A stretch of DNA of 64,000 nt from SAR86 cluster bacterium SAR86A (GCA_000252525.1 JH611156.1:578109-642108), one strand, 5' to 3'; positions 1 through 64,000 are shown, counted from the first letter of the stretch. Notes: generated by a model not told the origin, from the sequence alone. Numbers and translations: made by a program.

Positions 1-356
1 CAGAATCAAATAATTTTATTCCATATGAAATGCATATTGTTTCTGAAGGTGATTCACTTTGGAGGCTAGCAAAAAAATATAACCTAGAGGTTATTGATTT
101 AGCTCGAATGAATAATATAGATGTAAATTCATACTTACAATTAGGTCAACAACTTACAATTGGAAATAAAAATATTCATAGGAATATGGAATCAAAAAAA
201 AGGACAATACTCTATTCTGTTAAACAAGGAGATAACCTATACAAGATATCGGAGTTGTTTGATGTATCCGTAAAAAGCATAAAGGATATTAATAAATTTA
301 AAGAAGAGACATTAAGACCAGGTCAAATTATTAAAATTGCTATTAAAGCTTTCTAG
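1..356 (+). CDS. LysM-repeat protein, C-terminal fragment (5' end outside window; MltD-like lytic transglycosylase C-terminus is plausible)
   Basis: Two LysM-like repeats (HIVSEGDSLWRLAKKYNL..., YSVKQGDNLYKISELFDV...). The frame is open from nt 3 to the first ATG at 30. Confidence 0.6.
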   Translation, partial: ESNNFIPYEMHIVSEGDSLWRLAKKYNLEVIDLARMNNIDVNSYLQLGQQLTIGNKNIHRNMESKKRTILYSVKQGDNLYKISELFDVSVKSIKDINKFKEETLRPGQIIKIAIKAF

Positions 357-1204
357 TTGTCTGAAGTTTTTGGATCAAGAGCATCTCTAAGACCATCACC
401 AAAAAAATTAAGAGCAAATAAAGTTATTGTAAAAGTAATACCAGGATAAATTAGTAACCAACTGTATTCCTCCATAGACTCTACGCCATCTTTAATTAAA
501 GTGCCCCAGCTGCTCATTGGCGGCTGAATACCGAGCCCAAGAAAGCTTAAAAAACCCTCTAGCAACATAACCTGAGGTATTGTGAGAGTTGCATATACTG
601 CAATTGGTCCAAGAATATTTGGTAATAAATGTCTTCTAAACATAGAAAAATTGCTAACTCCCATTGCCTTTGCAGCCATTACAAATTCTTGATTTTTTAA
701 ACCTATTACTTGACCACGAACAATACGAGCCATTGTCAGCCACTCCACTGCTCCAATTGCTCCAAACAATAACCATAAGTTTCTGCCAAAAATAACCATT
801 AAAAGAATGATGAAAATAATAAAAGGTAATCCATATAGAATATCTACTATTCTCATCATAATAGAGTCAACCCTGCCTCCAACATATCCAGCAACAATAC
901 CCCAAGACACTCCTATAACAAGAGCAACACCAGTTGCAACAAATCCTACAAGTAATGATATTCTTGCTCCGTATAATATTCGGCTTAATAGATCCCTACC
1001 TAGAATATCTGTTCCCAACAAATGTTCTCCAGATGGAGGACTTGCTCCCAAATTTAAATCTTGATATGAATAAGAATATGGAGCAATCCAAGGAGCTAAT
1101 ACTGCACAAATAATTAATAAAATTAAAATAAAGCCTCCCAACATAGCAGCCTTATTCCTAGTCAATCTATAGAGAGCATCAGACCAAAGAGAGTTATTAT
1201 TCAT
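353..1204 (-). CDS. ABC transporter permease, OppC/DppC family
   Basis: 283 aa, multi-TM, peptide-type permease pattern (AAKAMGVSNFSMFRRHLLPN). Overlaps the upstream permease gene by 4 nt. Confidence 0.85.
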   Translation of the reverse strand: MNNNSLWSDALYRLTRNKAAMLGGFILILLIICAVLAPWIAPYSYSYQDLNLGASPPSGEHLLGTDILGRDLLSRILYGARISLLVGFVATGVALVIGVSWGIVAGYVGGRVDSIMMRIVDILYGLPFIIFIILLMVIFGRNLWLLFGAIGAVEWLTMARIVRGQVIGLKNQEFVMAAKAMGVSNFSMFRRHLLPNILGPIAVYATLTIPQVMLLEGFLSFLGLGIQPPMSSWGTLIKDGVESMEEYSWLLIYPGITFTITLFALNFFGDGLRDALDPKTSDN

Positions 1205-2124
1205 GATGCATCCCTTGATCTTGGATTAAGCCATAATGCAGCTAAATCTGAAAGCAGATTGAAAAATACAATCATTGCTGAGAAAAAGATCGTTGTACCC
1301 AGAATCATTGTGTAATCCCGGTTAAAAGCTGCCTCTACGTAAAACCTTCCTAAACCAGGAATTTGAAATATAGTTTCTACTACAAATGAACCTGCTAACA
1401 GGCCTGCTATAGCAGGACCTAAAAATGATACAACAGGTATTAAGCCACCCTGCATAGCATGTTTAATCACAACCATTCGCTCAGTTAATCCTTTTGCTCT
1501 TGCGGTTCTTATAAAATCTTGATTAAGAACTTCAAGCATACCTCCTCTGCTTAATCTTGCGATATATGCTGCATAAGCAAAACCAAGTGTTAAAGAAGGC
1601 AAAATTTTGTCTCCAGGCAATTGTCCCCAGCCAGATACTGGTAGCACTTCTAAATTTATTCCAAAAATCAATACCAGCAGAGGTCCCATCAAAAATGTTG
1701 GTACACATATTCCTATCATTGCTATTGCCATTGGAATGAAATCAAAGACGGTGTTTCTTTTTAACGCAGCTAAAACGCCTGAAAATACTCCCATCATTAA
1801 TGCAATTAAGATTGCATAAAAAGCTAGTTCAAAAGTTACAGGCAAACCTGTAGCAATCATTTCAGTAACAGACCTACCTGGGAATCTAAAAGATGGCCCT
1901 AAATCTCCTTGAAGAAGTCCAGACATATAGTCTAAGTATTGCTCCCAATTTGAAGCGTCTAAGTTGTAAGCCTCATTCAAATTCTTTAATACTTGAGGAG
2001 AAACTGCTCTGTCAGCATCGAAAGGCCCACCTGGAGCGATCTTTATTAAAAAAAAGGTTATGCTTGCAACAGCAAAAAGAACTGGTACTGCAATAAGTAT
2101 TCTGCGAATGAAAATTGCTAGCAT
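1201..2124 (-). CDS. ABC transporter permease, OppB/DppB family
   Basis: 307 aa, 6-TM pattern, EAA-loop-like ARAKGLTERMVVIKHAMQG. Lies immediately downstream of the binding-protein gene. Confidence 0.85.
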   Translation of the reverse strand: MLAIFIRRILIAVPVLFAVASITFFLIKIAPGGPFDADRAVSPQVLKNLNEAYNLDASNWEQYLDYMSGLLQGDLGPSFRFPGRSVTEMIATGLPVTFELAFYAILIALMMGVFSGVLAALKRNTVFDFIPMAIAMIGICVPTFLMGPLLVLIFGINLEVLPVSGWGQLPGDKILPSLTLGFAYAAYIARLSRGGMLEVLNQDFIRTARAKGLTERMVVIKHAMQGGLIPVVSFLGPAIAGLLAGSFVVETIFQIPGLGRFYVEAAFNRDYTMILGTTIFFSAMIVFFNLLSDLAALWLNPRSRDAS

Positions 2125-2131
2125 ATTAAGA

Positions 2132-3745
2132 CTAGTCTCTTTCTAAATAAATAAATTTAGGATGATGATGATCTAGAATATGTGGATTAAATCCTTTTAC
2201 ATCTGATGAAAGTTGGTAAGCTCTAACATATGTATATAAGGGTATTACAGGCATATTCTCTATTAAGATCTCCTCCGCTTGATATAGAAGTTCATATCTC
2301 TGAGCCTGATCATTAATTGTGTTAGCCTTTTCAACCAGGGCATCATATTCCATGTTTTCCCAACCAGTTTTATTATTACCTCTATTGGGCCTCATAAGAT
2401 CTAAAAAGGTATTTGGATCCTCGTAATCACCTATCCATCCTGCTCTTGATATTTGGAAATCGCCTATCATTTCCCTATTAAGATAAACTTTCCAGTCCTG
2501 GTTGACTAATTCAACCTCAATTCCAAGATTTACCTGCCACATTTGTTGAACTGCAAGAGCAATTTTTCTGTGATCCTCATTTGTGTTAAATAAAATTTCT
2601 AATTTTGGAAACTCGTTTCCATTTGTAAAACCTGCTTCTTCAAGTAGCGACTTTGCCAATTCTGGGTCGAAAGGGATTTGTGTTTTTGGTTGATATCCAT
2701 TTGATCCTGGAGGAGTAAATGAATATGCTGGAATCTGCCCACACTTTGTAACTTTATCAACCAATAACTGTCTATCAATAGAATAAGCAAGTGCTTTTCT
2801 TACCCTTACATCATTTAAAACTTCATTTTCTGTATTTATTCTATAAAAGTACGTCCCCATATAAGGATCTATTCTTAAGTCTGGATTGCTTTCCATGTAG
2901 ATTGGGCATTTCTGAGATGGTAATGTACTTGTTAGGTGTAACTGTCCAGCCCTAAACATTCTATCTTCAGTCATTACATTTGATACAGGATAATAATGAA
3001 TTTCATTTAACCTAACCATAGAAGCATCGTAATAATGTGGATTCTTTTCTACAACAATCTTATTATTTAGTTCCCAAGTCTTTAGCTGGAATGGGCCATT
3101 GCAAACAAAATTTCCTGGTCTAGTCCATTCACCATTTCTATCATCGATGTCACCATGTTTTAAAACAGTTTCTTTATGAACAGGCCATGTGCTGTAATGA
3201 CTTAGAAGTCCTAAGAAAAAAGGTGTAGGATTCTTTAGATTAACTTTTAAGGTCTTGTCATCTAGAGCTTTAACACCTACTTTAGAAAAATCATCTATTA
3301 GGCCATTATGGTATTCATAAGCACCTTCTAAATAATAAAGCATATCAGGATATTGAGAGCCTAGGCTTGCTGTCAAGATTCTCATCCAAGACCAGACAAA
3401 ATCTTGAGCAGTTACAGGATCTCCATTAGACCATTTAGCATTTTTATTTATATTAAAAATATATTCTTTACCATCATCGCTAATTGACCAAGATTCAGCA
3501 GTACCTGCCATATATCCATTCATATCATTTGGATTTGGATTAGGAATAGTTAAACCCTCACATAAACTAATTAAAATATGATGTTCGGGCACACCTGTAA
3601 CAACATGAGGATCAATACCCTGAGGTTCGGATCCGTTGCCATGATGATAAATTTGATTTGCTAACCCTGAATCTACAGGTGAAATATTTTCTGAACACCC
3701 AAATAACAAAAAGAGTACTGGTATATATATAAATTTTTTATTCAT
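2132..3745 (-). CDS. ABC transporter substrate-binding lipoprotein, family 5 (oligopeptide/dipeptide type)
   Basis: 537 aa, lipobox LLFGC at the N-terminus, family-5 SBP length and composition. First gene of the SBP-permease-permease array. Confidence 0.8.
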   Translation of the reverse strand: MNKKFIYIPVLFLLFGCSENISPVDSGLANQIYHHGNGSEPQGIDPHVVTGVPEHHILISLCEGLTIPNPNPNDMNGYMAGTAESWSISDDGKEYIFNINKNAKWSNGDPVTAQDFVWSWMRILTASLGSQYPDMLYYLEGAYEYHNGLIDDFSKVGVKALDDKTLKVNLKNPTPFFLGLLSHYSTWPVHKETVLKHGDIDDRNGEWTRPGNFVCNGPFQLKTWELNNKIVVEKNPHYYDASMVRLNEIHYYPVSNVMTEDRMFRAGQLHLTSTLPSQKCPIYMESNPDLRIDPYMGTYFYRINTENEVLNDVRVRKALAYSIDRQLLVDKVTKCGQIPAYSFTPPGSNGYQPKTQIPFDPELAKSLLEEAGFTNGNEFPKLEILFNTNEDHRKIALAVQQMWQVNLGIEVELVNQDWKVYLNREMIGDFQISRAGWIGDYEDPNTFLDLMRPNRGNNKTGWENMEYDALVEKANTINDQAQRYELLYQAEEILIENMPVIPLYTYVRAYQLSSDVKGFNPHILDHHHPKFIYLERD

Positions 3746-3756
3746 TATTTCTTTCC

Positions 3757-5634
3757 TTAAAATTGAAGTAGATCATTTAGATTTTCATCAGCTTTCTGAA
3801 ATATATCTTCATTGATAATTTGTTGCATCTTAGTAGCAAAACTATCTTCACCAAATGCAGTATATTCATTAATAATTTCTTGTATATCTTCTTCAGAAGG
3901 CTTTGTGAAGCTATTCAGATTAATTATATATCTATCGCCGTTATTAGCGCTTAAATTTAAAGTAGACCCAGAAGAACTATCAAATATCTCTCGAAGTACT
4001 TCTCTTGGTAATAAAGATGAATATCGTTTCACATCAACATATGATTCTTGAGAAACATAACTGTAAGTATCCACAAAGGATTTTCTGTCATCTGTTTCAG
4101 AATTTTCAAGAATTTCCTCTTGTAAAAGCGAAATTTTTTCAATGGCTTTTGATTCAGATAAATAATCAGCAGTATCTTCTGCTACGTCTTGAAAGGTTTT
4201 TAAAGTTGGTTCTTCTAATCTATCGTATGCCATAAAAATAATCATCTCTCCAGACTCAATAGCTATAGGTTGATCAAGAGTTATTTCATTTGAAAAAAGG
4301 TTTTCTTTAATTGCAGGTTCATTAATTTCGAAATCGTAAGACTCAATTGAATATAGATCAGAGGAAAGTAATTCTTTAGAAATCTCATTTGCAATCTCTT
4401 CAATAGAGCTATTATCCAATAACATATCTTCTAAATTGCTGAAGTCATCATTCATTAATGCAAATGACTCTGTTTCAATTAATTCTTTTTTTAAATTATC
4501 TTTAATCTGATCTTCAGGCAAAGGATCTTGCTCAGTATATTCAGTTATTTTAAGAATATGATAAGTATCAGGCAACTCAATAATATCGCTATAGTCATTT
4601 AACTCCATCTGCTCAATTGCATTATCAAACTCTACTGGATAAATATCTTTCTCAAAGTATTCTAGGTCACCACCATTATCTTTGGTGATTAAGTCTTCAC
4701 TGAATTGATTTGCAAGGGATGAAAAATCATCACCTGCATCTAATTTACTTTCAATTGCCTTTATTGCATCAAAAGCAGCACCTGAATCATCATAGTTATT
4801 TTTATCAATCATGATATGTGCAAATCTAATTTCAGCTTGATTAACTGCTCTATCCAAATACTGCTGATAGGCAGTTTCAATATAGTCACTAGGGATCTCA
4901 ACTGAATCCTCGTAATCAGATTGTTCAACTATAAAATACTTGAATCCTCTTTTTTCATTGGTATAAAAGAGAACTTGATTTTCTTCATAGAAATTTTTTA
5001 ATTCATCGAGCGTATTTACAATCTCGCTTTTTAGACCCTCAAAACTTATTTTAGTAAAATCAAGATCGCTACTTTGTTCAAAAAGAGCTGTTAGTTCATA
5101 TATTTCTTTTTCAGTAACAAAATTGAATCTTGTCAGGGAATCTCGATATATCTCCGAAGCATAAAGTTCTGTCATAGCATCAAGATACCCTTCCTTGGTA
5201 AAACCATTGGAATTTACTTGGGCTTCATAAACATTTTCATCAAAAACACCGTCAATTTGAAATTGAGGTGTTCTGATAATCCCTTTTTGAGCTTCAATGT
5301 TTGAAACATCATTTACAAAACCTAATGATCTAGCCCCAGACAACAATACTTTTTGTAAGATAAGCTCTTGTTTGATTGCGTCTGATCTAATTTCCTCATC
5401 TAATGAATCAAAATCAAATTCATCACCATATATACTTTTAAATCTAGAAACCGCTGAGTTTGCGGCAATTTGAATATCATTTTCAGTAACATCTTCTCCA
5501 TTTATTGATCCGAATGAACCTGTAAATGCTGTTTGAAGTGAGCCAGTTCCAAGGAAAACAAAAGGTACTGCACATACTAGTACAACGAATATAAGTCTCG
5601 GCCCTGTGAGGAAATTTCTTAATGATTCCATCAT
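3757..5634 (-). CDS. ppiD: Periplasmic chaperone / peptidyl-prolyl isomerase PpiD
   Basis: 625 aa, N-terminal membrane anchor, parvulin-like segment (FAHIMID...GGDLEYFEKD). Position after lon-hupB matches E. coli. Confidence 0.85.
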   Translation of the reverse strand: MMESLRNFLTGPRLIFVVLVCAVPFVFLGTGSLQTAFTGSFGSINGEDVTENDIQIAANSAVSRFKSIYGDEFDFDSLDEEIRSDAIKQELILQKVLLSGARSLGFVNDVSNIEAQKGIIRTPQFQIDGVFDENVYEAQVNSNGFTKEGYLDAMTELYASEIYRDSLTRFNFVTEKEIYELTALFEQSSDLDFTKISFEGLKSEIVNTLDELKNFYEENQVLFYTNEKRGFKYFIVEQSDYEDSVEIPSDYIETAYQQYLDRAVNQAEIRFAHIMIDKNNYDDSGAAFDAIKAIESKLDAGDDFSSLANQFSEDLITKDNGGDLEYFEKDIYPVEFDNAIEQMELNDYSDIIELPDTYHILKITEYTEQDPLPEDQIKDNLKKELIETESFALMNDDFSNLEDMLLDNSSIEEIANEISKELLSSDLYSIESYDFEINEPAIKENLFSNEITLDQPIAIESGEMIIFMAYDRLEEPTLKTFQDVAEDTADYLSESKAIEKISLLQEEILENSETDDRKSFVDTYSYVSQESYVDVKRYSSLLPREVLREIFDSSSGSTLNLSANNGDRYIINLNSFTKPSEEDIQEIINEYTAFGEDSFATKMQQIINEDIFQKADENLNDLLQF

Positions 5635-5653
5635 GATGACGCTATTATAGAAT

Positions 5654-5681
5654 AAAAAAAAGGGTGCGTAAGCACCCTTTT
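5654..5681 (-). terminator. Rho-independent terminator downstream of hupB
   Basis: On the minus strand: GGGTGC-ttac-GCACCC followed by T8. Begins 15 nt after the hupB stop. Confidence 0.75.
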
Positions 5682-5696
5682 ATAAGTTAAAAATTC

Positions 5697-5975
5697 TTAG
5701 CTGTTCTTAACCTTATCTTTAAGGCCTTTACCAGCTTTAAAACCTGGAACCTTAGACGCTGGAATATGCATTGCAGCTCCTGTTTGAGGATTTCTACCCT
5801 CTCTAGCAGCTCTATGTCTTACTGAGAAAGTACCAAAGCCAACTAGCGATACTGAATCACCATTACCTAAAGCACCTGCAATCCCATCTAAAACTGCATC
5901 AACAGCTCTACCTGCTGAAGCTTTTGAAAGATCTGCGTCACCTGCTACTGCATCAATCAAGTCTGATTTATTCAT
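5697..5975 (-). CDS. hupB: DNA-binding protein HU-beta
   Basis: 92 aa; [11 protein letters not shown]...[21 protein letters not shown] is a canonical HU sequence. Confidence 0.95.
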
Positions 5976-6062
5976 ATTAATTACTCCTCTGTGATAATTT
6001 ATTTAATCAATACCCTTCTATGAAAAGCCTTTTAAGCCTAAAAGTCAAGCAAATAAAGGGTT

Positions 6063-8459
6063 TTAGTGGGCTGTCTTATTTTCAGTTTTTGTAGAAGTTT
6101 TAGATTTTTCAGTTTTTATTTTCTTAGTCTTTGGAGTTGGTTCTTCTACAAGCGCTGCTGAAATGACATCATCAATCCACTCAACTGGAATAATATTTAA
6201 TGATTTAGTTATCTGTTCAGGTATTTCCTGAAGGTCAGGTTCATTTTCTTTGGGAATTATTACATTCTTTATTCCACCTCGCTTAGCAGCAAGCAGTTTT
6301 TCTTTAAGGCCTCCAATTTTTAGAATCTGCCCTCTAAGCGTAATCTCACCGGTCATAGCTGTATCAGCTCTAACTGGTATTCCTGTAAAAATTGAAATTA
6401 AAGAGATTGCCATTGCACCTCCAGCACTAGGACCATCTTTGGGAGTTGCTCCCTCTGGAACATGAATATGGATGTCGTATTTTTCATAAAAATTAGGTTT
6501 TATTCCTAAAGAATCTGCTCTAGATCTAACAACTGTCATTGCAGCCTGAATTGATTCCTGCATAACATCTCCCAATGAACCAGTTTTAATTACTCTGCCT
6601 TTGCCATCAATGTTAGAAGCTTCAATAGTTAAAAGTTCTCCACCAACTTCTGTCCATGCCAGGCCAGTAACTTGCCCAACTGCATTATCTTTTTCAGCTA
6701 TGCCATATTTGAATTTTCTTACTCCTGAATATTTTTCAAGATTTCTTGCCGTAATGCTAGTGGCTTTTGAATTTGGTTTCTTCGCAATTAATCTTTCTTT
6801 AACTACCTTTCTTAAAATTTTGGCAATTTGTCTTTCAAGACCTCTAACACCAGCCTCCCTAGTGTAGTATCTAATTAAAGCTAAAATTACTTCTTTATTT
6901 AATTTGATTTCATTATCCTTTACGCCGTTACGAGACATTTGCTTGGGTAAAAGATATTTATTTGCAATATTCACTTTTTCATCTTCGATGTAGCCAGGTA
7001 TCCTTATAATCTCCATTCTGTCTAGTAAAGGAGTTGGAATGTTTAGGCTGTTAGCTGTACAAACAAACATCACTTCAGAAAGATCATAATCTACTTCAAG
7101 GTAATGATCGCTAAATGTATTATTTTGTTCAGGATCTAAAACTTCCAATAAAGCAGAAGCGGGATCACCTCTGTGATCCATGCCAATCTTATCGATTTCA
7201 TCTAAAAGAAATAATGGATTTTTTACTCCGACTTTACTAAGTTTTTGAACTATCTTACCTGGCATTGATCCAATATATGTTCTTCTGTGGCCTCGTATTT
7301 CTGACTCATCTCTTACTCCACCTAAGGACATCCTTACAAACTTTCTATTGGTCGCACGAGCAATTGATTCACCAAGTGAAGTTTTTCCAACACCTGGAGG
7401 GCCGACAAGACATAAAACTGGAGCTTTCATAGATTTAACTCTTTTTTGCACTGCAAGATACTCAACTATTCTTTCTTTAACTTCTTCGAGTCCGTAATGA
7501 TCTTCCTCTAATATATCCATCGAAGCTTTAATATCTGTTTTGATTTTTGATTTCTTTTTCCAAGGAACGTCTACAAGACAATCTAAATAAGTTCTTACAA
7601 CGGATGCTTCAGCCGAAGAAGGTGCCATATGTTTAAATTTTGCTAGTTCACTTTTAGCTTTTTTTAATGCCTCTTTAGTCATTCCAACTTCATGGATTTT
7701 CTTCTCAAGGTTTTCTAATTCATCACCCTCTTCTCCAATCTCTCCAAGCTCTTTTTGAGCAGCTTTTATTTGCTCGTTCAGATAATATTCTCTTTGAGAT
7801 TTCTCCATTTGTTTTTTAACTCTATCTCTAATCTTCTTCTCAACATCAACAACATCTAGTTGAGATTCAATAAAAGTTAGAATTTTTTCAGACCTTTCTT
7901 TTAAATCAATCGTTTCAAGTACATCTTGCTTTTTCGAAGTCTCAATTGGTAGATGCCCAGTGATTGTATCTATGAGTCTGGATAAATCATCTAAAGAATC
8001 AACGGTCGAAACTATTTCTGGAGGTATTCTCTTCGTTATACCAATGTAATCTTCAAATTTTGCTTTTATCAATCTGACCAGATTAGCCGATTCACTATCT
8101 TTCAAAACTGGATCTTCTAACTCGATAACTCTTGCCACTGTATATGAGTCTTTATCAATAATTTTGTTTATGGAACATCTTTTGTGCCCCTCTACCAAAA
8201 CCTTCATAGTCCCATCAGGTAATTTTATGAGTTGAAGTAAATTACTTACTGACGCGAATTCGTATATGTCAGAAATTTTTGGGTCTTCATTAGCGGCATC
8301 TTTTTGGCTAACTAATACAAGTTTTTTATTAGAAGACATAGCAACGTTAAGTGCTTCTACAGATTTTGGTCTTCCAACAAAAAGTGTTGTAACAATACCT
8401 GGAAAGACTACTACGTCTCTAAGAGGGATTAGGGGTAAATCAGTTTTAATTTCACTCAT
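6063..8459 (-). CDS. lon: ATP-dependent Lon protease
   Basis: 798 aa, Walker A GPPGVGKTS, catalytic-Ser context PKDGPSAG. Confidence 0.97.
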   Translation of the reverse strand: MSEIKTDLPLIPLRDVVVFPGIVTTLFVGRPKSVEALNVAMSSNKKLVLVSQKDAANEDPKISDIYEFASVSNLLQLIKLPDGTMKVLVEGHKRCSINKIIDKDSYTVARVIELEDPVLKDSESANLVRLIKAKFEDYIGITKRIPPEIVSTVDSLDDLSRLIDTITGHLPIETSKKQDVLETIDLKERSEKILTFIESQLDVVDVEKKIRDRVKKQMEKSQREYYLNEQIKAAQKELGEIGEEGDELENLEKKIHEVGMTKEALKKAKSELAKFKHMAPSSAEASVVRTYLDCLVDVPWKKKSKIKTDIKASMDILEEDHYGLEEVKERIVEYLAVQKRVKSMKAPVLCLVGPPGVGKTSLGESIARATNRKFVRMSLGGVRDESEIRGHRRTYIGSMPGKIVQKLSKVGVKNPLFLLDEIDKIGMDHRGDPASALLEVLDPEQNNTFSDHYLEVDYDLSEVMFVCTANSLNIPTPLLDRMEIIRIPGYIEDEKVNIANKYLLPKQMSRNGVKDNEIKLNKEVILALIRYYTREAGVRGLERQIAKILRKVVKERLIAKKPNSKATSITARNLEKYSGVRKFKYGIAEKDNAVGQVTGLAWTEVGGELLTIEASNIDGKGRVIKTGSLGDVMQESIQAAMTVVRSRADSLGIKPNFYEKYDIHIHVPEGATPKDGPSAGGAMAISLISIFTGIPVRADTAMTGEITLRGQILKIGGLKEKLLAAKRGGIKNVIIPKENEPDLQEIPEQITKSLNIIPVEWIDDVISAALVEEPTPKTKKIKTEKSKTSTKTENKTAH

Positions 8460-8489
8460 TATTTTAATATAGGGATATTAAAATAAATA

Positions 8490-9746
8490 TCAATTACCAG
8501 AAGATGTTTTTTTTCTTTTAGTTTTTAAAAGTTTTATTGGATCATTTTTTGATGCAACAGTCTTTTCGTCAATGATAACTTTCTCAAGATCATCATTTGG
8601 AAGTTCAAACATAGTTTCCATTAATAAATCTTCCATAATCGATCTCAATCCTCTTGCACCAGTTTTCCTGCTAATTGCTTGTTTAGCAATCTCTTTAAGA
8701 GCTTCGTCTCTGAAGTTAAGCTCAACATTATCGATTTCAAATAAATGTTTATATTGATTAACAAGTGCATTTTTTGGTTCTTTTAAAATCCTTACAAGAG
8801 CATCTTCATCTAATTCATGTAAATTTGAAATTACAGGAAGTCTTCCAACAAATTCAGGAATTAATCCATACTTTACAAGATCCTCTGGTTCAAGATCATC
8901 AATATTTTTGTTTAATGAGGTAATTTTTGATTTTGAATCGACCTCAGCGCTAAATCCAATACCTGTTTTGTTTGTTCTCTGTTCGATAACTTTGTTAAGG
9001 CCAGAAAAAGCACCACCACAAATGAACAAAATATTTGAGGTATCTATTTGTATAAATTCTTGTTGAGGATGCTTTCTTCCACCTTGTGGAGGAATTGATG
9101 CAATTGTGCCCTCAATTAACTTTAGTAAAGCCTGCTGGACTCCTTCTCCTGAAACATCTCTAGTTATAGATGGGTTATCAGATTTTCTTGCAATCTTATC
9201 TATCTCATCAATGTAGACTATTCCTAACTCAGCTTTCTCTGGATCATAATCTGCTTTTTGTAATAGTTTTTGAATTATATTCTCAACATCTTCACCAACA
9301 TAACCTGCTTCTGTAAGAGTTGTAGCATCAGCAATTGTAAATGGAACATTTAAAATTTTAGCAAGTGTTTGAGCAAGTAGAGTTTTTCCACTCCCAGTTG
9401 GACCAAGAAGTAAAACGTTACTTTTTTGTAATTCGACATCATCTTTGAGACCTGATCTTTTTAGTCTTTTGTAGTGATTGTATACCGCAACTGATAAGAC
9501 TTTTTTTGCTTTTTCTTGACCGATAACATATTCGTCTAATTGATTATAAATTTCTAGAGGAGATAAAAGCTCCTCGTATGGAGAATCTTCATCATTTTTG
9601 ATCTCTTCTTCAATAATATCATTACACAAGTCAACGCATTCATTACATATGTAAACACTTGGACCCGCAATTAATTTTTTTACTTCATCTTGAACTTTTC
9701 CACAAAATGAACAATTTAATTTATCTGTAGATGTTTCTTTTGACAT
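8490..9746 (-). CDS. clpX: ATP-dependent Clp protease ATP-binding subunit ClpX
   Basis: 418 aa, N-terminal zinc finger CSFCGK...CNEC, Walker A GPTGSGKT. Confidence 0.97.
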
Positions 9747-9747
9747 A

Positions 9748-10350
9748 TTAAGAATTCCTTACCTCTAGAATATTATCTATTATTCCATAAGTTTTAGCCG
9801 CTTTTGCATCAAGAAAATTATCTCTATCAGTATCTTTTTCGATTTTCTTAATAGTTTGGCCGGTATGCTTTGCCAAAATCTCATTGACAATTTTTTTCAT
9901 GTGTAAAATCTCTTTTGCATGAATTTCAAAATCAGATGCTTGGCCTTGGAAACCTCCTAAAGGCTGATGAATCATGATTCTAGAATTAGGTAAAGCAAAT
10001 CTTTTCTTTTCATCACCACCAGCAAGAAGTAAAGCTCCCATGCTCGCAGCCTGCCCAATACACATCGTAGAAATTGAAGGTTTAACAAATTGCATAGTAT
10101 CGTAAATAGCAAGTCCAGCAGAAATGCTGCCACCTGGTGAATTAATATAAATTGAGATATCTTTTTCAGGATTTTCAGATTCCAAAAATAAAAGCTGAGC
10201 GACAACTAAATTTGAAATGTAGTCATCAATGGGTCCTGACAAAAAAATTACTCTTTCTTTTAATAAACGAGAATAAATATCAAAAGATCTTTCACCTCTA
10301 GGTGTTTGCTCAATTACCATTGGTATTAAAGCTTGCTGGATATCATTCAT
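9748..10350 (-). CDS. clpP: ATP-dependent Clp protease proteolytic subunit ClpP
   Basis: 200 aa; [11 protein letters not shown] and MIHQP motifs. Confidence 0.97.
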
Positions 10351-10358
10351 TGTTAAAC

Positions 10359-11654
10359 CTATCTGTTTGCTAGTTCTGAAAATTTTATCACTTTCTTCTT
10401 AGATTTAAGTGCATTTTTTAATTTTTCAACCAATTGTTCTTCTAAAACAATCATTCTGAATTGTTCTAGCTGTTGTGGTTGTCCAGATATCCATTTTTTG
10501 TATTGTTCAGGATCCTTATATCTTGATGACTCTTTTTCAATAAAATTATCAACATCTTCTTTACTAACATTAATATCAAAATGTTTTATAAGTTCTGCGA
10601 ATAAAAGATCAAGCCTTACTCTTTTTTCAGCTTTTTCAGTAAAAGTACTGACAGGAAATAAGTCATCTCCTGCATTATCTTCAGTGTGACCTATTCTCAT
10701 AAGTGCATCTTTTCTCATCAAGTCTGCCTGTTCATTCACTGTTGATTTAGGAGCACTAAATTTATTCATATTTAAAAGAGTTTCATAAATAGATTCTTTT
10801 GTTAAATCTTTTTCTTGAATTTCAACTTCATTTTCCATCCTTTTAGCAATTTCATCTCTAAACTCTGATTTTTCCTTGATATCCATTTGGAGTTTATCAA
10901 ACAAATCTTTATCAACTTTTGCCTCTGTAATCTCCTGAACTTTTTTTAGATTAATTTCAAACTTTGCATCAACGTTAGCAAGATCTTTTTTAAAGTAGTC
11001 TTCAGGAAATTTACAATCAATAGTAAATTTTGATGGTTTTTTATCAACAAGCTGATCCTCAAATCCTGGAATCATAGATTTGCTTCCTAATATGAGATTA
11101 AAATCTGTAGCAGAATTCCCTTCAAACTCTTCATCGTTAATTTTTCCAAGAAAATCAATAACTACTTGGTCATCTAATTTAGATTTTCGGTCAACATCTT
11201 TCCACTCGCCATATCTTTTTTTTATGTCGTTGATTGCTAAGTCAATATCAGAATCCTCAATTTCTATGGAAAACTCCTCATAATTACTCCATCTTGAGAA
11301 TTTTGGTTTTATATCTGGAAATACTTCGATGACTGCTGAATATGTTAAAGGTTTCTTTGGATCTTCATTCTCAATTGTTACTTGAGGTGAGGAAGCTGGT
11401 CTAATTTTATTATCTGAGATTGCCTTTGGATATGAGTCTTGGATTAATTCATTAATAACTTCCGCATGAATTGATGGGCCATACCTTTGTTCTAGGACAT
11501 CATTTGGTACATTACCCTTCCTGAATCCATCAACTTTTGCTTTAGATTTAATGTTCCTTATCTTTGAGCTGAACTTTTCTTGATAGTCATCAACAGGAAC
11601 CGAAATAGTAATCTTTCTTTCTAAGTCTTTTAATTTTTTAATATTTACTTTCAT
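10359..11654 (-). CDS. tig: Trigger factor
   Basis: Start moved to the ATG at 11654 ([14 protein letters not shown]), which has AGGAA 8 nt upstream. The longer GTG-initiated ORF runs into tRNA-His. Confidence 0.9.
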
Positions 11655-11668
11655 TTTATTTCCTAAAT

Positions 11669-11746
11669 TGGGGCGAGCGATGGGGTTCGAACCCACGGCC
11701 TCCGGAGCCACAATCCAGCGCTCTAACCAACTGAGCTACGCCCGCC
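11669..11746 (-). tRNA. tRNA-His (anticodon GUG) with encoded G-1 and CCA
   Basis: Hand-folded cloverleaf: acceptor GCGGGCG/CGCTCGC, anticodon loop TTGTGGC, T-arm GTGGG-TTCGAAC-CCCAT, extra 5' G opposite discriminator C. Confidence 0.9.
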
Positions 11747-11830
11747 ACAAGACTGGCTATTATAGTTTAAATATAATTATTATCTATTTTTTTCTCAGTG
11801 ATATATGATTACAACTGAATTTTAAGAACA

Positions 11831-13231
11831 ATGAATAATTTCTTATCAGATACAACTAAGTACGTTAACAAAGCACTTAAATATTCTGATATGTCAGCAG
11901 GTCTTGCAAATAAAATAATAACTTGTAACTCAACTTACACAGTAAGGTTTGGCGTCAGACTTCGTGGACAAATTTATACCTTTGAGGGATGGAGGTCTGT
12001 GCATTCAGAGCATATGGAGCCTACCAAAGGTGGTATTAGGTTTGACCTTGCTACAAACGCAGATGAAGTTGAAGCTCTAGCAGCTTTGATGTCATATAAG
12101 TGTGCAATCATAAATGTTCCATATGGTGGATCAAAAGGAGCTCTTAAAATAAATCCAAATTCATGGGATGAGAAAGAGCTTGAGAAAATTACACGAAGAT
12201 TTGCACAAGAGCTTATAAAAAGAGATTTAATAAGTCCGTCTATGAATGTACCTGCTCCAGATATTGGAACCTCATCAAGGGAAATGGCATGGATTGCAGA
12301 CGAATATAGAAAAATTCATCCATCAGATATTAATGGATCTGCATGTGTTACTGGTAAACCAACGAGTAAAAATGGTCTTGTTGGGAGAGAGGAAGCTACT
12401 GGAAGAGGCGTACAGTTTATTGTAAGAGAATTTTTTAGAAATCCTGAATTACTAAAAAAAGTTAAGCTTGATGAAGATTTATCAACAAAGTCATTCATTC
12501 TTCAAGGTTTTGGAAATGTTGGTTATCATTTATCAAAATTTTTAACAGAAGATGATGGTTTAAATCTAATTGGAATTGCTGAATACAATGGCGGTATATT
12601 TAATGAAAATGGAATAAATGTTGAACACGCAAAAAAATATTTTGATAAACATAATTCTTTTGAAAATTATTCAAAAGCTACCTTTGTAAAAGATTCAACA
12701 TTACTTCTAAAAAGAAGATGTGACATTTTAATTCCTGCAGCAAGGGAAAATGTCATTACAGAAAAAAATGCTTCTGACATTCTTGCAAAACTAATTGTTG
12801 AGGCAGCCAATGGACCAATAAGTTATAAAGGCAACCAAATTTTGAATAAAAAAAAGGTTTTTGTAATACCTGATATTCTCGCAAATGGTGGAGGTGTTGC
12901 CGTGAGTTATTTTGAGTGGGTAAAAAATCTTAGGCATATTAGGTTTGGGAGACTTGAAAAAAGAAGAAATCAAATTCAATTAAACACACTTATTGAAGCT
13001 ATTGAGACAATGACAGGAAAATCTATGCCTGAAAAGTATAAAGAAAAATTTGTTGATGGTATTGAAGAAATAGATTTAATTAGATCAGGTCTTGATGACA
13101 TGATGATCGACGGTTTTCAAAACGTGAAAGAAGAATTTTTAAAAAATGAAAAAATACCAGATTTTAGGACTGCAGCATATAAAACTGCAATTGAAAAAAT
13201 TGCGCTATCTTATGAATTTATCGGTTTGTAA
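11831..13231 (+). CDS. Glu/Leu/Phe/Val dehydrogenase family enzyme (probable glutamate dehydrogenase)
   Basis: 466 aa; KGGIRF, PYGGSKG catalytic-Lys region, GFGNVG Rossmann motif. Confidence 0.85.
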   Translation: MNNFLSDTTKYVNKALKYSDMSAGLANKIITCNSTYTVRFGVRLRGQIYTFEGWRSVHSEHMEPTKGGIRFDLATNADEVEALAALMSYKCAIINVPYGGSKGALKINPNSWDEKELEKITRRFAQELIKRDLISPSMNVPAPDIGTSSREMAWIADEYRKIHPSDINGSACVTGKPTSKNGLVGREEATGRGVQFIVREFFRNPELLKKVKLDEDLSTKSFILQGFGNVGYHLSKFLTEDDGLNLIGIAEYNGGIFNENGINVEHAKKYFDKHNSFENYSKATFVKDSTLLLKRRCDILIPAARENVITEKNASDILAKLIVEAANGPISYKGNQILNKKKVFVIPDILANGGGVAVSYFEWVKNLRHIRFGRLEKRRNQIQLNTLIEAIETMTGKSMPEKYKEKFVDGIEEIDLIRSGLDDMMIDGFQNVKEEFLKNEKIPDFRTAAYKTAIEKIALSYEFIGL

Positions 13232-13871
13232 TTGGAAAGTAGGATATTTCTGATTCCTCTTTCCAAACATCATAATTAATCATTACGTCTTTAAGTATCT
13301 TAGAAGCAAGAAAATTATGTAAGTAATTTTTAACTTTTTTTAACCTTTTATGATTATCAAACCAATCAGCGTCAGCAATTCTAAATTGTCTTATAAAAGG
13401 AAGAATTGATATATCTAATTTATTTATTTTTTTTCCAAAGAACCACTCTTCATCAGAAATAATATCTTCGATCTCAAGTAAAATTTTCTCACACTTGTTT
13501 CTATGATGAATTTCATCAACATCTCCATATCTTGAAGCATATTTATATCTATCTAAATGGTATTTGAATTTATCATCAAATCTTTCTATTAATTCATCTG
13601 AAATTTTAATCTGATTTTCTTTTAAATTTCCTTCAAATACATTTTTTTGATTTAGAGCCCAATCGATAACTTCCATGCTTTCTTCTATAGTTCTGTCATT
13701 TAATATGAGCACTGGTACTGTTCCTTTTGGAGATACTTCCAACATATGCTTGGGTTTATTATTTAATCTTACTTCTCTTATTTCACACTTAATATTTGTA
13801 AGCTGTAACGCCATTCTGGCTCTCATTGCATAAGGACATCTTTTAAATGAGTATAAGATTGGATATTTCAT
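13218..13871 (-). CDS. Glutathione S-transferase-like / glutaredoxin-fold protein
   Basis: 217 aa; N-terminal thioredoxin-fold with CPYAMRAR and TVPVL motifs. Its 3' end overlaps the GDH gene by 14 nt (convergent). Confidence 0.65.
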   Translation of the reverse strand: MKYPILYSFKRCPYAMRARMALQLTNIKCEIREVRLNNKPKHMLEVSPKGTVPVLILNDRTIEESMEVIDWALNQKNVFEGNLKENQIKISDELIERFDDKFKYHLDRYKYASRYGDVDEIHHRNKCEKILLEIEDIISDEEWFFGKKINKLDISILPFIRQFRIADADWFDNHKRLKKVKNYLHNFLASKILKDVMINYDVWKEESEISYFPITNR

Positions 13872-13875
13872 TCTA

Positions 13876-14808
13876 TTAATTTAAAACCTCTTCTTTTGGA
13901 CCGATGTGATTTGTATTTCTTTTTTTTGCAAGTTCCACTTGTTTTTGTCTACTTTTGTATCTTTCTTTTTGTTTATCGCTTGTTGTTTTGTAGCATTTTG
14001 GACATGCAACGCCTTTAACATATTGCTTAGATTGTTTTTCAAATCTTGATAAAGGCATTCTGCAACCATGACACATATCATAAGATCCTTCTTTTAAGTT
14101 ATGCTTTAAAGAAACTCTGTCATCAAAGACAAAACATTCTCCATTCCAAAGCGATTTCTCAGCGGGAATGTTCTCAAGATATTTTAATATGCCACCCTTG
14201 AGGTGGTAAACATTTTCGAATCCTCTCATTTTCATTAAAGATGAAGCCTTTTCACATCGAATACCGCCAGTACAGAACATTGCAATTTTTTTATTTTTTC
14301 TTTCTTCATCAGAAAAATTTTGATTTTTTATCCATTCAGGAAAATCACTAAATTTATCTGTCTTGGGATTAATTGCATTTTTGAAAGTTCCTATAGAGCA
14401 TTCATAGTTATTTCTGGTATCAATGACAATTGTATCCTTGTCTTTAATGAGATCGTTCCAATCTTCAGGCATTACATATTCACCAACATCTTCATTAGGA
14501 TTTATTGACTGGTCTCCAATGGTGACTATTTCTTTTTTTAGCTTAACTTTAAGTCGAACAAATGGCTTTTTTTGTGATTGAGAGTATTTTAAATCAAGTT
14601 TCTTAAAGCCTTTGATAGACTCAATAAAGCTTACTGCTGAAGATAAATTCTCTGGATTATTTGAAGAAATAGTACCGTTGATACCCTCATGACTAATAAG
14701 AATGGTTCCATAAATATTTAAATATTTAAGCCTAGACTTTAATCTTTTTTGTAAATCAGTTGGGTTAGCAACATTAACAAATTTATACAGAGCTACAATT
14801 TCATTCAT
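13876..14808 (-). CDS. trhO: Rhodanese-domain tRNA U34 hydroxylase TrhO (YceA/UPF0176)
   Basis: 310 aa; rhodanese active-site loop CTGGIRCEK; C-terminal CHGC...CPKC pairs. Confidence 0.8.
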   Translation of the reverse strand: MNEIVALYKFVNVANPTDLQKRLKSRLKYLNIYGTILISHEGINGTISSNNPENLSSAVSFIESIKGFKKLDLKYSQSQKKPFVRLKVKLKKEIVTIGDQSINPNEDVGEYVMPEDWNDLIKDKDTIVIDTRNNYECSIGTFKNAINPKTDKFSDFPEWIKNQNFSDEERKNKKIAMFCTGGIRCEKASSLMKMRGFENVYHLKGGILKYLENIPAEKSLWNGECFVFDDRVSLKHNLKEGSYDMCHGCRMPLSRFEKQSKQYVKGVACPKCYKTTSDKQKERYKSRQKQVELAKKRNTNHIGPKEEVLN

Positions 14809-16615
14809 TATTAAAAAAGTTCTTTAAATATGCAGAATTAATTCTATTTTCTTCAGCAGCTATCACTTCGAATTGAGAGTTTTTTTTATTTTCTAGCAAA
14901 ATACAATATCCTTTATTTTTATTATTGTTAATAAATTTATTTATGAAAATCTTTTCACATTTATCAAGCCATATAAAATTAACATTTTTATTCAACCTAT
15001 TAACTTTATTGCTGAGGGGATTTGCATAATAAAAATCAAACATTATTTGGTCTACTTCATTAGATGAATTAAGCACTATAAGAGCAGGAAAATTTATATA
15101 CCTGTTTCCAAAAAATATTTTAAGCTGATCAATTGAAATACTAAATCCTTGATCAATCTTTGGGAAAGACCATAGCTCCAAGATTTTTCTTTTATTAGCG
15201 TCTATCACTTCATTAATATTTAAATCTAAAGACAAACTCTCATTAGTAATCAAATTTCTTCCCAGCCCTAAGCCATTAGTGTTTGCACCTAAAAAACTCA
15301 TTACAGTAGGTCCAATATCAAAAGAATTTCCAATATCATTAATTAACTGTGGTTTTGCATCTTTATCGAAAATCATAAAAAGATTTGATCTATTTGCATT
15401 TTTAAGAACTTCTGATGCAGTATTCTTAAGTGCTAGATGATCAGATAATAGAACAAGGGTCGTATTGTTGTAGATTTCAGAATTCAAAAATTTTTCCATG
15501 AACTTTCCAATAAGTTCATCTACACAATGAATAGAATTTAAAATAGAGTTTGTTCCATCACCGTATATCTTATTTTCACAAGATGCTGATATATAACCAT
15601 TTGGATGATGAGTGTCTAATGTTAATGCAAACAAACCAAAATTTTCATTAGCTTTAGATAGGATTTCAATGCGGTCATACACTATATCTAATAGTTCATC
15701 ATCATATACTCCCCATGGAGATCTATAATTTTTATCCTTTATCTTGTTTTGAAGTTCATACCATCCCTCTACAGAATCAAAATTATGAGTTTTGTAAAAA
15801 TTTCCTTTTCCAGCAAAGTCTAAGTCAGAACCTCCTATGTAATGTAATTTATAACTCTCCTCATTCAGTATATCTCCCATGCAATTCGCTAGTGGTAAAA
15901 ATTTATCCATTCCTGACATAGAATTTTCACTTGCTATTGGCGTTAAAAGCGGAACACCGCATTGAGTAGCTGCCATGCCTGCAATTGTCCAATTAGTTGC
16001 TCTTGGTGAATCAATATTTGTAAAACTTATAGATTGTTTTTCCAATGTTTTTAGATTCGGTAAAAGATTTGGGAAAAGGTCCTCGTTGAGATATGTTCTT
16101 TCTATTTGTTCTAAATAAATAAATACTATATTTTTTCTAGTATCACTAAAAATAATATCTTGTTCATAAAAAGAATTTTTATCTACTTGATAATTATTTG
16201 ATCTGTCAGATAAAAGCTCATAGATATCTTTATAAAATGGATTAAAAATAATAGATAAAACAAGAATTGTTAAAGAAAGAGTTCTATTTGTTATTAGTTT
16301 GCTTTTTTGATCAGTCAGATTTCTTAAAAATATTCTTGAGGAACTAAAAGCAATTAAGTTAAAAAATATAAATATTATAGAAGGAATAATGTATTCATTA
16401 ACTCCAAATCCATTGATTCCGAATTTAACATGGAAAATTATTGCATCATTAATGCCATCTCCTGATAAAAAATTGAATAAAACATAAACGGTTAACAAAA
16501 AATAATTAAGATAAAAAGTAATTAATATTACATACTTTTTGAGCTTGCTATCAGATTGTAAAATTCCTTTTAAAAGAAAAAAGCTGACCAAAATTAGTAG
16601 TAAAGATAAGTACAT
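14801..16615 (-). CDS. Membrane-anchored sulfatase-like hydrolase/transferase (LTA-synthase / MdoB-OpgB family)
   Basis: 604 aa; about 5 N-terminal TM helices followed by an alkaline-phosphatase-superfamily domain (TNWTIAGMAATQCG, LLSDHL). Confidence 0.65.
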   Translation of the reverse strand: MYLSLLLILVSFFLLKGILQSDSKLKKYVILITFYLNYFLLTVYVLFNFLSGDGINDAIIFHVKFGINGFGVNEYIIPSIIFIFFNLIAFSSSRIFLRNLTDQKSKLITNRTLSLTILVLSIIFNPFYKDIYELLSDRSNNYQVDKNSFYEQDIIFSDTRKNIVFIYLEQIERTYLNEDLFPNLLPNLKTLEKQSISFTNIDSPRATNWTIAGMAATQCGVPLLTPIASENSMSGMDKFLPLANCMGDILNEESYKLHYIGGSDLDFAGKGNFYKTHNFDSVEGWYELQNKIKDKNYRSPWGVYDDELLDIVYDRIEILSKANENFGLFALTLDTHHPNGYISASCENKIYGDGTNSILNSIHCVDELIGKFMEKFLNSEIYNNTTLVLLSDHLALKNTASEVLKNANRSNLFMIFDKDAKPQLINDIGNSFDIGPTVMSFLGANTNGLGLGRNLITNESLSLDLNINEVIDANKRKILELWSFPKIDQGFSISIDQLKIFFGNRYINFPALIVLNSSNEVDQIMFDFYYANPLSNKVNRLNKNVNFIWLDKCEKIFINKFINNNKNKGYCILLENKKNSQFEVIAAEENRINSAYLKNFFNNE

Positions 16616-16635
16616 ATTTGGATTATATAAAAAAA

Positions 16636-16712
<77 letters not shown>

Positions 16713-16713
16713 A

Positions 16714-16790
16714 TGGTCGGGGTAGTAAGATTCGAACTTACGACCACTCGCTCCCAAAGCGAGTGCGCTACCAGACTGCGCTATACCCCG
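16714..16790 (-). tRNA. tRNA-Pro (anticodon UGG)
   Basis: 77 nt cloverleaf: acceptor CGGGGTA/TACCCCG, anticodon loop TTTGGGA, encoded CCA. Confidence 0.9.
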
Positions 16791-16869
16791 AGGAAGCAAA
16801 TATTAAAGTTAATATAAAAAATAAGCAATCTTCGTGGGCATAAATATTGTTTAGTGAGATAATATTAGC

Positions 16870-17709
16870 ATGTCAGCGATTATTCTAGATGGAAAAGTTT
16901 TAGCTAAAATTAGTGAAGATTCTATTAAAGAAAGAGTTTCAAAGCTCTCTGAAAAAGGCATAAAGCCAACTCTAGCAACTATCCTTGTGGGAAACGATCC
17001 AGCCTCTGAAACCTACGTAAAAATGAAAAGAAATACTTGCTCCAAGGTTGGAATGGAGTCTATTGCCATTGAATTATCAGAAAATACAACGACAGATGAA
17101 TTATTAGACAAGATAAAATTACTTAATAATGACAAAAATGTCCATGGTATTCTTTTGCAGCACCCAGTTCCATCTCAAATTGATGAGAGAAAATGCTTTG
17201 ATGCAATACATATCGATAAAGATGTTGATGGTGTTACATGTCTAGGCTTCGGAAATATGTCTATGGGAATTGATGCATATGGTTCATGTACACCCGCTGG
17301 TATTATTAGATTAATAGAACATTATGAACTTGAAGTTGAAGGCCTGAATGCTGTTGTTATTGGTCGAAGTCCAATCCTAGGAAAGCCTATGGCAATGATG
17401 TTGTTAAATTTAAATGCCACTGTAACTATATGTCATTCCAGAACAAAAAATATTGAAAAAATCATTAGTGAAGCTGATTTGATTGTCGGCGCTGTTGGAA
17501 TACCAAAATTTATAAAAACTGAATGGATCAAAAAGGGTTCAATAGTTATAGACGCAGGATATCATCCAGAAAAATGCGGCGATATTGATTTAGATGGAAT
17601 AGAGGATATTGCTAAAGCTTATACACCAGTGCCAGGTGGAGTCGGACCAATGACGATAAACACGTTAATCTTACATACTTTGATTTCAGCAGAAAAAGCT
17701 TTTAATTAA
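16870..17709 (+). CDS. folD: Bifunctional methylenetetrahydrofolate dehydrogenase/cyclohydrolase FolD
   Basis: 279 aa; [13 protein letters not shown] and [10 protein letters not shown] motifs. Confidence 0.95.
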
Positions 17710-18056
17710 GATTTGTCTTGATCTTCGTTTTCCGTTGTACTTTCTACAACCTCTTCAGACTCAGCTTCAATAATAGAATTTTCTTCAGAAGTATCATTTT
17801 TAAAAGGAAATGGTTTTTCTTCTGTCTGAAACAATAAAAACTTTAGTGAATCATTAAAAAACTCAAGAACATGAGAATTAATACTTGATATTGATGTATT
17901 TACTTTTGAAGTGAATAGAACAAATAAAAATTGAATAAATGCTAATCCAATTGAGATTGTTAGCGCAAAGTTAATAATAAAAGCATACAAAACCATAAAT
18001 ATGAATCTTATCCATTTGCTGGTTTTTAAAATTTCTTCCTTATCGATTGTGTTCAT
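17706..18056 (-). CDS. Small membrane protein, DUF4389-like, with acidic C-terminal tail
   Basis: 116 aa; two TM helices and a TEEKPFPF motif typical of DUF4389 as I recall it. Confidence 0.45.
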
Positions 18057-18064
18057 TTTGATAC

Positions 18065-19075
18065 CTAATGTGTAAATTCTACATCAACTTCATGAGGATT
18101 TTTAATTAAATCTTCAATTAGTGAACTTGGAGATGATTTTTCATTGATAATCTTATAAAGAGATTCTACCAAAGGCATATTCAGACCTAACTTATCAGAT
18201 TCACTTTTAATAACTTCAAGCGTTCTTATCCCTTCTGCAACCTGACCTACTTTTAATTTTGAATCAGATAAATTTAAACCACTGCCTAAATAGTAACCAA
18301 GTTGATAATTTCTGGATAACTTTGAAGTACATGTTGCTACTAAATCACCCATTCCTGATAATCCAAGGAAAGTAATTGGATCGGCTCCTTTAGCAACAGC
18401 GAATCTGCTCATTTCCGCCATACTTCTTGTTAATATGAGACCGATTGCATTTTCACCAACTTTCATTGATTCTGCCATGCCACAAACTATTGCATATATA
18501 TTTTTTAATGCTCCTGCCAATTCAACTCCCTCCATATCTTGACTAGAATAAATTTTAAAAGTGTCGGATGACAAAATTGACTTTACAGATAATATTAGCT
18601 CTTTACTATGACTAGCAATAACAGTTCCAGCGACTTTGCTTTCAGCAATTTCCTTTGCTAAATTTGGACCACTTAGTACTCCAATGTCATTAGAAATCTG
18701 GCTTGAGATTACATCTGATAACAAACGAAAAGGTTTTGAAAGGATTCCTTTTGTACATGAAATTACATAAGCATTTTTATCGATCAAAGGTACTATTCGC
18801 TTAGTTATATTTTCAAAAATAGAACTTGGTGTTGCAATCAATACAACCGAAGCATCTTTGATAACTTTTTTTAGATCATCAGATGCTTCAATTTTATCTG
18901 AGAGTTTTAATTCTGGATGGTAATTAGTATTCGCTCCTTCTGAATTAATTCTTAATGCCTGTTCTGCGTCCCTCACCCATAAAGAAACTTCGTATCCATT
19001 TGATGCAGCTAAATTTGCTAGAACCGTGCCAAAGCTTCCTCCTCCAAGGACAACAACTTTATTATTTTCTTTCAT
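18065..19075 (-). CDS. gpsA: NAD(P)H-dependent glycerol-3-phosphate dehydrogenase
   Basis: 336 aa; VVVLGGGSFGT dinucleotide fold and a GpsA-like C-terminal domain. Confidence 0.92.
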   Translation of the reverse strand: MKENNKVVVLGGGSFGTVLANLAASNGYEVSLWVRDAEQALRINSEGANTNYHPELKLSDKIEASDDLKKVIKDASVVLIATPSSIFENITKRIVPLIDKNAYVISCTKGILSKPFRLLSDVISSQISNDIGVLSGPNLAKEIAESKVAGTVIASHSKELILSVKSILSSDTFKIYSSQDMEGVELAGALKNIYAIVCGMAESMKVGENAIGLILTRSMAEMSRFAVAKGADPITFLGLSGMGDLVATCTSKLSRNYQLGYYLGSGLNLSDSKLKVGQVAEGIRTLEVIKSESDKLGLNMPLVESLYKIINEKSSPSSLIEDLIKNPHEVDVEFTH

Positions 19076-19078
19076 TTG

Positions 19079-20905
19079 CTAAGACAGATATTTATCTAAT
19101 TGACGAAGGTATTTTGCTGGATCTTTTGGCGATCCACCTTCAGCTATTAGGGCATAATCATACAAAAAATCAACAAAAGAATTAAATTGCTTCCCTTTTA
19201 GATCTTTTAATTTCTTAAGTAATTTATGATTTTTATTAACTTCAAAAATTGGTTTAGTTGTACCAAAGCTTTGTCCGGATGCTTCTAAAATTTTTCTTAA
19301 CTGAGCTCCAGGTTCAGACTGAGGAAGAATCAAACAAGTTGCAGAATCTATCAATCTATCACTGATAACTACATCAGAGACACGATCATTTAAATGTTTC
19401 TTTATTTTTTTTGTAAGTTCACTATCTTTTTCGTTTAATTTATTATCATCATCATTTTTAGAAACACTTTCTTTTGAGACATTAACCAATTGTTTGCCTT
19501 TATATTCAAATATGCTTGTCATCAACCATTCATCTATTCGGTCAGTAAGGAGCAGCACTTCAATATTTTTTGATTTTAATTTCTCTATGTGAGGTGAATT
19601 CGTTGCGGCCTCAAAAGTATCAGCTACACAAAAATATATTTTGTCATCAGATTCATTCATATTTTCAACATAAGAATCGAGCGATGTATATTTAGAACTA
19701 TCACTTAAATTTGATGAATTAAAAAGCATTAGGCTTGCGATTAATTCTCTGTTTTCAATATCCTCAGCAGGACCTTCTTTTAAGACAAGTCCAAATTCTT
19801 TCCAAAATTCAAGATATTCTTCATAGGAATCGTCTTTTAATTTTTTCAGAGAGTCCAAAGTTCTTTTGGTAATAGATTTCTTTATAGTATCTACAAGTGG
19901 ATTTGATTGAAGTATTTCTCTTGACACATTTAAAGGTAGATCATTCGTGTCGATAACGCCTCTTAAAAAACGTAAATATAGTGGGAGAAAATTTGAAGCA
20001 TCATCCATAATGAAGACTCTTTGTATATATAGCTTTAGTCCTCTTGGAGACTCTCTATTCCAGAGATCAAATGGTGGTTTTGATGGAATATAAACTAGGT
20101 TTGTATATTCGTTTTTGCCCTCTACTTTATTATGAATCCATAAAAGTGGATCATCTTGATCAAAACTAATAAATTTATAGAATTCTTTATACTCTTCATC
20201 TTTTATAGATCTTTTTGATTTTAACCAAAGAGCCTCTGCCTCATTAACTCGTTCATTCGTCTCTTTACCATCAGAAATATAAAGTGGAAAATTTATATAT
20301 TGTGAATACTTTTCCAATAAAAATCTAACTCTACCAATGTCAGCAAATTCAGTATTATCATCATTTAAAAAAATGTGTATCTCTGTGCCATTATTGATTT
20401 TCTCTACTGATTTAATCTTATATTTATCTTCACCAGTGCTTTCCCAAAAAGTTCCCTCATCTTTATCATTTAATGCAGATTTAGAGATAACTTGAACTTT
20501 ATCAGCAACCATGAAAACAGAATAAAAACCCACTCCAAACTGTCCGATTAGATTTGAATCTTTTTTCTCATCACCTGTAATATTTTCTAGAAATGAAGCA
20601 GTTCCAGATCTAGCAATTGTTCCAATATTTTCAATGACCTCATCCTCACTCATACCAATACCATTATCAGAAATAATTATTTTATTTTCGTCACTTAAAA
20701 CCTGAACTTTGATAGAGGGATCTTTTGCAAATTTTGACAATTTTTTATTTTGAACTGAATTAAATCTGAGCTTATCAAGTGCGTCAGATGCATTGGATAC
20801 AAGCTCTCTTATAAATATCTCTTTATTTGAATATAGAGAATGGATCATCAGCTTTAACAGCTGCTTTGTCTCAGTTTGAAAAGATCTTGTTCTGGATTTA
20901 CTCAT
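19079..20905 (-). CDS. htpG: Molecular chaperone HtpG (Hsp90)
   Basis: 608 aa; [12 protein letters not shown] and GQFGVGFYS motifs. Confidence 0.97.
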
Positions 20906-20927
20906 ATTTTTATTTTATTTATAAGAC

Positions 20928-20956
20928 ATATTGGTGATTAAATTTTCTAATTCAAG
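20928..20956 (-). promoter_or_regulatory. Sigma-32-like heat-shock promoter upstream of htpG
   Basis: Minus strand CTTGAAT-N14-ACCAATAT, compared with consensus CTTGAA-N13-15-CCCCATNT. Ends 22 nt before the htpG ATG. Confidence 0.4.
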
Positions 20957-20964
20957 TAATTATA

Positions 20965-21372
20965 TTAAAGAGTAGTTACTCTAAAAATTTGTATAATTGC
21001 AATAATCATAATCACCAGAGTATTAAAAACACTAAAATTATGAAGCCATTTAAATAATTTGTCCCAGCCTCTATCCCTTGCACTGTTTGTAATAGGAATA
21101 ATTAAATAACCTAATATTGCAAAAACAGCTGCTACAGATGCCATATATACATCAAGTTTTTTAAAAAATAAGAATGATATTAACAAAGCAACAAGTGTTA
21201 TTAAAAATAATAATAAATAATATCTAGGAAAGACTTTTCTGAGAAATTTAGAAGCATTTTGACTATCTAAAACTTTAAATACTACTGGTGCCGTTAATAA
21301 TACTTGGGCAAAAATAATTCCCAATACTAATGAATAGCATAATATTAAAAGTGTCAGAATCATTGTATTCAT
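20965..21372 (-). CDS. Small 4-TM membrane protein of unknown function
   Basis: 135 aa with four hydrophobic helices and no recognisable catalytic motif. Confidence 0.5.
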   Translation of the reverse strand: MNTMILTLLILCYSLVLGIIFAQVLLTAPVVFKVLDSQNASKFLRKVFPRYYLLLFLITLVALLISFLFFKKLDVYMASVAAVFAILGYLIIPITNSARDRGWDKLFKWLHNFSVFNTLVIMIIAIIQIFRVTTL

Positions 21373-21380
21373 AACATAAG

Positions 21381-21455
21381 TGGCGGTCCGACGGGGAATC
21401 GAACCCCGAACGCCGCCGTGACAGGGCGGAATTATAACCGTTTAACTACCGGACC
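21381..21455 (-). tRNA. tRNA-Asp (anticodon GUC)
   Basis: 75 nt; acceptor GGTCCGG/TCGGACC, anticodon stem CCGCC/GGCGG with loop CTGTCAC, encoded CCA. Confidence 0.88.
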
Positions 21456-21504
21456 ACATTTTAGATTGCTTAATATATATATTATAAAAAAAACTGCAAC
21501 CTAA

Positions 21505-21581
21505 TGGTGGGTGATGACAGGTTCGAACTGCCGACCCTCTCGGTGTAAACGAGATGCTCTACCAAACTGAGCTAATCACCC
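21505..21581 (-). tRNA. tRNA-Val (anticodon UAC)
   Basis: 77 nt; acceptor GGGTGAT/ATCACCC, anticodon loop TTTACAC, encoded CCA. Confidence 0.9.
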
Positions 21582-21647
21582 TTTTATCTTAATAATTAAT
21601 TAAGGTTGCTAATAATACTATCATTAGAAAAAAAATAATATGCTTTA

Positions 21648-22544
21648 TTAGTTCTGTTTAATCTCTGATTTAGAAATATTTAGTCTAGCCAGATATATAC
21701 CAAACATACTTAGAACAGCAAAAGTAATTTGCATTACATTTAAAATCTCATTGAACAAGAAAATAGCCAGAATTGATGCAGTAAGTGGCTGCATCAATAA
21801 TCCAATTGAACCAACTGATGCCGGTATTTTCCCAATTCCATGGGTTATGAAGTATTGTCCTCCAAGCTGACACAATATAGCCAATGAAAAAAGGTTGATC
21901 CACTCTATTGATGAAGAAGGAATAAAATTTCCACCTTGTATTAACATAGGAATTGCAGAAAACAAGCAACAAAACAACGTAGTGTAAAAAATTATGTTTA
22001 GAGAGTCCTCACTACCTAATCTAGATATTACTAACAGATATATGCCATAAAACAGAGCTGCTACTAAACATAAAATATCTCCCAAAATTTTTCCGTTAAT
22101 GTAATTATTTGAAAAATAAACTAATCCAATTATTCCAATATATGTAATCAAAAATGAGCTGGCAAAGCCCTTAGATGGTTTTTCACTAAATACAATATAA
22201 GCAATGATTGCAACAAAAATAGGTGCTGAATTTACTATGATGGTTGCATTAGCAACTGAGGTAATATTCATGCTGAAATGCCACAGAGTAAGATCAGTTG
22301 TAAAAGCAAGTGAAGCAAGAGCTGAATAAAAAATAGTTTTTTTATTATTTACTGAAAATTTAAGAGTTTTATTTAAACTAAAATTCAAAATGAATAAAAA
22401 TGGAATTGCCAGAAACATCCTATAAAAAGATATCGCTGTTGGTGTCAAAGAACTCCATTTTACAAATATTGGAGCAAACCCAATTAAAGTTGCTCCTAAA
22501 GCAAGTATAAGAAAATAATTACTTCGCTGAAAATTAGTTTTCAT
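21648..22544 (-). CDS. DMT-superfamily (EamA) transporter
   Basis: 298 aa; about 10 TM helices in two EamA-like halves. Confidence 0.75.
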   Translation of the reverse strand: MKTNFQRSNYFLILALGATLIGFAPIFVKWSSLTPTAISFYRMFLAIPFLFILNFSLNKTLKFSVNNKKTIFYSALASLAFTTDLTLWHFSMNITSVANATIIVNSAPIFVAIIAYIVFSEKPSKGFASSFLITYIGIIGLVYFSNNYINGKILGDILCLVAALFYGIYLLVISRLGSEDSLNIIFYTTLFCCLFSAIPMLIQGGNFIPSSSIEWINLFSLAILCQLGGQYFITHGIGKIPASVGSIGLLMQPLTASILAIFLFNEILNVMQITFAVLSMFGIYLARLNISKSEIKQN

Positions 22545-22561
22545 AAAGTTATACTTTAAAA

Positions 22562-23926
22562 ATGCAAAATGACATTGTAAGTCAGAATGAAGAAATAATC
22601 TCAGTTGGAGAACTTAACAGATCAGCTAAATATCTGCTGGAAAATAACTTTAGCAACATTTCTGTTTTGGGTGAAATTTCTAATTTGGCTAAGCCAAGTT
22701 CTGGTCACATTTACTTCACATTAAAAGATGAAGATGGAGCAATTAGATGTGCCATGTTTAAAAACCAAAATTTAAAACTAAACTTTTCTCCTGAAAACGG
22801 AGACCAATGCGTTTTGAAAGGACAAGTTAGTCTCTATGCACCAAGAGGTGATTATCAATTGATCGTAAAGAGCATTCAACCTGCAGGAGCAGGTAATTTA
22901 ATGCAACAATTTGAAGCTTTAAAGAAGAAACTTGATCAAGAAGGTTTATTTAATCTAGATGAAAAATTTCAAATACCTGAATCTCCAAAACATATTGGAA
23001 TTATTACTTCATTATCTACTGCTGCCCTTCAAGATATTATCTCAACAGTTAAAAGGAGAGCACCGTCAACGCAAATCTCTGTAAGTGATGCATCTGTTCA
23101 GGGAGATAATGCTCATGTCTCTATCATTGCTGCTATGGAACGTATCCTTGAATTTAATAAAAAAACAGAATCTAGTCCTATTGATCTTGTAGTTTTTGCT
23201 AGAGGTGGTGGATCTATTGAAGATTTGTGGTGCTTTAACAATGAGGAACTTGCTAGAGAAATTTATAACTACCCTATTCCAACAATTTCTGGCGTTGGAC
23301 ATGAAATTGATTTTACAATTTGTGACTTTGTATCTGATATAAGAATGCCTACTCCCACTGCTGCTGCTGAACTATTCACAGAGTTTAATTATCAGCTACA
23401 AGATAAATTTATTGAATATAAAATGAAATTGGAAAGTGTGCTAAATAAAAAAATAGATGAACTCAAAAATTTGCTTCTTCAAAATCAATCAAAACTAAAA
23501 AACCCTATTACAAAGCTTAGAGAAATATCTCAAAGACTTGATAATGCAGATTTAAGACTTCAACAAAATCAAAAGTTAATAATTGCTAATTACAATAATA
23601 AGATCAATTTATTAATTGGTAATATAAATAATTTCAATCCAGAAAAAAGATTACAAGATTTAAGCGATAAGGTGAATTCACTAAATGAATTTCTTCAAAG
23701 AGGAATCTCGTCAAATGTAAAAAATATAAAGAATCAACTAATAAAGCTTCATAAAAATTTAGAAATTTTAAGCCCTTTATCAATCCTTGATAGAGGCTAT
23801 GCTATCTTGACTAACAAAACTGGGGCAGCTATTAAAAGTATAAAGGAAGTTTCAAAAGGAGAATCTTTGCGTGCTAGGTTAAGTGAAGGATCTTTAGATC
23901 TAGATGTTAAAAATAAAAATGAATAA
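22562..23926 (+). CDS. xseA: Exodeoxyribonuclease VII large subunit
   Basis: 454 aa; N-terminal OB fold (SVGELNRSAKYLLE...GEISN), ARGGGSIEDLW motif, C-terminal coiled coil. Confidence 0.92.
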   Translation: MQNDIVSQNEEIISVGELNRSAKYLLENNFSNISVLGEISNLAKPSSGHIYFTLKDEDGAIRCAMFKNQNLKLNFSPENGDQCVLKGQVSLYAPRGDYQLIVKSIQPAGAGNLMQQFEALKKKLDQEGLFNLDEKFQIPESPKHIGIITSLSTAALQDIISTVKRRAPSTQISVSDASVQGDNAHVSIIAAMERILEFNKKTESSPIDLVVFARGGGSIEDLWCFNNEELAREIYNYPIPTISGVGHEIDFTICDFVSDIRMPTPTAAAELFTEFNYQLQDKFIEYKMKLESVLNKKIDELKNLLLQNQSKLKNPITKLREISQRLDNADLRLQQNQKLIIANYNNKINLLIGNINNFNPEKRLQDLSDKVNSLNEFLQRGISSNVKNIKNQLIKLHKNLEILSPLSILDRGYAILTNKTGAAIKSIKEVSKGESLRARLSEGSLDLDVKNKNE

Positions 23927-24701
23927 ATTTGATATAAGAATTATTTTTTTATTTTTTTTTACTCTAGATGTTTTATCTGAAAACATTGGACAGCCAGGCG
24001 AATTGTTTCCTATAAAAGTAAATAAAGGTATTTTTACTAGTTCAAATGGATTAATAAAAATTGATAATAGTTATTACAAGCTTGTCCCTCTCTCATTCAG
24101 TAAACAAGGTCAATATGTAATGTTTGAGGATACGAAAATATTTATTCAAAATAAAGATTTTGGAGAATCAAGGATAACAATTACAAATAATGCTCTTGTT
24201 AACTTAAGTGATGAAGACAAAGACAGGACAATTAGAGAATCTAAAATCATAAATAAGGCTCTTCAAACATATTCAAAAAAAATGAAGCCAACATTTAGCT
24301 TTATTAGTCCAGTGGATGGAATTATCTCAAGCCGATATGGAAAAAAGAGGTTTATAAATAACTCTCCAAGATCTCCTCATTTAGCATTAGATATTGCAGC
24401 ACCTGAAGGTACAAAAGTATTATCACCTGAAGATGGGAAGGTAATTTTAATCGGTAATTTTTTCTACTCAGGTAACTATTTAATTATTGATCATGGTCAA
24501 GGGTTATTGAGTTCATACAGTCATTTGTCTTCAATTTCTGTCTCTGAAGACGATATTCTTAAGCAAGGTCAAGAAATTGGAAAAGTTGGCTCTACTGGAA
24601 GAGTAACTGGTCCTCATTTACATTGGACTGTTTATTATGAAAAAGTAAGAATAAATCCAGAATCTTTACTTAAAGATAATTATCTAGAAGCTCTCCTTTA
24701 A
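23919..24701 (+). CDS. M23 family metallopeptidase (secreted)
   Basis: HLALDIAAPEGT and GPHLHW zinc-ligand motifs. Start chosen at the ATG at 23919 (signal-peptide-like MNKFDIRIIFLFFF); an ATG at 23904 is also possible. Confidence 0.85.
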   Translation: MNKFDIRIIFLFFFTLDVLSENIGQPGELFPIKVNKGIFTSSNGLIKIDNSYYKLVPLSFSKQGQYVMFEDTKIFIQNKDFGESRITITNNALVNLSDEDKDRTIRESKIINKALQTYSKKMKPTFSFISPVDGIISSRYGKKRFINNSPRSPHLALDIAAPEGTKVLSPEDGKVILIGNFFYSGNYLIIDHGQGLLSSYSHLSSISVSEDDILKQGQEIGKVGSTGRVTGPHLHWTVYYEKVRINPESLLKDNYLEALL

Positions 24702-25136
24702 TTCTGAGAATATTTTATTTAGCTCGTCTTTAGTTTGAGGTCTAAAAAGTGATAAAGCCAACTCCCCATTAGGATTTATAAAAAAAGTTGCTGGCACTGC
24801 AGGTGGCGTTGAGATCCCCCATATATCTCTAGGATGTGAAATCAAAGAAGGTACTTCTATATTGAATTTTTTAGCGACTGGTTTTAGATCATCTATATCA
24901 AGCTCATCAAAATTGAATGTGTAAACAATCAAATCAGCATTTTCATCTGCAAACTCATTTAATTCAGGTATTTCCTTTATACAAGGCGCACACCAATCAG
25001 CCCAGTAATTTATTACAACCCAGTTGCCATTTAATCTATCAAGATTAGTATTGGGTCCGTTAAATACTTCAATATCATATTTTTGACATCCAACAAGAAT
25101 CATCAAACATAAAAGTTGTATAATCGTTCTTTTCAT
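24684..25136 (-). CDS. TlpA/ResA-like thiol:disulfide oxidoreductase lipoprotein
   Basis: WCAPC active site and lipobox ILVGC. Start at MKRTIIQ (25136) is preferred; an ATG at 25145 is also possible. Confidence 0.8.
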   Translation of the reverse strand: MKRTIIQLLCLMILVGCQKYDIEVFNGPNTNLDRLNGNWVVINYWADWCAPCIKEIPELNEFADENADLIVYTFNFDELDIDDLKPVAKKFNIEVPSLISHPRDIWGISTPPAVPATFFINPNGELALSLFRPQTKDELNKIFSELKESF

Positions 25137-25172
25137 CGCGTACATGATATAAACATTAATATAAAAGTAAAT

Positions 25173-25769
25173 ATGGATGATAAATTTTTATTAGTTTTAT
25201 TTTATTCTGCTTCAGGGTCTGTAAAAAATTTGGCGCACGCTATCAGCGATGGCGCTGAAGAACATGGTCTAAAAGTAAAAATAAGAACAGTACCAAAAGT
25301 CTCTTCAAATACTGAAAAAACTGAGCCTGATATTCCTGATTCAGGAGAAATTTATTGCACCAAAGAAGATCTTATTAATTCAAGTGGCATTGCAATAGGA
25401 TCACCAACAAGGTTTGGATCTATGGCTGCACCTCTAAAATATTTTCTTGATACAACTGGAGATCTTTGGGCGACGAATGCCCTTGAAAACAAACCAGGTC
25501 TTGCTTTTACCTCTACTGGTTCAATGCATGGCGGACAAGAAGTAACGCTATTTAATATTCTTACATTTATGTTGCATCATGGAATGATTATTCTTGGAAC
25601 ACCTTATTCATTGTCTCAATTAAATAAAACAAAGTCTGGTGGTACACCATATGGACCATCGCATGTTGAAAGTTTTAATTCCTCAAATGAACTTACTTTA
25701 GATGAGTATGAAATTGCAAAACAATGCGGTCAAAGACTTGCTAAGCTTATTTTAAAAGTAAGTGAATAG
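25173..25769 (+). CDS. wrbA: NAD(P)H:quinone oxidoreductase WrbA (flavodoxin-like)
   Basis: Start at MDDKFLLVLFYSASGS; flavodoxin-like fold motifs (GSPTRFGSMAAPLK). Confidence 0.85.
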   Translation: MDDKFLLVLFYSASGSVKNLAHAISDGAEEHGLKVKIRTVPKVSSNTEKTEPDIPDSGEIYCTKEDLINSSGIAIGSPTRFGSMAAPLKYFLDTTGDLWATNALENKPGLAFTSTGSMHGGQEVTLFNILTFMLHHGMIILGTPYSLSQLNKTKSGGTPYGPSHVESFNSSNELTLDEYEIAKQCGQRLAKLILKVSE

Positions 25770-26094
25770 CATTCAAAAATATCTTTTTGTTACTAATTCA
25801 TTATTTTTCTTTCTTATTGTTGTAAAAGTTTTAAATATTTTTCTTGAAAGAATAGATTTTGTTCTTTTTGTTGCTTGGCTCTTTCCAATCATATTTTTTA
25901 TTATTTATATAAATAAATTATCTATAAGAGCATATCAATGGTTTTGCTTCGTTCTTCTTATTTATTTTTTATTTTCCTCTTTGAGGATTTTTGGAACAGT
26001 GCCTTATTGGTTAGATGTTACTGAATTTGTTTTAATATGTTTATTATTTATTAATATTATGTTCGGGCCCAAAATTATAAGTAAAATGAACTAA
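25762..26094 (+). CDS. Small membrane protein, DUF2069-like
   Basis: 110 aa, 4 TM. Overlaps and follows wrbA, as DUF2069 genes do in other gammaproteobacteria (from memory). Confidence 0.5.
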   Translation: MNSIQKYLFVTNSLFFFLIVVKVLNIFLERIDFVLFVAWLFPIIFFIIYINKLSIRAYQWFCFVLLIYFLFSSLRIFGTVPYWLDVTEFVLICLLFINIMFGPKIISKMN

Positions 26095-26153
26095 AACCAA
26101 TTTACTTAGTCTGATTTATAGAATATTATCAATCCCCTTCTTGGAGAATTTAT

Positions 26154-27989
26154 ATGAGTAAAGTTAAGTCAATTTGGTCTAAAGCCGATGCATTTTTATC
26201 AACAACGAGAAAACTAATTCTTAACACATTTACAGTTTTAGTTTTGATCTTTGTAACAGTAGCAATTTTTGGAGCTTTCGGTGCAATGTTTACTGAAGAT
26301 GAAGAAATTGATACTGAAAATAAAGTCCTTTGGTTTAAACCAATAGGAGTTGTTGTAGATAACGCAACAAGTTCTGCGCCATCATTTGACGACATATTTG
26401 CAAGCAACTCTGTAAAGCAACATGAATTAGATGATTTACTTAAAGTTCTTGATAATGCTGCAACTGATGAATCATTAGCTGCTGTCTATATTAATGTTTC
26501 TGAACTTGGTATGTATTATGCTTCTGCATTTGAGATAGCAAACGCAGTAAAAAATATAAAAGATAATGGAAAAAGAGTAATCGCATATGCTGAAGATTAT
26601 GGCAACGCAGCATATTTGATAAGTTCTCAAGCTACTGATGTAATGATAAATAACTACGGTCAAGTCTCTGCATTTGGGTTCGCAAGAAAAAGAGAATATT
26701 ACAAAGATTTATATAAAAATATAAAACTTAATTATCACGTATTTGTTGCTGGTGACTATAAAAGCGGTCCCGAACCATATACAAGAACATCAATGTCTGA
26801 GGAAGATAAGCTTGCTTGGAATGAATATGCTAATCCACTTTGGGAGAAGATGACTAATATGATTGAAACAAGTAGAAATCTTCCAAAAGGTACGATGCAA
26901 CAATATGGAGACTCAATCTGGGATTTATCTATAGAAAATCCAGAAACTGCTGAAATTGCACTAAATGTTGGTTTAGTTGATCAAATTGTTACACGAGAGG
27001 AATTAAGGCATTGGATGTTTGAAGAATTTCCTAACGAAGAAAATGATAAAAACGAATATCCTGATGCAGTTTATATCTATGAATATCTCTCAACAATTGA
27101 AGAAGAAGAAAAAGTTTCAAAAAATAAAATTGCTGTTATCAATGTTGAGGGTGCAATAACAACTGGCGAAGCAACATATAATATTGCTGGATCAGACACC
27201 ATAGTTAGCAATATTCGTAAAGCAATAAAAGATGAGAATGTTAAAGCTCTTGTTCTGAGAGTTAATAGTCCTGGTGGAAGTGTTTTGGCAAGCGAACTTA
27301 TTATTAACTCACTCAATGAATTCAAAGAAACCGGAAGACCAATAGTTTCTTCAATGGGAGATATTGCAGCATCAGGCGGTGTTTGGGTCACAACCTTGTC
27401 TGATGAAATTTGGGCAAAGCCAGAAACACTCACAGGGTCAATAGGTGTTTATGGGTTAATTCCCACATTAGATGGCATATATGAATGGGCTGGAATTCAG
27501 GTCGATGGGGTTAGCACTACAAAAGCTGGTGAGTGGGATTCTAGGCTGGCAATGCCAGATTACGTAAATAAAGCAATCCAAGCAAGCATTGATAATTCCT
27601 ATGACAAGTTTGTTTCAAAAGTAGCTGAAAATAGAATGATGCCATACAAAGAAATACTAGCAGTTGCAGGTGGGAGAATTTGGTCAGGTCAAAAAGCTCT
27701 TGAATTAGGACTTGTTGACAGAATTGGAAATATTAAAGATGCCATAGAATCCTCTGCAGAACTTGCTGACATTGATGACTACGAAGTTGTTTCATATGAG
27801 AAGCCAATGGATCCATTTGAAATAATTCTTTCTGAACTTTTAGATAACCTAGATGTTAGAGTGAATGTTGACAAAAATATTGCATCTTTGTTGAAAATCA
27901 TTAATTCTGATTACAAATTTATTGATAAAGAAAAAGACATAAATATCGCATCATATTGTTTTCAATGCGAATTTTTAGAAGCTAAATAA
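26154..27989 (+). CDS. sppA: Signal peptide peptidase SppA, 67K type
   Basis: 611 aa; N-terminal TM and two tandem S49 domains (VNSPGGSV, DIAASGG). Confidence 0.9.
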   Translation: MSKVKSIWSKADAFLSTTRKLILNTFTVLVLIFVTVAIFGAFGAMFTEDEEIDTENKVLWFKPIGVVVDNATSSAPSFDDIFASNSVKQHELDDLLKVLDNAATDESLAAVYINVSELGMYYASAFEIANAVKNIKDNGKRVIAYAEDYGNAAYLISSQATDVMINNYGQVSAFGFARKREYYKDLYKNIKLNYHVFVAGDYKSGPEPYTRTSMSEEDKLAWNEYANPLWEKMTNMIETSRNLPKGTMQQYGDSIWDLSIENPETAEIALNVGLVDQIVTREELRHWMFEEFPNEENDKNEYPDAVYIYEYLSTIEEEEKVSKNKIAVINVEGAITTGEATYNIAGSDTIVSNIRKAIKDENVKALVLRVNSPGGSVLASELIINSLNEFKETGRPIVSSMGDIAASGGVWVTTLSDEIWAKPETLTGSIGVYGLIPTLDGIYEWAGIQVDGVSTTKAGEWDSRLAMPDYVNKAIQASIDNSYDKFVSKVAENRMMPYKEILAVAGGRIWSGQKALELGLVDRIGNIKDAIESSAELADIDDYEVVSYEKPMDPFEIILSELLDNLDVRVNVDKNIASLLKIINSDYKFIDKEKDINIASYCFQCEFLEAK

Positions 27990-28659
27990 TTTCTTTAATT
28001 AAAGGTATCGTTATTTTTCTTTTCTGCTGAATTGAAAGCTCATCAAGCTTATTTAGAATATTTGTGAGGCTTGATATGCTTCTTTCGGTATAAGTTAATA
28101 AATAATTTAACTCTTTATCCCCTATTATAATTGATCGATGTTTTGATATTTCCTCAAACGCTGATGATAAATTTGAATCACTAATTGGAAAAACTTCAAT
28201 CTGATCAATTTTTCTTACCCTGGATTTTAAATCATTAAGTGAAAAATTAATTGTAGATGAATTTTTTGAGGATCCAAAAATAAGCCTGCATCCTGATGTT
28301 TGACAATTATTAATTAAGTTAAAGATTGCAGTTTCCCAATTTTTAAATCCCTCAATTAAATCTATGTCATCAACACATATGATATCCATATGTTCAACGC
28401 CATCTAAAATTTTCGCATCTAGCTGACTGGCCTCAGCTAGGGGCAAATAAAGACTCATTTTGTCAATATCAGCATATTTATTACATAAAGCTTGTAAGAG
28501 ATAAGTCTTTCCAGTTTTTTTTATTCCATATAGAAAAGTATCATCATCTGTATCAAGTATCTTTTTAAGTTCATGGTTAGCCTCATCAAAGTAAAATTCA
28601 TCCAAGCTTGATTTATTTGGCTTACTCCATGGGAAAGTTAATTGTTTTGGTTTATTCAT
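27982..28659 (-). CDS. hda: DnaA regulatory inactivator Hda
   Basis: Start at MNKPKQLTFPW (clamp-binding-like QL[TS]F motif); AAA+ core GIKKTGKTYLLQA; linked to purMN as in other gammaproteobacteria. Confidence 0.8.
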   Translation of the reverse strand: MNKPKQLTFPWSKPNKSSLDEFYFDEANHELKKILDTDDDTFLYGIKKTGKTYLLQALCNKYADIDKMSLYLPLAEASQLDAKILDGVEHMDIICVDDIDLIEGFKNWETAIFNLINNCQTSGCRLIFGSSKNSSTINFSLNDLKSRVRKIDQIEVFPISDSNLSSAFEEISKHRSIIIGDKELNYLLTYTERSISSLTNILNKLDELSIQQKRKITIPLIKEII

Positions 28660-29203
28660 TATGATATTCACGAAGATCTTTATACCAATTAAATGTGTAT
28701 ACAAACAAACTTAAGATAGTTACAAAAACAATCAAAATATTTAAGAAATTAAAACTTATATCAAAATTAAATATCTCATTAATAAAAATGATTGAGATAT
28801 ATATAATTTGTAAGCCCGTTGTGAGTTTCCCTAGGAGGTTAGGAGATGGTGTGTCCGATTCAATTAAAGACATTTGAATTGCAGCACCAATAAGAATAGC
28901 CACATCTCTGCTAATAAAAATTACAAAAATATAAAATGGTATAAAGTTGTTAATCCAAAATATAAAAACTGTTCCAGATAGTAAAAGCTTATCAGCTACA
29001 GGATCAAGTATTCTTCCAAGTTCGGTCTGCCAGTCCATTTTTCTAGCTAAATAGCCATCTAAGGCATCAGTAAAAGATGCTATAAGAAAAAAAATAATAC
29101 TAGTTTCAAAATTCCCAACGTAAATATTGTTGAGAATTGGATAAACGAGAGCAATTCTTATTATTGAAAGTAAATTTGGAATAAAAATAAAATATTTAAT
29201 CAT
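28652..29203 (-). CDS. pgsA: CDP-alcohol phosphatidyltransferase, PgsA-like
   Basis: 183 aa; signature DALDGYLARK-X8-GRILDPVADK; size and TM pattern match PgsA. Confidence 0.6.
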   Translation of the reverse strand: MIKYFIFIPNLLSIIRIALVYPILNNIYVGNFETSIIFFLIASFTDALDGYLARKMDWQTELGRILDPVADKLLLSGTVFIFWINNFIPFYIFVIFISRDVAILIGAAIQMSLIESDTPSPNLLGKLTTGLQIIYISIIFINEIFNFDISFNFLNILIVFVTILSLFVYTFNWYKDLREYHNE

Positions 29204-30219
29204 TGTTTATATTCCAAACGTAAATATTTATCATTTAAAGAACCTTGGATAATTTCAAAAAAACTATTCTCAGTAATCTGTTTTTCAAGTGTTTTGAAAC
29301 CACCGAGCATTCTAACTTCAAATCCAATTTCATCTGTATCAAAAGAAATGATCTTCATTTGAATTGTTCCAACCATATTTTCGATTATGCGTCTTGATTC
29401 TTTATAATCTAATAAAGTATTAATATTGTTAATGTGTATTTTTATTAGTTCTTCTTTTGTTATATCAACAGCATTCTTGCTCAAAAGCATATCGATTTCT
29501 GATTCTATATAGTTATCAAAGTCCTCAAAAAAATCTTCATAAAATTCATCATTGCTATATTGATTATTAACATCTCCTGTGACCGACCAATTATTTAACC
29601 CCACTTTAGTTAAGTCTATAGTTACCACTTTGTCTGATAAATATTTTGAAGAAATAAAGTCTTTTGAATCAATGAGCTTTTCATATTTTAATAAATCAAA
29701 TCTATCAGTTAAATCTATATCAGGTAATTCAATAAAAATGCCTCTCGAATTTGAATAATTAAAAATAGCGTTTTGTATTAATTCATCTATAGAATTTTTT
29801 ATTTCATATGAGGTTATAAAGTAAGGGTCCATTGATCCAGAATCAACCTTCATTAGAATTAGTACAACGGGTCTTGAATTACCCACTACAGGAATTTTTA
29901 GCTCCTTAAAAACTTTAATTAGAGCATCTTTGTCAAAATTAACCTGTAAAAAACTTTTTTCATCAAAATTTTTAATTGAATAGCTTGATATAAAATCTTT
30001 TCTGGCATTACCAGCATTGATTATCTTCCAAATATTTGATGGAGATTCACTCCCACTTAATCTAAATACCATTGTATTAAATGAACTATTAATTGATTTT
30101 TCAATTGATGCAGGATCATTCAAAGGTTCATAAATTACAAAAAGTTCTTTAAAGTCCTTTCCAAAGCCTGTATTAGAAAAGATAATAAGTAGAATTAAGA
30201 AGTTTTTAATTAATCTCAT
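29200..30219 (-). CDS. Secreted protein, DUF2066-like
   Basis: 339 aa with a signal peptide. Divergent from purM and upstream of hda, the position occupied by DUF2066 genes in Pseudomonas (from memory). Confidence 0.45.
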   Translation of the reverse strand: MRLIKNFLILLIIFSNTGFGKDFKELFVIYEPLNDPASIEKSINSSFNTMVFRLSGSESPSNIWKIINAGNARKDFISSYSIKNFDEKSFLQVNFDKDALIKVFKELKIPVVGNSRPVVLILMKVDSGSMDPYFITSYEIKNSIDELIQNAIFNYSNSRGIFIELPDIDLTDRFDLLKYEKLIDSKDFISSKYLSDKVVTIDLTKVGLNNWSVTGDVNNQYSNDEFYEDFFEDFDNYIESEIDMLLSKNAVDITKEELIKIHINNINTLLDYKESRRIIENMVGTIQMKIISFDTDEIGFEVRMLGGFKTLEKQITENSFFEIIQGSLNDKYLRLEYKQ

Positions 30220-30247
30220 AGATTTTATCTCATTAATGATATTTTAA

Positions 30248-31279
30248 ATGACAAAAGAAATTATAGAAAATGATCCTTACAAGTCTGCGGGTGTTGATAT
30301 TGATGCAGGCAATGAACTTATTGAAAAAATTAAAGCAGATGTAGCATCTACACAAAATGTCAATGTTCTTGGAAATATTGGTGGGTTTGCAGGAATGTAC
30401 GAAATTGGCAAAGAATTTGAAGAGCCAATCCTGGTAGCTTGCACAGATGGTGTTGGAACAAAAGTTTCTCTTGCAATGGAATACAATTACATTGACGGTA
30501 TTGGACAAGATTTAGTGGCTATGTGTGTAAATGATCTAATTGTTACAGGTGCAAAGCCATTATTTTTTCTGGATTACTATGCTGCATCAAAATTAGATGT
30601 TGACCATGCCGCGCAAATAATAAAAAGTATTGCAGGAGCATGTAAAAATTCTGGATGTGCTCTTCTTGGTGGAGAAACTGCTGAGATGCCAGGCCATTAT
30701 ATAGATAATAACTTCGACCTAGCAGGATTTTCTGTTGGTTGTGTTGAAAAGAAAAATATAATTGACAAGAACAGCGTATGCGACGGAGATATATTAATCG
30801 GAATTGAATCAAGCGGACCCCACTCAAATGGGTTTTCTTTGATAAGAAAAATTCTAGCTGAATCAGATAAAAGTGTCGATGAAAAAAAAGCAGTTGCTAC
30901 TCAAGTGCTTGAGCCCACTATCTTATATCCAACATTAATATCATCATTACTAAAAAAACATGAGATAAAATCAATGTCTCACATAACTGGTGGTGGATTA
31001 ACGGAAAATTTGCCGCGTTCAATTCCTGAAAAACTTTGCATTGAATTGAGTGTGAATAGCTGGGATATTCCCCCGGTCTTCAAGTGGCTGCAGTCCGAAG
31101 GAAACATACATAACGATGATATGTACAAAATATTTAACTGCGGCATAGGAATGGTTTTATTTGTTGATTCAAGTCAAGAAGAAGATATAAGAAAATCTAT
31201 AACAGAGTTTAATTTTAAAAATTATAAAATTGGAACAGTTTCAAAAACATCTGGAAGTAAAGAAGTTATATTTTCTTAA
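30248..31279 (+). CDS. purM: Phosphoribosylformylglycinamidine cyclo-ligase
   Basis: 343 aa; DGVGTK and GGETAEMPG motifs. Confidence 0.97.
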   Translation: MTKEIIENDPYKSAGVDIDAGNELIEKIKADVASTQNVNVLGNIGGFAGMYEIGKEFEEPILVACTDGVGTKVSLAMEYNYIDGIGQDLVAMCVNDLIVTGAKPLFFLDYYAASKLDVDHAAQIIKSIAGACKNSGCALLGGETAEMPGHYIDNNFDLAGFSVGCVEKKNIIDKNSVCDGDILIGIESSGPHSNGFSLIRKILAESDKSVDEKKAVATQVLEPTILYPTLISSLLKKHEIKSMSHITGGGLTENLPRSIPEKLCIELSVNSWDIPPVFKWLQSEGNIHNDDMYKIFNCGIGMVLFVDSSQEEDIRKSITEFNFKNYKIGTVSKTSGSKEVIFS

Positions 31280-31282
31280 AAA

Positions 31283-31930
31283 ATGAAAAAAATAGCGGTC
31301 TTAATATCTGGGAGTGGCTCGAATTTAGAGGCAATTGCTGAAGCGTGTAGAGCTAATAGAATAAATGGAAAAATTGTTTGTGTAATATCAAATAATCCAG
31401 ATGCTTATGGCATTAAAAGGGCTCAAAAATTTAATTTACAGTCTGTTGTTATTGACCATAACTCATTTGCTTCAAGAACAGAATTTGAAAATAAGATTGA
31501 AAATTCCTTAGATAATTATGATGTCGATTTAATTGTTTTAGCGGGTTTTATGCGAATTCTTGGAGAAAATATTACTAAAAAATACTTTGGAAAAATGATA
31601 AATTTGCATCCATCACTACTTCCAAAATATCCTGGGCTGGACACACATAAAAAAGTTATACAAAATGGTGATGCAATTCATGGTATTTCAATACACTATG
31701 TGACGCCTGAACTTGATGCTGGCCCAATTATCGCTCAAGGAGCAATAAATATTACTCACGATGACAATATTGAAAGTATAGAAAAAAGAATTCATATGAT
31801 AGAACATCAATTATTGCCAGAAATTATTAATGAGATTTGTTTGGAGAATATATATCTAGATGTGAATACTGTTATGTATAACGATGAAATGGATGTGACT
31901 GATCATATATTAATTAACTACGATGAATAA
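31283..31930 (+). CDS. purN: Phosphoribosylglycinamide formyltransferase
   Basis: 215 aa; SGSGSNL, NLHPSLLP and HYV..ELDAGPII motifs. Confidence 0.95.
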   Translation: MKKIAVLISGSGSNLEAIAEACRANRINGKIVCVISNNPDAYGIKRAQKFNLQSVVIDHNSFASRTEFENKIENSLDNYDVDLIVLAGFMRILGENITKKYFGKMINLHPSLLPKYPGLDTHKKVIQNGDAIHGISIHYVTPELDAGPIIAQGAINITHDDNIESIEKRIHMIEHQLLPEIINEICLENIYLDVNTVMYNDEMDVTDHILINYDE

Positions 31931-32603
31931 ATTTTTATTTTTAATGTATTTTTTCTGCGGTGCAATGATTGCAACTGAAGTTACTCAATACAAAGCAAAA
32001 TATCAATTCGATTCTGAGGAAATATCAATATCGGGTATTCGTGAGTTCAAAAAGAACAATGATGGCTATGAATTAAAATTCAGAGCTTCAAATATTGTAG
32101 CAAGTATGTTTTTTATATCAGAGTTTGATATTGATGAAGTTGGGGTCAGATCTAACTCTTATCAAATAAAAATAAGGCCAAAATTCCTCAAAAGAGATCA
32201 GCTAATAGAATTTGATCGTCAAGAAAATATTATTAAGTCAAGTGGAAGAAATACATGGAAGAGCAGTTTTATAAGTGATGAAATAGCTGTAGATCCATTA
32301 AATGCTCAAATTATGATAAGAAAGTTTATAAAAGAAAATGTAAATCAATTTTCTCTTAATCTTATAAACATGCAGGAAGGTGGTATTGAAACATACAACT
32401 ATTCTGTTTCAAATAATATAAAGTGTGATTTTAATAACGAAAAATACAATTGTGTTGTATTAGATCGCATTCAACCAGGAAGTACTAGAAAAACAACATA
32501 CTATTTAGCAGAAGAATTAGATTATATGTTTCTAAAAATTATTGATGAAAGTGAAGAATGGACAAATAAGTTAGAACTTAAAGAGATTTTAAGTTTTGGG
32601 TAG
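31923..32603 (+). CDS. Secreted protein, DUF3108-like
   Basis: 226 aa with a signal peptide. Follows purN with an 8-nt overlap, the position of DUF3108 genes in Pseudomonas (from memory). Confidence 0.45.
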
Positions 32604-33158
32604 CGTGACTCCTGTTTGCCCTTGATATTTGCCACCTCGATCTTTATAACTTGTTTCACACTCCTCATCTGATTCAAAAAATAGCATCTGAGCAACACCC
32701 TCTCCAGCATAAATTTTTGCTGGCAAATTAGTTGTATTAGAAAACTCCAAAGTAACATGTCCTTCCCATTCTGGCTCAAGAGGTGTTACGTTTACAATTA
32801 TTCCACATCTTGCATACGTTGATTTTCCAAGACAAACAGTAAGAACATTTCTTGGTATTTTGAAATACTCTATTGTTCTTGCCAAAGCAAAAGAGTTAGG
32901 AGGTATTACACAAACGTCTGATTCAATATTCACAAAGCTTTTTTCATCAAATGATTTCGGATCGACAATAGCTGAATGTATATTTGTAAAAACTTTAAAC
33001 TCATTGGAGCATCTAACATCATATCCATAACTAGAAACTCCGTAAGATATAAGTTTATTGCCCGATTCATCAAGACGAACTTGATTCTCTGAGAAAGGAT
33101 TTATCATGTCCTCATTAATTGACATTTTTTTTATCCATTTATCTGACTTAATCGACAT
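32589..33158 (-). CDS. dcd: dCTP deaminase
   Basis: [12 protein letters not shown] start (ATG at 33158; the tracked ORF starts at an upstream TTG). Dcd-like core GHVTLEFSN. Confidence 0.92.
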
Positions 33159-33744
33159 TAATCTCAACCCTGCCTTCGATAGCGCGAGCTATCGTAGTTC
33201 CATCAACATACTCTAACTCGCCACCAATTGGAATACCATAAGAAATTCTTGAGACTTTTGCATTTTTGACATGATCCGTAATGTATATTGCTGTTGCGTC
33301 TCCCTCTACTGTGCTGCTTGTTGCTAGAATAATTTCTGCTATTTCTTCTTTTTCAATCATACTGAGAAGATCATTTATTCCAAGCTCCTCAGGCCCAATA
33401 CCATCGATTGGAGAAAGCCTGCCTAACAAAACAAAGTACTTTCCCCGATATCCCCCTGTTGATTCAATTGCTAAAACATCAGATGGACTTTCAACTACAC
33501 ATATTTTTTTTATGTCTCTAGCGGTATCCAGACAAATCTTGCACAAGTTATTTGATGTCAACATTCTGCAAGACTCACATCTCTGAATATTATCTAAAGC
33601 ATCACTTAAAGTATTTGCAAGAATACTTGCGCCATCCTTATTTCTATCAAGAAGATAAAGTGCCATTCTTTGAGCTGATTTTTTACCAACACCAGGAAGG
33701 ATAGTTAAAGCATTAATTAAATCAGCTACAAGATCTTGTTTCAT
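33148..33744 (-). CDS. recR: Recombination protein RecR
   Basis: 198 aa; [11 protein letters not shown] HhH motif, C4 zinc finger CESC...CKIC, Toprim domain. Confidence 0.95.
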
Positions 33745-35303
33745 TTGAGTGGTTTTATACTATCCTTTTTTATTGAGCCTTTGAATTTTTTAACAAAACT
33801 TTTAATAGATTCATCATTATTTATATTAGATTGAGCATTATTAATATTATCTTCCATTTTCTTATTTTCTAGAATAATTGGAGACTCATTAACATTTCCA
33901 TTTTCATAATTTATTTCAATATCTTTATTAAAAACAGAAGATATTGCTGACTTAAATTCACTCTCAATATTTTCTGGTACCTCGCCAGCAGATGAATCAG
34001 ACATTAGTGTTAACTTATTGTCGTTAAAATCAATAAACGACATATTGCCGAAATAATTTCTAGCAAAAGGACTTAACTCAATTGAATGAAAAAATCTTAC
34101 CCAATCATTATTATCTTTTAAGTGGAAGCTATTTTCTTTTTTTATAACAGTTTCTTCTTTTTTCTCAGTGTTTAGATTTTTTTTTTGAGCAATATCAGAT
34201 CCATTTTTCACACTTGACTCACTTAATTTTTGCAGTGGATTGAAAGTAAGCATTCTTAGTAAACATATTTCTAATGATTCTTTAGGACTTGGATGAACAT
34301 CAAATTTTGAAAAGGCATTAAGGCAGATTTCATAAAGCAACTGACAGAATTCTTGATCAATCTTAACTGCCAAATTTTTAATATCTTCATCGGATGAATT
34401 GTTTAATGCTTGCTCTAATGAGATTTTATGAAGTATAGATATCAAATTTTGTAAAATTACATCATATTCAGGTGATAATTCTTCAATTTTTGCCAAAATA
34501 TTGAAAGCCTTTTTTGCATCTCCTTCAATTACTGATTCGATTAATTCTAATACTAAAGAATTATCAATTGTGCCTAGCAAATTTCCAACATCATCTTTTG
34601 AGAGCATACCATTACCATAGGCAATCGCTTGATCAAGAAGAGTTAATCCGTCTCTAACAGAGCCATTAGCAGAATTCGCAATCATTATTAGAGACTCTTC
34701 ATCATGCTTAATTTTTTCATTCTTTAAAATTTTTTTAAAATGATCTATAAGTAACTCATCGCTTACAGTTTTAAGATTAAGCTGCAAACATCTTGATTGC
34801 ACTGTTTTTGGAATGTTTTCTGGATTGGTCGTTGCAAATAAAAATATAACATGAGGCGGAGGTTCTTCTAATGTTTTTAAAAGGGCATTAAAACTAGCTT
34901 TTGAAAGCATGTGAACTTCATCAATAAGATAAATCTTATATCTGCCTTTTGCTGGTTTATATTCAACTGTTTCTATTAACTCTCTTACTTTTTCAACTTG
35001 TGTATTAGATGCAGCGTCAATTTCAAGAAAATCAACACTTCTTCCAAGACTAATTTCCATTGTATTTGAGCATTTATTGCATGGATTTGGAGTTGGTTTA
35101 TCACTACTCTCACAATTAAGACATTTTGCCAGTATTCTTGCGATAGTAGTTTTACCTACACCTCTTGTTCCTGAAAAAATATAAGCTTGATGAACTTTTT
35201 CTTGCTCAATACTATTTATCAAAGCTTGGACAACATGTTTTTGTCCGATAACTTCTTTGAAGCTCTTTGGTCGATATTTTCTTGCTAAAACTTCATACGA
35301 CAT
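33741..35303 (-). CDS. dnaX: DNA polymerase III subunit tau/gamma
   Basis: 520 aa; Walker A GTRGVGKTT, zinc module CLNCES...CNKC, SRC motif (VQSRC). Confidence 0.95.
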   Translation of the reverse strand: MSYEVLARKYRPKSFKEVIGQKHVVQALINSIEQEKVHQAYIFSGTRGVGKTTIARILAKCLNCESSDKPTPNPCNKCSNTMEISLGRSVDFLEIDAASNTQVEKVRELIETVEYKPAKGRYKIYLIDEVHMLSKASFNALLKTLEEPPPHVIFLFATTNPENIPKTVQSRCLQLNLKTVSDELLIDHFKKILKNEKIKHDEESLIMIANSANGSVRDGLTLLDQAIAYGNGMLSKDDVGNLLGTIDNSLVLELIESVIEGDAKKAFNILAKIEELSPEYDVILQNLISILHKISLEQALNNSSDEDIKNLAVKIDQEFCQLLYEICLNAFSKFDVHPSPKESLEICLLRMLTFNPLQKLSESSVKNGSDIAQKKNLNTEKKEETVIKKENSFHLKDNNDWVRFFHSIELSPFARNYFGNMSFIDFNDNKLTLMSDSSAGEVPENIESEFKSAISSVFNKDIEINYENGNVNESPIILENKKMEDNINNAQSNINNDESIKSFVKKFKGSIKKDSIKPLK

Positions 35304-35312
35304 AACGAAGAA

Positions 35313-35762
35313 TCATAACATGTCGTCAGAGAAAACTGATTCAATTTCTTGAAAAGTAAATCCTCTATTCTTCATAAAACTCTTTTGCTTAAGTTTTTCA
35401 TTAGTTTCTTCTGATGGGCCATTTTTAAATTTTTTATCAAATGCTTTTTTTGCAGCCTTCTTCCATCCACCTTCTTCGTTTAAAACCTTATGTATATCAC
35501 TTTCATCTATACCTTTAGATAACAGCTCAAACTTAATTTTTTTTGGGCCAAATCCTTTCCTTTTTCGAGCTACTACATATGCCTCTGCATACCTGAAATC
35601 ATTTAGAAGATTATTTTTCTTTAATTTTGATACAGTTAAGGAAATTTCTTCTGTAGAGTCAAACTTTTTTTCTAATTTAAAAATAAGCTCCTTAGCAGAG
35701 TGCTCTCTTCTTGATAATATATCTAGGGCTTTATTATAAATTAATGATGATTCTTCACTCAT
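35313..35762 (-). CDS. recX: Recombination regulator RecX
   Basis: 149 aa; three-repeat helical RecX pattern (ALDILSRREHSAKEL..., YAEAYVVARKRKGFGPKKIKFELLSKGI). Confidence 0.75.
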   Translation of the reverse strand: MSEESSLIYNKALDILSRREHSAKELIFKLEKKFDSTEEISLTVSKLKKNNLLNDFRYAEAYVVARKRKGFGPKKIKFELLSKGIDESDIHKVLNEEGGWKKAAKKAFDKKFKNGPSEETNEKLKQKSFMKNRGFTFQEIESVFSDDML

Positions 35763-36220
35763 TAATCAAAAGGTATTACTCTTGATTTGCCATTTCTTTT
35801 TATAATTCTAACTTTCTGGTCAACTCTAAAATCATATTTCCCAACTTCCTGAATGATCGATATCATTCTTCCACCATTAGTTTCAATTAATAATTCAATA
35901 CCATTTTTTTGGGTAAGATTTGACCCCAGTTCTGCTCCAACTGCAGATCCAACTATACCCCCAATAATTGCGGCAATATCAGATTCGGGTTCAGAGTCTG
36001 TAACATTCTTACCAACCGAACCTCCAATCAGGGCACCAGCAGCTGCACCGGTTTCTCTATCACCCTCTATGGTTACGCTTGATACATCTAAAATTGTGCC
36101 AATCACAACATATTGTTGTTTTTGAACATCTGATTTTCTCACCACCTCAGGTGTTAAAGACATATTAGAACAAGAAATTAAAAATAAAGTTGTTATTAAA
36201 ATAAAATGTTTGAAGTTCAT
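35762..36220 (-). CDS. Glycine-zipper outer-membrane lipoprotein (SlyB/PCP-like)
   Basis: 152 aa; lipobox FLISC; Gly-zipper GAAAGALIGGSVG...IIGGIVGSAVGAELG. Confidence 0.7.
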   Translation of the reverse strand: MNFKHFILITTLFLISCSNMSLTPEVVRKSDVQKQQYVVIGTILDVSSVTIEGDRETGAAAGALIGGSVGKNVTDSEPESDIAAIIGGIVGSAVGAELGSNLTQKNGIELLIETNGGRMISIIQEVGKYDFRVDQKVRIIKRNGKSRVIPFD

Positions 36221-36221
36221 C

Positions 36222-36614
36222 CTATATCTCCATTAAAGAAAAATCTAAAAAAAGATCTTCCTTAATAACATAGTATTTTTTGTTTTTTTCAAATCCATCT
36301 AAAAGCTCAACTTCATATATCTCTTCTTGATGCTTGGGCTTTATAATTTTGATTCTATCGCCTTTATTTAATCTAACTAAATTTCTCCCATCTACAATAG
36401 AAAATTGATCCCAATCATTAAATTTTCTTGCTTGATAGGTATTAAATGCATCAATAGAAAAATAATATAAAACTTTAGAATTAGTTGGAGAAAACTTTGT
36501 GCTTCTTTTCTCTAAGGCCCATGTTTGCCCTTCTTCAATAACTGTTTCATTATTTTCAGAATTTACATCAAGTATTAGAAGCATGGTTGATAAAGCTATA
36601 AGTGTAATTTTCAT
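36222..36614 (-). CDS. Small secreted protein of unknown function
   Basis: 130 aa with a signal peptide and no recognisable motif. Confidence 0.5.
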   Translation of the reverse strand: MKITLIALSTMLLILDVNSENNETVIEEGQTWALEKRSTKFSPTNSKVLYYFSIDAFNTYQARKFNDWDQFSIVDGRNLVRLNKGDRIKIIKPKHQEEIYEVELLDGFEKNKKYYVIKEDLFLDFSLMEI

Positions 36615-36690
36615 AATATTATTGACAGATTAAGTAATAAAAAGTTCTGGTCATTAATGAAGATTATTACATAATTATTTATTACTAACG

Positions 36691-36718
36691 ATTGAAAATT
36701 CATAAAATATCCATATAT
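36691..36718 (+). promoter_or_regulatory. Sigma-32-like promoter upstream of ibpA
   Basis: ATTGAAA...tatCCATATAT compared with CTTGAAA-N13-15-CCCCATNT. The spacer is about 12 nt, slightly short. Confidence 0.4.
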
Positions 36719-36783
36719 ATAATGTGAAGGAAATGCCATAACGGATTTCCATTTAACCAGTGCAGTCTGAAAAGATGCACATA

Positions 36784-36811
36784 TTTAGTCGCTATAAGGA
36801 GGACTATTATG
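36784..36811 (+). promoter_or_regulatory. ROSE-like RNA thermometer hairpin masking the ibpA Shine-Dalgarno sequence
   Basis: UAGUC(G)CU-AUAAGG-AGGACUA: the ROSE signature U(U/C)GCU (here UCGCU, with a bulged G) pairs with AGGA of the SD. Two further hairpins lie upstream at 36729-36750 and 36760-36780. Confidence 0.5.
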
Positions 36812-37261
36812 ATACTTAATTTTACAGATCCATTTTTCACAACGCGTGTACTTGGTTTTGAACCTTTATTTGATAGGTTGCAGAGACTCTCTGAATCTAA
36901 TGAGCGCTCTTCAAGTTATCCACCATATAACATTAGTAAAGATGGTAATTTATTTGCTATCGAAATTGCTGTTGCTGGTCTATCTAAAGAAGATATACAA
37001 ATAGAGCTTGCAGATGGTGTTCTAACAATTAGTTATGACGGACCAAATACTGAAGTTATCAATGGTGAAAACAAGGTTGTGTATCAAGGAATTGCTCAAA
37101 GAGCTTTTAAACAACAATTCACTCTATCTGAAGATGTGGTTGTTCAAGGTGCAGAGCTAATCAATGGTTTACTTACAGTAAATCTTGAAAAAATTATTCC
37201 TGATGAGAAAAAGCCTAGAATAATTGAGATAAAATCACCAAAGAGAATCTCAAGTAAGTAG
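36809..37261 (+). CDS. ibpA: Small heat-shock protein (IbpA/Hsp20 family)
   Basis: 150 aa; alpha-crystallin domain (YPPYNISK...AIEIAVAGLSKEDIQIEL...GLLTVNLEK). Confidence 0.9.
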   Translation: MILNFTDPFFTTRVLGFEPLFDRLQRLSESNERSSSYPPYNISKDGNLFAIEIAVAGLSKEDIQIELADGVLTISYDGPNTEVINGENKVVYQGIAQRAFKQQFTLSEDVVVQGAELINGLLTVNLEKIIPDEKKPRIIEIKSPKRISSK

Positions 37262-37276
37262 TACACATCAAGTGAA

Positions 37277-37306
37277 ATGGGGTGCATAATGCACCCCATA
37301 TGTTTT
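37277..37306 (+). terminator. Rho-independent terminator downstream of ibpA
   Basis: ATGGGGTGCAT-A-ATGCACCCCAT perfect palindrome followed by ATGTTTTAT. Confidence 0.7.
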
Positions 37307-37326
37307 ATAGGATAAAATTACATTTT

Positions 37327-39306
37327 ATGAAATTTCTCAAAATATCCTATCTATTATTCTTTTGCTTGGCCTTAGAAGCAGTCATAGTAGATACAGGTCA
37401 TGCAAATGTCTCGTTAGTTAAGTTTGAAAGCCTAGAAGGAGATCGTAGTAAAACTCTTTTAGGAATTAAAATGGATATGCAAGAAAATTGGCATACCTAT
37501 TGGAAAAATCCCGGTGATTCAGGCGGTCCTATAAAGGTTAAGTGGTCTCACGATAACAATATATCCATCAGTAAAATATATTGGCCAACTCCAACTTTAA
37601 TCCCATATGAACCTTTAATGACATATGGATACAAAAATTTTGTAATTTTTCCTTTTGAAATCACTAACTCAAATAATAAAAATTCATACATTGAAGCAAA
37701 CATAGACTTTTTAATTTGTGATGATATTTGTGTTCCTGAAAAGGCATTGATCAAGACAAATCTAGATGAAATAAAGAGTGATCCCTCTCTTAATGATTGG
37801 TTTTTAAAAGTTCCAGATCAAATACTACCTGTTAAAGCTTCAGTAGACAGTGAGTATATTAATATTCGGTTTTCTTCACCATTTGACGTGAGTTCCGCAA
37901 TATTTTTTGTTGATGAACAAGATATTGTAGAACATGCTGAAAACCAAAAACTTTCTAAAGAGGAGAATAATTACTTACTTTCGATAAAAAAAGTGGATTA
38001 TTTGGAATCTTTTGAGAATCTATCTGGAGTATTATCAATTAATAATAATGAAAGTTTTATCATAGATGCTGAAATTGAAAATATAACTCAAAACTCTTTC
38101 AATATTTCATTCTTTCAAGCATTAATTTTTGCTTTTGTTGGTGGTCTAATTTTAAATTTAATGCCATGCGTTTTTCCAATAATTTCTTTAAAAGTACTAA
38201 GTTTCGTTTCAATGAGCAATCAATCACCGTCAAAAATTAGAGCACATGCCTTATCATTTTGCGCAGGAGTAATGATTTCATTTCTTCTAATTGGATTTGC
38301 AATGATTCTTCTTAAACAAGCCGGTTTATTTTTAGGTTGGGGATTTCAATTGCAGTCTCCAACTATTGTAGGATTGCTTAGTTTGCTGATGTTTGTAATC
38401 GGTTTAGTCTTACTCAGCGATATAAATATAGGTTCATCACTTACTAGGCTTGGTGGATTTGGTTCTAGCGGAAGTCTAGCTGGTTCCTTTTCAACAGGCA
38501 TCTTAGCTGTTGTCGTAGCCTCGCCTTGCACTGCACCTTTTATGGGGGCAGCACTTGGATATGCCTTAATACAACCATCGGGATTAACTTTACCAATCTT
38601 TTCAGCGCTTGGTTTAGGTTTTGCATTTCCATATTTTGTCTTATCAGCATCGCCAAGTTTAATAAATTATTTACCAAAACCAGGTAATTGGATGGTCACA
38701 TTAAAAGAATTTTTTGCATTCCCAATGTTTGCTACATCAATATGGTTAATATGGGTATTTAGCGTTCAAACATCTTCTAACGAAGTAATTTTTCTGTTAA
38801 TTACAATTTTATTGATCTCATTATTAATTTGGATAGGCTCAAGACTAAACAAATCTAGCTACAGAATAATTATTTTAGCTATTGCAGTTTTTGTAATTTT
38901 CTTTCAATTTAAAGATATCCCATCAAATGAAATGCAAGCTACAAAGTCCTTAAAACTTGAGAATTATGATTATGTTGAGTGGAATAAAAATATAGAAAAT
39001 GAATATCAGAGTAAAAATCAAGCGTATTTGATTAATTTCACAGCTGCGTGGTGTATTACATGTCAAACAAATGACAAAATTGCATTGTCAAGACCAGCAG
39101 TTAAAGAATATATTTTTGAAAACAATATTGAGTATATCGTTGCAGATTGGACCAACAAAAATGATGAAATTCTAAAAACTCTTGAAACCTACAATAGAAA
39201 TGGTGTTCCACTATATATTTTTTGGAAGCCTGGTATGAGTGAATCTAAAATTTTACCAGCGATTTTAACTGAGCAAGTTTTGCTTGATAGTTTCAACAAC
39301 TCATAA
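37327..39306 (+). CDS. DsbD-family protein-disulfide reductase (N-terminal DsbD-alpha-like domain, CcdA-like TM core, C-terminal thioredoxin)
   Basis: Start at MKFLKISYLL; LICDDICVPE; TM core with LMPCVFP and ASPCTAPF; C-terminal WCITC. Confidence 0.8.
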   Translation: MKFLKISYLLFFCLALEAVIVDTGHANVSLVKFESLEGDRSKTLLGIKMDMQENWHTYWKNPGDSGGPIKVKWSHDNNISISKIYWPTPTLIPYEPLMTYGYKNFVIFPFEITNSNNKNSYIEANIDFLICDDICVPEKALIKTNLDEIKSDPSLNDWFLKVPDQILPVKASVDSEYINIRFSSPFDVSSAIFFVDEQDIVEHAENQKLSKEENNYLLSIKKVDYLESFENLSGVLSINNNESFIIDAEIENITQNSFNISFFQALIFAFVGGLILNLMPCVFPIISLKVLSFVSMSNQSPSKIRAHALSFCAGVMISFLLIGFAMILLKQAGLFLGWGFQLQSPTIVGLLSLLMFVIGLVLLSDINIGSSLTRLGGFGSSGSLAGSFSTGILAVVVASPCTAPFMGAALGYALIQPSGLTLPIFSALGLGFAFPYFVLSASPSLINYLPKPGNWMVTLKEFFAFPMFATSIWLIWVFSVQTSSNEVIFLLITILLISLLIWIGSRLNKSSYRIIILAIAVFVIFFQFKDIPSNEMQATKSLKLENYDYVEWNKNIENEYQSKNQAYLINFTAAWCITCQTNDKIALSRPAVKEYIFENNIEYIVADWTNKNDEILKTLETYNRNGVPLYIFWKPGMSESKILPAILTEQVLLDSFNNS

Positions 39307-39344
39307 TTAATAATATAATCGTGGATTAATTAATAGGAAGTTTT

Positions 39345-40046
39345 ATGTTTGGGACACCTTTTGAAATTTTTGGAACAGTTCATGTCATAACTATTGTTGT
39401 GATTGCATTTGTTTCAATATTTTTACCAAAATTTTATAAAGGTAAGGCGGATGAACAAATTTCCCTTATGAAAAAAATTATTGCCGGTGTAATTGCCGCC
39501 CACGTAATCATTTCACCATACAAAGATTTATATCTACTAGCTAACCCTTATGACTGGAGAGAAACAATTCCTCTTCACATGTGCGATTTATCAGAAATTT
39601 TTCTTATATGGTTTTTACTTGGTGGGCCTAAAATATTATATTTATGCGCATTCTTTTGGGGTCTTGGGGGAGCAACAATGGCAATACTTACTCCTGATAT
39701 AAGTCATCATGATTTAGATTACATATTTTTTATGATAGGTCATGGAATGATTATTGTTGGAATTATGTTTGCAACTGTTACCCTTGGAAACAGGCCTTAT
39801 GCAAAGGATATTATTAAAGTTTCTTTAATTACAGCATTTGTTTTACTTCCAATTGTCTATGTAATTAATTTAATTCTTGGAGAGCCTGCTAATTTTTGGT
39901 ATCTAATGGCTAAACCAGATGGAGCTTCTTTGATGGATGTATTTCCAGATCCGCCATATCATCTTCTGTATACAACTCCTTTGGCTATTGCAGTATTCTA
40001 CTTAATATATTTGCCATATTTTATAAAAGATAACTTTGCTAAATAG
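39345..40046 (+). CDS. Integral membrane protein, TIGR02206/YwaF-like
   Basis: 233 aa, about 7 TM, IPLHMCDL motif. Confidence 0.45.
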   Translation: MFGTPFEIFGTVHVITIVVIAFVSIFLPKFYKGKADEQISLMKKIIAGVIAAHVIISPYKDLYLLANPYDWRETIPLHMCDLSEIFLIWFLLGGPKILYLCAFFWGLGGATMAILTPDISHHDLDYIFFMIGHGMIIVGIMFATVTLGNRPYAKDIIKVSLITAFVLLPIVYVINLILGEPANFWYLMAKPDGASLMDVFPDPPYHLLYTTPLAIAVFYLIYLPYFIKDNFAK

Positions 40047-40102
40047 CTTGCTGTTTTTGATTTAATTATCTAAATAACTTTAAAATAAAGATACAATTAG
40101 TT

Positions 40103-41188
40103 ATGCAAAATTTTTTTGATTTATTAAAAGAGGTTTGGACTTCAGGATTCCTAGGCATCGATTTGGGTTCTTTGATATCATCACTGCTTGTACTTCTAGC
40201 AGCTTTTCTATTTAGAGGCTTTATCATATCAGTAATACTTAATGCCCTAGGCAGGCTTGCTGAAAGCACAGAATCAAAAATAGATGATGAAATTCTGAAT
40301 GCTTTAAGAAGGCCTATTGGATTGGTTCCAGTAACTATTGCACTTTATATTTGTACCTTAATACTTCCATTAAGTGGCCTTATTGGTGATATAGCAACAA
40401 ACGTAGTAAAGGCTTTTGTTATATTCACAATATTTAGTGCGCTTGCGAACGCTGTTAAACCTGTTTTTGCAGCATTATCTACAAGTACATGGTTAACAGC
40501 ATCAATGCAGATGTGGCTTGAAAGAGCTTCTAAATTTATAGTTTGGGTCATTGGTGTTGCAATAATACTAGATATATTTGGAATTCAAATAGGTCCATTG
40601 ATAGCAGGTTTAGGGTTATTTTCAGTAGCAGTGGCTTTAGGTGCTCAAGATTTTTTTAAGAATTTAATATCTGGCATATTAATTATTGGAGAGCACAGAT
40701 TCCAGCCTGGTGATAGGATTGAAGTATCAGGTCAACTTCATGGAATTGTCGAGAGTATTGGTTTTAGATCGACTGTTATTAGAACTTTTGATACAGCTCC
40801 AATGGTAATACCAAATAAAGATCTATCAGATGTAAAAGTTATTAATCACGGAGAAATGATTAATAGAAGAATTAATTGGAAAATAAACCTAATATATTCA
40901 ACGTCTGTAGAGCAATTAGAATCTATTAGAAATCAGATAAAAGAATATATTATTGATTCAAATGACTTTGCTACAGATGGAGATCTTGATCCTGTAGTTA
41001 GGGTTGTTGAACTCGGTGGAAGCTCAATTGATATGATGATAGTTGCTTATGCAGATCCTATGGGTTTTGCTGCATTTAATAAAGTAAAAGAAAATTTAAT
41101 TTTTAACATTATGAAGATTGTTAAAAATAATAAATCTGAGTTTGCATATCCATCAACTTCACTTTATGTTGAGTCAATGCCTAAATAA
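40103..41188 (+). CDS. MscS-family mechanosensitive channel
   Basis: 361 aa; TM3-like GLGLFSVAVALGAQDFFKNLISG followed by a beta-domain (FQPGDRIEV). Confidence 0.85.
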   Translation: MQNFFDLLKEVWTSGFLGIDLGSLISSLLVLLAAFLFRGFIISVILNALGRLAESTESKIDDEILNALRRPIGLVPVTIALYICTLILPLSGLIGDIATNVVKAFVIFTIFSALANAVKPVFAALSTSTWLTASMQMWLERASKFIVWVIGVAIILDIFGIQIGPLIAGLGLFSVAVALGAQDFFKNLISGILIIGEHRFQPGDRIEVSGQLHGIVESIGFRSTVIRTFDTAPMVIPNKDLSDVKVINHGEMINRRINWKINLIYSTSVEQLESIRNQIKEYIIDSNDFATDGDLDPVVRVVELGGSSIDMMIVAYADPMGFAAFNKVKENLIFNIMKIVKNNKSEFAYPSTSLYVESMPK

Positions 41189-41200
41189 TATTGATGTATT

Positions 41201-42967
41201 ATGAGCGATCAGATAATACTCTCATCAACATTAATTGCTCTACTTTGCTTATTTATATGGGGTAAGGTTAGATATGATGCTCTAGCTGTAGGCGCCCTAT
41301 TTATCTTAGTTGTATTAGAAATTATTCCTGCTAATGAAGCATTTGCTGGATTTGCTCATCCGGCAGTTATTACAGTTGCTCTTGTTTTGATTATCAGTCA
41401 AGGTTTAACGAATTCTGGTATTGCTGGTCTTGTTGGTAAATTGATTGGAGGTCGCGAATTTACAGAAATTCAATTTATGGTTTCTTTACTATTTATAGCT
41501 GCAATTTTGTCTTCATTTATAAACAATATTGGCGCATTAGCTATCTTGTTACCAATAACATTAAATATATGTCAAAAAATGGAATGGCATCCATCAAAAT
41601 TTCTAATGCCTTTAGCTTTCGCATGTATCTTGGGAGGCATGAATACTGCAATTGGAACTCCGCCAAATATTATTATTTCAGAATATAAAGCATCGATATC
41701 TAATGCTGGTTTCAATTTTTTTGATTTTTCATATGTAGGATTAATGATTACTGTTATATGTATATTGTTTATTGCATTTATTGGTAATAAATTAATTTTT
41801 TTAAGGAAAGAGATTCCATCAAACGAAAATCTTATAGATCTAAAAGGATATTTATTTGAAGTTATTGTAAATGAAAATAGTTCTTCAATCGGCATGACCT
41901 TATATGCTTTCAAAAAAAGGGCTGGAGAAGATACTGAGATACTTGGGATAGTTTCTGAGAGTGGTGCTGTTCGTAAGGTACAAAATAATATGCGAATTAA
42001 AGCAGGACAAATATTAGTCATCAAAACACCGCCTGATGATATTGGAAACATTTTAGATATTTTTGATTTCTCAATACCAAAAGAATTGCATTCATTTGAT
42101 GAAGATGATCTTGAAGAAATTGAGGTAATGATTACTCCTGGATCAAGACTGATTGGAAGAAAATATGAATTTTTTTTAAAGTTAGCCTTTGAAGAACTTA
42201 ACTTATTAGGTCTATGGAGAAAAGGTTCTAAATATAGAACTAGATTAACACGCGAAACGTTTAGAGCTGGAGATGTATTGCTCTTAGGAGTGAGAGATCT
42301 TGCTGAAGAAGATGTCTCGAATAAAATTAAACACCTTGGATTAATGCCTCTTAGACAAAGAGAACTCCAAACAATTCCAAGTAGAAGTAGGCTTATAAAA
42401 GGATTGGCATTCTTTTTATTGTCAATTTTTTTAGTCTCATTTAATTATCTTAGTGCTGCACCTGCATTTCTTTTATGTGTCTTAGGCTTTGCAAGAATTA
42501 AAATTATTGATAATGATTTTTATAGAAAAATTGATTGGCCAATAATAGTGATGTTAGCGGCAATGATTCCTATCGGAACTGCATTGCAAACTACTGGCGT
42601 GAGTGCTGAAATTGCATCATTTATTTCTCAATATGCATCCGATTTAGGTTTGTTTTGGATACTCTTCATAATTTTAATTGTAACCATGGCTACTACAGAT
42701 ATTATCAATAATGCTGCAACTGCTGTCATTATGGCGCCAATCTCAGTAGGTATTGGTTTAGAGCTTGGTTACGCAATTGAGCCATTTCTAATGGTTGTCG
42801 CTGTTGGTGCCAGTTGTGCATTCTTAACTCCAATTGGACATCAATGTAATACTGTTGTGATGGGTCCTGGTAACTATAAGTTTACTGATTACTGGCGAAT
42901 GGGTTTACCAATGGATATCTTAATAATATTGGCCTCTATACCGATGATATTGTTTGTGTGGACTTGA
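41201..42967 (+). CDS. SLC13/DASS-type permease with two central TrkA-C (RCK_C) domains
   Basis: 588 aa; TM bundles flank two soluble RCK_C-like repeats (LFEVIVNENSSSIG..., IEVMITPGSRLIGRK...). Confidence 0.75.
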   Translation: MSDQIILSSTLIALLCLFIWGKVRYDALAVGALFILVVLEIIPANEAFAGFAHPAVITVALVLIISQGLTNSGIAGLVGKLIGGREFTEIQFMVSLLFIAAILSSFINNIGALAILLPITLNICQKMEWHPSKFLMPLAFACILGGMNTAIGTPPNIIISEYKASISNAGFNFFDFSYVGLMITVICILFIAFIGNKLIFLRKEIPSNENLIDLKGYLFEVIVNENSSSIGMTLYAFKKRAGEDTEILGIVSESGAVRKVQNNMRIKAGQILVIKTPPDDIGNILDIFDFSIPKELHSFDEDDLEEIEVMITPGSRLIGRKYEFFLKLAFEELNLLGLWRKGSKYRTRLTRETFRAGDVLLLGVRDLAEEDVSNKIKHLGLMPLRQRELQTIPSRSRLIKGLAFFLLSIFLVSFNYLSAAPAFLLCVLGFARIKIIDNDFYRKIDWPIIVMLAAMIPIGTALQTTGVSAEIASFISQYASDLGLFWILFIILIVTMATTDIINNAATAVIMAPISVGIGLELGYAIEPFLMVVAVGASCAFLTPIGHQCNTVVMGPGNYKFTDYWRMGLPMDILIILASIPMILFVWT

Positions 42968-42970
42968 TAA

Positions 42971-43186
42971 ATGGATGAAAGGTACAAAAGATTAAATAAA
43001 TCAACTGGAGAGCCATTCCATGCGGGTTATCAAGATGAGGATGGTAGAATTTTTCTGAGATACCTAAGCAAACAAGGTAATGATGGATATTATCTTGAAG
43101 AGTGGAAAAAAGACATCAAAAGCTTCAAAAATAAAGCTAGAGAATTAAATATTAATTACGACTTAAATCAGCAATCGAATCAATAA
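42971..43186 (+). CDS. Hypothetical small protein (71 aa)
   Basis: ATG lies 3 nt after the permease stop. No recognisable motif. The last 35 nt overlap the convergent hydrolase gene. Confidence 0.35.
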   Translation: MDERYKRLNKSTGEPFHAGYQDEDGRIFLRYLSKQGNDGYYLEEWKKDIKSFKNKARELNINYDLNQQSNQ

Positions 43187-44357
43187 TTTCAGGATACTTC
43201 ACATAGAATTCGTATGATTCTCCCTCCTCTTCTGTAAATGGAGTAATTACATCTGAACCAGATTCTATAGTTCCTGAAGCTATCAACATCCTACCAATAG
43301 CAATAGCATTGTCTATGCCTGCCCATCTAAGATATTTCATGATGCCCCATTTCTGAGTAGAGCCATTGTCTTGTTCTGAATATTTTGAAATTCTTGTTAC
43401 AACAACGTCATTTTCTCTGTCTACAAAAGTGTATTGCCCAAACTTTCCACTTGTATTAAATATTTTTGATTCTTCATCATACTTTGATACCCACCAATGC
43501 AGAGAATAATATCGTTTATAGTCTGAGAATCTACTTGGCGTTTCCCATACAACCTGAAAAGTTTCGTCTACAAATTCTTTTGACACAATCTGTTTATCAT
43601 TCCACTTACCATCTCTAGCAAATAATAAGCCTAGCTTTGAATAATCCCTTGCCGACATATCCACACAACAATATGTCATCACGTTACCCATTTCATCTTT
43701 CCATAATTTATAATCCCCTATACCCAGAGGTTCTAGAATTCTCTCTTCAAAAAGCACATCAGCTTTTTTTCCAGTTGCTTGAAATAAAATATCACCTAAA
43801 AGCATAGAATTGACATTGTTATATTCGAACTTTTCGCCAGCATTTTTTTCAACACCAACTTTTTTAGCGTATTGAAGATGATCTGCTTGAAAAAACATTT
43901 TTTCATGTTCATGAGTCGGGAAATCAAGACCACTAGACATATCGAGAAGATCTCTCAAAGTAATATCTGATCTTTCGTCATCAAAGTAATCAAGATAAAC
44001 AGAAACTTTATCATCAAGACTGTTAATTTCTCCACGATCAATTGAAATTCCAATTAATGCAGCATAATAGCTCTTTGCCATCGACCAGGATGTGCCATGA
44101 GAATTTAGATCATATCCATTAGCATATTTTTCTGAAATTATTTTGCCATTCTTAATTACAACAACTGCTTGAGTTGCATCATCTGAAAATGATAAATCCA
44201 TTAATTTGTCAATTTTATTAGGACTCACACCCTCCGCTTCAGGCGATGAAATGTCCCAATTTTCATTATTAGGAAAATAATCCGCTAGTGTGTTTGATGC
44301 ATAGGGAAATAATAAGAATGACAGAATAAAAGCTCGAATGTGCATTTCTAAATTCAT
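43152..44357 (-). CDS. Serine hydrolase, beta-lactamase/PBP4-like family (secreted)
   Basis: 401 aa with a signal peptide and SxxK motif (SWSMAKS). Confidence 0.75.
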   Translation of the reverse strand: MNLEMHIRAFILSFLLFPYASNTLADYFPNNENWDISSPEAEGVSPNKIDKLMDLSFSDDATQAVVVIKNGKIISEKYANGYDLNSHGTSWSMAKSYYAALIGISIDRGEINSLDDKVSVYLDYFDDERSDITLRDLLDMSSGLDFPTHEHEKMFFQADHLQYAKKVGVEKNAGEKFEYNNVNSMLLGDILFQATGKKADVLFEERILEPLGIGDYKLWKDEMGNVMTYCCVDMSARDYSKLGLLFARDGKWNDKQIVSKEFVDETFQVVWETPSRFSDYKRYYSLHWWVSKYDEESKIFNTSGKFGQYTFVDRENDVVVTRISKYSEQDNGSTQKWGIMKYLRWAGIDNAIAIGRMLIASGTIESGSDVITPFTEEEGESYEFYVKYPEIIDSIADLSRN

Positions 44358-44479
44358 AATAAAAAGTTTTAAAAATATTGTTGAAATATACTGTTAATAT
44401 AGCCTTTTTTATCTCTTAAGCAAATAATTAATGATATAAATTTCATTGATATTCAATTATAAGTATTTATAATAATGGC

Positions 44480-44935
44480 ATGCATATTTTATTAAAAAAA
44501 TTATCTTTTTCTTTAATACTATCTTTCATATGTATAGATTTAACTTCAGAAGCATATACTGTAAAGATGCTTAATCAAGGTGCAACTGGTGTTATGGTTT
44601 TTGAGCCTGCGTTTTTAAAAATTAATGTTGGTGATACTGTTACATTTGAGTCAACTGACGCTGCGCATAACTCTGCATCTATACCTGGCATGATTCCATC
44701 TGGTGCTTCACCTTGGAATGGACAGTTAAGCAGAGATATTTCAGTAACTTTTGAAATTCCTGGAGTATATGGATATCAATGTACACCTCATGCAATGATG
44801 GCTATGGTTGGTGTAATACAAGTAGGTGATGATAATTCAAACATAGAAACTGCTAAAAATGTTGCAACACAATTCAAGTCTTCATTTGTTATGAATCAAA
44901 CCAGACTTGATGAATATCTATCTAAAATTAATTAA
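44480..44935 (+). CDS. Pseudoazurin (type-1 blue copper protein)
   Basis: 151 aa with a signal peptide. Copper ligands at pseudoazurin spacing: AAHN ... C-T-P-H-A-M-M-A-M. Confidence 0.85.
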   Translation: MHILLKKLSFSLILSFICIDLTSEAYTVKMLNQGATGVMVFEPAFLKINVGDTVTFESTDAAHNSASIPGMIPSGASPWNGQLSRDISVTFEIPGVYGYQCTPHAMMAMVGVIQVGDDNSNIETAKNVATQFKSSFVMNQTRLDEYLSKIN

Positions 44936-44977
44936 TATTATTTAATAAATTTTTTGTGTAAAATTACTCCTCTCTAA

Positions 44978-45054
44978 GGGCGAGTAACTCAGTTGGTTAG
45001 AGTGTCTGCTCGACACGCAGGAAGTCGGGAGTTCGAATCTCTCCTCGCCCACCA
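44978..45054 (+). tRNA. tRNA-Val (anticodon GAC)
   Basis: 77 nt; acceptor GGGCGAG/CTCGCCC, anticodon loop TCGACAC, encoded CCA. Confidence 0.9.
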
Positions 45055-45060
45055 ATATAA

Positions 45061-45807
45061 TTATTTTTTAAGTTGGTCTGCGACCCAACTTATCGACCAG
45101 TTATGACCAAGTCTTCTTCCATTATAGGTTTTAGGTAATCTTGTGACTTTACTTCCATCAACTTCTATAATTTGAGGATCATAATCTAAATTATTAAATG
45201 CTCCATCTAGTTCTTTAATTGTTCTCCACTGGTAGAGAGAAACGTTATCTCTGACAAATTTAGGTGCAGAATAATTACACATATTTTTGAAAAGACCTGA
45301 TCTTAGATCAGACGACACAGGCCCGGTTAGTGGCCCTGCCACTGTATGCAAAGTTAATGGTACTTCGTTGATCCATGCCTCTGAAAACATTGCTATGATC
45401 ATAGCGCCATAACTATGCCCCATTAAAACTACCTGTTCAATGTTTTTGTTTTGATCTAATAAACGATTAATTTCATTAGAAAGATTTGCGAATGCTCTGT
45501 TAGGACACAAATTGTCGTTATAACGAAAGAAACTCATTAAATTTTGATTATCATTTATTGTTATTAATGGATATATCCATTCATATCCCTCGCTGTCACT
45601 GCCGTGAACACCAATAAAAAGTACTTTTTGTGAATCAGATTCCTCCTCAAGATAATGCAAACCATTATCAAGAGACATCAAACTTCTTCCACTCTTAAAT
45701 ACCTCTTTTAAATCAAGCTCTTTGACAGAGATATCAGATTTTGTATCAAAAGAAATTATTAATATGATCCAAAAAAATATTTTTAAACCTGAATTTAATA
45801 TTTTCAT
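45061..45807 (-). CDS. Secreted alpha/beta hydrolase (lipase/esterase-like)
   Basis: 248 aa with a signal peptide and nucleophile elbow GHSYG. Confidence 0.7.
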   Translation of the reverse strand: MKILNSGLKIFFWIILIISFDTKSDISVKELDLKEVFKSGRSLMSLDNGLHYLEEESDSQKVLFIGVHGSDSEGYEWIYPLITINDNQNLMSFFRYNDNLCPNRAFANLSNEINRLLDQNKNIEQVVLMGHSYGAMIIAMFSEAWINEVPLTLHTVAGPLTGPVSSDLRSGLFKNMCNYSAPKFVRDNVSLYQWRTIKELDGAFNNLDYDPQIIEVDGSKVTRLPKTYNGRRLGHNWSISWVADQLKK

Positions 45808-45809
45808 CT

Positions 45810-47204
45810 TTACTGTTGCATTGAAAGCAGTTGTTCTTTTGTTGCAAGGAGAATGGATTGATCTTCTTTATTATTTTTTTCATCTAAAAGTTTTTCAATT
45901 TCATTAAGCGCCTTATCAACAGAGCCCCATTTACCCTCGGAGTGAACTCGCTCATTTATTAAATCGTCATATCTACTTTTAATATCTTCAGGAATATTTG
46001 TTGAGTATTTATTACAAATTATTCGTTCGGCTAAAAGACGAAATCTCTCATCTTCAAAATTTCTGGAAATTTTTATTAGCTGCTCTAAATCATCTGTTAT
46101 ATGGAATTCTTTCATTAAATCTTGATCTCTATATGAAGGGAATCCACCTGAATAGATAGTTCCCTCAATATAATCAGGTTCAGGAAAATTCATTATCCTA
46201 TCTTCCATAGCTTGTGAAACCTTAGTAAAAAAATCTTTATTAGATCTAACTATGTCTGCACGTCTTTGGAGTTCATCATGGGTTATATCAAAGTGGTTAT
46301 TTTTCTTTAAAAGCTTACTTGAGCAAATAGGTATAGTTTTGTTGATCTTATATTTTTTAAGGGGTAGATCTCTTTTACCAGACTGAATCATTTTATTAAT
46401 TTCAGTGAAATCTAAATTAATAATGTCATCGGGATCAAAACTTAAATCAAAAAAACAGATCTCGTTAGGTCTAGAATTATCAGCACCACAAATAACAACC
46501 GGATATTTAAAAGGATGTCTTCTATAGACTTCACCAAGAGCTAAGAATTCGTTTGAATACAAAAGATTTTTAATGCCCTCTTTTGTTGATATGTTCAAAA
46601 ATGAATCAAAAACTTCAGGTATTTTATCTTTAATAACTTTGCAAAGACCTATCATAAATTTACAGTCTGAAATTGCATCATGAGCATCGCTTACGTCAAT
46701 TCCATGCTCATCTGCTAAATGTTCAAGTTTGATACTCAAGGCAGGGCCATCTTCAAAATAAGGTATTGATATCTCTTCGGAAAAGAAAGGAGCTATGTTA
46801 TGGATCATTAACATTAAATCTAGTCTTCCATTTTGATTGGTGTTTGTTATGTATGGCTCAAGAAGATTGCACCAAAACTGTCTTCTTATTAATTCTTCAT
46901 CAAAGGCATGTCCGTTATAAGTAATAAAAATTGCTGGTAAGTCTAAGCACCACTCTTTCCACTGATTTTGAATTTCTTTCATCATTTGATAATGCGAAAT
47001 ATTAGATGAAAAGGAATTAATCTTCTTATTTGTAAGCATTGCTTTTGGTTGCGGGATAACCCAAGGTAAAGGAGCACTACCTATATTTTGTTCAGACTTT
47101 TGATTTAAGTTGATATCCGTAAATATGGAACCACATTGTATGATTTGACTAAAATCTTTATGAATTCCTGTAGTTTCAGTATCGTAGAATATTAAATTAT
47201 TCAA
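45810..47204 (-). CDS. sbcB: Exodeoxyribonuclease I
   Basis: 464 aa; DEDDh exonuclease motifs FYDTETTG and HDAISD. Confidence 0.9.
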   Translation of the reverse strand: MNNLIFYDTETTGIHKDFSQIIQCGSIFTDINLNQKSEQNIGSAPLPWVIPQPKAMLTNKKINSFSSNISHYQMMKEIQNQWKEWCLDLPAIFITYNGHAFDEELIRRQFWCNLLEPYITNTNQNGRLDLMLMIHNIAPFFSEEISIPYFEDGPALSIKLEHLADEHGIDVSDAHDAISDCKFMIGLCKVIKDKIPEVFDSFLNISTKEGIKNLLYSNEFLALGEVYRRHPFKYPVVICGADNSRPNEICFFDLSFDPDDIINLDFTEINKMIQSGKRDLPLKKYKINKTIPICSSKLLKKNNHFDITHDELQRRADIVRSNKDFFTKVSQAMEDRIMNFPEPDYIEGTIYSGGFPSYRDQDLMKEFHITDDLEQLIKISRNFEDERFRLLAERIICNKYSTNIPEDIKSRYDDLINERVHSEGKWGSVDKALNEIEKLLDEKNNKEDQSILLATKEQLLSMQQ

Positions 47205-47208
47205 ACTG

Positions 47209-48426
47209 TTAGCTCATATATTTACCAAGCTCATATCTAGCAACAGCTCTTCTATGAACTTCATCAGGTCCATCAGCTAATCTTAGTGTTCGCATGTGAG
47301 CATACATACTTGCAAGAGGTGTTAATTGAGAAACGCCTTCTCCACCATGAATTTGAATTGCTCGATCAATTATTTTTAGAGCGACATTTGGAGCAAAAAC
47401 TTTTATTTGTGCAATCTCACTTGCTGCAACTTTATTACCAACTGTATCCATTTTTACTGCTGCGTCCAATGTTAGAAATCTCGCAGCATTAAGCTCAATT
47501 CTTGATTCTGCAATATAATCAAAATTAGCCCCTAATTGAGCAAGATTTTTACCAAATGCTACTTTGTTGGGATCTATGCCTCTTTTACACATAAGCTCGA
47601 GTGCTACTTCGCCTGCACCAATTGCCCTCATACAATGATGAATTCTTCCAGGCCCTAATCTTCCTTGTGCGATTTCAAAACCTCTACCTTCTCCAAGTAA
47701 CAGGTTTTCTTTTGGAACTCTAACGTTTGTAAATTTCATATGAGCATGTCCATGTGGTGCATCATCATATCCGAACACATGCATCATTTTTTTTATTTCT
47801 ACTCCCTCAGTTTCCATTGGAACAAGTATCATTGAATGACGTTGATGTTTTGGATTATCTGGGTTTGTTACACACATAAAAATGATAATTTTACATCTTG
47901 GATCACCAGCACCTGAAGTCCACCACTTTTCACCATTTATGACATATTCATCCCCATCAAGAACTGCAGTTGCTTGCATGTTAGTTGCATCACTTGAGGC
48001 TGTTCCCGGCTCAGTCATACCAAAAGCAGATCTTATTTTTCCATCTAACAATGGTTGCAACCATTCCTCTTGATGTTGTTCGTTACCGTACCTTGCAATT
48101 ACTTCCATATTTCCAGTATCCGGAGCACTGCAGTTCATTGCCTCTGATGCTATATGACATTTACCCATCTGTTCAGCTAAATGAGCATACTCATAGTTAG
48201 TTAGGCCTGCACCAAACTCACTTTCTGGTAAGAATAAATTCCATAAACCTGAAGCTTTTGCTTTATCTTTTAGCTCATCAATTACTTCAGGATATTGATT
48301 CCATCTATCTTCGCCTTCCTTTATTTGATCATGAAAAACGTGTTCTTTTGGTTTTACTTCATCATTTATGAAGTTTTTTACTCTATCAAGTAAGTCGATA
48401 GCTTCTGGTCTTAATTCAGGCATCAT
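47209..48426 (-). CDS. Acyl-CoA dehydrogenase (FadE2/ACAD10-11-like)
   Basis: 405 aa; [22 protein letters not shown] and LADGPDEVH motifs. Confidence 0.85.
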
Positions 48427-48587
48427 GTGATAAGGTCTCCCGTTATATCAAAAATTTTGTTACTATTATAAATATGGTGAATAGTATGTATGTATCTATC
48501 TCTATGATAGCTGTATGTAGAGTACAAATCTAGACGAAATTTACACATATAGTTTGCTAAAAAAATAACGTAAGGGGAATCGTTAAA

Positions 48588-49490
48588 ATGAAAATAAGTT
48601 CTTTTGATTTAAATTTATTCGTAATTTTAAATGCTATTTATACTGAAGGTAGTCTAACAAAAGCTGCTGAAGTGGTTGGTATTACTCAACCCGCTGTTAG
48701 TAATGCTTTGTCGCGTTTGAGAGAAAAATTTAATGATGATCTGTTTGTAAGAACAGGCTCAGGAATGATTCCAACGCAAAAGACTGAGAATATGATTACT
48801 GATGTTCAAAATGCGCTTACATTAATCCAACAAAGTGTGAATGAGCCAGATACGTTTGATCCAAAATCATCAAAAAGAAATTTTAAACTTTCTTTAGGAG
48901 ATGTTTCTGAGGGAAGAGTGCTGCCATTTATCATGAAAGAAATATACGCAGATTCTAAAAATATTTCTGTTGGAAGTTTCGCTTATCAAAGAAGTGATCA
49001 AGTTCATGCTCTTGCAACCAATAATTTAGACTTTGTTGTTGATCCAATAATACCTAGATCAGATGAAATTAATTCAGAAAAAGTCTTCGAAGATGATTTT
49101 GTAGTGATGTATCGTGAAGGTCACGATCTTTCTAAAATTAAAGATGTTTCTGTCGATGATATTCTTGATCAAAAACATCTTCATGTTTCTAATAGAAGAA
49201 GAGGTCTTCATTTAATAGACACAGAATTAGAAAAAATTGGCTACAGAAGAGAGGTAGCACTAAGGTGTCAGCACTTTCTCATAGCACCAACTATCATTCA
49301 GTCAACAGATTTGGTGCTCATGGGTACTAGAAGTTTTGCAAATAGAAATAATTTACCCTTTGCTGAAATTCCTCTAGATATTCCATCCATGGAATATTTC
49401 TTAATATGGCATAAAAATGACGAAGGTGACGGTGGTCATATATGGATGAAAGATTTAATCGTTAGAGCCTTCAAACACGCTCAAAGATAA
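48588..49490 (+). CDS. LysR-family transcriptional regulator
   Basis: 300 aa; N-terminal wHTH LTKAAEVVGITQPAVSNALSRLR. Divergent from the acyl-CoA dehydrogenase gene. Confidence 0.9.
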   Translation: MKISSFDLNLFVILNAIYTEGSLTKAAEVVGITQPAVSNALSRLREKFNDDLFVRTGSGMIPTQKTENMITDVQNALTLIQQSVNEPDTFDPKSSKRNFKLSLGDVSEGRVLPFIMKEIYADSKNISVGSFAYQRSDQVHALATNNLDFVVDPIIPRSDEINSEKVFEDDFVVMYREGHDLSKIKDVSVDDILDQKHLHVSNRRRGLHLIDTELEKIGYRREVALRCQHFLIAPTIIQSTDLVLMGTRSFANRNNLPFAEIPLDIPSMEYFLIWHKNDEGDGGHIWMKDLIVRAFKHAQR

Positions 49491-49496
49491 ATATAG

Positions 49497-50300
49497 TCAA
49501 CTTAGATTGTGACTTGATGTTTTCACAATCCCTCCATCTGAAGTTATTGTCTCACCAACGGTGTATGCTCCAGCTCTAGAACAAAGAAATATGGCTAAAC
49601 CAGCCATATCCTCTGGAGTGCCAACCCTATTCCTTGGATTTCTTTTTGCAATTTCGCTATAGTCATGATTTACAGCTGCACCAAGCATATTGCTTGGATA
49701 AGGACCAGGTGCAATAGCATTAACCAAAATATTTTCACTAACTAGCCTTGCAGCCAAGACTCTGGTCAGATGATGAACCGCTGCCTTTGAAGCTCCATAA
49801 GGATATGTTTCCATTGATGGAACATTTAAGCCATCAATAGAACCTATATTAATCACCCTGCTAGGATCATCTTCAGTAGCCCTTTCTGAGAGAAGCTCTC
49901 TAAGCTGCTGAGTTATAAAAAATATGGACTTAACGTTAAGGTCCATAACTTTATCCCACCCTTGTTCAGAAAAGCTTTCTAATGGCTCACCCCATGCTGC
50001 TCCTGCATTATTTATCAAAAAATCAATACCATCTTCATTTTCTTTCAAGACTTCTACAAAATCTTTTATGCCCTCCATCGAGCTTAAATCACATGGAATT
50101 GGAATACATTCATTTTGATATTTATCAGACAACTCTTTCGCTTTATCAATTAGAGCAGGAGCTTTTCTGGCAGAAATATATACTTTTACTCCGTTTGCAA
50201 GAAAACCAGCAGTAATCATTTCACCAATACCCCTTGAACCACCAGTAACAACTGCTATTTTATTTTCAATATTAAATAAATTTTCTATTTTCATATTCAA
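49497..50300 (-). CDS. Short-chain dehydrogenase/reductase (SDR)
   Basis: 267 aa; TGGSRGIG cofactor motif, NNAG, YGASKAAV catalytic YxxxK. Confidence 0.88.
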   Translation of the reverse strand: MNMKIENLFNIENKIAVVTGGSRGIGEMITAGFLANGVKVYISARKAPALIDKAKELSDKYQNECIPIPCDLSSMEGIKDFVEVLKENEDGIDFLINNAGAAWGEPLESFSEQGWDKVMDLNVKSIFFITQQLRELLSERATEDDPSRVINIGSIDGLNVPSMETYPYGASKAAVHHLTRVLAARLVSENILVNAIAPGPYPSNMLGAAVNHDYSEIAKRNPRNRVGTPEDMAGLAIFLCSRAGAYTVGETITSDGGIVKTSSHNLS

Positions 50301-50386
50301 CTTCTCATAATTAAGTTACCAGATATATTGTAATGTAAATTAAAGAAACTTAATTTAATTAATTGTTATCTAGGGTAGAATAATTT

Positions 50387-51340
50387 ATGGATTTTTTAAT
50401 AAATTTCCTTCTATTAGGCCTATCTTTGTCAATATTGATATGGGGAGCTGACAAATTTGTAGATAGTGCTTCAATAATTGCAAAGCAACTTGGCATTAAT
50501 GAATTAACTATAGGCCTAACAGTTGTTGCTTTAGGAACTTCTGCTCCAGAAATTTTTGTTGGCATCTCATCAATTATTAATGAGAGTGAATCTTTAGCAA
50601 TGGGCGCTGTTGTTGGGTCAAATATTTCTAACATTGCTTTAATTTTTGGTGTTTCTTGCATAGGTATTGCTGCTAAACCCAAAAAAACTCCATTAGTACA
50701 ATTTGTTCCATTTTTATTATCATCATTTATTCTCGGTTATGCACTAATTGATTTATCAATTTCAAAATTTGAAAGTGTTTTACTTCTAATAATTTTTTTA
50801 TATTTTATATATGTTACATATCAAAACAGGTCTAATGATGATCAAATGCAAGAAGATTCTTTTCCTGAAGAAGGTTCAATTTATACAATTTTCGCACTTT
50901 TATTTGGATTAATTGCTCTTGTAGCTGGATCAAATTATGCAGTGGTATATGCTGAAAAAATTGCAGTTCTTTTAAAAATTTCAGAGCTTGTTATTGGACT
51001 AACCATCATAGCTATTGGAACTAGCTTGCCTGAATTAGCAGCTACGATTAGTGCAGTAATTAAAAAGAAAACTGATATGGTTGTTGGAAATGTAATTGGT
51101 TCAAACGTCTTAAATATAACTCTGGTCGTTCCAATTATCGGATTTTTCTCAAATGTTCAGCTTGATAGCTTAATTCTATCAAGAGACTTTTTTGTAATGA
51201 TTATTGCAACAATCTTGTTTGTGATTATTGGTATATCCTATTCGTCTAAAGCATTTGGCATTAATTCAATTAAACTAGTTGGACTGATCTTAGTATCTGG
51301 TTATTTGATGTATATTCTTAGTTTGAGTAGCTTAATCTAA
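50387..51340 (+). CDS. CaCA-family Na+/Ca2+ exchanger (YrbG-like)
   Basis: 317 aa; two alpha-repeats, GTSAPE and GTSLPE. Confidence 0.85.
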   Translation: MDFLINFLLLGLSLSILIWGADKFVDSASIIAKQLGINELTIGLTVVALGTSAPEIFVGISSIINESESLAMGAVVGSNISNIALIFGVSCIGIAAKPKKTPLVQFVPFLLSSFILGYALIDLSISKFESVLLLIIFLYFIYVTYQNRSNDDQMQEDSFPEEGSIYTIFALLFGLIALVAGSNYAVVYAEKIAVLLKISELVIGLTIIAIGTSLPELAATISAVIKKKTDMVVGNVIGSNVLNITLVVPIIGFFSNVQLDSLILSRDFFVMIIATILFVIIGISYSSKAFGINSIKLVGLILVSGYLMYILSLSSLI

Positions 51341-51777
51341 GCTTTTCTTAAATAAAGGAGAATTATTCCAACAAAGAAAGCACAAACTTCAAAAACAAAA
51401 AAAGTATTATAGAATCCAGGAGTGGTCGGCAGCATCGAAAAAATAACTCTGCCCAATGCAATTGACCCTACAATAAAAGTTATTAACTTGATTGAAAATA
51501 TTCCAATATTTTCTTTAAAAATTCCCACTAAACACATAATACCTATACAAAGATTAAGACCTCCGTATATTCCTGCAATTTCAGAATAACCAATCTGAGA
51601 AGTTACTGATAGTCCTACTGCTTCCAAAAAACTTGGGTAGCCCAGTTCTAACGCTCCAAGCAAAGGATCTAAAATTGCCCATACACCAATAGTTCCGTAG
51701 ATTACTGCCATGAACAACAAATAAATTCTATTTATCCAAATCAAGTCATATTCTCCATTTTGTAATAAAATTAGCAT
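51337..51777 (-). CDS. Small 4-TM membrane protein (DUF4345-like)
   Basis: 146 aa with four TM helices; family assignment is from memory only. Confidence 0.4.
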   Translation of the reverse strand: MLILLQNGEYDLIWINRIYLLFMAVIYGTIGVWAILDPLLGALELGYPSFLEAVGLSVTSQIGYSEIAGIYGGLNLCIGIMCLVGIFKENIGIFSIKLITFIVGSIALGRVIFSMLPTTPGFYNTFFVFEVCAFFVGIILLYLRKA

Positions 51778-51797
51778 TCATTATATATATATTTCAT

Positions 51798-52301
51798 ATG
51801 AATACCGATTTAATAAAATATATTACATTTTTTAGTTTGTTTATTGTTTGTATTAATATTAATGGGAAAATTATGCTTGATGAAAATGACAAATTAGTGT
51901 CACCCCTACCAAAACCTTATGATGGTTTAGTATATTCTGTCGACGACCTGAAGTCTTTTATCGTCTCTACTGTGAAATCAAACAAACAACCAATTATTAT
52001 ATTTGGTGCAAACTGGTGTCCTGACTGCAGAATATTTTCTGGAACAATGGACATACCAAAAATTAAATCATACATAGATGATCATTTTGCAATCTTGTAC
52101 ATAGATGTAAAAAGATATGAAATAAACATGCAGTTAATGGAAGAATTTGGAATTCCATCTGCAGAGGGGATTCCAAGAGTTTTAGTATTTGATAAAAGAA
52201 TGAATCTTATAAATAATTCAAATACAACTGAATGGAGAACTGCTAGGGAACGATCAAGTCAAGAAATTTTTGATTTCTTTCAAAACATGACTACTAATTA
52301 A
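51798..52301 (+). CDS. Secreted thioredoxin-fold protein
   Basis: 167 aa with a signal peptide and WCPDC active site. Confidence 0.7.
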   Translation: MNTDLIKYITFFSLFIVCININGKIMLDENDKLVSPLPKPYDGLVYSVDDLKSFIVSTVKSNKQPIIIFGANWCPDCRIFSGTMDIPKIKSYIDDHFAILYIDVKRYEINMQLMEEFGIPSAEGIPRVLVFDKRMNLINNSNTTEWRTARERSSQEIFDFFQNMTTN

Positions 52302-53568
52302 ATTGTCTACTTGCACTTGCAAATATTAGATAAAAAATTCCACCAAAAATTAAAACAAAGGAGCATATGTAAAAAATTGAGCTCCATGAATTAGTTATCT
52401 CAAGAATAAATCCTGCAACTATAGGTGCAAGAATTGCAGCAATCATTCCGATGCTTCCTGCAATTCCAACTAACGAACCAGTATATTTTGGACCAAGGTC
52501 TGCATGATTTACTCCAAATCCACCAGCACAAATACCTGAACAAATGTTAATTAAGCAGAGCAAAATTACAGCATTTAAGAGAGAGTCCTCAAAAGAAATT
52601 AAATATAAGAAAAATGCAGATCCAAAAAATCCTATTGAATTGACAGTTTTTCTAACCTTGATAACTTCATAACCTTTTTTAATTAAGTTATCAGCCAGAA
52701 AGCCTCCCAATATCAGCGCAATCATTGCGACTAAACACGGAATTACAATTGAATATATAAATGCATTTGAGCCTAAATCTATTCCCATACCGCCTTGAGA
52801 GACAGGAGCGTTAACATATTTTGGTAAATAAGATAAAAATGTGTAAAGAGACCAATTATTACAAAATGTAGCAACAGTGATTGCCATAAATGGCTTATTT
52901 TGTATAAGTTTGAGAAATGGTATCGATGAAGCAGAAGTTTTTGCAGGTGCCTCTGATTGTATTAATTCTAATTCGTTTTTAGATAAATTTTTATTGCTTT
53001 CAGGAAAAGATGTAACAGTTGTGTTCCAAAAAAAATACCAAAAAAAGCCTAAAGCTCCAAAGGTATAAAACACCCATTCCCATGAATAATTGGCTATGAT
53101 TAAGGCAGCAACTGCATATCCAAACAAAGTTCCAGCAGCAATTCCGCTATTTGTGAAACCTACAGCTCTAGTCCTTTCTTTAAAAGGTATCCATCTTGCA
53201 TATATAGCATGCCATGATGGGAAAGTTACGCCCTCTCCAAGCCCCATTAATATTCGAATTAAAATCAGCCACCACAATCCTTGATATGAGAAAAAAGGAG
53301 TAATTATTGTAAAAAATGACCATATTAATAGAGCATATCCGAGAACTTTTTTACCGCCATATCTGTCTGCTAAATATCCTCCAACTATCATAGTAATCAT
53401 ATATCCAAAGTAAAAAGATCCTAAAATAATTCCAACTTGAGATTCAGACCAGCCAAATTGCTCTTGCATTGGAATTATTGCTACAGAAATGTTTACTCTA
53501 TCGATGTAACAGATAAATACAGCTAAAAATGATAAAAAGATAATCTTAAATCGGTATGGAATAATCAT
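52294..53568 (-). CDS. MFS transporter, anion:cation symporter (ACS/SLC17-like) family
   Basis: 424 aa, 12 TM; N-terminal DRVNISVAI and GGYLADRYGGKK motifs. Start overlaps the P450 stop (ATGA). Confidence 0.8.
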   Translation of the reverse strand: MIIPYRFKIIFLSFLAVFICYIDRVNISVAIIPMQEQFGWSESQVGIILGSFYFGYMITMIVGGYLADRYGGKKVLGYALLIWSFFTIITPFFSYQGLWWLILIRILMGLGEGVTFPSWHAIYARWIPFKERTRAVGFTNSGIAAGTLFGYAVAALIIANYSWEWVFYTFGALGFFWYFFWNTTVTSFPESNKNLSKNELELIQSEAPAKTSASSIPFLKLIQNKPFMAITVATFCNNWSLYTFLSYLPKYVNAPVSQGGMGIDLGSNAFIYSIVIPCLVAMIALILGGFLADNLIKKGYEVIKVRKTVNSIGFFGSAFFLYLISFEDSLLNAVILLCLINICSGICAGGFGVNHADLGPKYTGSLVGIAGSIGMIAAILAPIVAGFILEITNSWSSIFYICSFVLIFGGIFYLIFASASRQFN

Positions 53569-54950
53569 TCAGGAGTAAATTTTATTGGCATCTCTTGAAT
53601 TGCATGTACAAAATTATTTGGTGCTACTTTCCAGTCACCATTCACTTCAAAATCACTAAAACGAGTCAAAAACTGTTTATAAAACTCTCTTAATTGCATC
53701 AATGCAACAGGCTTGCCTAAGCAAGTATGTCTTCCAATACCAAATGCTAAGTGTTTTTCAGCATTTTCTCTGAGAATATCAAACTTGTCTGGATCTTTGA
53801 AAATTTCTGGATCTCTGTTAGCAGCTCCATACCACAAAGAAATTTTTTCGTATGGGCCTATCATCTGTCCATTTATTTCAGTTTCCTCTAAAGATGTTCT
53901 TCGCATATGGATAACCGGTGATACACATCTTACAGTTTCATTTATAAAGTTTGGTAAGAGCTCATAATTCTCTAATAAAATTTCTTTTTGTTTTGGGTTG
54001 TCATGAAGTAACTTAATTCCGCCACTCATAGTATTTCGAGTTGTATCATTTCCTGCAAAAATTATTAGCAGCCAAGAACCATCAAGAAATTCATCTGAGA
54101 GTTGTTGACCTTCGATTTCTGCATTGGCAATTGCACTCAACAAATCGTCGGATGGATTTTCTCTTTTATTTTTTAAAATGAATCTCCCATATTCAAACAT
54201 TTCGTCAACCATTGCATTAAACATATCAACCATTGCTGGATCTGGTGTACTGTCAGTTTTTCCTTCGTTCTGTTCTTTTATCATTTCATAGGTAAAGTAT
54301 TGAGCCAATTCTAGAAATTCCATCCAAGAAACAAGTTTTTGCCTATCTGCTTCTGGTATGCCAAGGATCTCTGATAACGTAAATATTGGTAATTGCTGAG
54401 AGACTTGCTGTACTAGATTGCATTCACCCATAGGAGCGATGACATCTAATAATTCGCCAACTTTAACAGACACTTTTTTTTGTAATTCATCTACGTAACC
54501 AGATTTAAAAAATGGCATGTGTTCCTTACGAAGCCCAAGATGCATTTCTCCATCTAAATTTAGCATATGGTCGATGGTAGATTTAAAAAGTTTTGGGTGT
54601 CTATTTTCTTCAGTGCCTAAAGTTAATAAATTTCCAGTAGAGTATTGTGAGGAGAAGATCTTAGGATTCATAGATACATGTTTTATGTCGTTATATGAAG
54701 TTAAGACCCAGTAACCAGGCTCAGGATCTGTTGGCATTGGGTCATGGAAGAATACTGGAGATTTCTCTCTAAGTTCTTTATATAAACTAATTGGTTGTCC
54801 TTTAGTAAATAAGTCAAGGTCGTTCAAAGAGCCTGAAGGCTTATGAGGATATGAAATATTGTGTTTTGGATGATTAATCTTATTACTTAAAATTTCATCA
54901 GATAATATGTATCCTGGGTTTGGATTAGTCACCTCCACCTCCTCCAGCAT
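53565..54950 (-). CDS. Cytochrome P450 monooxygenase (I-helix resembles the CYP153/CYP125 omega-hydroxylase type)
   Basis: Heme loop FGIGRHTCLG, I-helix AGNDTTRN, ExxR (ETVR). Start is ambiguous: ATG at 54950, or GTG at 54932 which has AGGAGG-N5. The tracked TTG at 55031 is unlikely. Confidence 0.9.
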   Translation of the reverse strand: MLEEVEVTNPNPGYILSDEILSNKINHPKHNISYPHKPSGSLNDLDLFTKGQPISLYKELREKSPVFFHDPMPTDPEPGYWVLTSYNDIKHVSMNPKIFSSQYSTGNLLTLGTEENRHPKLFKSTIDHMLNLDGEMHLGLRKEHMPFFKSGYVDELQKKVSVKVGELLDVIAPMGECNLVQQVSQQLPIFTLSEILGIPEADRQKLVSWMEFLELAQYFTYEMIKEQNEGKTDSTPDPAMVDMFNAMVDEMFEYGRFILKNKRENPSDDLLSAIANAEIEGQQLSDEFLDGSWLLIIFAGNDTTRNTMSGGIKLLHDNPKQKEILLENYELLPNFINETVRCVSPVIHMRRTSLEETEINGQMIGPYEKISLWYGAANRDPEIFKDPDKFDILRENAEKHLAFGIGRHTCLGKPVALMQLREFYKQFLTRFSDFEVNGDWKVAPNNFVHAIQEMPIKFTPE

Positions 54951-55548
54951 CTCCACCTGCAACTGTTCCATCTGAGGAAGGATTTGGATGAGTAAGATAT
55001 ATGCTAGACATAAACGCTGTACCGTCTCCAAGAGCTGCAGTTATTTCTTTGAGATTTAGTTTTTCACCCAAATCAGAGTAAGGCTGCACATCTCCAGAGT
55101 CTTTATCTACAATAAGTGCATCTTTTTTTGATACTAAAATAATATCTCCAGAAATTATTACTAAGAAGTATTGATTAAAATTGAACATAGATTTTTTGAA
55201 TCTTTTTCGAAATTTAATCTTGCCAGTCTTCCATGACATTTTTGATATTTCTCTTGAGGAAGAAAGAAAGTACATGTATCCATCATGTGAACTTGGTATA
55301 AATGGAATCATTGAGCTATGAAGATAATCTTGATAATGAGACCATAAAAAATCTCCATTATCACTTTTAAAACAATGAACCATTTTAGAGCTCCATGACG
55401 AGCTAAAAACAATAATATAATCTTCGAATTGTCCTATGATGTTTGGCTTGTAACCTGGAGAAATGTCTCCAACCCATACTGGTTTATTTTTAACTAGGTC
55501 GTATTTTGCAATAGATCCTTTTTTGCCAAAAATTGCTACTTTATCCAT
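54925..55548 (-). CDS. Hypothetical cytoplasmic protein with PQQ/BamB-like beta-propeller-type repeats and a Gly-rich C-terminal tail
   Basis: 207 aa; no signal peptide. A motif recurs four times at about 40-50 aa spacing (YDLVKNKPVW, FKSDNGDFLW, MSWKTGKIKF, VDKDSGDVQP). Tail is AGGDAGGGGGD. Confidence 0.55.
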   Translation of the reverse strand: MDKVAIFGKKGSIAKYDLVKNKPVWVGDISPGYKPNIIGQFEDYIIVFSSSWSSKMVHCFKSDNGDFLWSHYQDYLHSSMIPFIPSSHDGYMYFLSSSREISKMSWKTGKIKFRKRFKKSMFNFNQYFLVIISGDIILVSKKDALIVDKDSGDVQPYSDLGEKLNLKEITAALGDGTAFMSSIYLTHPNPSSDGTVAGGDAGGGGGD

Positions 55549-55565
55549 GAGTGCAATTATATATG

Positions 55566-55602
55566 TTTCAGATATGAGGAGTCGAACTCCTCATATCTGA
55601 AA
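55566..55602 (-). terminator. Perfect 17-bp hairpin between the TBDR gene and the downstream genes (partial terminator or RNA-stabilising stem)
   Basis: TTTCAGATATGAGGAGT-CGA-ACTCCTCATATCTGAAA. No strong T-tract follows on the minus strand. Confidence 0.5.
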
Positions 55603-55607
55603 TAAAA

Positions 55608-57983
55608 TTAGAAGCTATAGGTATATCTCAGCGCTATAGTTCTTGGAGGTATCCACTGCATCCAGTTTCTTGGTCTCCATGATGTGTCATCAACTGCATA
55701 AATATATGCCTCAGTTCTCTTATCAGTTAAGTTATCTATTGATAGTTGAAGCATAGAATTTTCACTCAAGTCTAATCCTAGATTAAAGTTTAGCTTAGTA
55801 TAATCAGGTGAACTTGAATTAGGATTCTCAGCAAAAGTATTAAAGCTATCTCCGTAGTAATTTACGTCCAGTCTTGCATATGTAGGATATGACATTATGG
55901 TCGTGTCATAGACAAGACCAAGATTCCACTGGGTTTCTACAGTATTTGGAAGTCTATCTCCAGCAGAAGCACCTAGAGAATCAATATCAATTGAAGTTTC
56001 TGCAGTCATAGAGCTTCCTGCAAAATCTAAGGAAACTGAATCATTAATAGCGTAAGTAAAGTCGACCTCCCAACCAGAAGTCTCTGCTTTACCTCCATTA
56101 AAGTTATATCTCCAACCACAACCAGGTGTGACTTGGATTATTATTCCGTCCCAATCAACATCAAAATAAGTAACATTAGCCGTATAGTTTTCACCTCTAG
56201 CTTTTACTCCGAATTCAGTTGTCTCAGCCTCATCAGAATTGAATCTTCTTGAGAAGTTTGCTTGTGCTGCTTCATCACTGCTACAGAATGGAGGAAGTGG
56301 TGCCTGATTTCCACCAGGTCTATACCCTGCTGCTTGAGTTGCATACAAGGTCAAGTCCTCGTTTACTAAATAACTAACAGCATATTTCATTCTAGTATCA
56401 GACTCTGAACCAGATAATTCAGCACAGTCAGTTCCTGCCGGATCAGTACCGTCACAGCCAGTGCTATCCATATAAAAAATACCGTATTGATATGTTTTTG
56501 ATGCATCTTCAATTTCATAATCTCTAATGCCTAATGTAAGCGTTAATTTGTCATTTACGTTGTAGTCAAACTGACCATAAAGAGATGTCTCTTCTTGCTC
56601 ATTAAATTCAGTATATGAAGCATAATACAAGTAAGGATAGCCTAAATGATCCGAACAAAATGGTGGACAATATGCTGTAGCATCATAAACAGCCGGATCA
56701 ACTCCAGCAGCAATCGAAGTAACATAATCTAGCCAATATGCATCGACTGCATATTGAGTTTGTGAAATTGAATTAGGTTGTTCCTCAAATTTATAGTTAT
56801 AGTAACCAATAGTCCACTCAAATTTTCCAGGTTTTGAAACTAGTCTCAATTCTGTAGTATCTTCATAATATTTGTCACCATCCACAATAAGCGGTGCAGG
56901 AACATAATCATCCATATCAATTCTAGCCCAGTCAGTCACAGCATCTTCTTCTACTGTTCTATCAGAGATAATTAAATTTGCATCGAAAGCACCAAAATCA
57001 TATTTAATATTTGCTATTAGTGTTTCTCTTGTAATATCTTCAGACTCATCTGCTGCTAAAGCATGAGCATATTTTGGGTCATAGTTTGTAAGTACCGAGC
57101 TTCCATTAGGATAATCAGCTTCAGTTGCTGCAAATCCCGATATCGCACTCAAACGCGAACATGTTGGATCACCGTCCCAGTTATACCACCAACTTGATGC
57201 TTGAGGACAGCCTTCAACATAAACGTCAGCACTACCAGGCTTGCTCTGACCTGGTTCTAAAATACCATATGCTTTGTTATTAAAATTAACATACCTCAAA
57301 CTTCCAGTTAATTTGCCCCCATTATTGAATCCTAGTGTGATCATAAGTTGAGAATCATCTTCTTCACCAACAGTATTGCCTGTCTGAATATTTTTATAGA
57401 TACCTGGAGAAACAAGCTGCGAATATACAGCTCTAACAGCAAGACTGTCAGTTAGAGGCATGTTGTACATCATTTCGATGCTAGTCTCAGGATCATTAGC
57501 TTTAACTTTATCACCATAACCAAGCCTAATTTTTCCATAAGCTGCGCTTGAATCTGGTTTATTAGTTATGTATCTGATTGTTCCACCAATAGCATTAGAT
57601 CCATAGAGTGTGCCCTGTGGCCCTCTAAGTACTTCAATTCTTTCAATATCAAATAAACTCATTAGTGAGCCGTTTATTTCATCAATATAAGTAGAAGAAG
57701 TTCCTGATGATCTTTGCGAAGTAGATGTATTTAGCCCCCTGAAAGTATAGTAATTTGATCCGCCAGGTGTCGACACACCAGCAATTGATCGCAAATAGTC
57801 TTCAGGATTAGTTATACCTCTCTCTTCTATTGTAGCTTCTGTAATTACAGATATGTTCATAGGTATTTCTTGAACAGTTTCAGCTTTCTTATTTGCAGTA
57901 ACAATCACTTCTTCAACTTCTTGAGAAATCAAGACGAATGGAGCCAAAATTAGTGCGCATAAAATTGTCTTCAAATTTTTCAT
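55608..57983 (-). CDS. TonB-dependent outer-membrane receptor
   Basis: 791 aa; signal peptide, TonB box/plug (EEVIVTANKK...IPMNISVIT), C-terminal beta-barrel ending RYTYSF. Confidence 0.92.
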   Translation of the reverse strand: MKNLKTILCALILAPFVLISQEVEEVIVTANKKAETVQEIPMNISVITEATIEERGITNPEDYLRSIAGVSTPGGSNYYTFRGLNTSTSQRSSGTSSTYIDEINGSLMSLFDIERIEVLRGPQGTLYGSNAIGGTIRYITNKPDSSAAYGKIRLGYGDKVKANDPETSIEMMYNMPLTDSLAVRAVYSQLVSPGIYKNIQTGNTVGEEDDSQLMITLGFNNGGKLTGSLRYVNFNNKAYGILEPGQSKPGSADVYVEGCPQASSWWYNWDGDPTCSRLSAISGFAATEADYPNGSSVLTNYDPKYAHALAADESEDITRETLIANIKYDFGAFDANLIISDRTVEEDAVTDWARIDMDDYVPAPLIVDGDKYYEDTTELRLVSKPGKFEWTIGYYNYKFEEQPNSISQTQYAVDAYWLDYVTSIAAGVDPAVYDATAYCPPFCSDHLGYPYLYYASYTEFNEQEETSLYGQFDYNVNDKLTLTLGIRDYEIEDASKTYQYGIFYMDSTGCDGTDPAGTDCAELSGSESDTRMKYAVSYLVNEDLTLYATQAAGYRPGGNQAPLPPFCSSDEAAQANFSRRFNSDEAETTEFGVKARGENYTANVTYFDVDWDGIIIQVTPGCGWRYNFNGGKAETSGWEVDFTYAINDSVSLDFAGSSMTAETSIDIDSLGASAGDRLPNTVETQWNLGLVYDTTIMSYPTYARLDVNYYGDSFNTFAENPNSSSPDYTKLNFNLGLDLSENSMLQLSIDNLTDKRTEAYIYAVDDTSWRPRNWMQWIPPRTIALRYTYSF

Positions 57984-57998
57984 AATTTATATCCTCTC

Positions 57999-58025
57999 AA
58001 ACAAAAAACCCAGCAAAAGCTGGGT
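57999..58025 (-). terminator. Intrinsic terminator inside the TBDR leader (attenuator)
   Basis: Minus strand ACCCAGC-UUUU-GCUGGGU followed by UUUUUUGUUU. Ends about 15 nt before the TBDR SD and ATG. Confidence 0.75.
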
Positions 58026-58032
58026 CAATTCA

Positions 58033-58075
58033 ATAAAAGCAGGTCCCAGCTATGCTGCTACTCCCCGGCTTTTAT
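58033..58075 (-). promoter_or_regulatory. GC-rich 43-nt structured element (candidate aptamer/antiterminator) in the TBDR leader
   Basis: A perfect 8-bp closing helix AUAAAAGC/GCUUUUAU encloses CGGGGAGUAGCAGCAUAGCUGGGACCU. The internal AGCUGGG can alternatively pair with the terminator 5' arm CCCAGCU. Confidence 0.45.
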
Positions 58076-58089
58076 GTAAGTTAATTTTT

Positions 58090-58117
58090 AACATACTTAA
58101 GTGAGTATATATGTAAA
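58090..58117 (-). promoter_or_regulatory. Candidate sigma-70 promoter for the TBDR operon
   Basis: Minus strand TTTACA-N16-TATGTT. Confidence 0.3.
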
Positions 58118-58172
58118 AAAGAATTAAACTAGTAATTTAAGAAAAAAAGTATCTATTTTTTATATCCAATAT

Positions 58173-58257
58173 TGGTAGGGATGGAGGGAGTCGAACCCCC
58201 ACGCCTTGCGGCACTTGGTTCTAAGCCAAGCGTGTCTACCAGTTCCACCACATCCCC
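58173..58257 (-). tRNA. tRNA-Leu (anticodon UAG), class II with long variable arm
   Basis: 85 nt; acceptor GGGGATG/CATCCCT, anticodon loop CTTAGAA, variable arm TGCCGCAAGGCGT, encoded CCA. Confidence 0.9.
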
Positions 58258-58303
58258 AGGCATTGGCATTATATATAGATAAATTGTATTAGTGGAGTTT
58301 TTT

Positions 58304-58702
58304 TTAAAGGTCGTAGTTTATTAAATCTTTTCTTTTTTTATGAACGTATGTAAGACCTATAAGCGTTATGACTCCTAAAATTGAAGCTACAATATCGTGA
58401 AAGTGATATCCTTCATATACTAAACCACATACTTTTCCAAGAAGCATAAATACGCACAGATAGATCAGAACAGTACCTAATTGAACTTTTGAAGATGAAA
58501 AAATAAACCTTATCAAAATATAACCTGAAGCTACAAAAACTCCCGACATTGTTCTAATAAAGTTCGCTAATGGTGTATATCTCTCAACGCCATCAAAAGC
58601 CGGATACCATGAAACAAAATTAGGTCCCAGCATAGCCCAAAGACCCATTACGCAAGATGTGATGCCTATAATTAATAAATAGCCTTTAAAAATTGTATTC
58701 AT
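58304..58702 (-). CDS. 4-TM membrane protein of unknown function
   Basis: Start at the ATG at 58702 (MNTIFKGYLL), overlapping the upstream small ORF stop (ATGA). Architecture is similar to the protein at 51337-51777. Confidence 0.5.
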   Translation of the reverse strand: MNTIFKGYLLIIGITSCVMGLWAMLGPNFVSWYPAFDGVERYTPLANFIRTMSGVFVASGYILIRFIFSSSKVQLGTVLIYLCVFMLLGKVCGLVYEGYHFHDIVASILGVITLIGLTYVHKKRKDLINYDL

Positions 58703-58911
58703 ATCACTCCCAACATATAAAGTGCTAATAAAAAAGATAAGACTCCAATGCCCATCCAAGTGTACATTTCCTTATAATTGTTAAATTTATATGAATTAAT
58801 TGCAAGAAAACAACAAAAAATTGGCGCGACAACTAAAACACCATAACCAATTAAAATTGCTAATGGAATAAAAGCCAAGAACAAAAATAATTGCAAGATA
58901 AATTTATTCAT
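58699..58911 (-). CDS. Small 2-3-TM membrane protein (70 aa)
   Basis: Hydrophobic throughout and translationally coupled to the downstream gene. Confidence 0.4.
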   Translation of the reverse strand: MNKFILQLFLFLAFIPLAILIGYGVLVVAPIFCCFLAINSYKFNNYKEMYTWMGIGVLSFLLALYMLGVI

Positions 58912-58942
58912 ATAACTATAAAACTATTAATTATCATTTGTG

Positions 58943-59581
58943 TCAATTTTCATTCGCCTGGACTGAATTTAGGTCTTCAGATGAACTGATTTGGGTTTGT
59001 ATCTCAAGAATGGTTTGATTTAGCTGATTTTTATAATTATTAAGAGCTTGTACAGTATCATCAAGTAACATTAATTGAGTATCAATTGAGCTGATATTCA
59101 TTCTTATTGAATTTAAATCTTCCTCAGATAGTCCTAGATTTTCAATATTCTGCATATTTGTTTCAATGCTATTTCGCATCTTTAATAAATTTGTTTGATT
59201 GTTATCAACATCTGTTTGTAGTTTTTGAAGTATTTCTTCTATTTTAATGGCTTGATCCGATAATTTTTGAATATTAACTTTATTTCTTTTATTACTTAAA
59301 TCCCAAAGTTTCCTAACTTCCTTATCTAAAAATTGAATTGAAGATGAAATATCAGTAATCGTGTCATTATTTGTCTCATCAACAATATTAATTTGTTCCT
59401 CAATGAGATTAAGTCTTTCATCGATGGTGTTTAATAATGATTTGTCGTTTTCAGTTTCAAAGGTTTGCCATATCCATAAAAATAAAATACTCATAAAAAC
59501 CAATACATATATAAAACCTACCAAAAGACCACCATTATTTGCTCTTTTCAAATATTCAGGAAATTTTCTTTCAACTTTCAT
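58943..59581 (-). CDS. Membrane-anchored coiled-coil protein
   Basis: 212 aa; a single N-terminal TM (LLVGFIYVLVFMSILFLWIW) followed by about 160 aa of heptad-like N/Q/E/L-rich sequence. Confidence 0.5.
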   Translation of the reverse strand: MKVERKFPEYLKRANNGGLLVGFIYVLVFMSILFLWIWQTFETENDKSLLNTIDERLNLIEEQINIVDETNNDTITDISSSIQFLDKEVRKLWDLSNKRNKVNIQKLSDQAIKIEEILQKLQTDVDNNQTNLLKMRNSIETNMQNIENLGLSEEDLNSIRMNISSIDTQLMLLDDTVQALNNYKNQLNQTILEIQTQISSSEDLNSVQANEN

Positions 59582-59661
59582 ATCTAGTTTTTTATAATTA
59601 AAAATATTAATTATTTAGCTTATAATGGTTATCTATTTTACCTTAACTTAAAGACGTATTT

Positions 59662-60774
59662 ATGAATTTAGACTTTTCAGATGATCAAAAGTTCCTTCAA
59701 GAGGAAGCTAGAAAGTTCCTAGAGAAAGAAAATGCACTTTCTCGCAACAGGTCTGTTTTAGAAAATAATGCAAATGTTGATGTTGAGCTTTGGAACAAAA
59801 TTGTTGAATTGGGATGGACAGGTATTAGAATCCCTGAAGAATATAGTGGATTAGGTCTTGGCCATTTAGAGCTTTGTGTAATTGCTGAAGAATTAGGGAG
59901 ATTTTTAGCACCTGTGCCATTTTCATCATCAGTTTATTTATTTACTGAGGCCATAATTAATTATGCTAATGACGATATTAAAAAAGAAATACTGCCTAAA
60001 CTAGTGTCAGGCGAAGTTATAGGAACACTTGCAGTTGCTGAAGATTTACAGGCTCCTACTGCTGAAAATATTACATTACAAAGTGATAACAATATTTTAA
60101 ATGGAAAAAAGATAGCTGTACCTGATGCCGAAATTGCTACGCATGCAATTGTGGTTGCAAAAACATCTTCAGGGATCTCTCTTCAGCTTGTTGACCTAAA
60201 TGCTGAAGGTGTAAAAATCGAAAAACAAGAAAATATTGATGAGAGCAGAGGTTATTTTTCTATCTTATTTGAAAATTCTCCAAGCAAATTGATAGGTGAT
60301 GAAACTGGCGGCTGGGACTTATATGAAGCTTTGATGAATCAAGCTGCCGTATTGTTTGGTTATGAACAAATAGGTGGATCTCAAGCAGCCTTAGATATGG
60401 CTATTAATTATTCTAAAGAGAGGTATGCGTTTGGAAGACAAATAGGATCATTTCAAGCAATAAAACATAAACTAGCTGATATGTATATTGCCTTAACACT
60501 TGCAAAATCTAATTGTTATTACGCTGCATGGGCGCTTTCGACTAACTCAGCTGACTTACCTTCGGCGTCTGCTACAGCTAGAGTAAGCGCAACAAAAGCA
60601 TATCAACTCTGCTCAAAAGAAAATATTCAAACTCATGGTGGTAATGGTTTTACATGGGAATATGATTGTCATATGTTCTATAGGCGATCAAAACTATTAT
60701 CTTTAAATATAGGCTCACTAAGTAACTGGAGAGAAAAACTGGTTACCAGCCTTGAACAATCAAATATTAATTAG
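59662..60774 (+). CDS. Acyl-CoA dehydrogenase family protein lacking both catalytic-base positions (beta-like subunit)
   Basis: 370 aa ACAD fold (HGGNGFTWEY). Where MCAD has YEGT this protein has LNIGS, and where IVD has LERL it has MNQAAV, so no catalytic Glu is present. Confidence 0.8.
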   Translation: MNLDFSDDQKFLQEEARKFLEKENALSRNRSVLENNANVDVELWNKIVELGWTGIRIPEEYSGLGLGHLELCVIAEELGRFLAPVPFSSSVYLFTEAIINYANDDIKKEILPKLVSGEVIGTLAVAEDLQAPTAENITLQSDNNILNGKKIAVPDAEIATHAIVVAKTSSGISLQLVDLNAEGVKIEKQENIDESRGYFSILFENSPSKLIGDETGGWDLYEALMNQAAVLFGYEQIGGSQAALDMAINYSKERYAFGRQIGSFQAIKHKLADMYIALTLAKSNCYYAAWALSTNSADLPSASATARVSATKAYQLCSKENIQTHGGNGFTWEYDCHMFYRRSKLLSLNIGSLSNWREKLVTSLEQSNIN

Positions 60775-60782
60775 GAAAAATT

Positions 60783-62003
60783 ATGGATTTTAACGACACC
60801 CCCGAACAAGCTAAATTTAGAAAAACATGTAGAGATTGGCTAGAAAAAAATGCACAGCTTAAAGATAGTTCACCATCTGAGTCTAATTTCGCTAACAAAG
60901 ACATAATTAAAGAAGCGAAAGCATGGCAAAAAAAGAAATATGATGCAGGTTGGGCCATGCTCCACTGGCCTAAAGAATATGGAGGTATTGGCGCATCTCC
61001 AATAGAAAGAATTATTTGGGCTAATGAAGAATCAAAGTTCAATGTACCAAAAGGTATTTTTGAAATTGGGTTAGGTATGTGCGGACCAGTAATGATGCAG
61101 TATGCTTCTGAGGAACAAAAAGAAAGATACTTACCTCCGATGGCTGAGGGTAAGGAAATTTGGTGTCAATTATTCTCAGAACCTTCAGCTGGATCTGACG
61201 TTGCTGGCCTAAGAAGTAAAGCAGTTCAAGATGGGGATAAATGGATAATAAATGGTCAAAAAGTTTGGACATCTGGTGCACACTTCTCTGATTATGGAAT
61301 TCTTGTAGTTAGGCATGATCCAAATCTTGAAAAGCACAAAGGTTTAACATTCTTTTTTGTTGATATGAAATCTCCAGGAATTGAAGTAAAGCCAATAAAA
61401 CAAATTACAGGTGGATCAAGTTTTAATGAGGTTTATTTCACAGATGTAGAAATACCTGATTCACAAAGACTTGGAGAAATTGGTGACGGCTGGAAAGTGG
61501 CGATTACAACCCTTATGAATGAAAGGTTGGCTGTTGGAGACGCGGATGGATGTGATGTTGAGGATGCATTCAAATGGGCTAAAACACAAGATAATCAGGG
61601 TGAACCCCTCCTTAATGATAAAGCTGCAAGAGAATCTATTGCTGATTGGTACTGCGAAGCAAGTGGACTTAAAAATACTAAACTCAGAACAATGTCTGCT
61701 TTATCAAAAGGCGATACACCAGGACCAGAAGCATCTATTACAAAAATCGTTAGTGCTGGAAAACTTCAAGATATAGGAAATTTTGGAATTGATTCAATGG
61801 ATATGACTGGTATGTTAAAAACTGATGATCCAGATATAAGAAGATTCCAAAATGCATGGCTTGGTGCTCCCGGACTAAGAATTGCTGGTGGAACTGATGA
61901 AATTCTGAGAAATATTATTGCTGAGAGAGTTTTGGGCCTTCCACAAGATCCTAGGGCAGACAAAGGAGTTGCATACAAAGATATTCCATCAGGAAAGTCT
62001 TAA
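60783..62003 (+). CDS. Acyl-CoA dehydrogenase family protein with IVD-type catalytic Glu (alpha-like subunit)
   Basis: 406 aa; CQLFSEPSAGSDVAG, WTSGAHFSD, MNERLAVG (Glu at the IVD/LCAD position) and IAGGTDEILRN motifs. Confidence 0.85.
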   Translation: MDFNDTPEQAKFRKTCRDWLEKNAQLKDSSPSESNFANKDIIKEAKAWQKKKYDAGWAMLHWPKEYGGIGASPIERIIWANEESKFNVPKGIFEIGLGMCGPVMMQYASEEQKERYLPPMAEGKEIWCQLFSEPSAGSDVAGLRSKAVQDGDKWIINGQKVWTSGAHFSDYGILVVRHDPNLEKHKGLTFFFVDMKSPGIEVKPIKQITGGSSFNEVYFTDVEIPDSQRLGEIGDGWKVAITTLMNERLAVGDADGCDVEDAFKWAKTQDNQGEPLLNDKAARESIADWYCEASGLKNTKLRTMSALSKGDTPGPEASITKIVSAGKLQDIGNFGIDSMDMTGMLKTDDPDIRRFQNAWLGAPGLRIAGGTDEILRNIIAERVLGLPQDPRADKGVAYKDIPSGKS

Positions 62004-62004
62004 G

Positions 62005-63711
62005 TTATCTAAAAATAGCTAGGAATTTAAGAAATTCTGTATTGCCTCCTTGCACAACTATTTCTCCAGATGAAATAGATGAAACAGGGTTTTTTAGTCC
62101 AGTAAGAACTCTTTTTAATTCAATTTCTTGTGTTAGTACCTCTAGATCACAATTATTTTGCGCTTCATTAGAGATAACAGCAACACCATTCCTAAGAGTA
62201 ATACTTCTTACTAATCCTGAACTAAAATTAAAGCATACCTTGTATAGAGACCCATCATGATCTTCAGGGTTAAACCTTACGGAAAGAACATTAAATAGGG
62301 TGTCAATCGATAAATTATTTAAAAAGGTGTCATCAATATTCATTAAATTAGTCAGCTCAAATTCATCATTAAGCTCTAAGGCAGATGATAAAAAATAATT
62401 CCTTTTGTTTGGATTGGAAGATTTAGCACCTTCATGTATAAGTGCTTTTTGTCTCAAAGTTTTAACCTCTGAATTAAAGAGGTCTAGCGAAATAAGATAA
62501 TCACTTAATTCAAGAGCCCATTGCATATCTTCTTTATCCACAGCTAGTCTAAGCTCTTTTATCAATTCATTTTCTCCGCCAGCTAATTTTGATATCCTTT
62601 TTGCTTTCTCTTTTCTTGATAAAGGATCTAATTCAGCGGGATTTCCATTAAACCATCCTAAATATCCATTAAATATGCTTTTCACGGACCACCTAACTGT
62701 TCCATAGAATTCGTATAAAAAAGGAGAGCTTGACAGGTTTTGAGGTAACTCTATCATTTCAGATATTTCATCAGGATAATAACCTGCATTCATAAGTCTA
62801 ATTGTTTGATCGTGAATATATTGGATTGCATCTCTGTATGTAATAAAAATATTGTTTATTTCATTTTTTCCAATAACAGGTCTTGTATGACTGGGAAATA
62901 AATATTCAGGATAAAATGATTTCATTAGGTCAAGACTTTCTATCCATCCTGTTACGTCGCGATGCGTGGTGCCTCTAATGGTATATAGATTAGGGAACGT
63001 TTTATAAATATTATCTCCAGGCATGAGCGATTTATGTTTCGGAAGCCACACAAATATTTGATCATTTGTTTCTCCTGGAGCATGATAAAGTTCAATTTCA
63101 ATACCTGAAATTGTAATTTTTAATTCATCACTAAATGTAAGGTCTGGTTTTACATAACCATTTGGAGATTTTGAGACATTTAAACGGGGCCCTATTCCAA
63201 CATTTATGAGCTCTTCTTCTGGTAAAAAAGTTCCAAACATTCTCGCACTTCTTTGAGTGATGATTGGGTTTAAAATCCCAATAATTCTTTGAACGTAATA
63301 ATCAGTATCCTCATGAGCAATTATTTGAGGTTTATAATCTTGTATATCTAAATAATAAGCAGCACCAAAGGTATGATCACCATGATTATGGGTGTAAATG
63401 ATTGCTTTGACAGGATTTGAATTCTTTTTTCTAAATAGTTCATATATTTTTTCAGCATCATATCTACTATCAGCAGCATCAATGATGATATTCCCATCTT
63501 GACCCTCTACCATGATTGAATTTGCAATACCAAAACCAATAGCAAAATGAATTTTTCCACCAGGGGTATCAAATGTAATTACCTCTTGGTTAAATTCATC
63601 TGAATGTTTTATGAGTTTTTCTACTTCAGATGTAGTTGGAACATTAAACTCAAGGTTTTCTTTTGAGCAGGAAGTTAATATTAAAAAAGTTAATATTGCG
63701 TATTTATACAA
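62005..63711 (-). CDS. Alkyl/aryl-sulfatase lipoprotein (MBL-fold, SdsA1/BDS1/YjcS family)
   Basis: 568 aa; lipobox LILTSC, MBL motif HNHGDH, dimerisation-domain motif GYLGWFNGNPAELDPL, SCP2-like C-terminus. Confidence 0.8.
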   Translation of the reverse strand: MYKYAILTFLILTSCSKENLEFNVPTTSEVEKLIKHSDEFNQEVITFDTPGGKIHFAIGFGIANSIMVEGQDGNIIIDAADSRYDAEKIYELFRKKNSNPVKAIIYTHNHGDHTFGAAYYLDIQDYKPQIIAHEDTDYYVQRIIGILNPIITQRSARMFGTFLPEEELINVGIGPRLNVSKSPNGYVKPDLTFSDELKITISGIEIELYHAPGETNDQIFVWLPKHKSLMPGDNIYKTFPNLYTIRGTTHRDVTGWIESLDLMKSFYPEYLFPSHTRPVIGKNEINNIFITYRDAIQYIHDQTIRLMNAGYYPDEISEMIELPQNLSSSPFLYEFYGTVRWSVKSIFNGYLGWFNGNPAELDPLSRKEKAKRISKLAGGENELIKELRLAVDKEDMQWALELSDYLISLDLFNSEVKTLRQKALIHEGAKSSNPNKRNYFLSSALELNDEFELTNLMNIDDTFLNNLSIDTLFNVLSVRFNPEDHDGSLYKVCFNFSSGLVRSITLRNGVAVISNEAQNNCDLEVLTQEIELKRVLTGLKNPVSSISSGEIVVQGGNTEFLKFLAIFR

Positions 63712-63721
63712 AATAAATTGC

Positions 63722-64000
63722 CTATAAAAAACTAAGCATTATTTCATCTACAAGAATAGCTGAAGCATCATCAGACGATATTGATCTTTTTGAACCATCT
63801 CGCCACACAGTTACAACTGTCCAAACTGTTCTCTCTTTTTCAAGGTCTTTTAAATTAATTCTTAGTATATTTTCAGTAACTGTGTAAACATCGTCTCTAA
63901 ACCTATAATAATCCCAATAATATCTTGAATAGTAATAGTCCATCCTGTCTGATTCTACAGATTCTTTAGTGGTAAAATTTATCTCAAAAATTAGATTTGA
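63722..64000 (-). CDS. Hypothetical protein, 3' part only (5' end outside window; possibly DUF4136-like)
   Basis: The frame is open from 63943 to the window end. ILRINLKDLEKERTVW resembles a DUF4136-type motif (weak, from memory). Confidence 0.35.
   Translation of the reverse strand, partial: SNLIFEINFTTKESVESDRMDYYYSRYYWDYYRFRDDVYTVTENILRINLKDLEKERTVWTVVTVWRDGSKRSISSDDASAILVDEIMLSFL

What the first reader, a model, noticed from the sequence alone, without database searches (positions are those of the whole stretch)
59662..62003. Adjacent acyl-CoA dehydrogenase genes look like a heteromeric alpha/beta ACAD (ChsE/FadE26-27 type)
The two ACAD-fold genes are 8 nt apart. The first (370 aa) has no acidic residue at either known catalytic-base position: LNIGS where MCAD has YEGT, and MNQAAV where IVD/LCAD have LERL. 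The second (406 aa) has Glu at the IVD-type position (MNERLAVG) and Gly at the MCAD position (IAGGTDE). This one-active, one-inactive pairing, together with the roughly 400/370 aa sizes, is the signature of the alpha2beta2 ACADs. Those enzymes are described for steroid and bile-acid side-chain degradation: M. tuberculosis ChsE1-E2 and ChsE4-E5 (FadE26-FadE27), and proteobacterial Scd enzymes. They accommodate bulky or branched acyl-CoAs. Such a pair in a streamlined marine gammaproteobacterium, next to a CYP125/153-like P450 locus, points to a bulky lipid substrate.
Basis: partly seen in the sequence, partly recalled or inferred. Interest (0 to 1): 0.55.

Follow-up and report, generated by a model that had tools for sequence, protein, structure and literature searches.

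The report
Two-subunit acyl-CoA dehydrogenase in SAR86
Two neighbouring genes in a marine SAR86 bacterium encode the catalytic and helper halves of a two-subunit fat-oxidising enzyme of a known design; the same gene pair is common in many bacteria that are not steroid degraders, so it is a sound but fairly ordinary find.

Summary
ORFs 59662-60774 (370 aa, P1) and 60783-62003 (406 aa, P2) are full acyl-CoA dehydrogenase (ACAD) folds 8 nt apart. P1 has no acidic residue at either known base position (A228, I350). P2 has Glu247 at the IVD/ChsE4 position.

The alpha2beta2 architecture is well supported:
- The two proteins have complementary FAD half-sites. P2 keeps the isoalloxazine side, and P1 keeps only the ADP-ribose side.
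- Their best PDB sequence hits are the alpha and beta chains of 6wy8 and 4x28.
- The beta-then-alpha gene pair recurs in 74 of 80 species loci.
- Natural beta-alpha fusion proteins exist.

The steroid / bulky-lipid reading is not supported:
- The pair is only about 30% identical to ChsE4-ChsE5 and misses the PimCD and IpdE2 family cut-offs.
- It has Ala where both structurally solved steroid alpha subunits have the "key glycine".
- No steroid or other beta-oxidation gene lies in the 64 kb window.
- It belongs to a large unnamed family (45-60% identity) found in SAR11, Bradyrhizobium, Caulobacter, Hyphomonas and others, usually beside housekeeping genes or generic beta-oxidation genes.
- Linkage to the P450 is seen only in the closest SAR86 relative.

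Verdict: a new member of a known kind. The substrate is unknown, most likely an ordinary fatty-acyl-type CoA ester.

The parts
59598..59626 (+). Sigma-70-like promoter match (TTAAAA-17-TATAAT, 10 of 12) in the 80-nt gap upstream of the first gene. This is weak evidence only.
   Evidence: The scan found 7 sites against 11.2 expected in shuffles of this AT-rich region, so the match is not statistically meaningful. Sequence shown.
59662..60774 (+). P1, the beta (non-catalytic) ACAD subunit, 370 aa. It has no catalytic base (A228, I350). The isoalloxazine-side FAD residues are lost (A126, P132, A152, P154). The ADP-ribose-side residues are retained (R254, F257, G258, Q265, Q323, G326, G327).
   Evidence: AF2 model: pLDDT 91, pTM 0.91, canonical ACAD fold.
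60772..60782 (+). Junction between the genes: TAG stop codon (60772-60774), AGGA Shine-Dalgarno overlapping the stop (60773-60776), and a 6-nt spacer before the ATG. This fits co-transcription and coupled translation.
   Evidence: sequence. No terminator-like site on the + strand between or after the genes.
60783..62003 (+). P2, the alpha (catalytic) ACAD subunit, 406 aa. The catalytic base is Glu247. The isoalloxazine-side residues are retained (S132, E133, G137, S138, D139, W162, T163, S164). The ADP-side motifs are lost (Q269, Q272, K280, D337, D340, M341). It has Ala368 at the steroid 'key glycine' position and a family-specific conserved C-terminal tail (LGLP..R391.D393.K394..F398).
   Evidence: AF2 model: pLDDT 71. 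Top four Foldseek hits are alpha chains of 4x28 and 6wy8/6wy9.

Best explanation
The two genes form a two-gene operon. It encodes the beta subunit (P1, first gene) and the alpha subunit (P2, second gene) of an FAD-dependent acyl-CoA dehydrogenase built on the alpha2beta2 plan.

In each alpha-beta pair only one of the two potential FAD and active sites is complete.
- P2 supplies the isoalloxazine pocket (S132, S138, W162-T-S164), the acyl-CoA pocket, and Glu247. Glu247 abstracts the alpha-proton of the thioester while the beta-hydride goes to FAD.
- P1 supplies the ADP-ribose-binding half of that same FAD site across the subunit interface (R254, F257, Q265, Q323, G326-G327).
- The reciprocal site (P1 pocket plus P2 ADP side) is degenerate on both halves.

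Neither protein alone should therefore bind FAD properly, and the heteromer should carry one FAD per alpha-beta pair. The reduced enzyme presumably passes electrons to electron-transfer flavoprotein, as other ACADs do.

The pair belongs to a large, widely distributed family with no specific name or characterisation in the resources I searched. Its members are in beta-then-alpha order, are sometimes fused, and sometimes occur as beta-alpha-alpha'. The family is distinct from the ChsE, Ipd and PimCD families. The substrate is not known. Gene neighbourhoods elsewhere suggest an ordinary fatty-acyl-type CoA ester (long-chain or branched) in general lipid beta-oxidation rather than a steroid.

Shown here: the sequence features, conservation, synteny and fusions. 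Inferred: the physical heterotetramer, the FAD stoichiometry, the electron acceptor and the substrate class.
For: 1. Complementary half-sites. P2, like ChsE4 and Tcur3483, keeps MCAD T136/S142/W166/T168 equivalents and loses R281/F284/Q292/Q349/G352/G353 equivalents. P1, like ChsE5 and Tcur3481, does the reverse. PMC11153573 and PMC8399759 describe exactly this division of labour for solved alpha2beta2 ACADs.

2. Family-wide conservation.
- Beta family, 137 representatives each under 50% identical to the others: D/E at the two base columns in 0/137 and 1/137; R254 in 136/137; Q265 in 136/137; G326 in 131/137.
- Alpha family, 79 members: E247 in 79/79; S132, E133, P134, G137, D139 and W162 invariant.

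3. Best PDB sequence hits. P2 matches Tcur3483 (173 bits) and ChsE4 (164 bits), against 121 bits for the best homomeric ACAD. P1's best hit is Tcur3481 at 125 bits.

4. Best NCBIfam hits are subunits of two-subunit ACADs: pimC_large for P2, and IpdE2 (plus pimD_small) for P1.

5. NJ bootstrap: alpha-type clade 200/200, beta-type clade 199/200.

6. Synteny. An alpha gene lies directly downstream of beta on the same strand in 74 of 80 species loci, with a median gap of about 22 nt. Three loci end at a contig edge, and three have alpha elsewhere in the locus.

7. Rosetta-stone fusions. Ten of the top 150 representatives are 774-803 aa fusions. Their halves are 35-45% identical to P1 and 29-50% to P2. 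Nine have the N-beta/C-alpha order also reported for CasC; the tenth, P0224, is reversed.

8. Internal control. The single-gene ACAD at 47209-48426 in the same window keeps both FAD half-sites and has an acidic residue at the MCAD-376 position.

9. Non-steroid context. The family occurs in SAR11, Parvibaculaceae and a gammaproteobacterial MAG among housekeeping genes. In Bradyrhizobiaceae, Porticoccaceae and Novosphingobium it sits beside acyl-CoA synthetases, thiolase, enoyl-CoA hydratases, an SDR and an aldehyde dehydrogenase.
Against: - No physical evidence for a complex exists, and no multimer model could be run.
- P1's margin over homomeric ACADs in the PDB sequence search is tiny: 125 bits against 121.6 for an IVD, and ChsE5 scores only 83 bits.
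- The confident P1 model matches human SCAD (TM 0.92) as well as Tcur3481 (TM 0.90), so the fold does not discriminate subunit type.
- The P2 model is mediocre (pLDDT 71), so its Foldseek ranking carries little weight.
- The clade test used only four homomeric outgroups.
- My list of MCAD FAD-contact residues comes from my own knowledge of the MCAD structure, not from a paper I could open (searches failed).
- The substrate inference rests on gene neighbourhoods in other phyla. In SAR86 itself the operon has no informative partners.
- SAR86 is a predicted steroid degrader, and a CYP125-like P450 lies 4.6 kb away.
Confidence: 0.78

Rival explanations
1. The pair is a steroid or bile-acid side-chain (or other bulky isoprenoid) acyl-CoA dehydrogenase of the ChsE4-ChsE5 / Scd type. 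It would work downstream of the nearby TonB-dependent receptor and CYP125-like P450, which would import the substrate and omega-oxidise it.
For: - The architecture is the same as in steroid ACADs.
- The P450 at 53565-55031(-) scores best against a CYP125 ancestor, followed by terminal hydroxylases CYP153, CYP124 and CYP142.
- P2 has Pro89 at the helix-E position (ChsE4 Pro89 / LCAD Pro132) that PMC11153573 links to an enlarged cavity.
- SAR86 genomes were predicted to encode the 9,10-seco steroid pathway (PMC4810484).
- In Novosphingobium resinovorum pSA2 a family member follows a TetR regulator and a TonB-dependent receptor, inside a cluster rich in DUF35/thiolase and MaoC genes.
Against: - Identity to ChsE4/ChsE5 and Tcur3483/Tcur3481 is 27-32%. 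Identity to family members in organisms not listed as steroid degraders (SAR11, Bradyrhizobium, Caulobacter) is 45-60%.
- The glycine mutated in 6wy9 (G363A) is Ala368 in P2. The family distribution is A62/E16/S1, never Gly.
- The helix-E proline is present in only 41 of 79 family members.
- No steroid ring, hydratase, aldolase or CoA-ligase genes lie in the 64 kb window.
- The P450 is on the opposite strand with intervening genes. It is syntenic only in the closest SAR86 species, and only 2 of the other 77 loci have any P450 nearby.
Confidence: 0.1
2. The pair is a PimCD-like two-subunit dehydrogenase specific for medium- or long-chain dicarboxylyl-CoA esters such as pimeloyl- to dodecanedioyl-CoA.
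For: - P2's best NCBIfam hit is TIGR03204 pimC_large at 226 bits, far above its next hit at 137 bits. P1 also hits TIGR03203 pimD_small at 115 bits.
- PimCD-like pairs in beta-proteobacteria have dicarboxylate-specific fitness phenotypes (PMC12543098).
Against: - Both scores are far below the equivalog cut-offs of 624 and 653 bits.
- Rhodopseudomonas palustris carries a member of the P1/P2 family that also fails these cut-offs (171 and 221-227 bits). The family is therefore distinct from PimCD.
- The gene order is small subunit then large, the opposite of pimC-pimD (my recollection of the pim operon).
- No pim-type neighbours lie in the window.
Confidence: 0.07
3. The two genes do not form a complex. 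P2 is an ordinary homomeric ACAD. P1 is an independent ACAD-fold protein with a non-dehydrogenase role, a different catalytic residue, or no role at all (a decaying paralogue).
For: - No physical data exist.
- ACAD-fold proteins without the canonical glutamate and with other chemistries are known, for example 3-sulfinopropionyl-CoA desulfinase. P1 hits NCBIfam NF042439 weakly at 81 bits.
- The P1 model looks like a normal ACAD monomer.
Against: - P2 itself lacks the R281/F284/Q292/Q349/G352/G353 equivalents that a homodimer needs to hold the ADP part of FAD. P1 lacks the isoalloxazine side.
- P1 is under strong purifying selection precisely at the ADP-side residues, so it is not decaying.
- The 98%-identity cluster of P1 holds 527 member sequences.
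- All 77 informative loci carry both genes.
- Repeated natural fusions are hard to explain without a physical partnership.
Confidence: 0.05

Closest known systems
ChsE4-ChsE5 (FadE26-FadE27) of Mycobacterium tuberculosis, PDB 4x28
   Same: - Two adjacent ACAD genes of about 400 and 370 aa.
- The catalytic Glu247 sits at the same aligned position in the alpha subunit.
- The beta subunit has no base.
- The complementary loss of FAD half-sites follows the same pattern.
   Different: - Identity is only 30% (alpha) and 27% (beta).
- The gene order here is beta then alpha.
- P2 has Ala368 where ChsE4 has Gly.
- P2 has a conserved C-terminal tail that ChsE4 lacks.
- The pair is not in a cholesterol catabolic cluster.
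Tcur3481-Tcur3483 of Thermomonospora curvata, PDB 6wy8 and 6wy9
   Same: - It is the best PDB sequence hit for both P1 (125 bits) and P2 (173 bits).
- It has the same alpha/beta division of motifs.
   Different: - Identity is 31-32%.
- P2 naturally carries the Ala that the 6wy9 G363A variant introduces.
- It is actinobacterial and sits in a steroid context, whereas P1/P2 is a stand-alone operon in SAR86.
PimC-PimD pimeloyl-CoA dehydrogenase (TIGR03204 / TIGR03203)
   Same: - It is a two-subunit ACAD with a large catalytic and a small subunit, acting on a non-steroid substrate.
- pimC_large is P2's best NCBIfam model.
   Different: - Scores of 226 and 115 bits fall far below the cut-offs of 624 and 653.
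- An R. palustris member of the P1/P2 family also fails these cut-offs, so the families are separate.
- The gene order is reversed, and there is no pim operon context.
CasC of Rhodococcus jostii RHA1 (fused two-domain steroid ACAD)
   Same: CasC has an N-terminal beta-like domain needed for FAD binding and a C-terminal domain carrying the catalytic Glu (PMC8399759). Nine of the ten fusion proteins related to P1/P2 have the same order.
   Different: - P1 and P2 are separate polypeptides.
- I did not compare the fusions found here with the CasC sequence itself.
- CasC acts on cholyl-CoA-type substrates.
IpdE1-IpdE2 (steroid C/D-ring side-chain ACAD; NCBIfam NF050027 IpdE2)
   Same: IpdE2 is P1's best NCBIfam hit at 150 bits. 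It is also a small beta-type subunit.
   Different: The score is far below the cut-off of 450, and only the C-terminal part aligns (residues 223-353). There are no ipd or steroid neighbours.

Membership tests
alpha2beta2 heteromeric ACAD (architecture class of ChsE4-ChsE5, ChsE1-ChsE2, IpdE1-E2, PimCD) | Two ACAD-fold genes that are adjacent and co-oriented | tested here: met
   The gap is 8 nt and a Shine-Dalgarno sequence overlaps the stop codon. The pairing is conserved in 74 of 80 species loci.
alpha2beta2 heteromeric ACAD (architecture class of ChsE4-ChsE5, ChsE1-ChsE2, IpdE1-E2, PimCD) | Only one subunit carries the catalytic glutamate | tested here: met
   P2 has E247 (79/79 in its family). 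P1 has A228 and I350, and its family has D/E at these columns in 0/137 and 1/137.
alpha2beta2 heteromeric ACAD (architecture class of ChsE4-ChsE5, ChsE1-ChsE2, IpdE1-E2, PimCD) | One FAD site per alpha-beta pair: alpha binds the isoalloxazine and beta binds the ADP-ribose | tested here: met
   This was tested at the sequence level only. The motif loss and retention are complementary and identical in pattern to ChsE4/ChsE5 and Tcur3483/Tcur3481. The definition comes from PMC11153573 and PMC8399759.
alpha2beta2 heteromeric ACAD (architecture class of ChsE4-ChsE5, ChsE1-ChsE2, IpdE1-E2, PimCD) | Each subunit groups with known alpha or beta subunits rather than with homomeric ACADs | tested here: met
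   NJ bootstrap support is 200/200 for the alpha clade and 199/200 for the beta clade, with only four homomeric outgroups. PDB hit ranking agrees. Fold comparison alone is inconclusive.
alpha2beta2 heteromeric ACAD (architecture class of ChsE4-ChsE5, ChsE1-ChsE2, IpdE1-E2, PimCD) | A physical alpha2beta2 complex, two FAD per tetramer, and activity only when both subunits are present | not testable with these tools
   This needs co-expression, sizing of the complex and FAD quantification. No multimer prediction was available. Natural fusions give indirect support.
Steroid side-chain ACADs (ChsE4-E5, ChsE1-E2, Tcur3481-3483, Scd1AB) | Encoded within a steroid or bile-acid catabolic gene cluster | tested here: not met
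   The window holds peptide-transporter components, Lon, ClpXP, HtpG, DNA replication genes, DsbD, a P450, a TonB-dependent receptor, an alkylsulfatase and similar genes. It has no Rieske KshA, KstD, meta-cleavage, MaoC hydratase, Ltp2 or steroid CoA-ligase genes.
Steroid side-chain ACADs (ChsE4-E5, ChsE1-E2, Tcur3481-3483, Scd1AB) | The conserved 'key glycine' in the alpha subunit (Tcur3483 G363; title of Stirling et al. 2020, cited in PMC8399759) | tested here: not met
   P2 has Ala368. The family distribution is A62/E16/S1. ChsE4 and Tcur3483 both have Gly, and 6wy9 is the G363A variant. I could not read the paper itself.
Steroid side-chain ACADs (ChsE4-E5, ChsE1-E2, Tcur3481-3483, Scd1AB) | Orthology-level similarity to a characterised member | tested here: not met
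   Identity to the four PDB chains is 27-32%.
Steroid side-chain ACADs (ChsE4-E5, ChsE1-E2, Tcur3481-3483, Scd1AB) | Dehydrogenates steroid-CoA thioesters | not testable with these tools
   This needs an enzyme assay.
PimCD pimeloyl-CoA dehydrogenase (TIGR03204 / TIGR03203) | Score above the NCBIfam equivalog cut-offs | tested here: not met
   P2 scores 226 bits against a cut-off of 623.85. P1 scores 115 bits against 652.7.
IpdE1-IpdE2 (NF050027 IpdE2) | Score above the NCBIfam equivalog cut-off | tested here: not met
   P1 scores 150 bits against a cut-off of 450, and the alignment is partial.

The most novel reading that the evidence does not exclude
P1/P2 represents a very large alpha2beta2 ACAD family that I found neither named nor characterised. 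It is carried as a stand-alone, housekeeping-like operon by some of the most abundant marine heterotrophs (SAR86 and SAR11) and by many soil Alphaproteobacteria. If its substrate is a common non-steroid lipid, such as long-chain, methyl-branched or isoprenoid acyl-CoA, then the heterotetrameric ACAD design is a mainstream beta-oxidation solution. Reviews currently describe it as a steroid-pathway peculiarity. The beta-alpha-alpha' arrangement in Bradyrhizobiaceae further suggests that one beta subunit may serve alternative alpha subunits.
Probability: 0.45. Interest if true: 0.5.

Novelty: new member of a known kind. Interest (0 to 1): 0.3.

Why it matters
Reviews present alpha2beta2 ACADs as an unusual feature of steroid side-chain catabolism, in contrast to the homotetramers of ordinary beta-oxidation (PMC6678751; PMC8399759).

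This locus belongs to a distinct family of such enzymes with thousands of members. More than 8000 hits were returned for each subunit profile. Of the representative clusters, 3129 scored better than E 1e-30 against P1, although that count also includes ordinary ACADs.

The family is present in SAR86 and SAR11 and is annotated only as "acyl-CoA dehydrogenase". Automatic annotation therefore counts an inactive subunit as a separate enzyme, which inflates the apparent ACAD repertoire. The same correction was made for M. tuberculosis in the paper titled "Shrinking the FadE proteome".

Finding the substrate would say something about which lipids these abundant oligotrophs oxidise. For this particular window, the practical result is a corrected annotation (beta subunit plus alpha subunit of one enzyme) and removal of the unsupported steroid inference.

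Tried and rejected
- Exact-protein look-ups to annotate the rest of the window failed three times: one used a wrong stop-end coordinate, and two proteins were simply not on record. I annotated with Pfam scans instead.
- Primary papers could not be opened: Yang 2015, Wipperman 2013, Gadbery 2020, Thomas & Sampson 2013 and Kim 1993. A search for MCAD FAD-contact residues gave nothing useful. The definitions therefore come from open-access papers that describe these works. The MCAD contact list comes from my own knowledge.
- Fold comparison does not discriminate subunit type. The confident P1 model matches homomeric SCAD as well as Tcur3481. The P2 model is only pLDDT 71, so its top-four ranking of alpha chains is weak support.
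- Clustering of neighbouring genes over 80 loci found no universally conserved partner. High-GC loci also produced spurious antisense ORFs.
- I tested a functional link to the adjacent alkylsulfatase, P450, MFS transporter and TonB-dependent receptor by tblastn across the loci. Synteny holds only in the nearest SAR86 species, so I rejected it as evidence.
- A TauE/SafE permease directly follows the pair in two SAR11 loci and lies one gene further downstream in one Parvibaculaceae locus. This hinted at a sulfonate or desulfinase link. It occurs in only 3 of 80 loci, and the desulfinase model scores only 81-101 bits, so I did not pursue it.
- The first tree script timed out and the second crashed. 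My first bootstrap sets were mis-specified. I corrected them.
- The promoter and terminator scan is uninformative in this AT-rich DNA.
- Supplements of PMC4810484 list SAR86 genomes as predicted steroid degraders but give no ACAD assignments that I could use.


Full report
**Observation.** P1 is 59662-60774 (+, 370 aa) and P2 is 60783-62003 (+, 406 aa). They are separated by 8 nt, read as TAG GAAAAATT ATG. An AGGA overlaps the stop codon 6 nt before the second start. Both match all three Pfam ACAD domains. The middle domain of P1 only just passes, at 33.7 bits against a cut-off of 33.3. The operon is flanked on both sides by genes on the minus strand. A promoter-like match lies in the 80-nt upstream gap, and no terminator-like site separates the genes. 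That scan is not informative in DNA this AT-rich.

**Source organism.** P2 is encoded identically on Tara Oceans contigs and in assembly GCA_902578705.1. The nearest genome loci are SAR86 single-cell and metagenome assemblies at 66-81% identity for P1. GC content is about 32%.

**Catalytic residues.** I rebuilt reference sequences from HMMER alignments against the PDB: ChsE4 (4x28_A), ChsE5 (4x28_D), Tcur3483 and Tcur3481 (6wy8). I also confirmed that my human MCAD sequence is 100% identical to 1ege_A. The alignment shows the following.
- P1 has A228 at the IVD/LCAD base position (MCAD T255) and I350 at MCAD E376.
- P2 has E247 at the IVD position, aligned with ChsE4 E247, and G369 at MCAD E376.
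- PDB entry 1egd, the "T255E, E376G mutant" of MCAD, confirms that these are the two alternative base positions.

**Complementary FAD half-sites.** The two proteins carry mirror-image FAD half-sites.

| Role (MCAD residues) | P2 | ChsE4 | P1 | ChsE5 |
|---|---|---|---|---|
| Isoalloxazine side (T136, S142, W166, T168) | S132, S138, W162, S164 | S130, T136, W160, S162 | A126, P132, A152, P154 | D126, P133, Q151, G153 |
| ADP side, from the partner subunit (R281, F284, Q292, Q349, G352, G353) | Q269, Q272, K280, D337, D340, M341 | T271, A274, E283, E343, G346, T347 | R254, F257, Q265, Q323, G326, G327 | R251, F254, Q262, H327, G330, G331 |

P2 keeps the isoalloxazine side and has lost the ADP side. 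P1 has lost the isoalloxazine side and keeps the ADP side. Open-access papers describe the solved alpha2beta2 ACADs in exactly these terms. The alpha subunit binds the isoalloxazine and carries the Glu and the substrate site. The beta subunit binds the ADP-ribose. One FAD sits at the interface of each heterodimer (PMC11153573; PMC8399759). The assignment of these MCAD residues to FAD contacts is from my own knowledge of the MCAD structure, because I could not open the primary papers.

An internal control lies in the same window. The single-gene ACAD at 47209-48426(-) keeps both half-sites and has Asp at the MCAD-376 position.

**Conservation.** The pattern holds across both families.
- Beta family: in 137 representatives, each under 50% identical to the others, no sequence has Asp or Glu at the A228 column and one has it at the I350 column. 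R254 and Q265 are each present in 136/137, and G326 in 131/137.
- Alpha family: in 79 members taken from 80 species loci, E247 is invariant, as are S132, E133, P134, G137, D139 and W162.

P1 is therefore a conserved, selected helper subunit and not a decaying paralogue.

**Partnership.** Four lines of evidence point to a physical pairing.
- A degenerate-pattern scan of one genome per GTDB species returned 80 loci. In 74 of them an alpha gene (43-61% identical to P2) lies directly downstream of beta on the same strand, with a median spacing of about 22 nt. Three loci end at a contig edge, and three have alpha elsewhere in the same locus. Eleven, mostly Bradyrhizobiaceae, have beta-alpha-alpha'.
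- Ten of the top 150 representatives are single polypeptides of 774-803 aa. Nine have an N-terminal half 35-45% identical to P1 and a C-terminal half 36-50% identical to P2. The tenth, P0224, has the reverse order, with halves 36% identical to P1 and 29% to P2. The beta-alpha order matches that reported for CasC of Rhodococcus jostii.
- In a neighbour-joining (NJ) tree, all alpha-type sequences, including ChsE4 and Tcur3483, form one clade in 200/200 bootstraps. All beta-type sequences, including ChsE5 and Tcur3481, form another in 199/200. Only four homomeric outgroups were available.
- P2's best PDB hits are Tcur3483 (173 bits) and ChsE4 (164 bits), against 121 bits for the best homomeric ACAD. 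P1's best hit is Tcur3481 (125 bits), by a small margin over IVD at 121.6 bits.

**Structure prediction added little.** The P1 model is confident (pLDDT 91, pTM 0.91). It matches human SCAD (TM 0.92) as well as it matches Tcur3481 (TM 0.90). The P2 model is mediocre (pLDDT 71). Its top four Foldseek hits are alpha chains of 4x28, 6wy8 and 6wy9, but the margins are small. No multimer model could be run.

**Which family?** It is none of the named ones.
- NCBIfam places P2 nearest pimC_large (226 bits, cut-off 624). It places P1 nearest IpdE2 (150 bits, cut-off 450) and also pimD_small (115 bits, cut-off 653). These are subunits of two-subunit ACADs, which fits the architecture, but the scores are far below equivalog level.
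- A Rhodopseudomonas palustris member of the P1/P2 family also fails the Pim cut-offs (171 and 221-227 bits). The family is therefore separate from PimCD.
- Identity to ChsE4/ChsE5 and Tcur3483/Tcur3481 is 27-32%. Identity to family members in other classes and phyla is 45-60%.
- The glycine mutated in 6wy9 ("G363A variant") is the subject of a paper on a "key glycine" in steroid-degrading ACADs, cited in PMC8399759. It is Gly in both solved steroid alpha subunits. It is Ala368 in P2, and A62/E16/S1 in the family, never Gly.

**Context and substrate.** The 64 kb window carries no steroid-ring gene, CoA ligase, hydratase or thiolase. The P450 at 53565-55031(-) is indeed of the CYP125/CYP153 group. 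It lies 4.6 kb away on the other strand. It is syntenic with the pair only in the closest SAR86 species, L008. Only 2 of the other 77 loci have any P450 nearby. The abutting alkylsulfatase is likewise syntenic only in L008.

Elsewhere the pair sits in two kinds of setting.
- In SAR11, a Parvibaculaceae genome and a gammaproteobacterial MAG it lies among housekeeping genes (RpoZ, Dus, TauE, GlnE, NadE, Band7).
- In other lineages it lies beside generic beta-oxidation genes. These are an acyl-CoA synthetase, a FadD4-like ligase, a thiolase, enoyl-CoA hydratases and an SDR in Bradyrhizobiaceae. They are two AMP-ligases, an aldehyde dehydrogenase and hydratases in Porticoccaceae. They are a TetR regulator, a TonB-dependent receptor and two hydratases on Novosphingobium resinovorum pSA2.

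This suggests a fatty-acyl-type substrate in general lipid oxidation, but it is inference from other lineages. SAR86 genomes were predicted to carry the 9,10-seco steroid pathway (PMC4810484). P2 also has Pro89 at the helix-E position linked to an enlarged cavity in ChsE4 and LCAD, although only 41 of 79 family members share it.

**Verdict.** The architectural interpretation, a heteromeric alpha/beta ACAD with one active site per pair, is well supported at the sequence, phylogenetic, synteny and gene-fusion levels. It awaits only biochemical proof. The [quoted passage not shown] part is not supported: three defining features of steroid ACADs were tested and not met.

The pair is a new member of a known kind. 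It belongs to a large, widespread family with no specific name or characterisation in the resources I searched (more than 8000 hits per subunit profile), annotated only as "acyl-CoA dehydrogenase". Interest is modest. It lies in the breadth of this non-steroid alpha2beta2 family and its presence in SAR86 and SAR11, not in the locus itself.

Noticed in passing
window 47209-48426 (-), with 48588-49490 (+) and 49497-50300 (-): A third, single-gene ACAD of 405 aa keeps both FAD half-sites and has Asp rather than Glu at the MCAD-376 position (motif LADGPDE). From memory this resembles ACAD10/11-type enzymes. It lies next to a LysR regulator and an SDR. I used it only as an internal control.
   Followed up: partly
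window 52294-57983 (-): A minus-strand run of four genes: a TonB-dependent receptor (55608-57983), a 207-aa ORF with no Pfam hit (54925-55548), a CYP125/153-group P450 (53565-55031) and an MFS transporter (52294-53568). This looks like an uptake and hydroxylation module for a hydrophobic substrate. The longest P450 ORF (TTG start, 488 aa) overlaps the upstream ORF by 107 nt. Gene calls on identical contigs use a later start (461-470 aa). P450 and MFS are kept together in the nearest SAR86 species, but the receptor is not.
   Followed up: partly
window 62005-63711 (-): An SdsA1-type alkylsulfatase (Lactamase_B + Alkyl_sulf_dimr + Alkyl_sulf_C). It converges on the ACAD operon with only 1 nt between the two stop codons, which leaves no room for a terminator hairpin between them. 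Synteny with the pair is limited to the closest SAR86 relative.
   Followed up: partly
loci L011, L014, L016, L020, L022, L025, L033, L035, L047, L065 (Bradyrhizobiaceae and relatives): One beta gene is followed by two alpha paralogues (beta-alpha-alpha', each 51-56% identical to P2). One helper subunit may therefore pair with alternative catalytic subunits.
   Followed up: no
proteins P0122, P0123, P0130, P0131, P0139, P0150, P0158, P0162, P0171 (beta-alpha) and P0224 (alpha-beta); possibly locus L031 186-2396: Natural single-chain fusions of the two subunits occur in both orders. In L031 (Thermoanaerobaculia) a single 736-aa ORF spans both matches.
   Followed up: partly
window 58943-59581 (-): A 212-aa predicted membrane-anchored coiled-coil protein with no Pfam hit is divergently transcribed from the ACAD operon. 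It is the only neighbour conserved across all SAR86 loci examined (L008, L009, L010; 36-66% identity).
   Followed up: no
P2 residues 384-406 (window about 61932-62000): The alpha family has a conserved C-terminal tail (LGLP..R391.D393.K394..F398) that extends beyond the end of ChsE4 and Tcur3483. The AF2 model has low confidence there. It may wrap onto the partner subunit.
   Followed up: no
loci L017 10428-11276, L019 6064-6915, L015 11523-12359: A TauE/SafE-family permease directly follows the pair in two SAR11 loci and lies one gene further downstream in a Parvibaculaceae genome. Only 3 of 80 loci show this, and its significance is unknown.
   Followed up: no
locus L088 (Novosphingobium resinovorum plasmid pSA2) 18699-22426; locus L089 (Sulfitobacter plasmid) 6035-8238: Both plasmids carry a second, more divergent small + large ACAD pair (309 + 380 aa and 352 + 382 aa). 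It lies in the same region as DUF35 (OB-fold) and thiolase genes, directly adjacent on pSA2 and about 8 kb away on the Sulfitobacter plasmid. In the NJ tree these pairs also fall into the beta and alpha clades, so heteromeric ACADs appear to be common in proteobacterial catabolic islands.
   Followed up: partly
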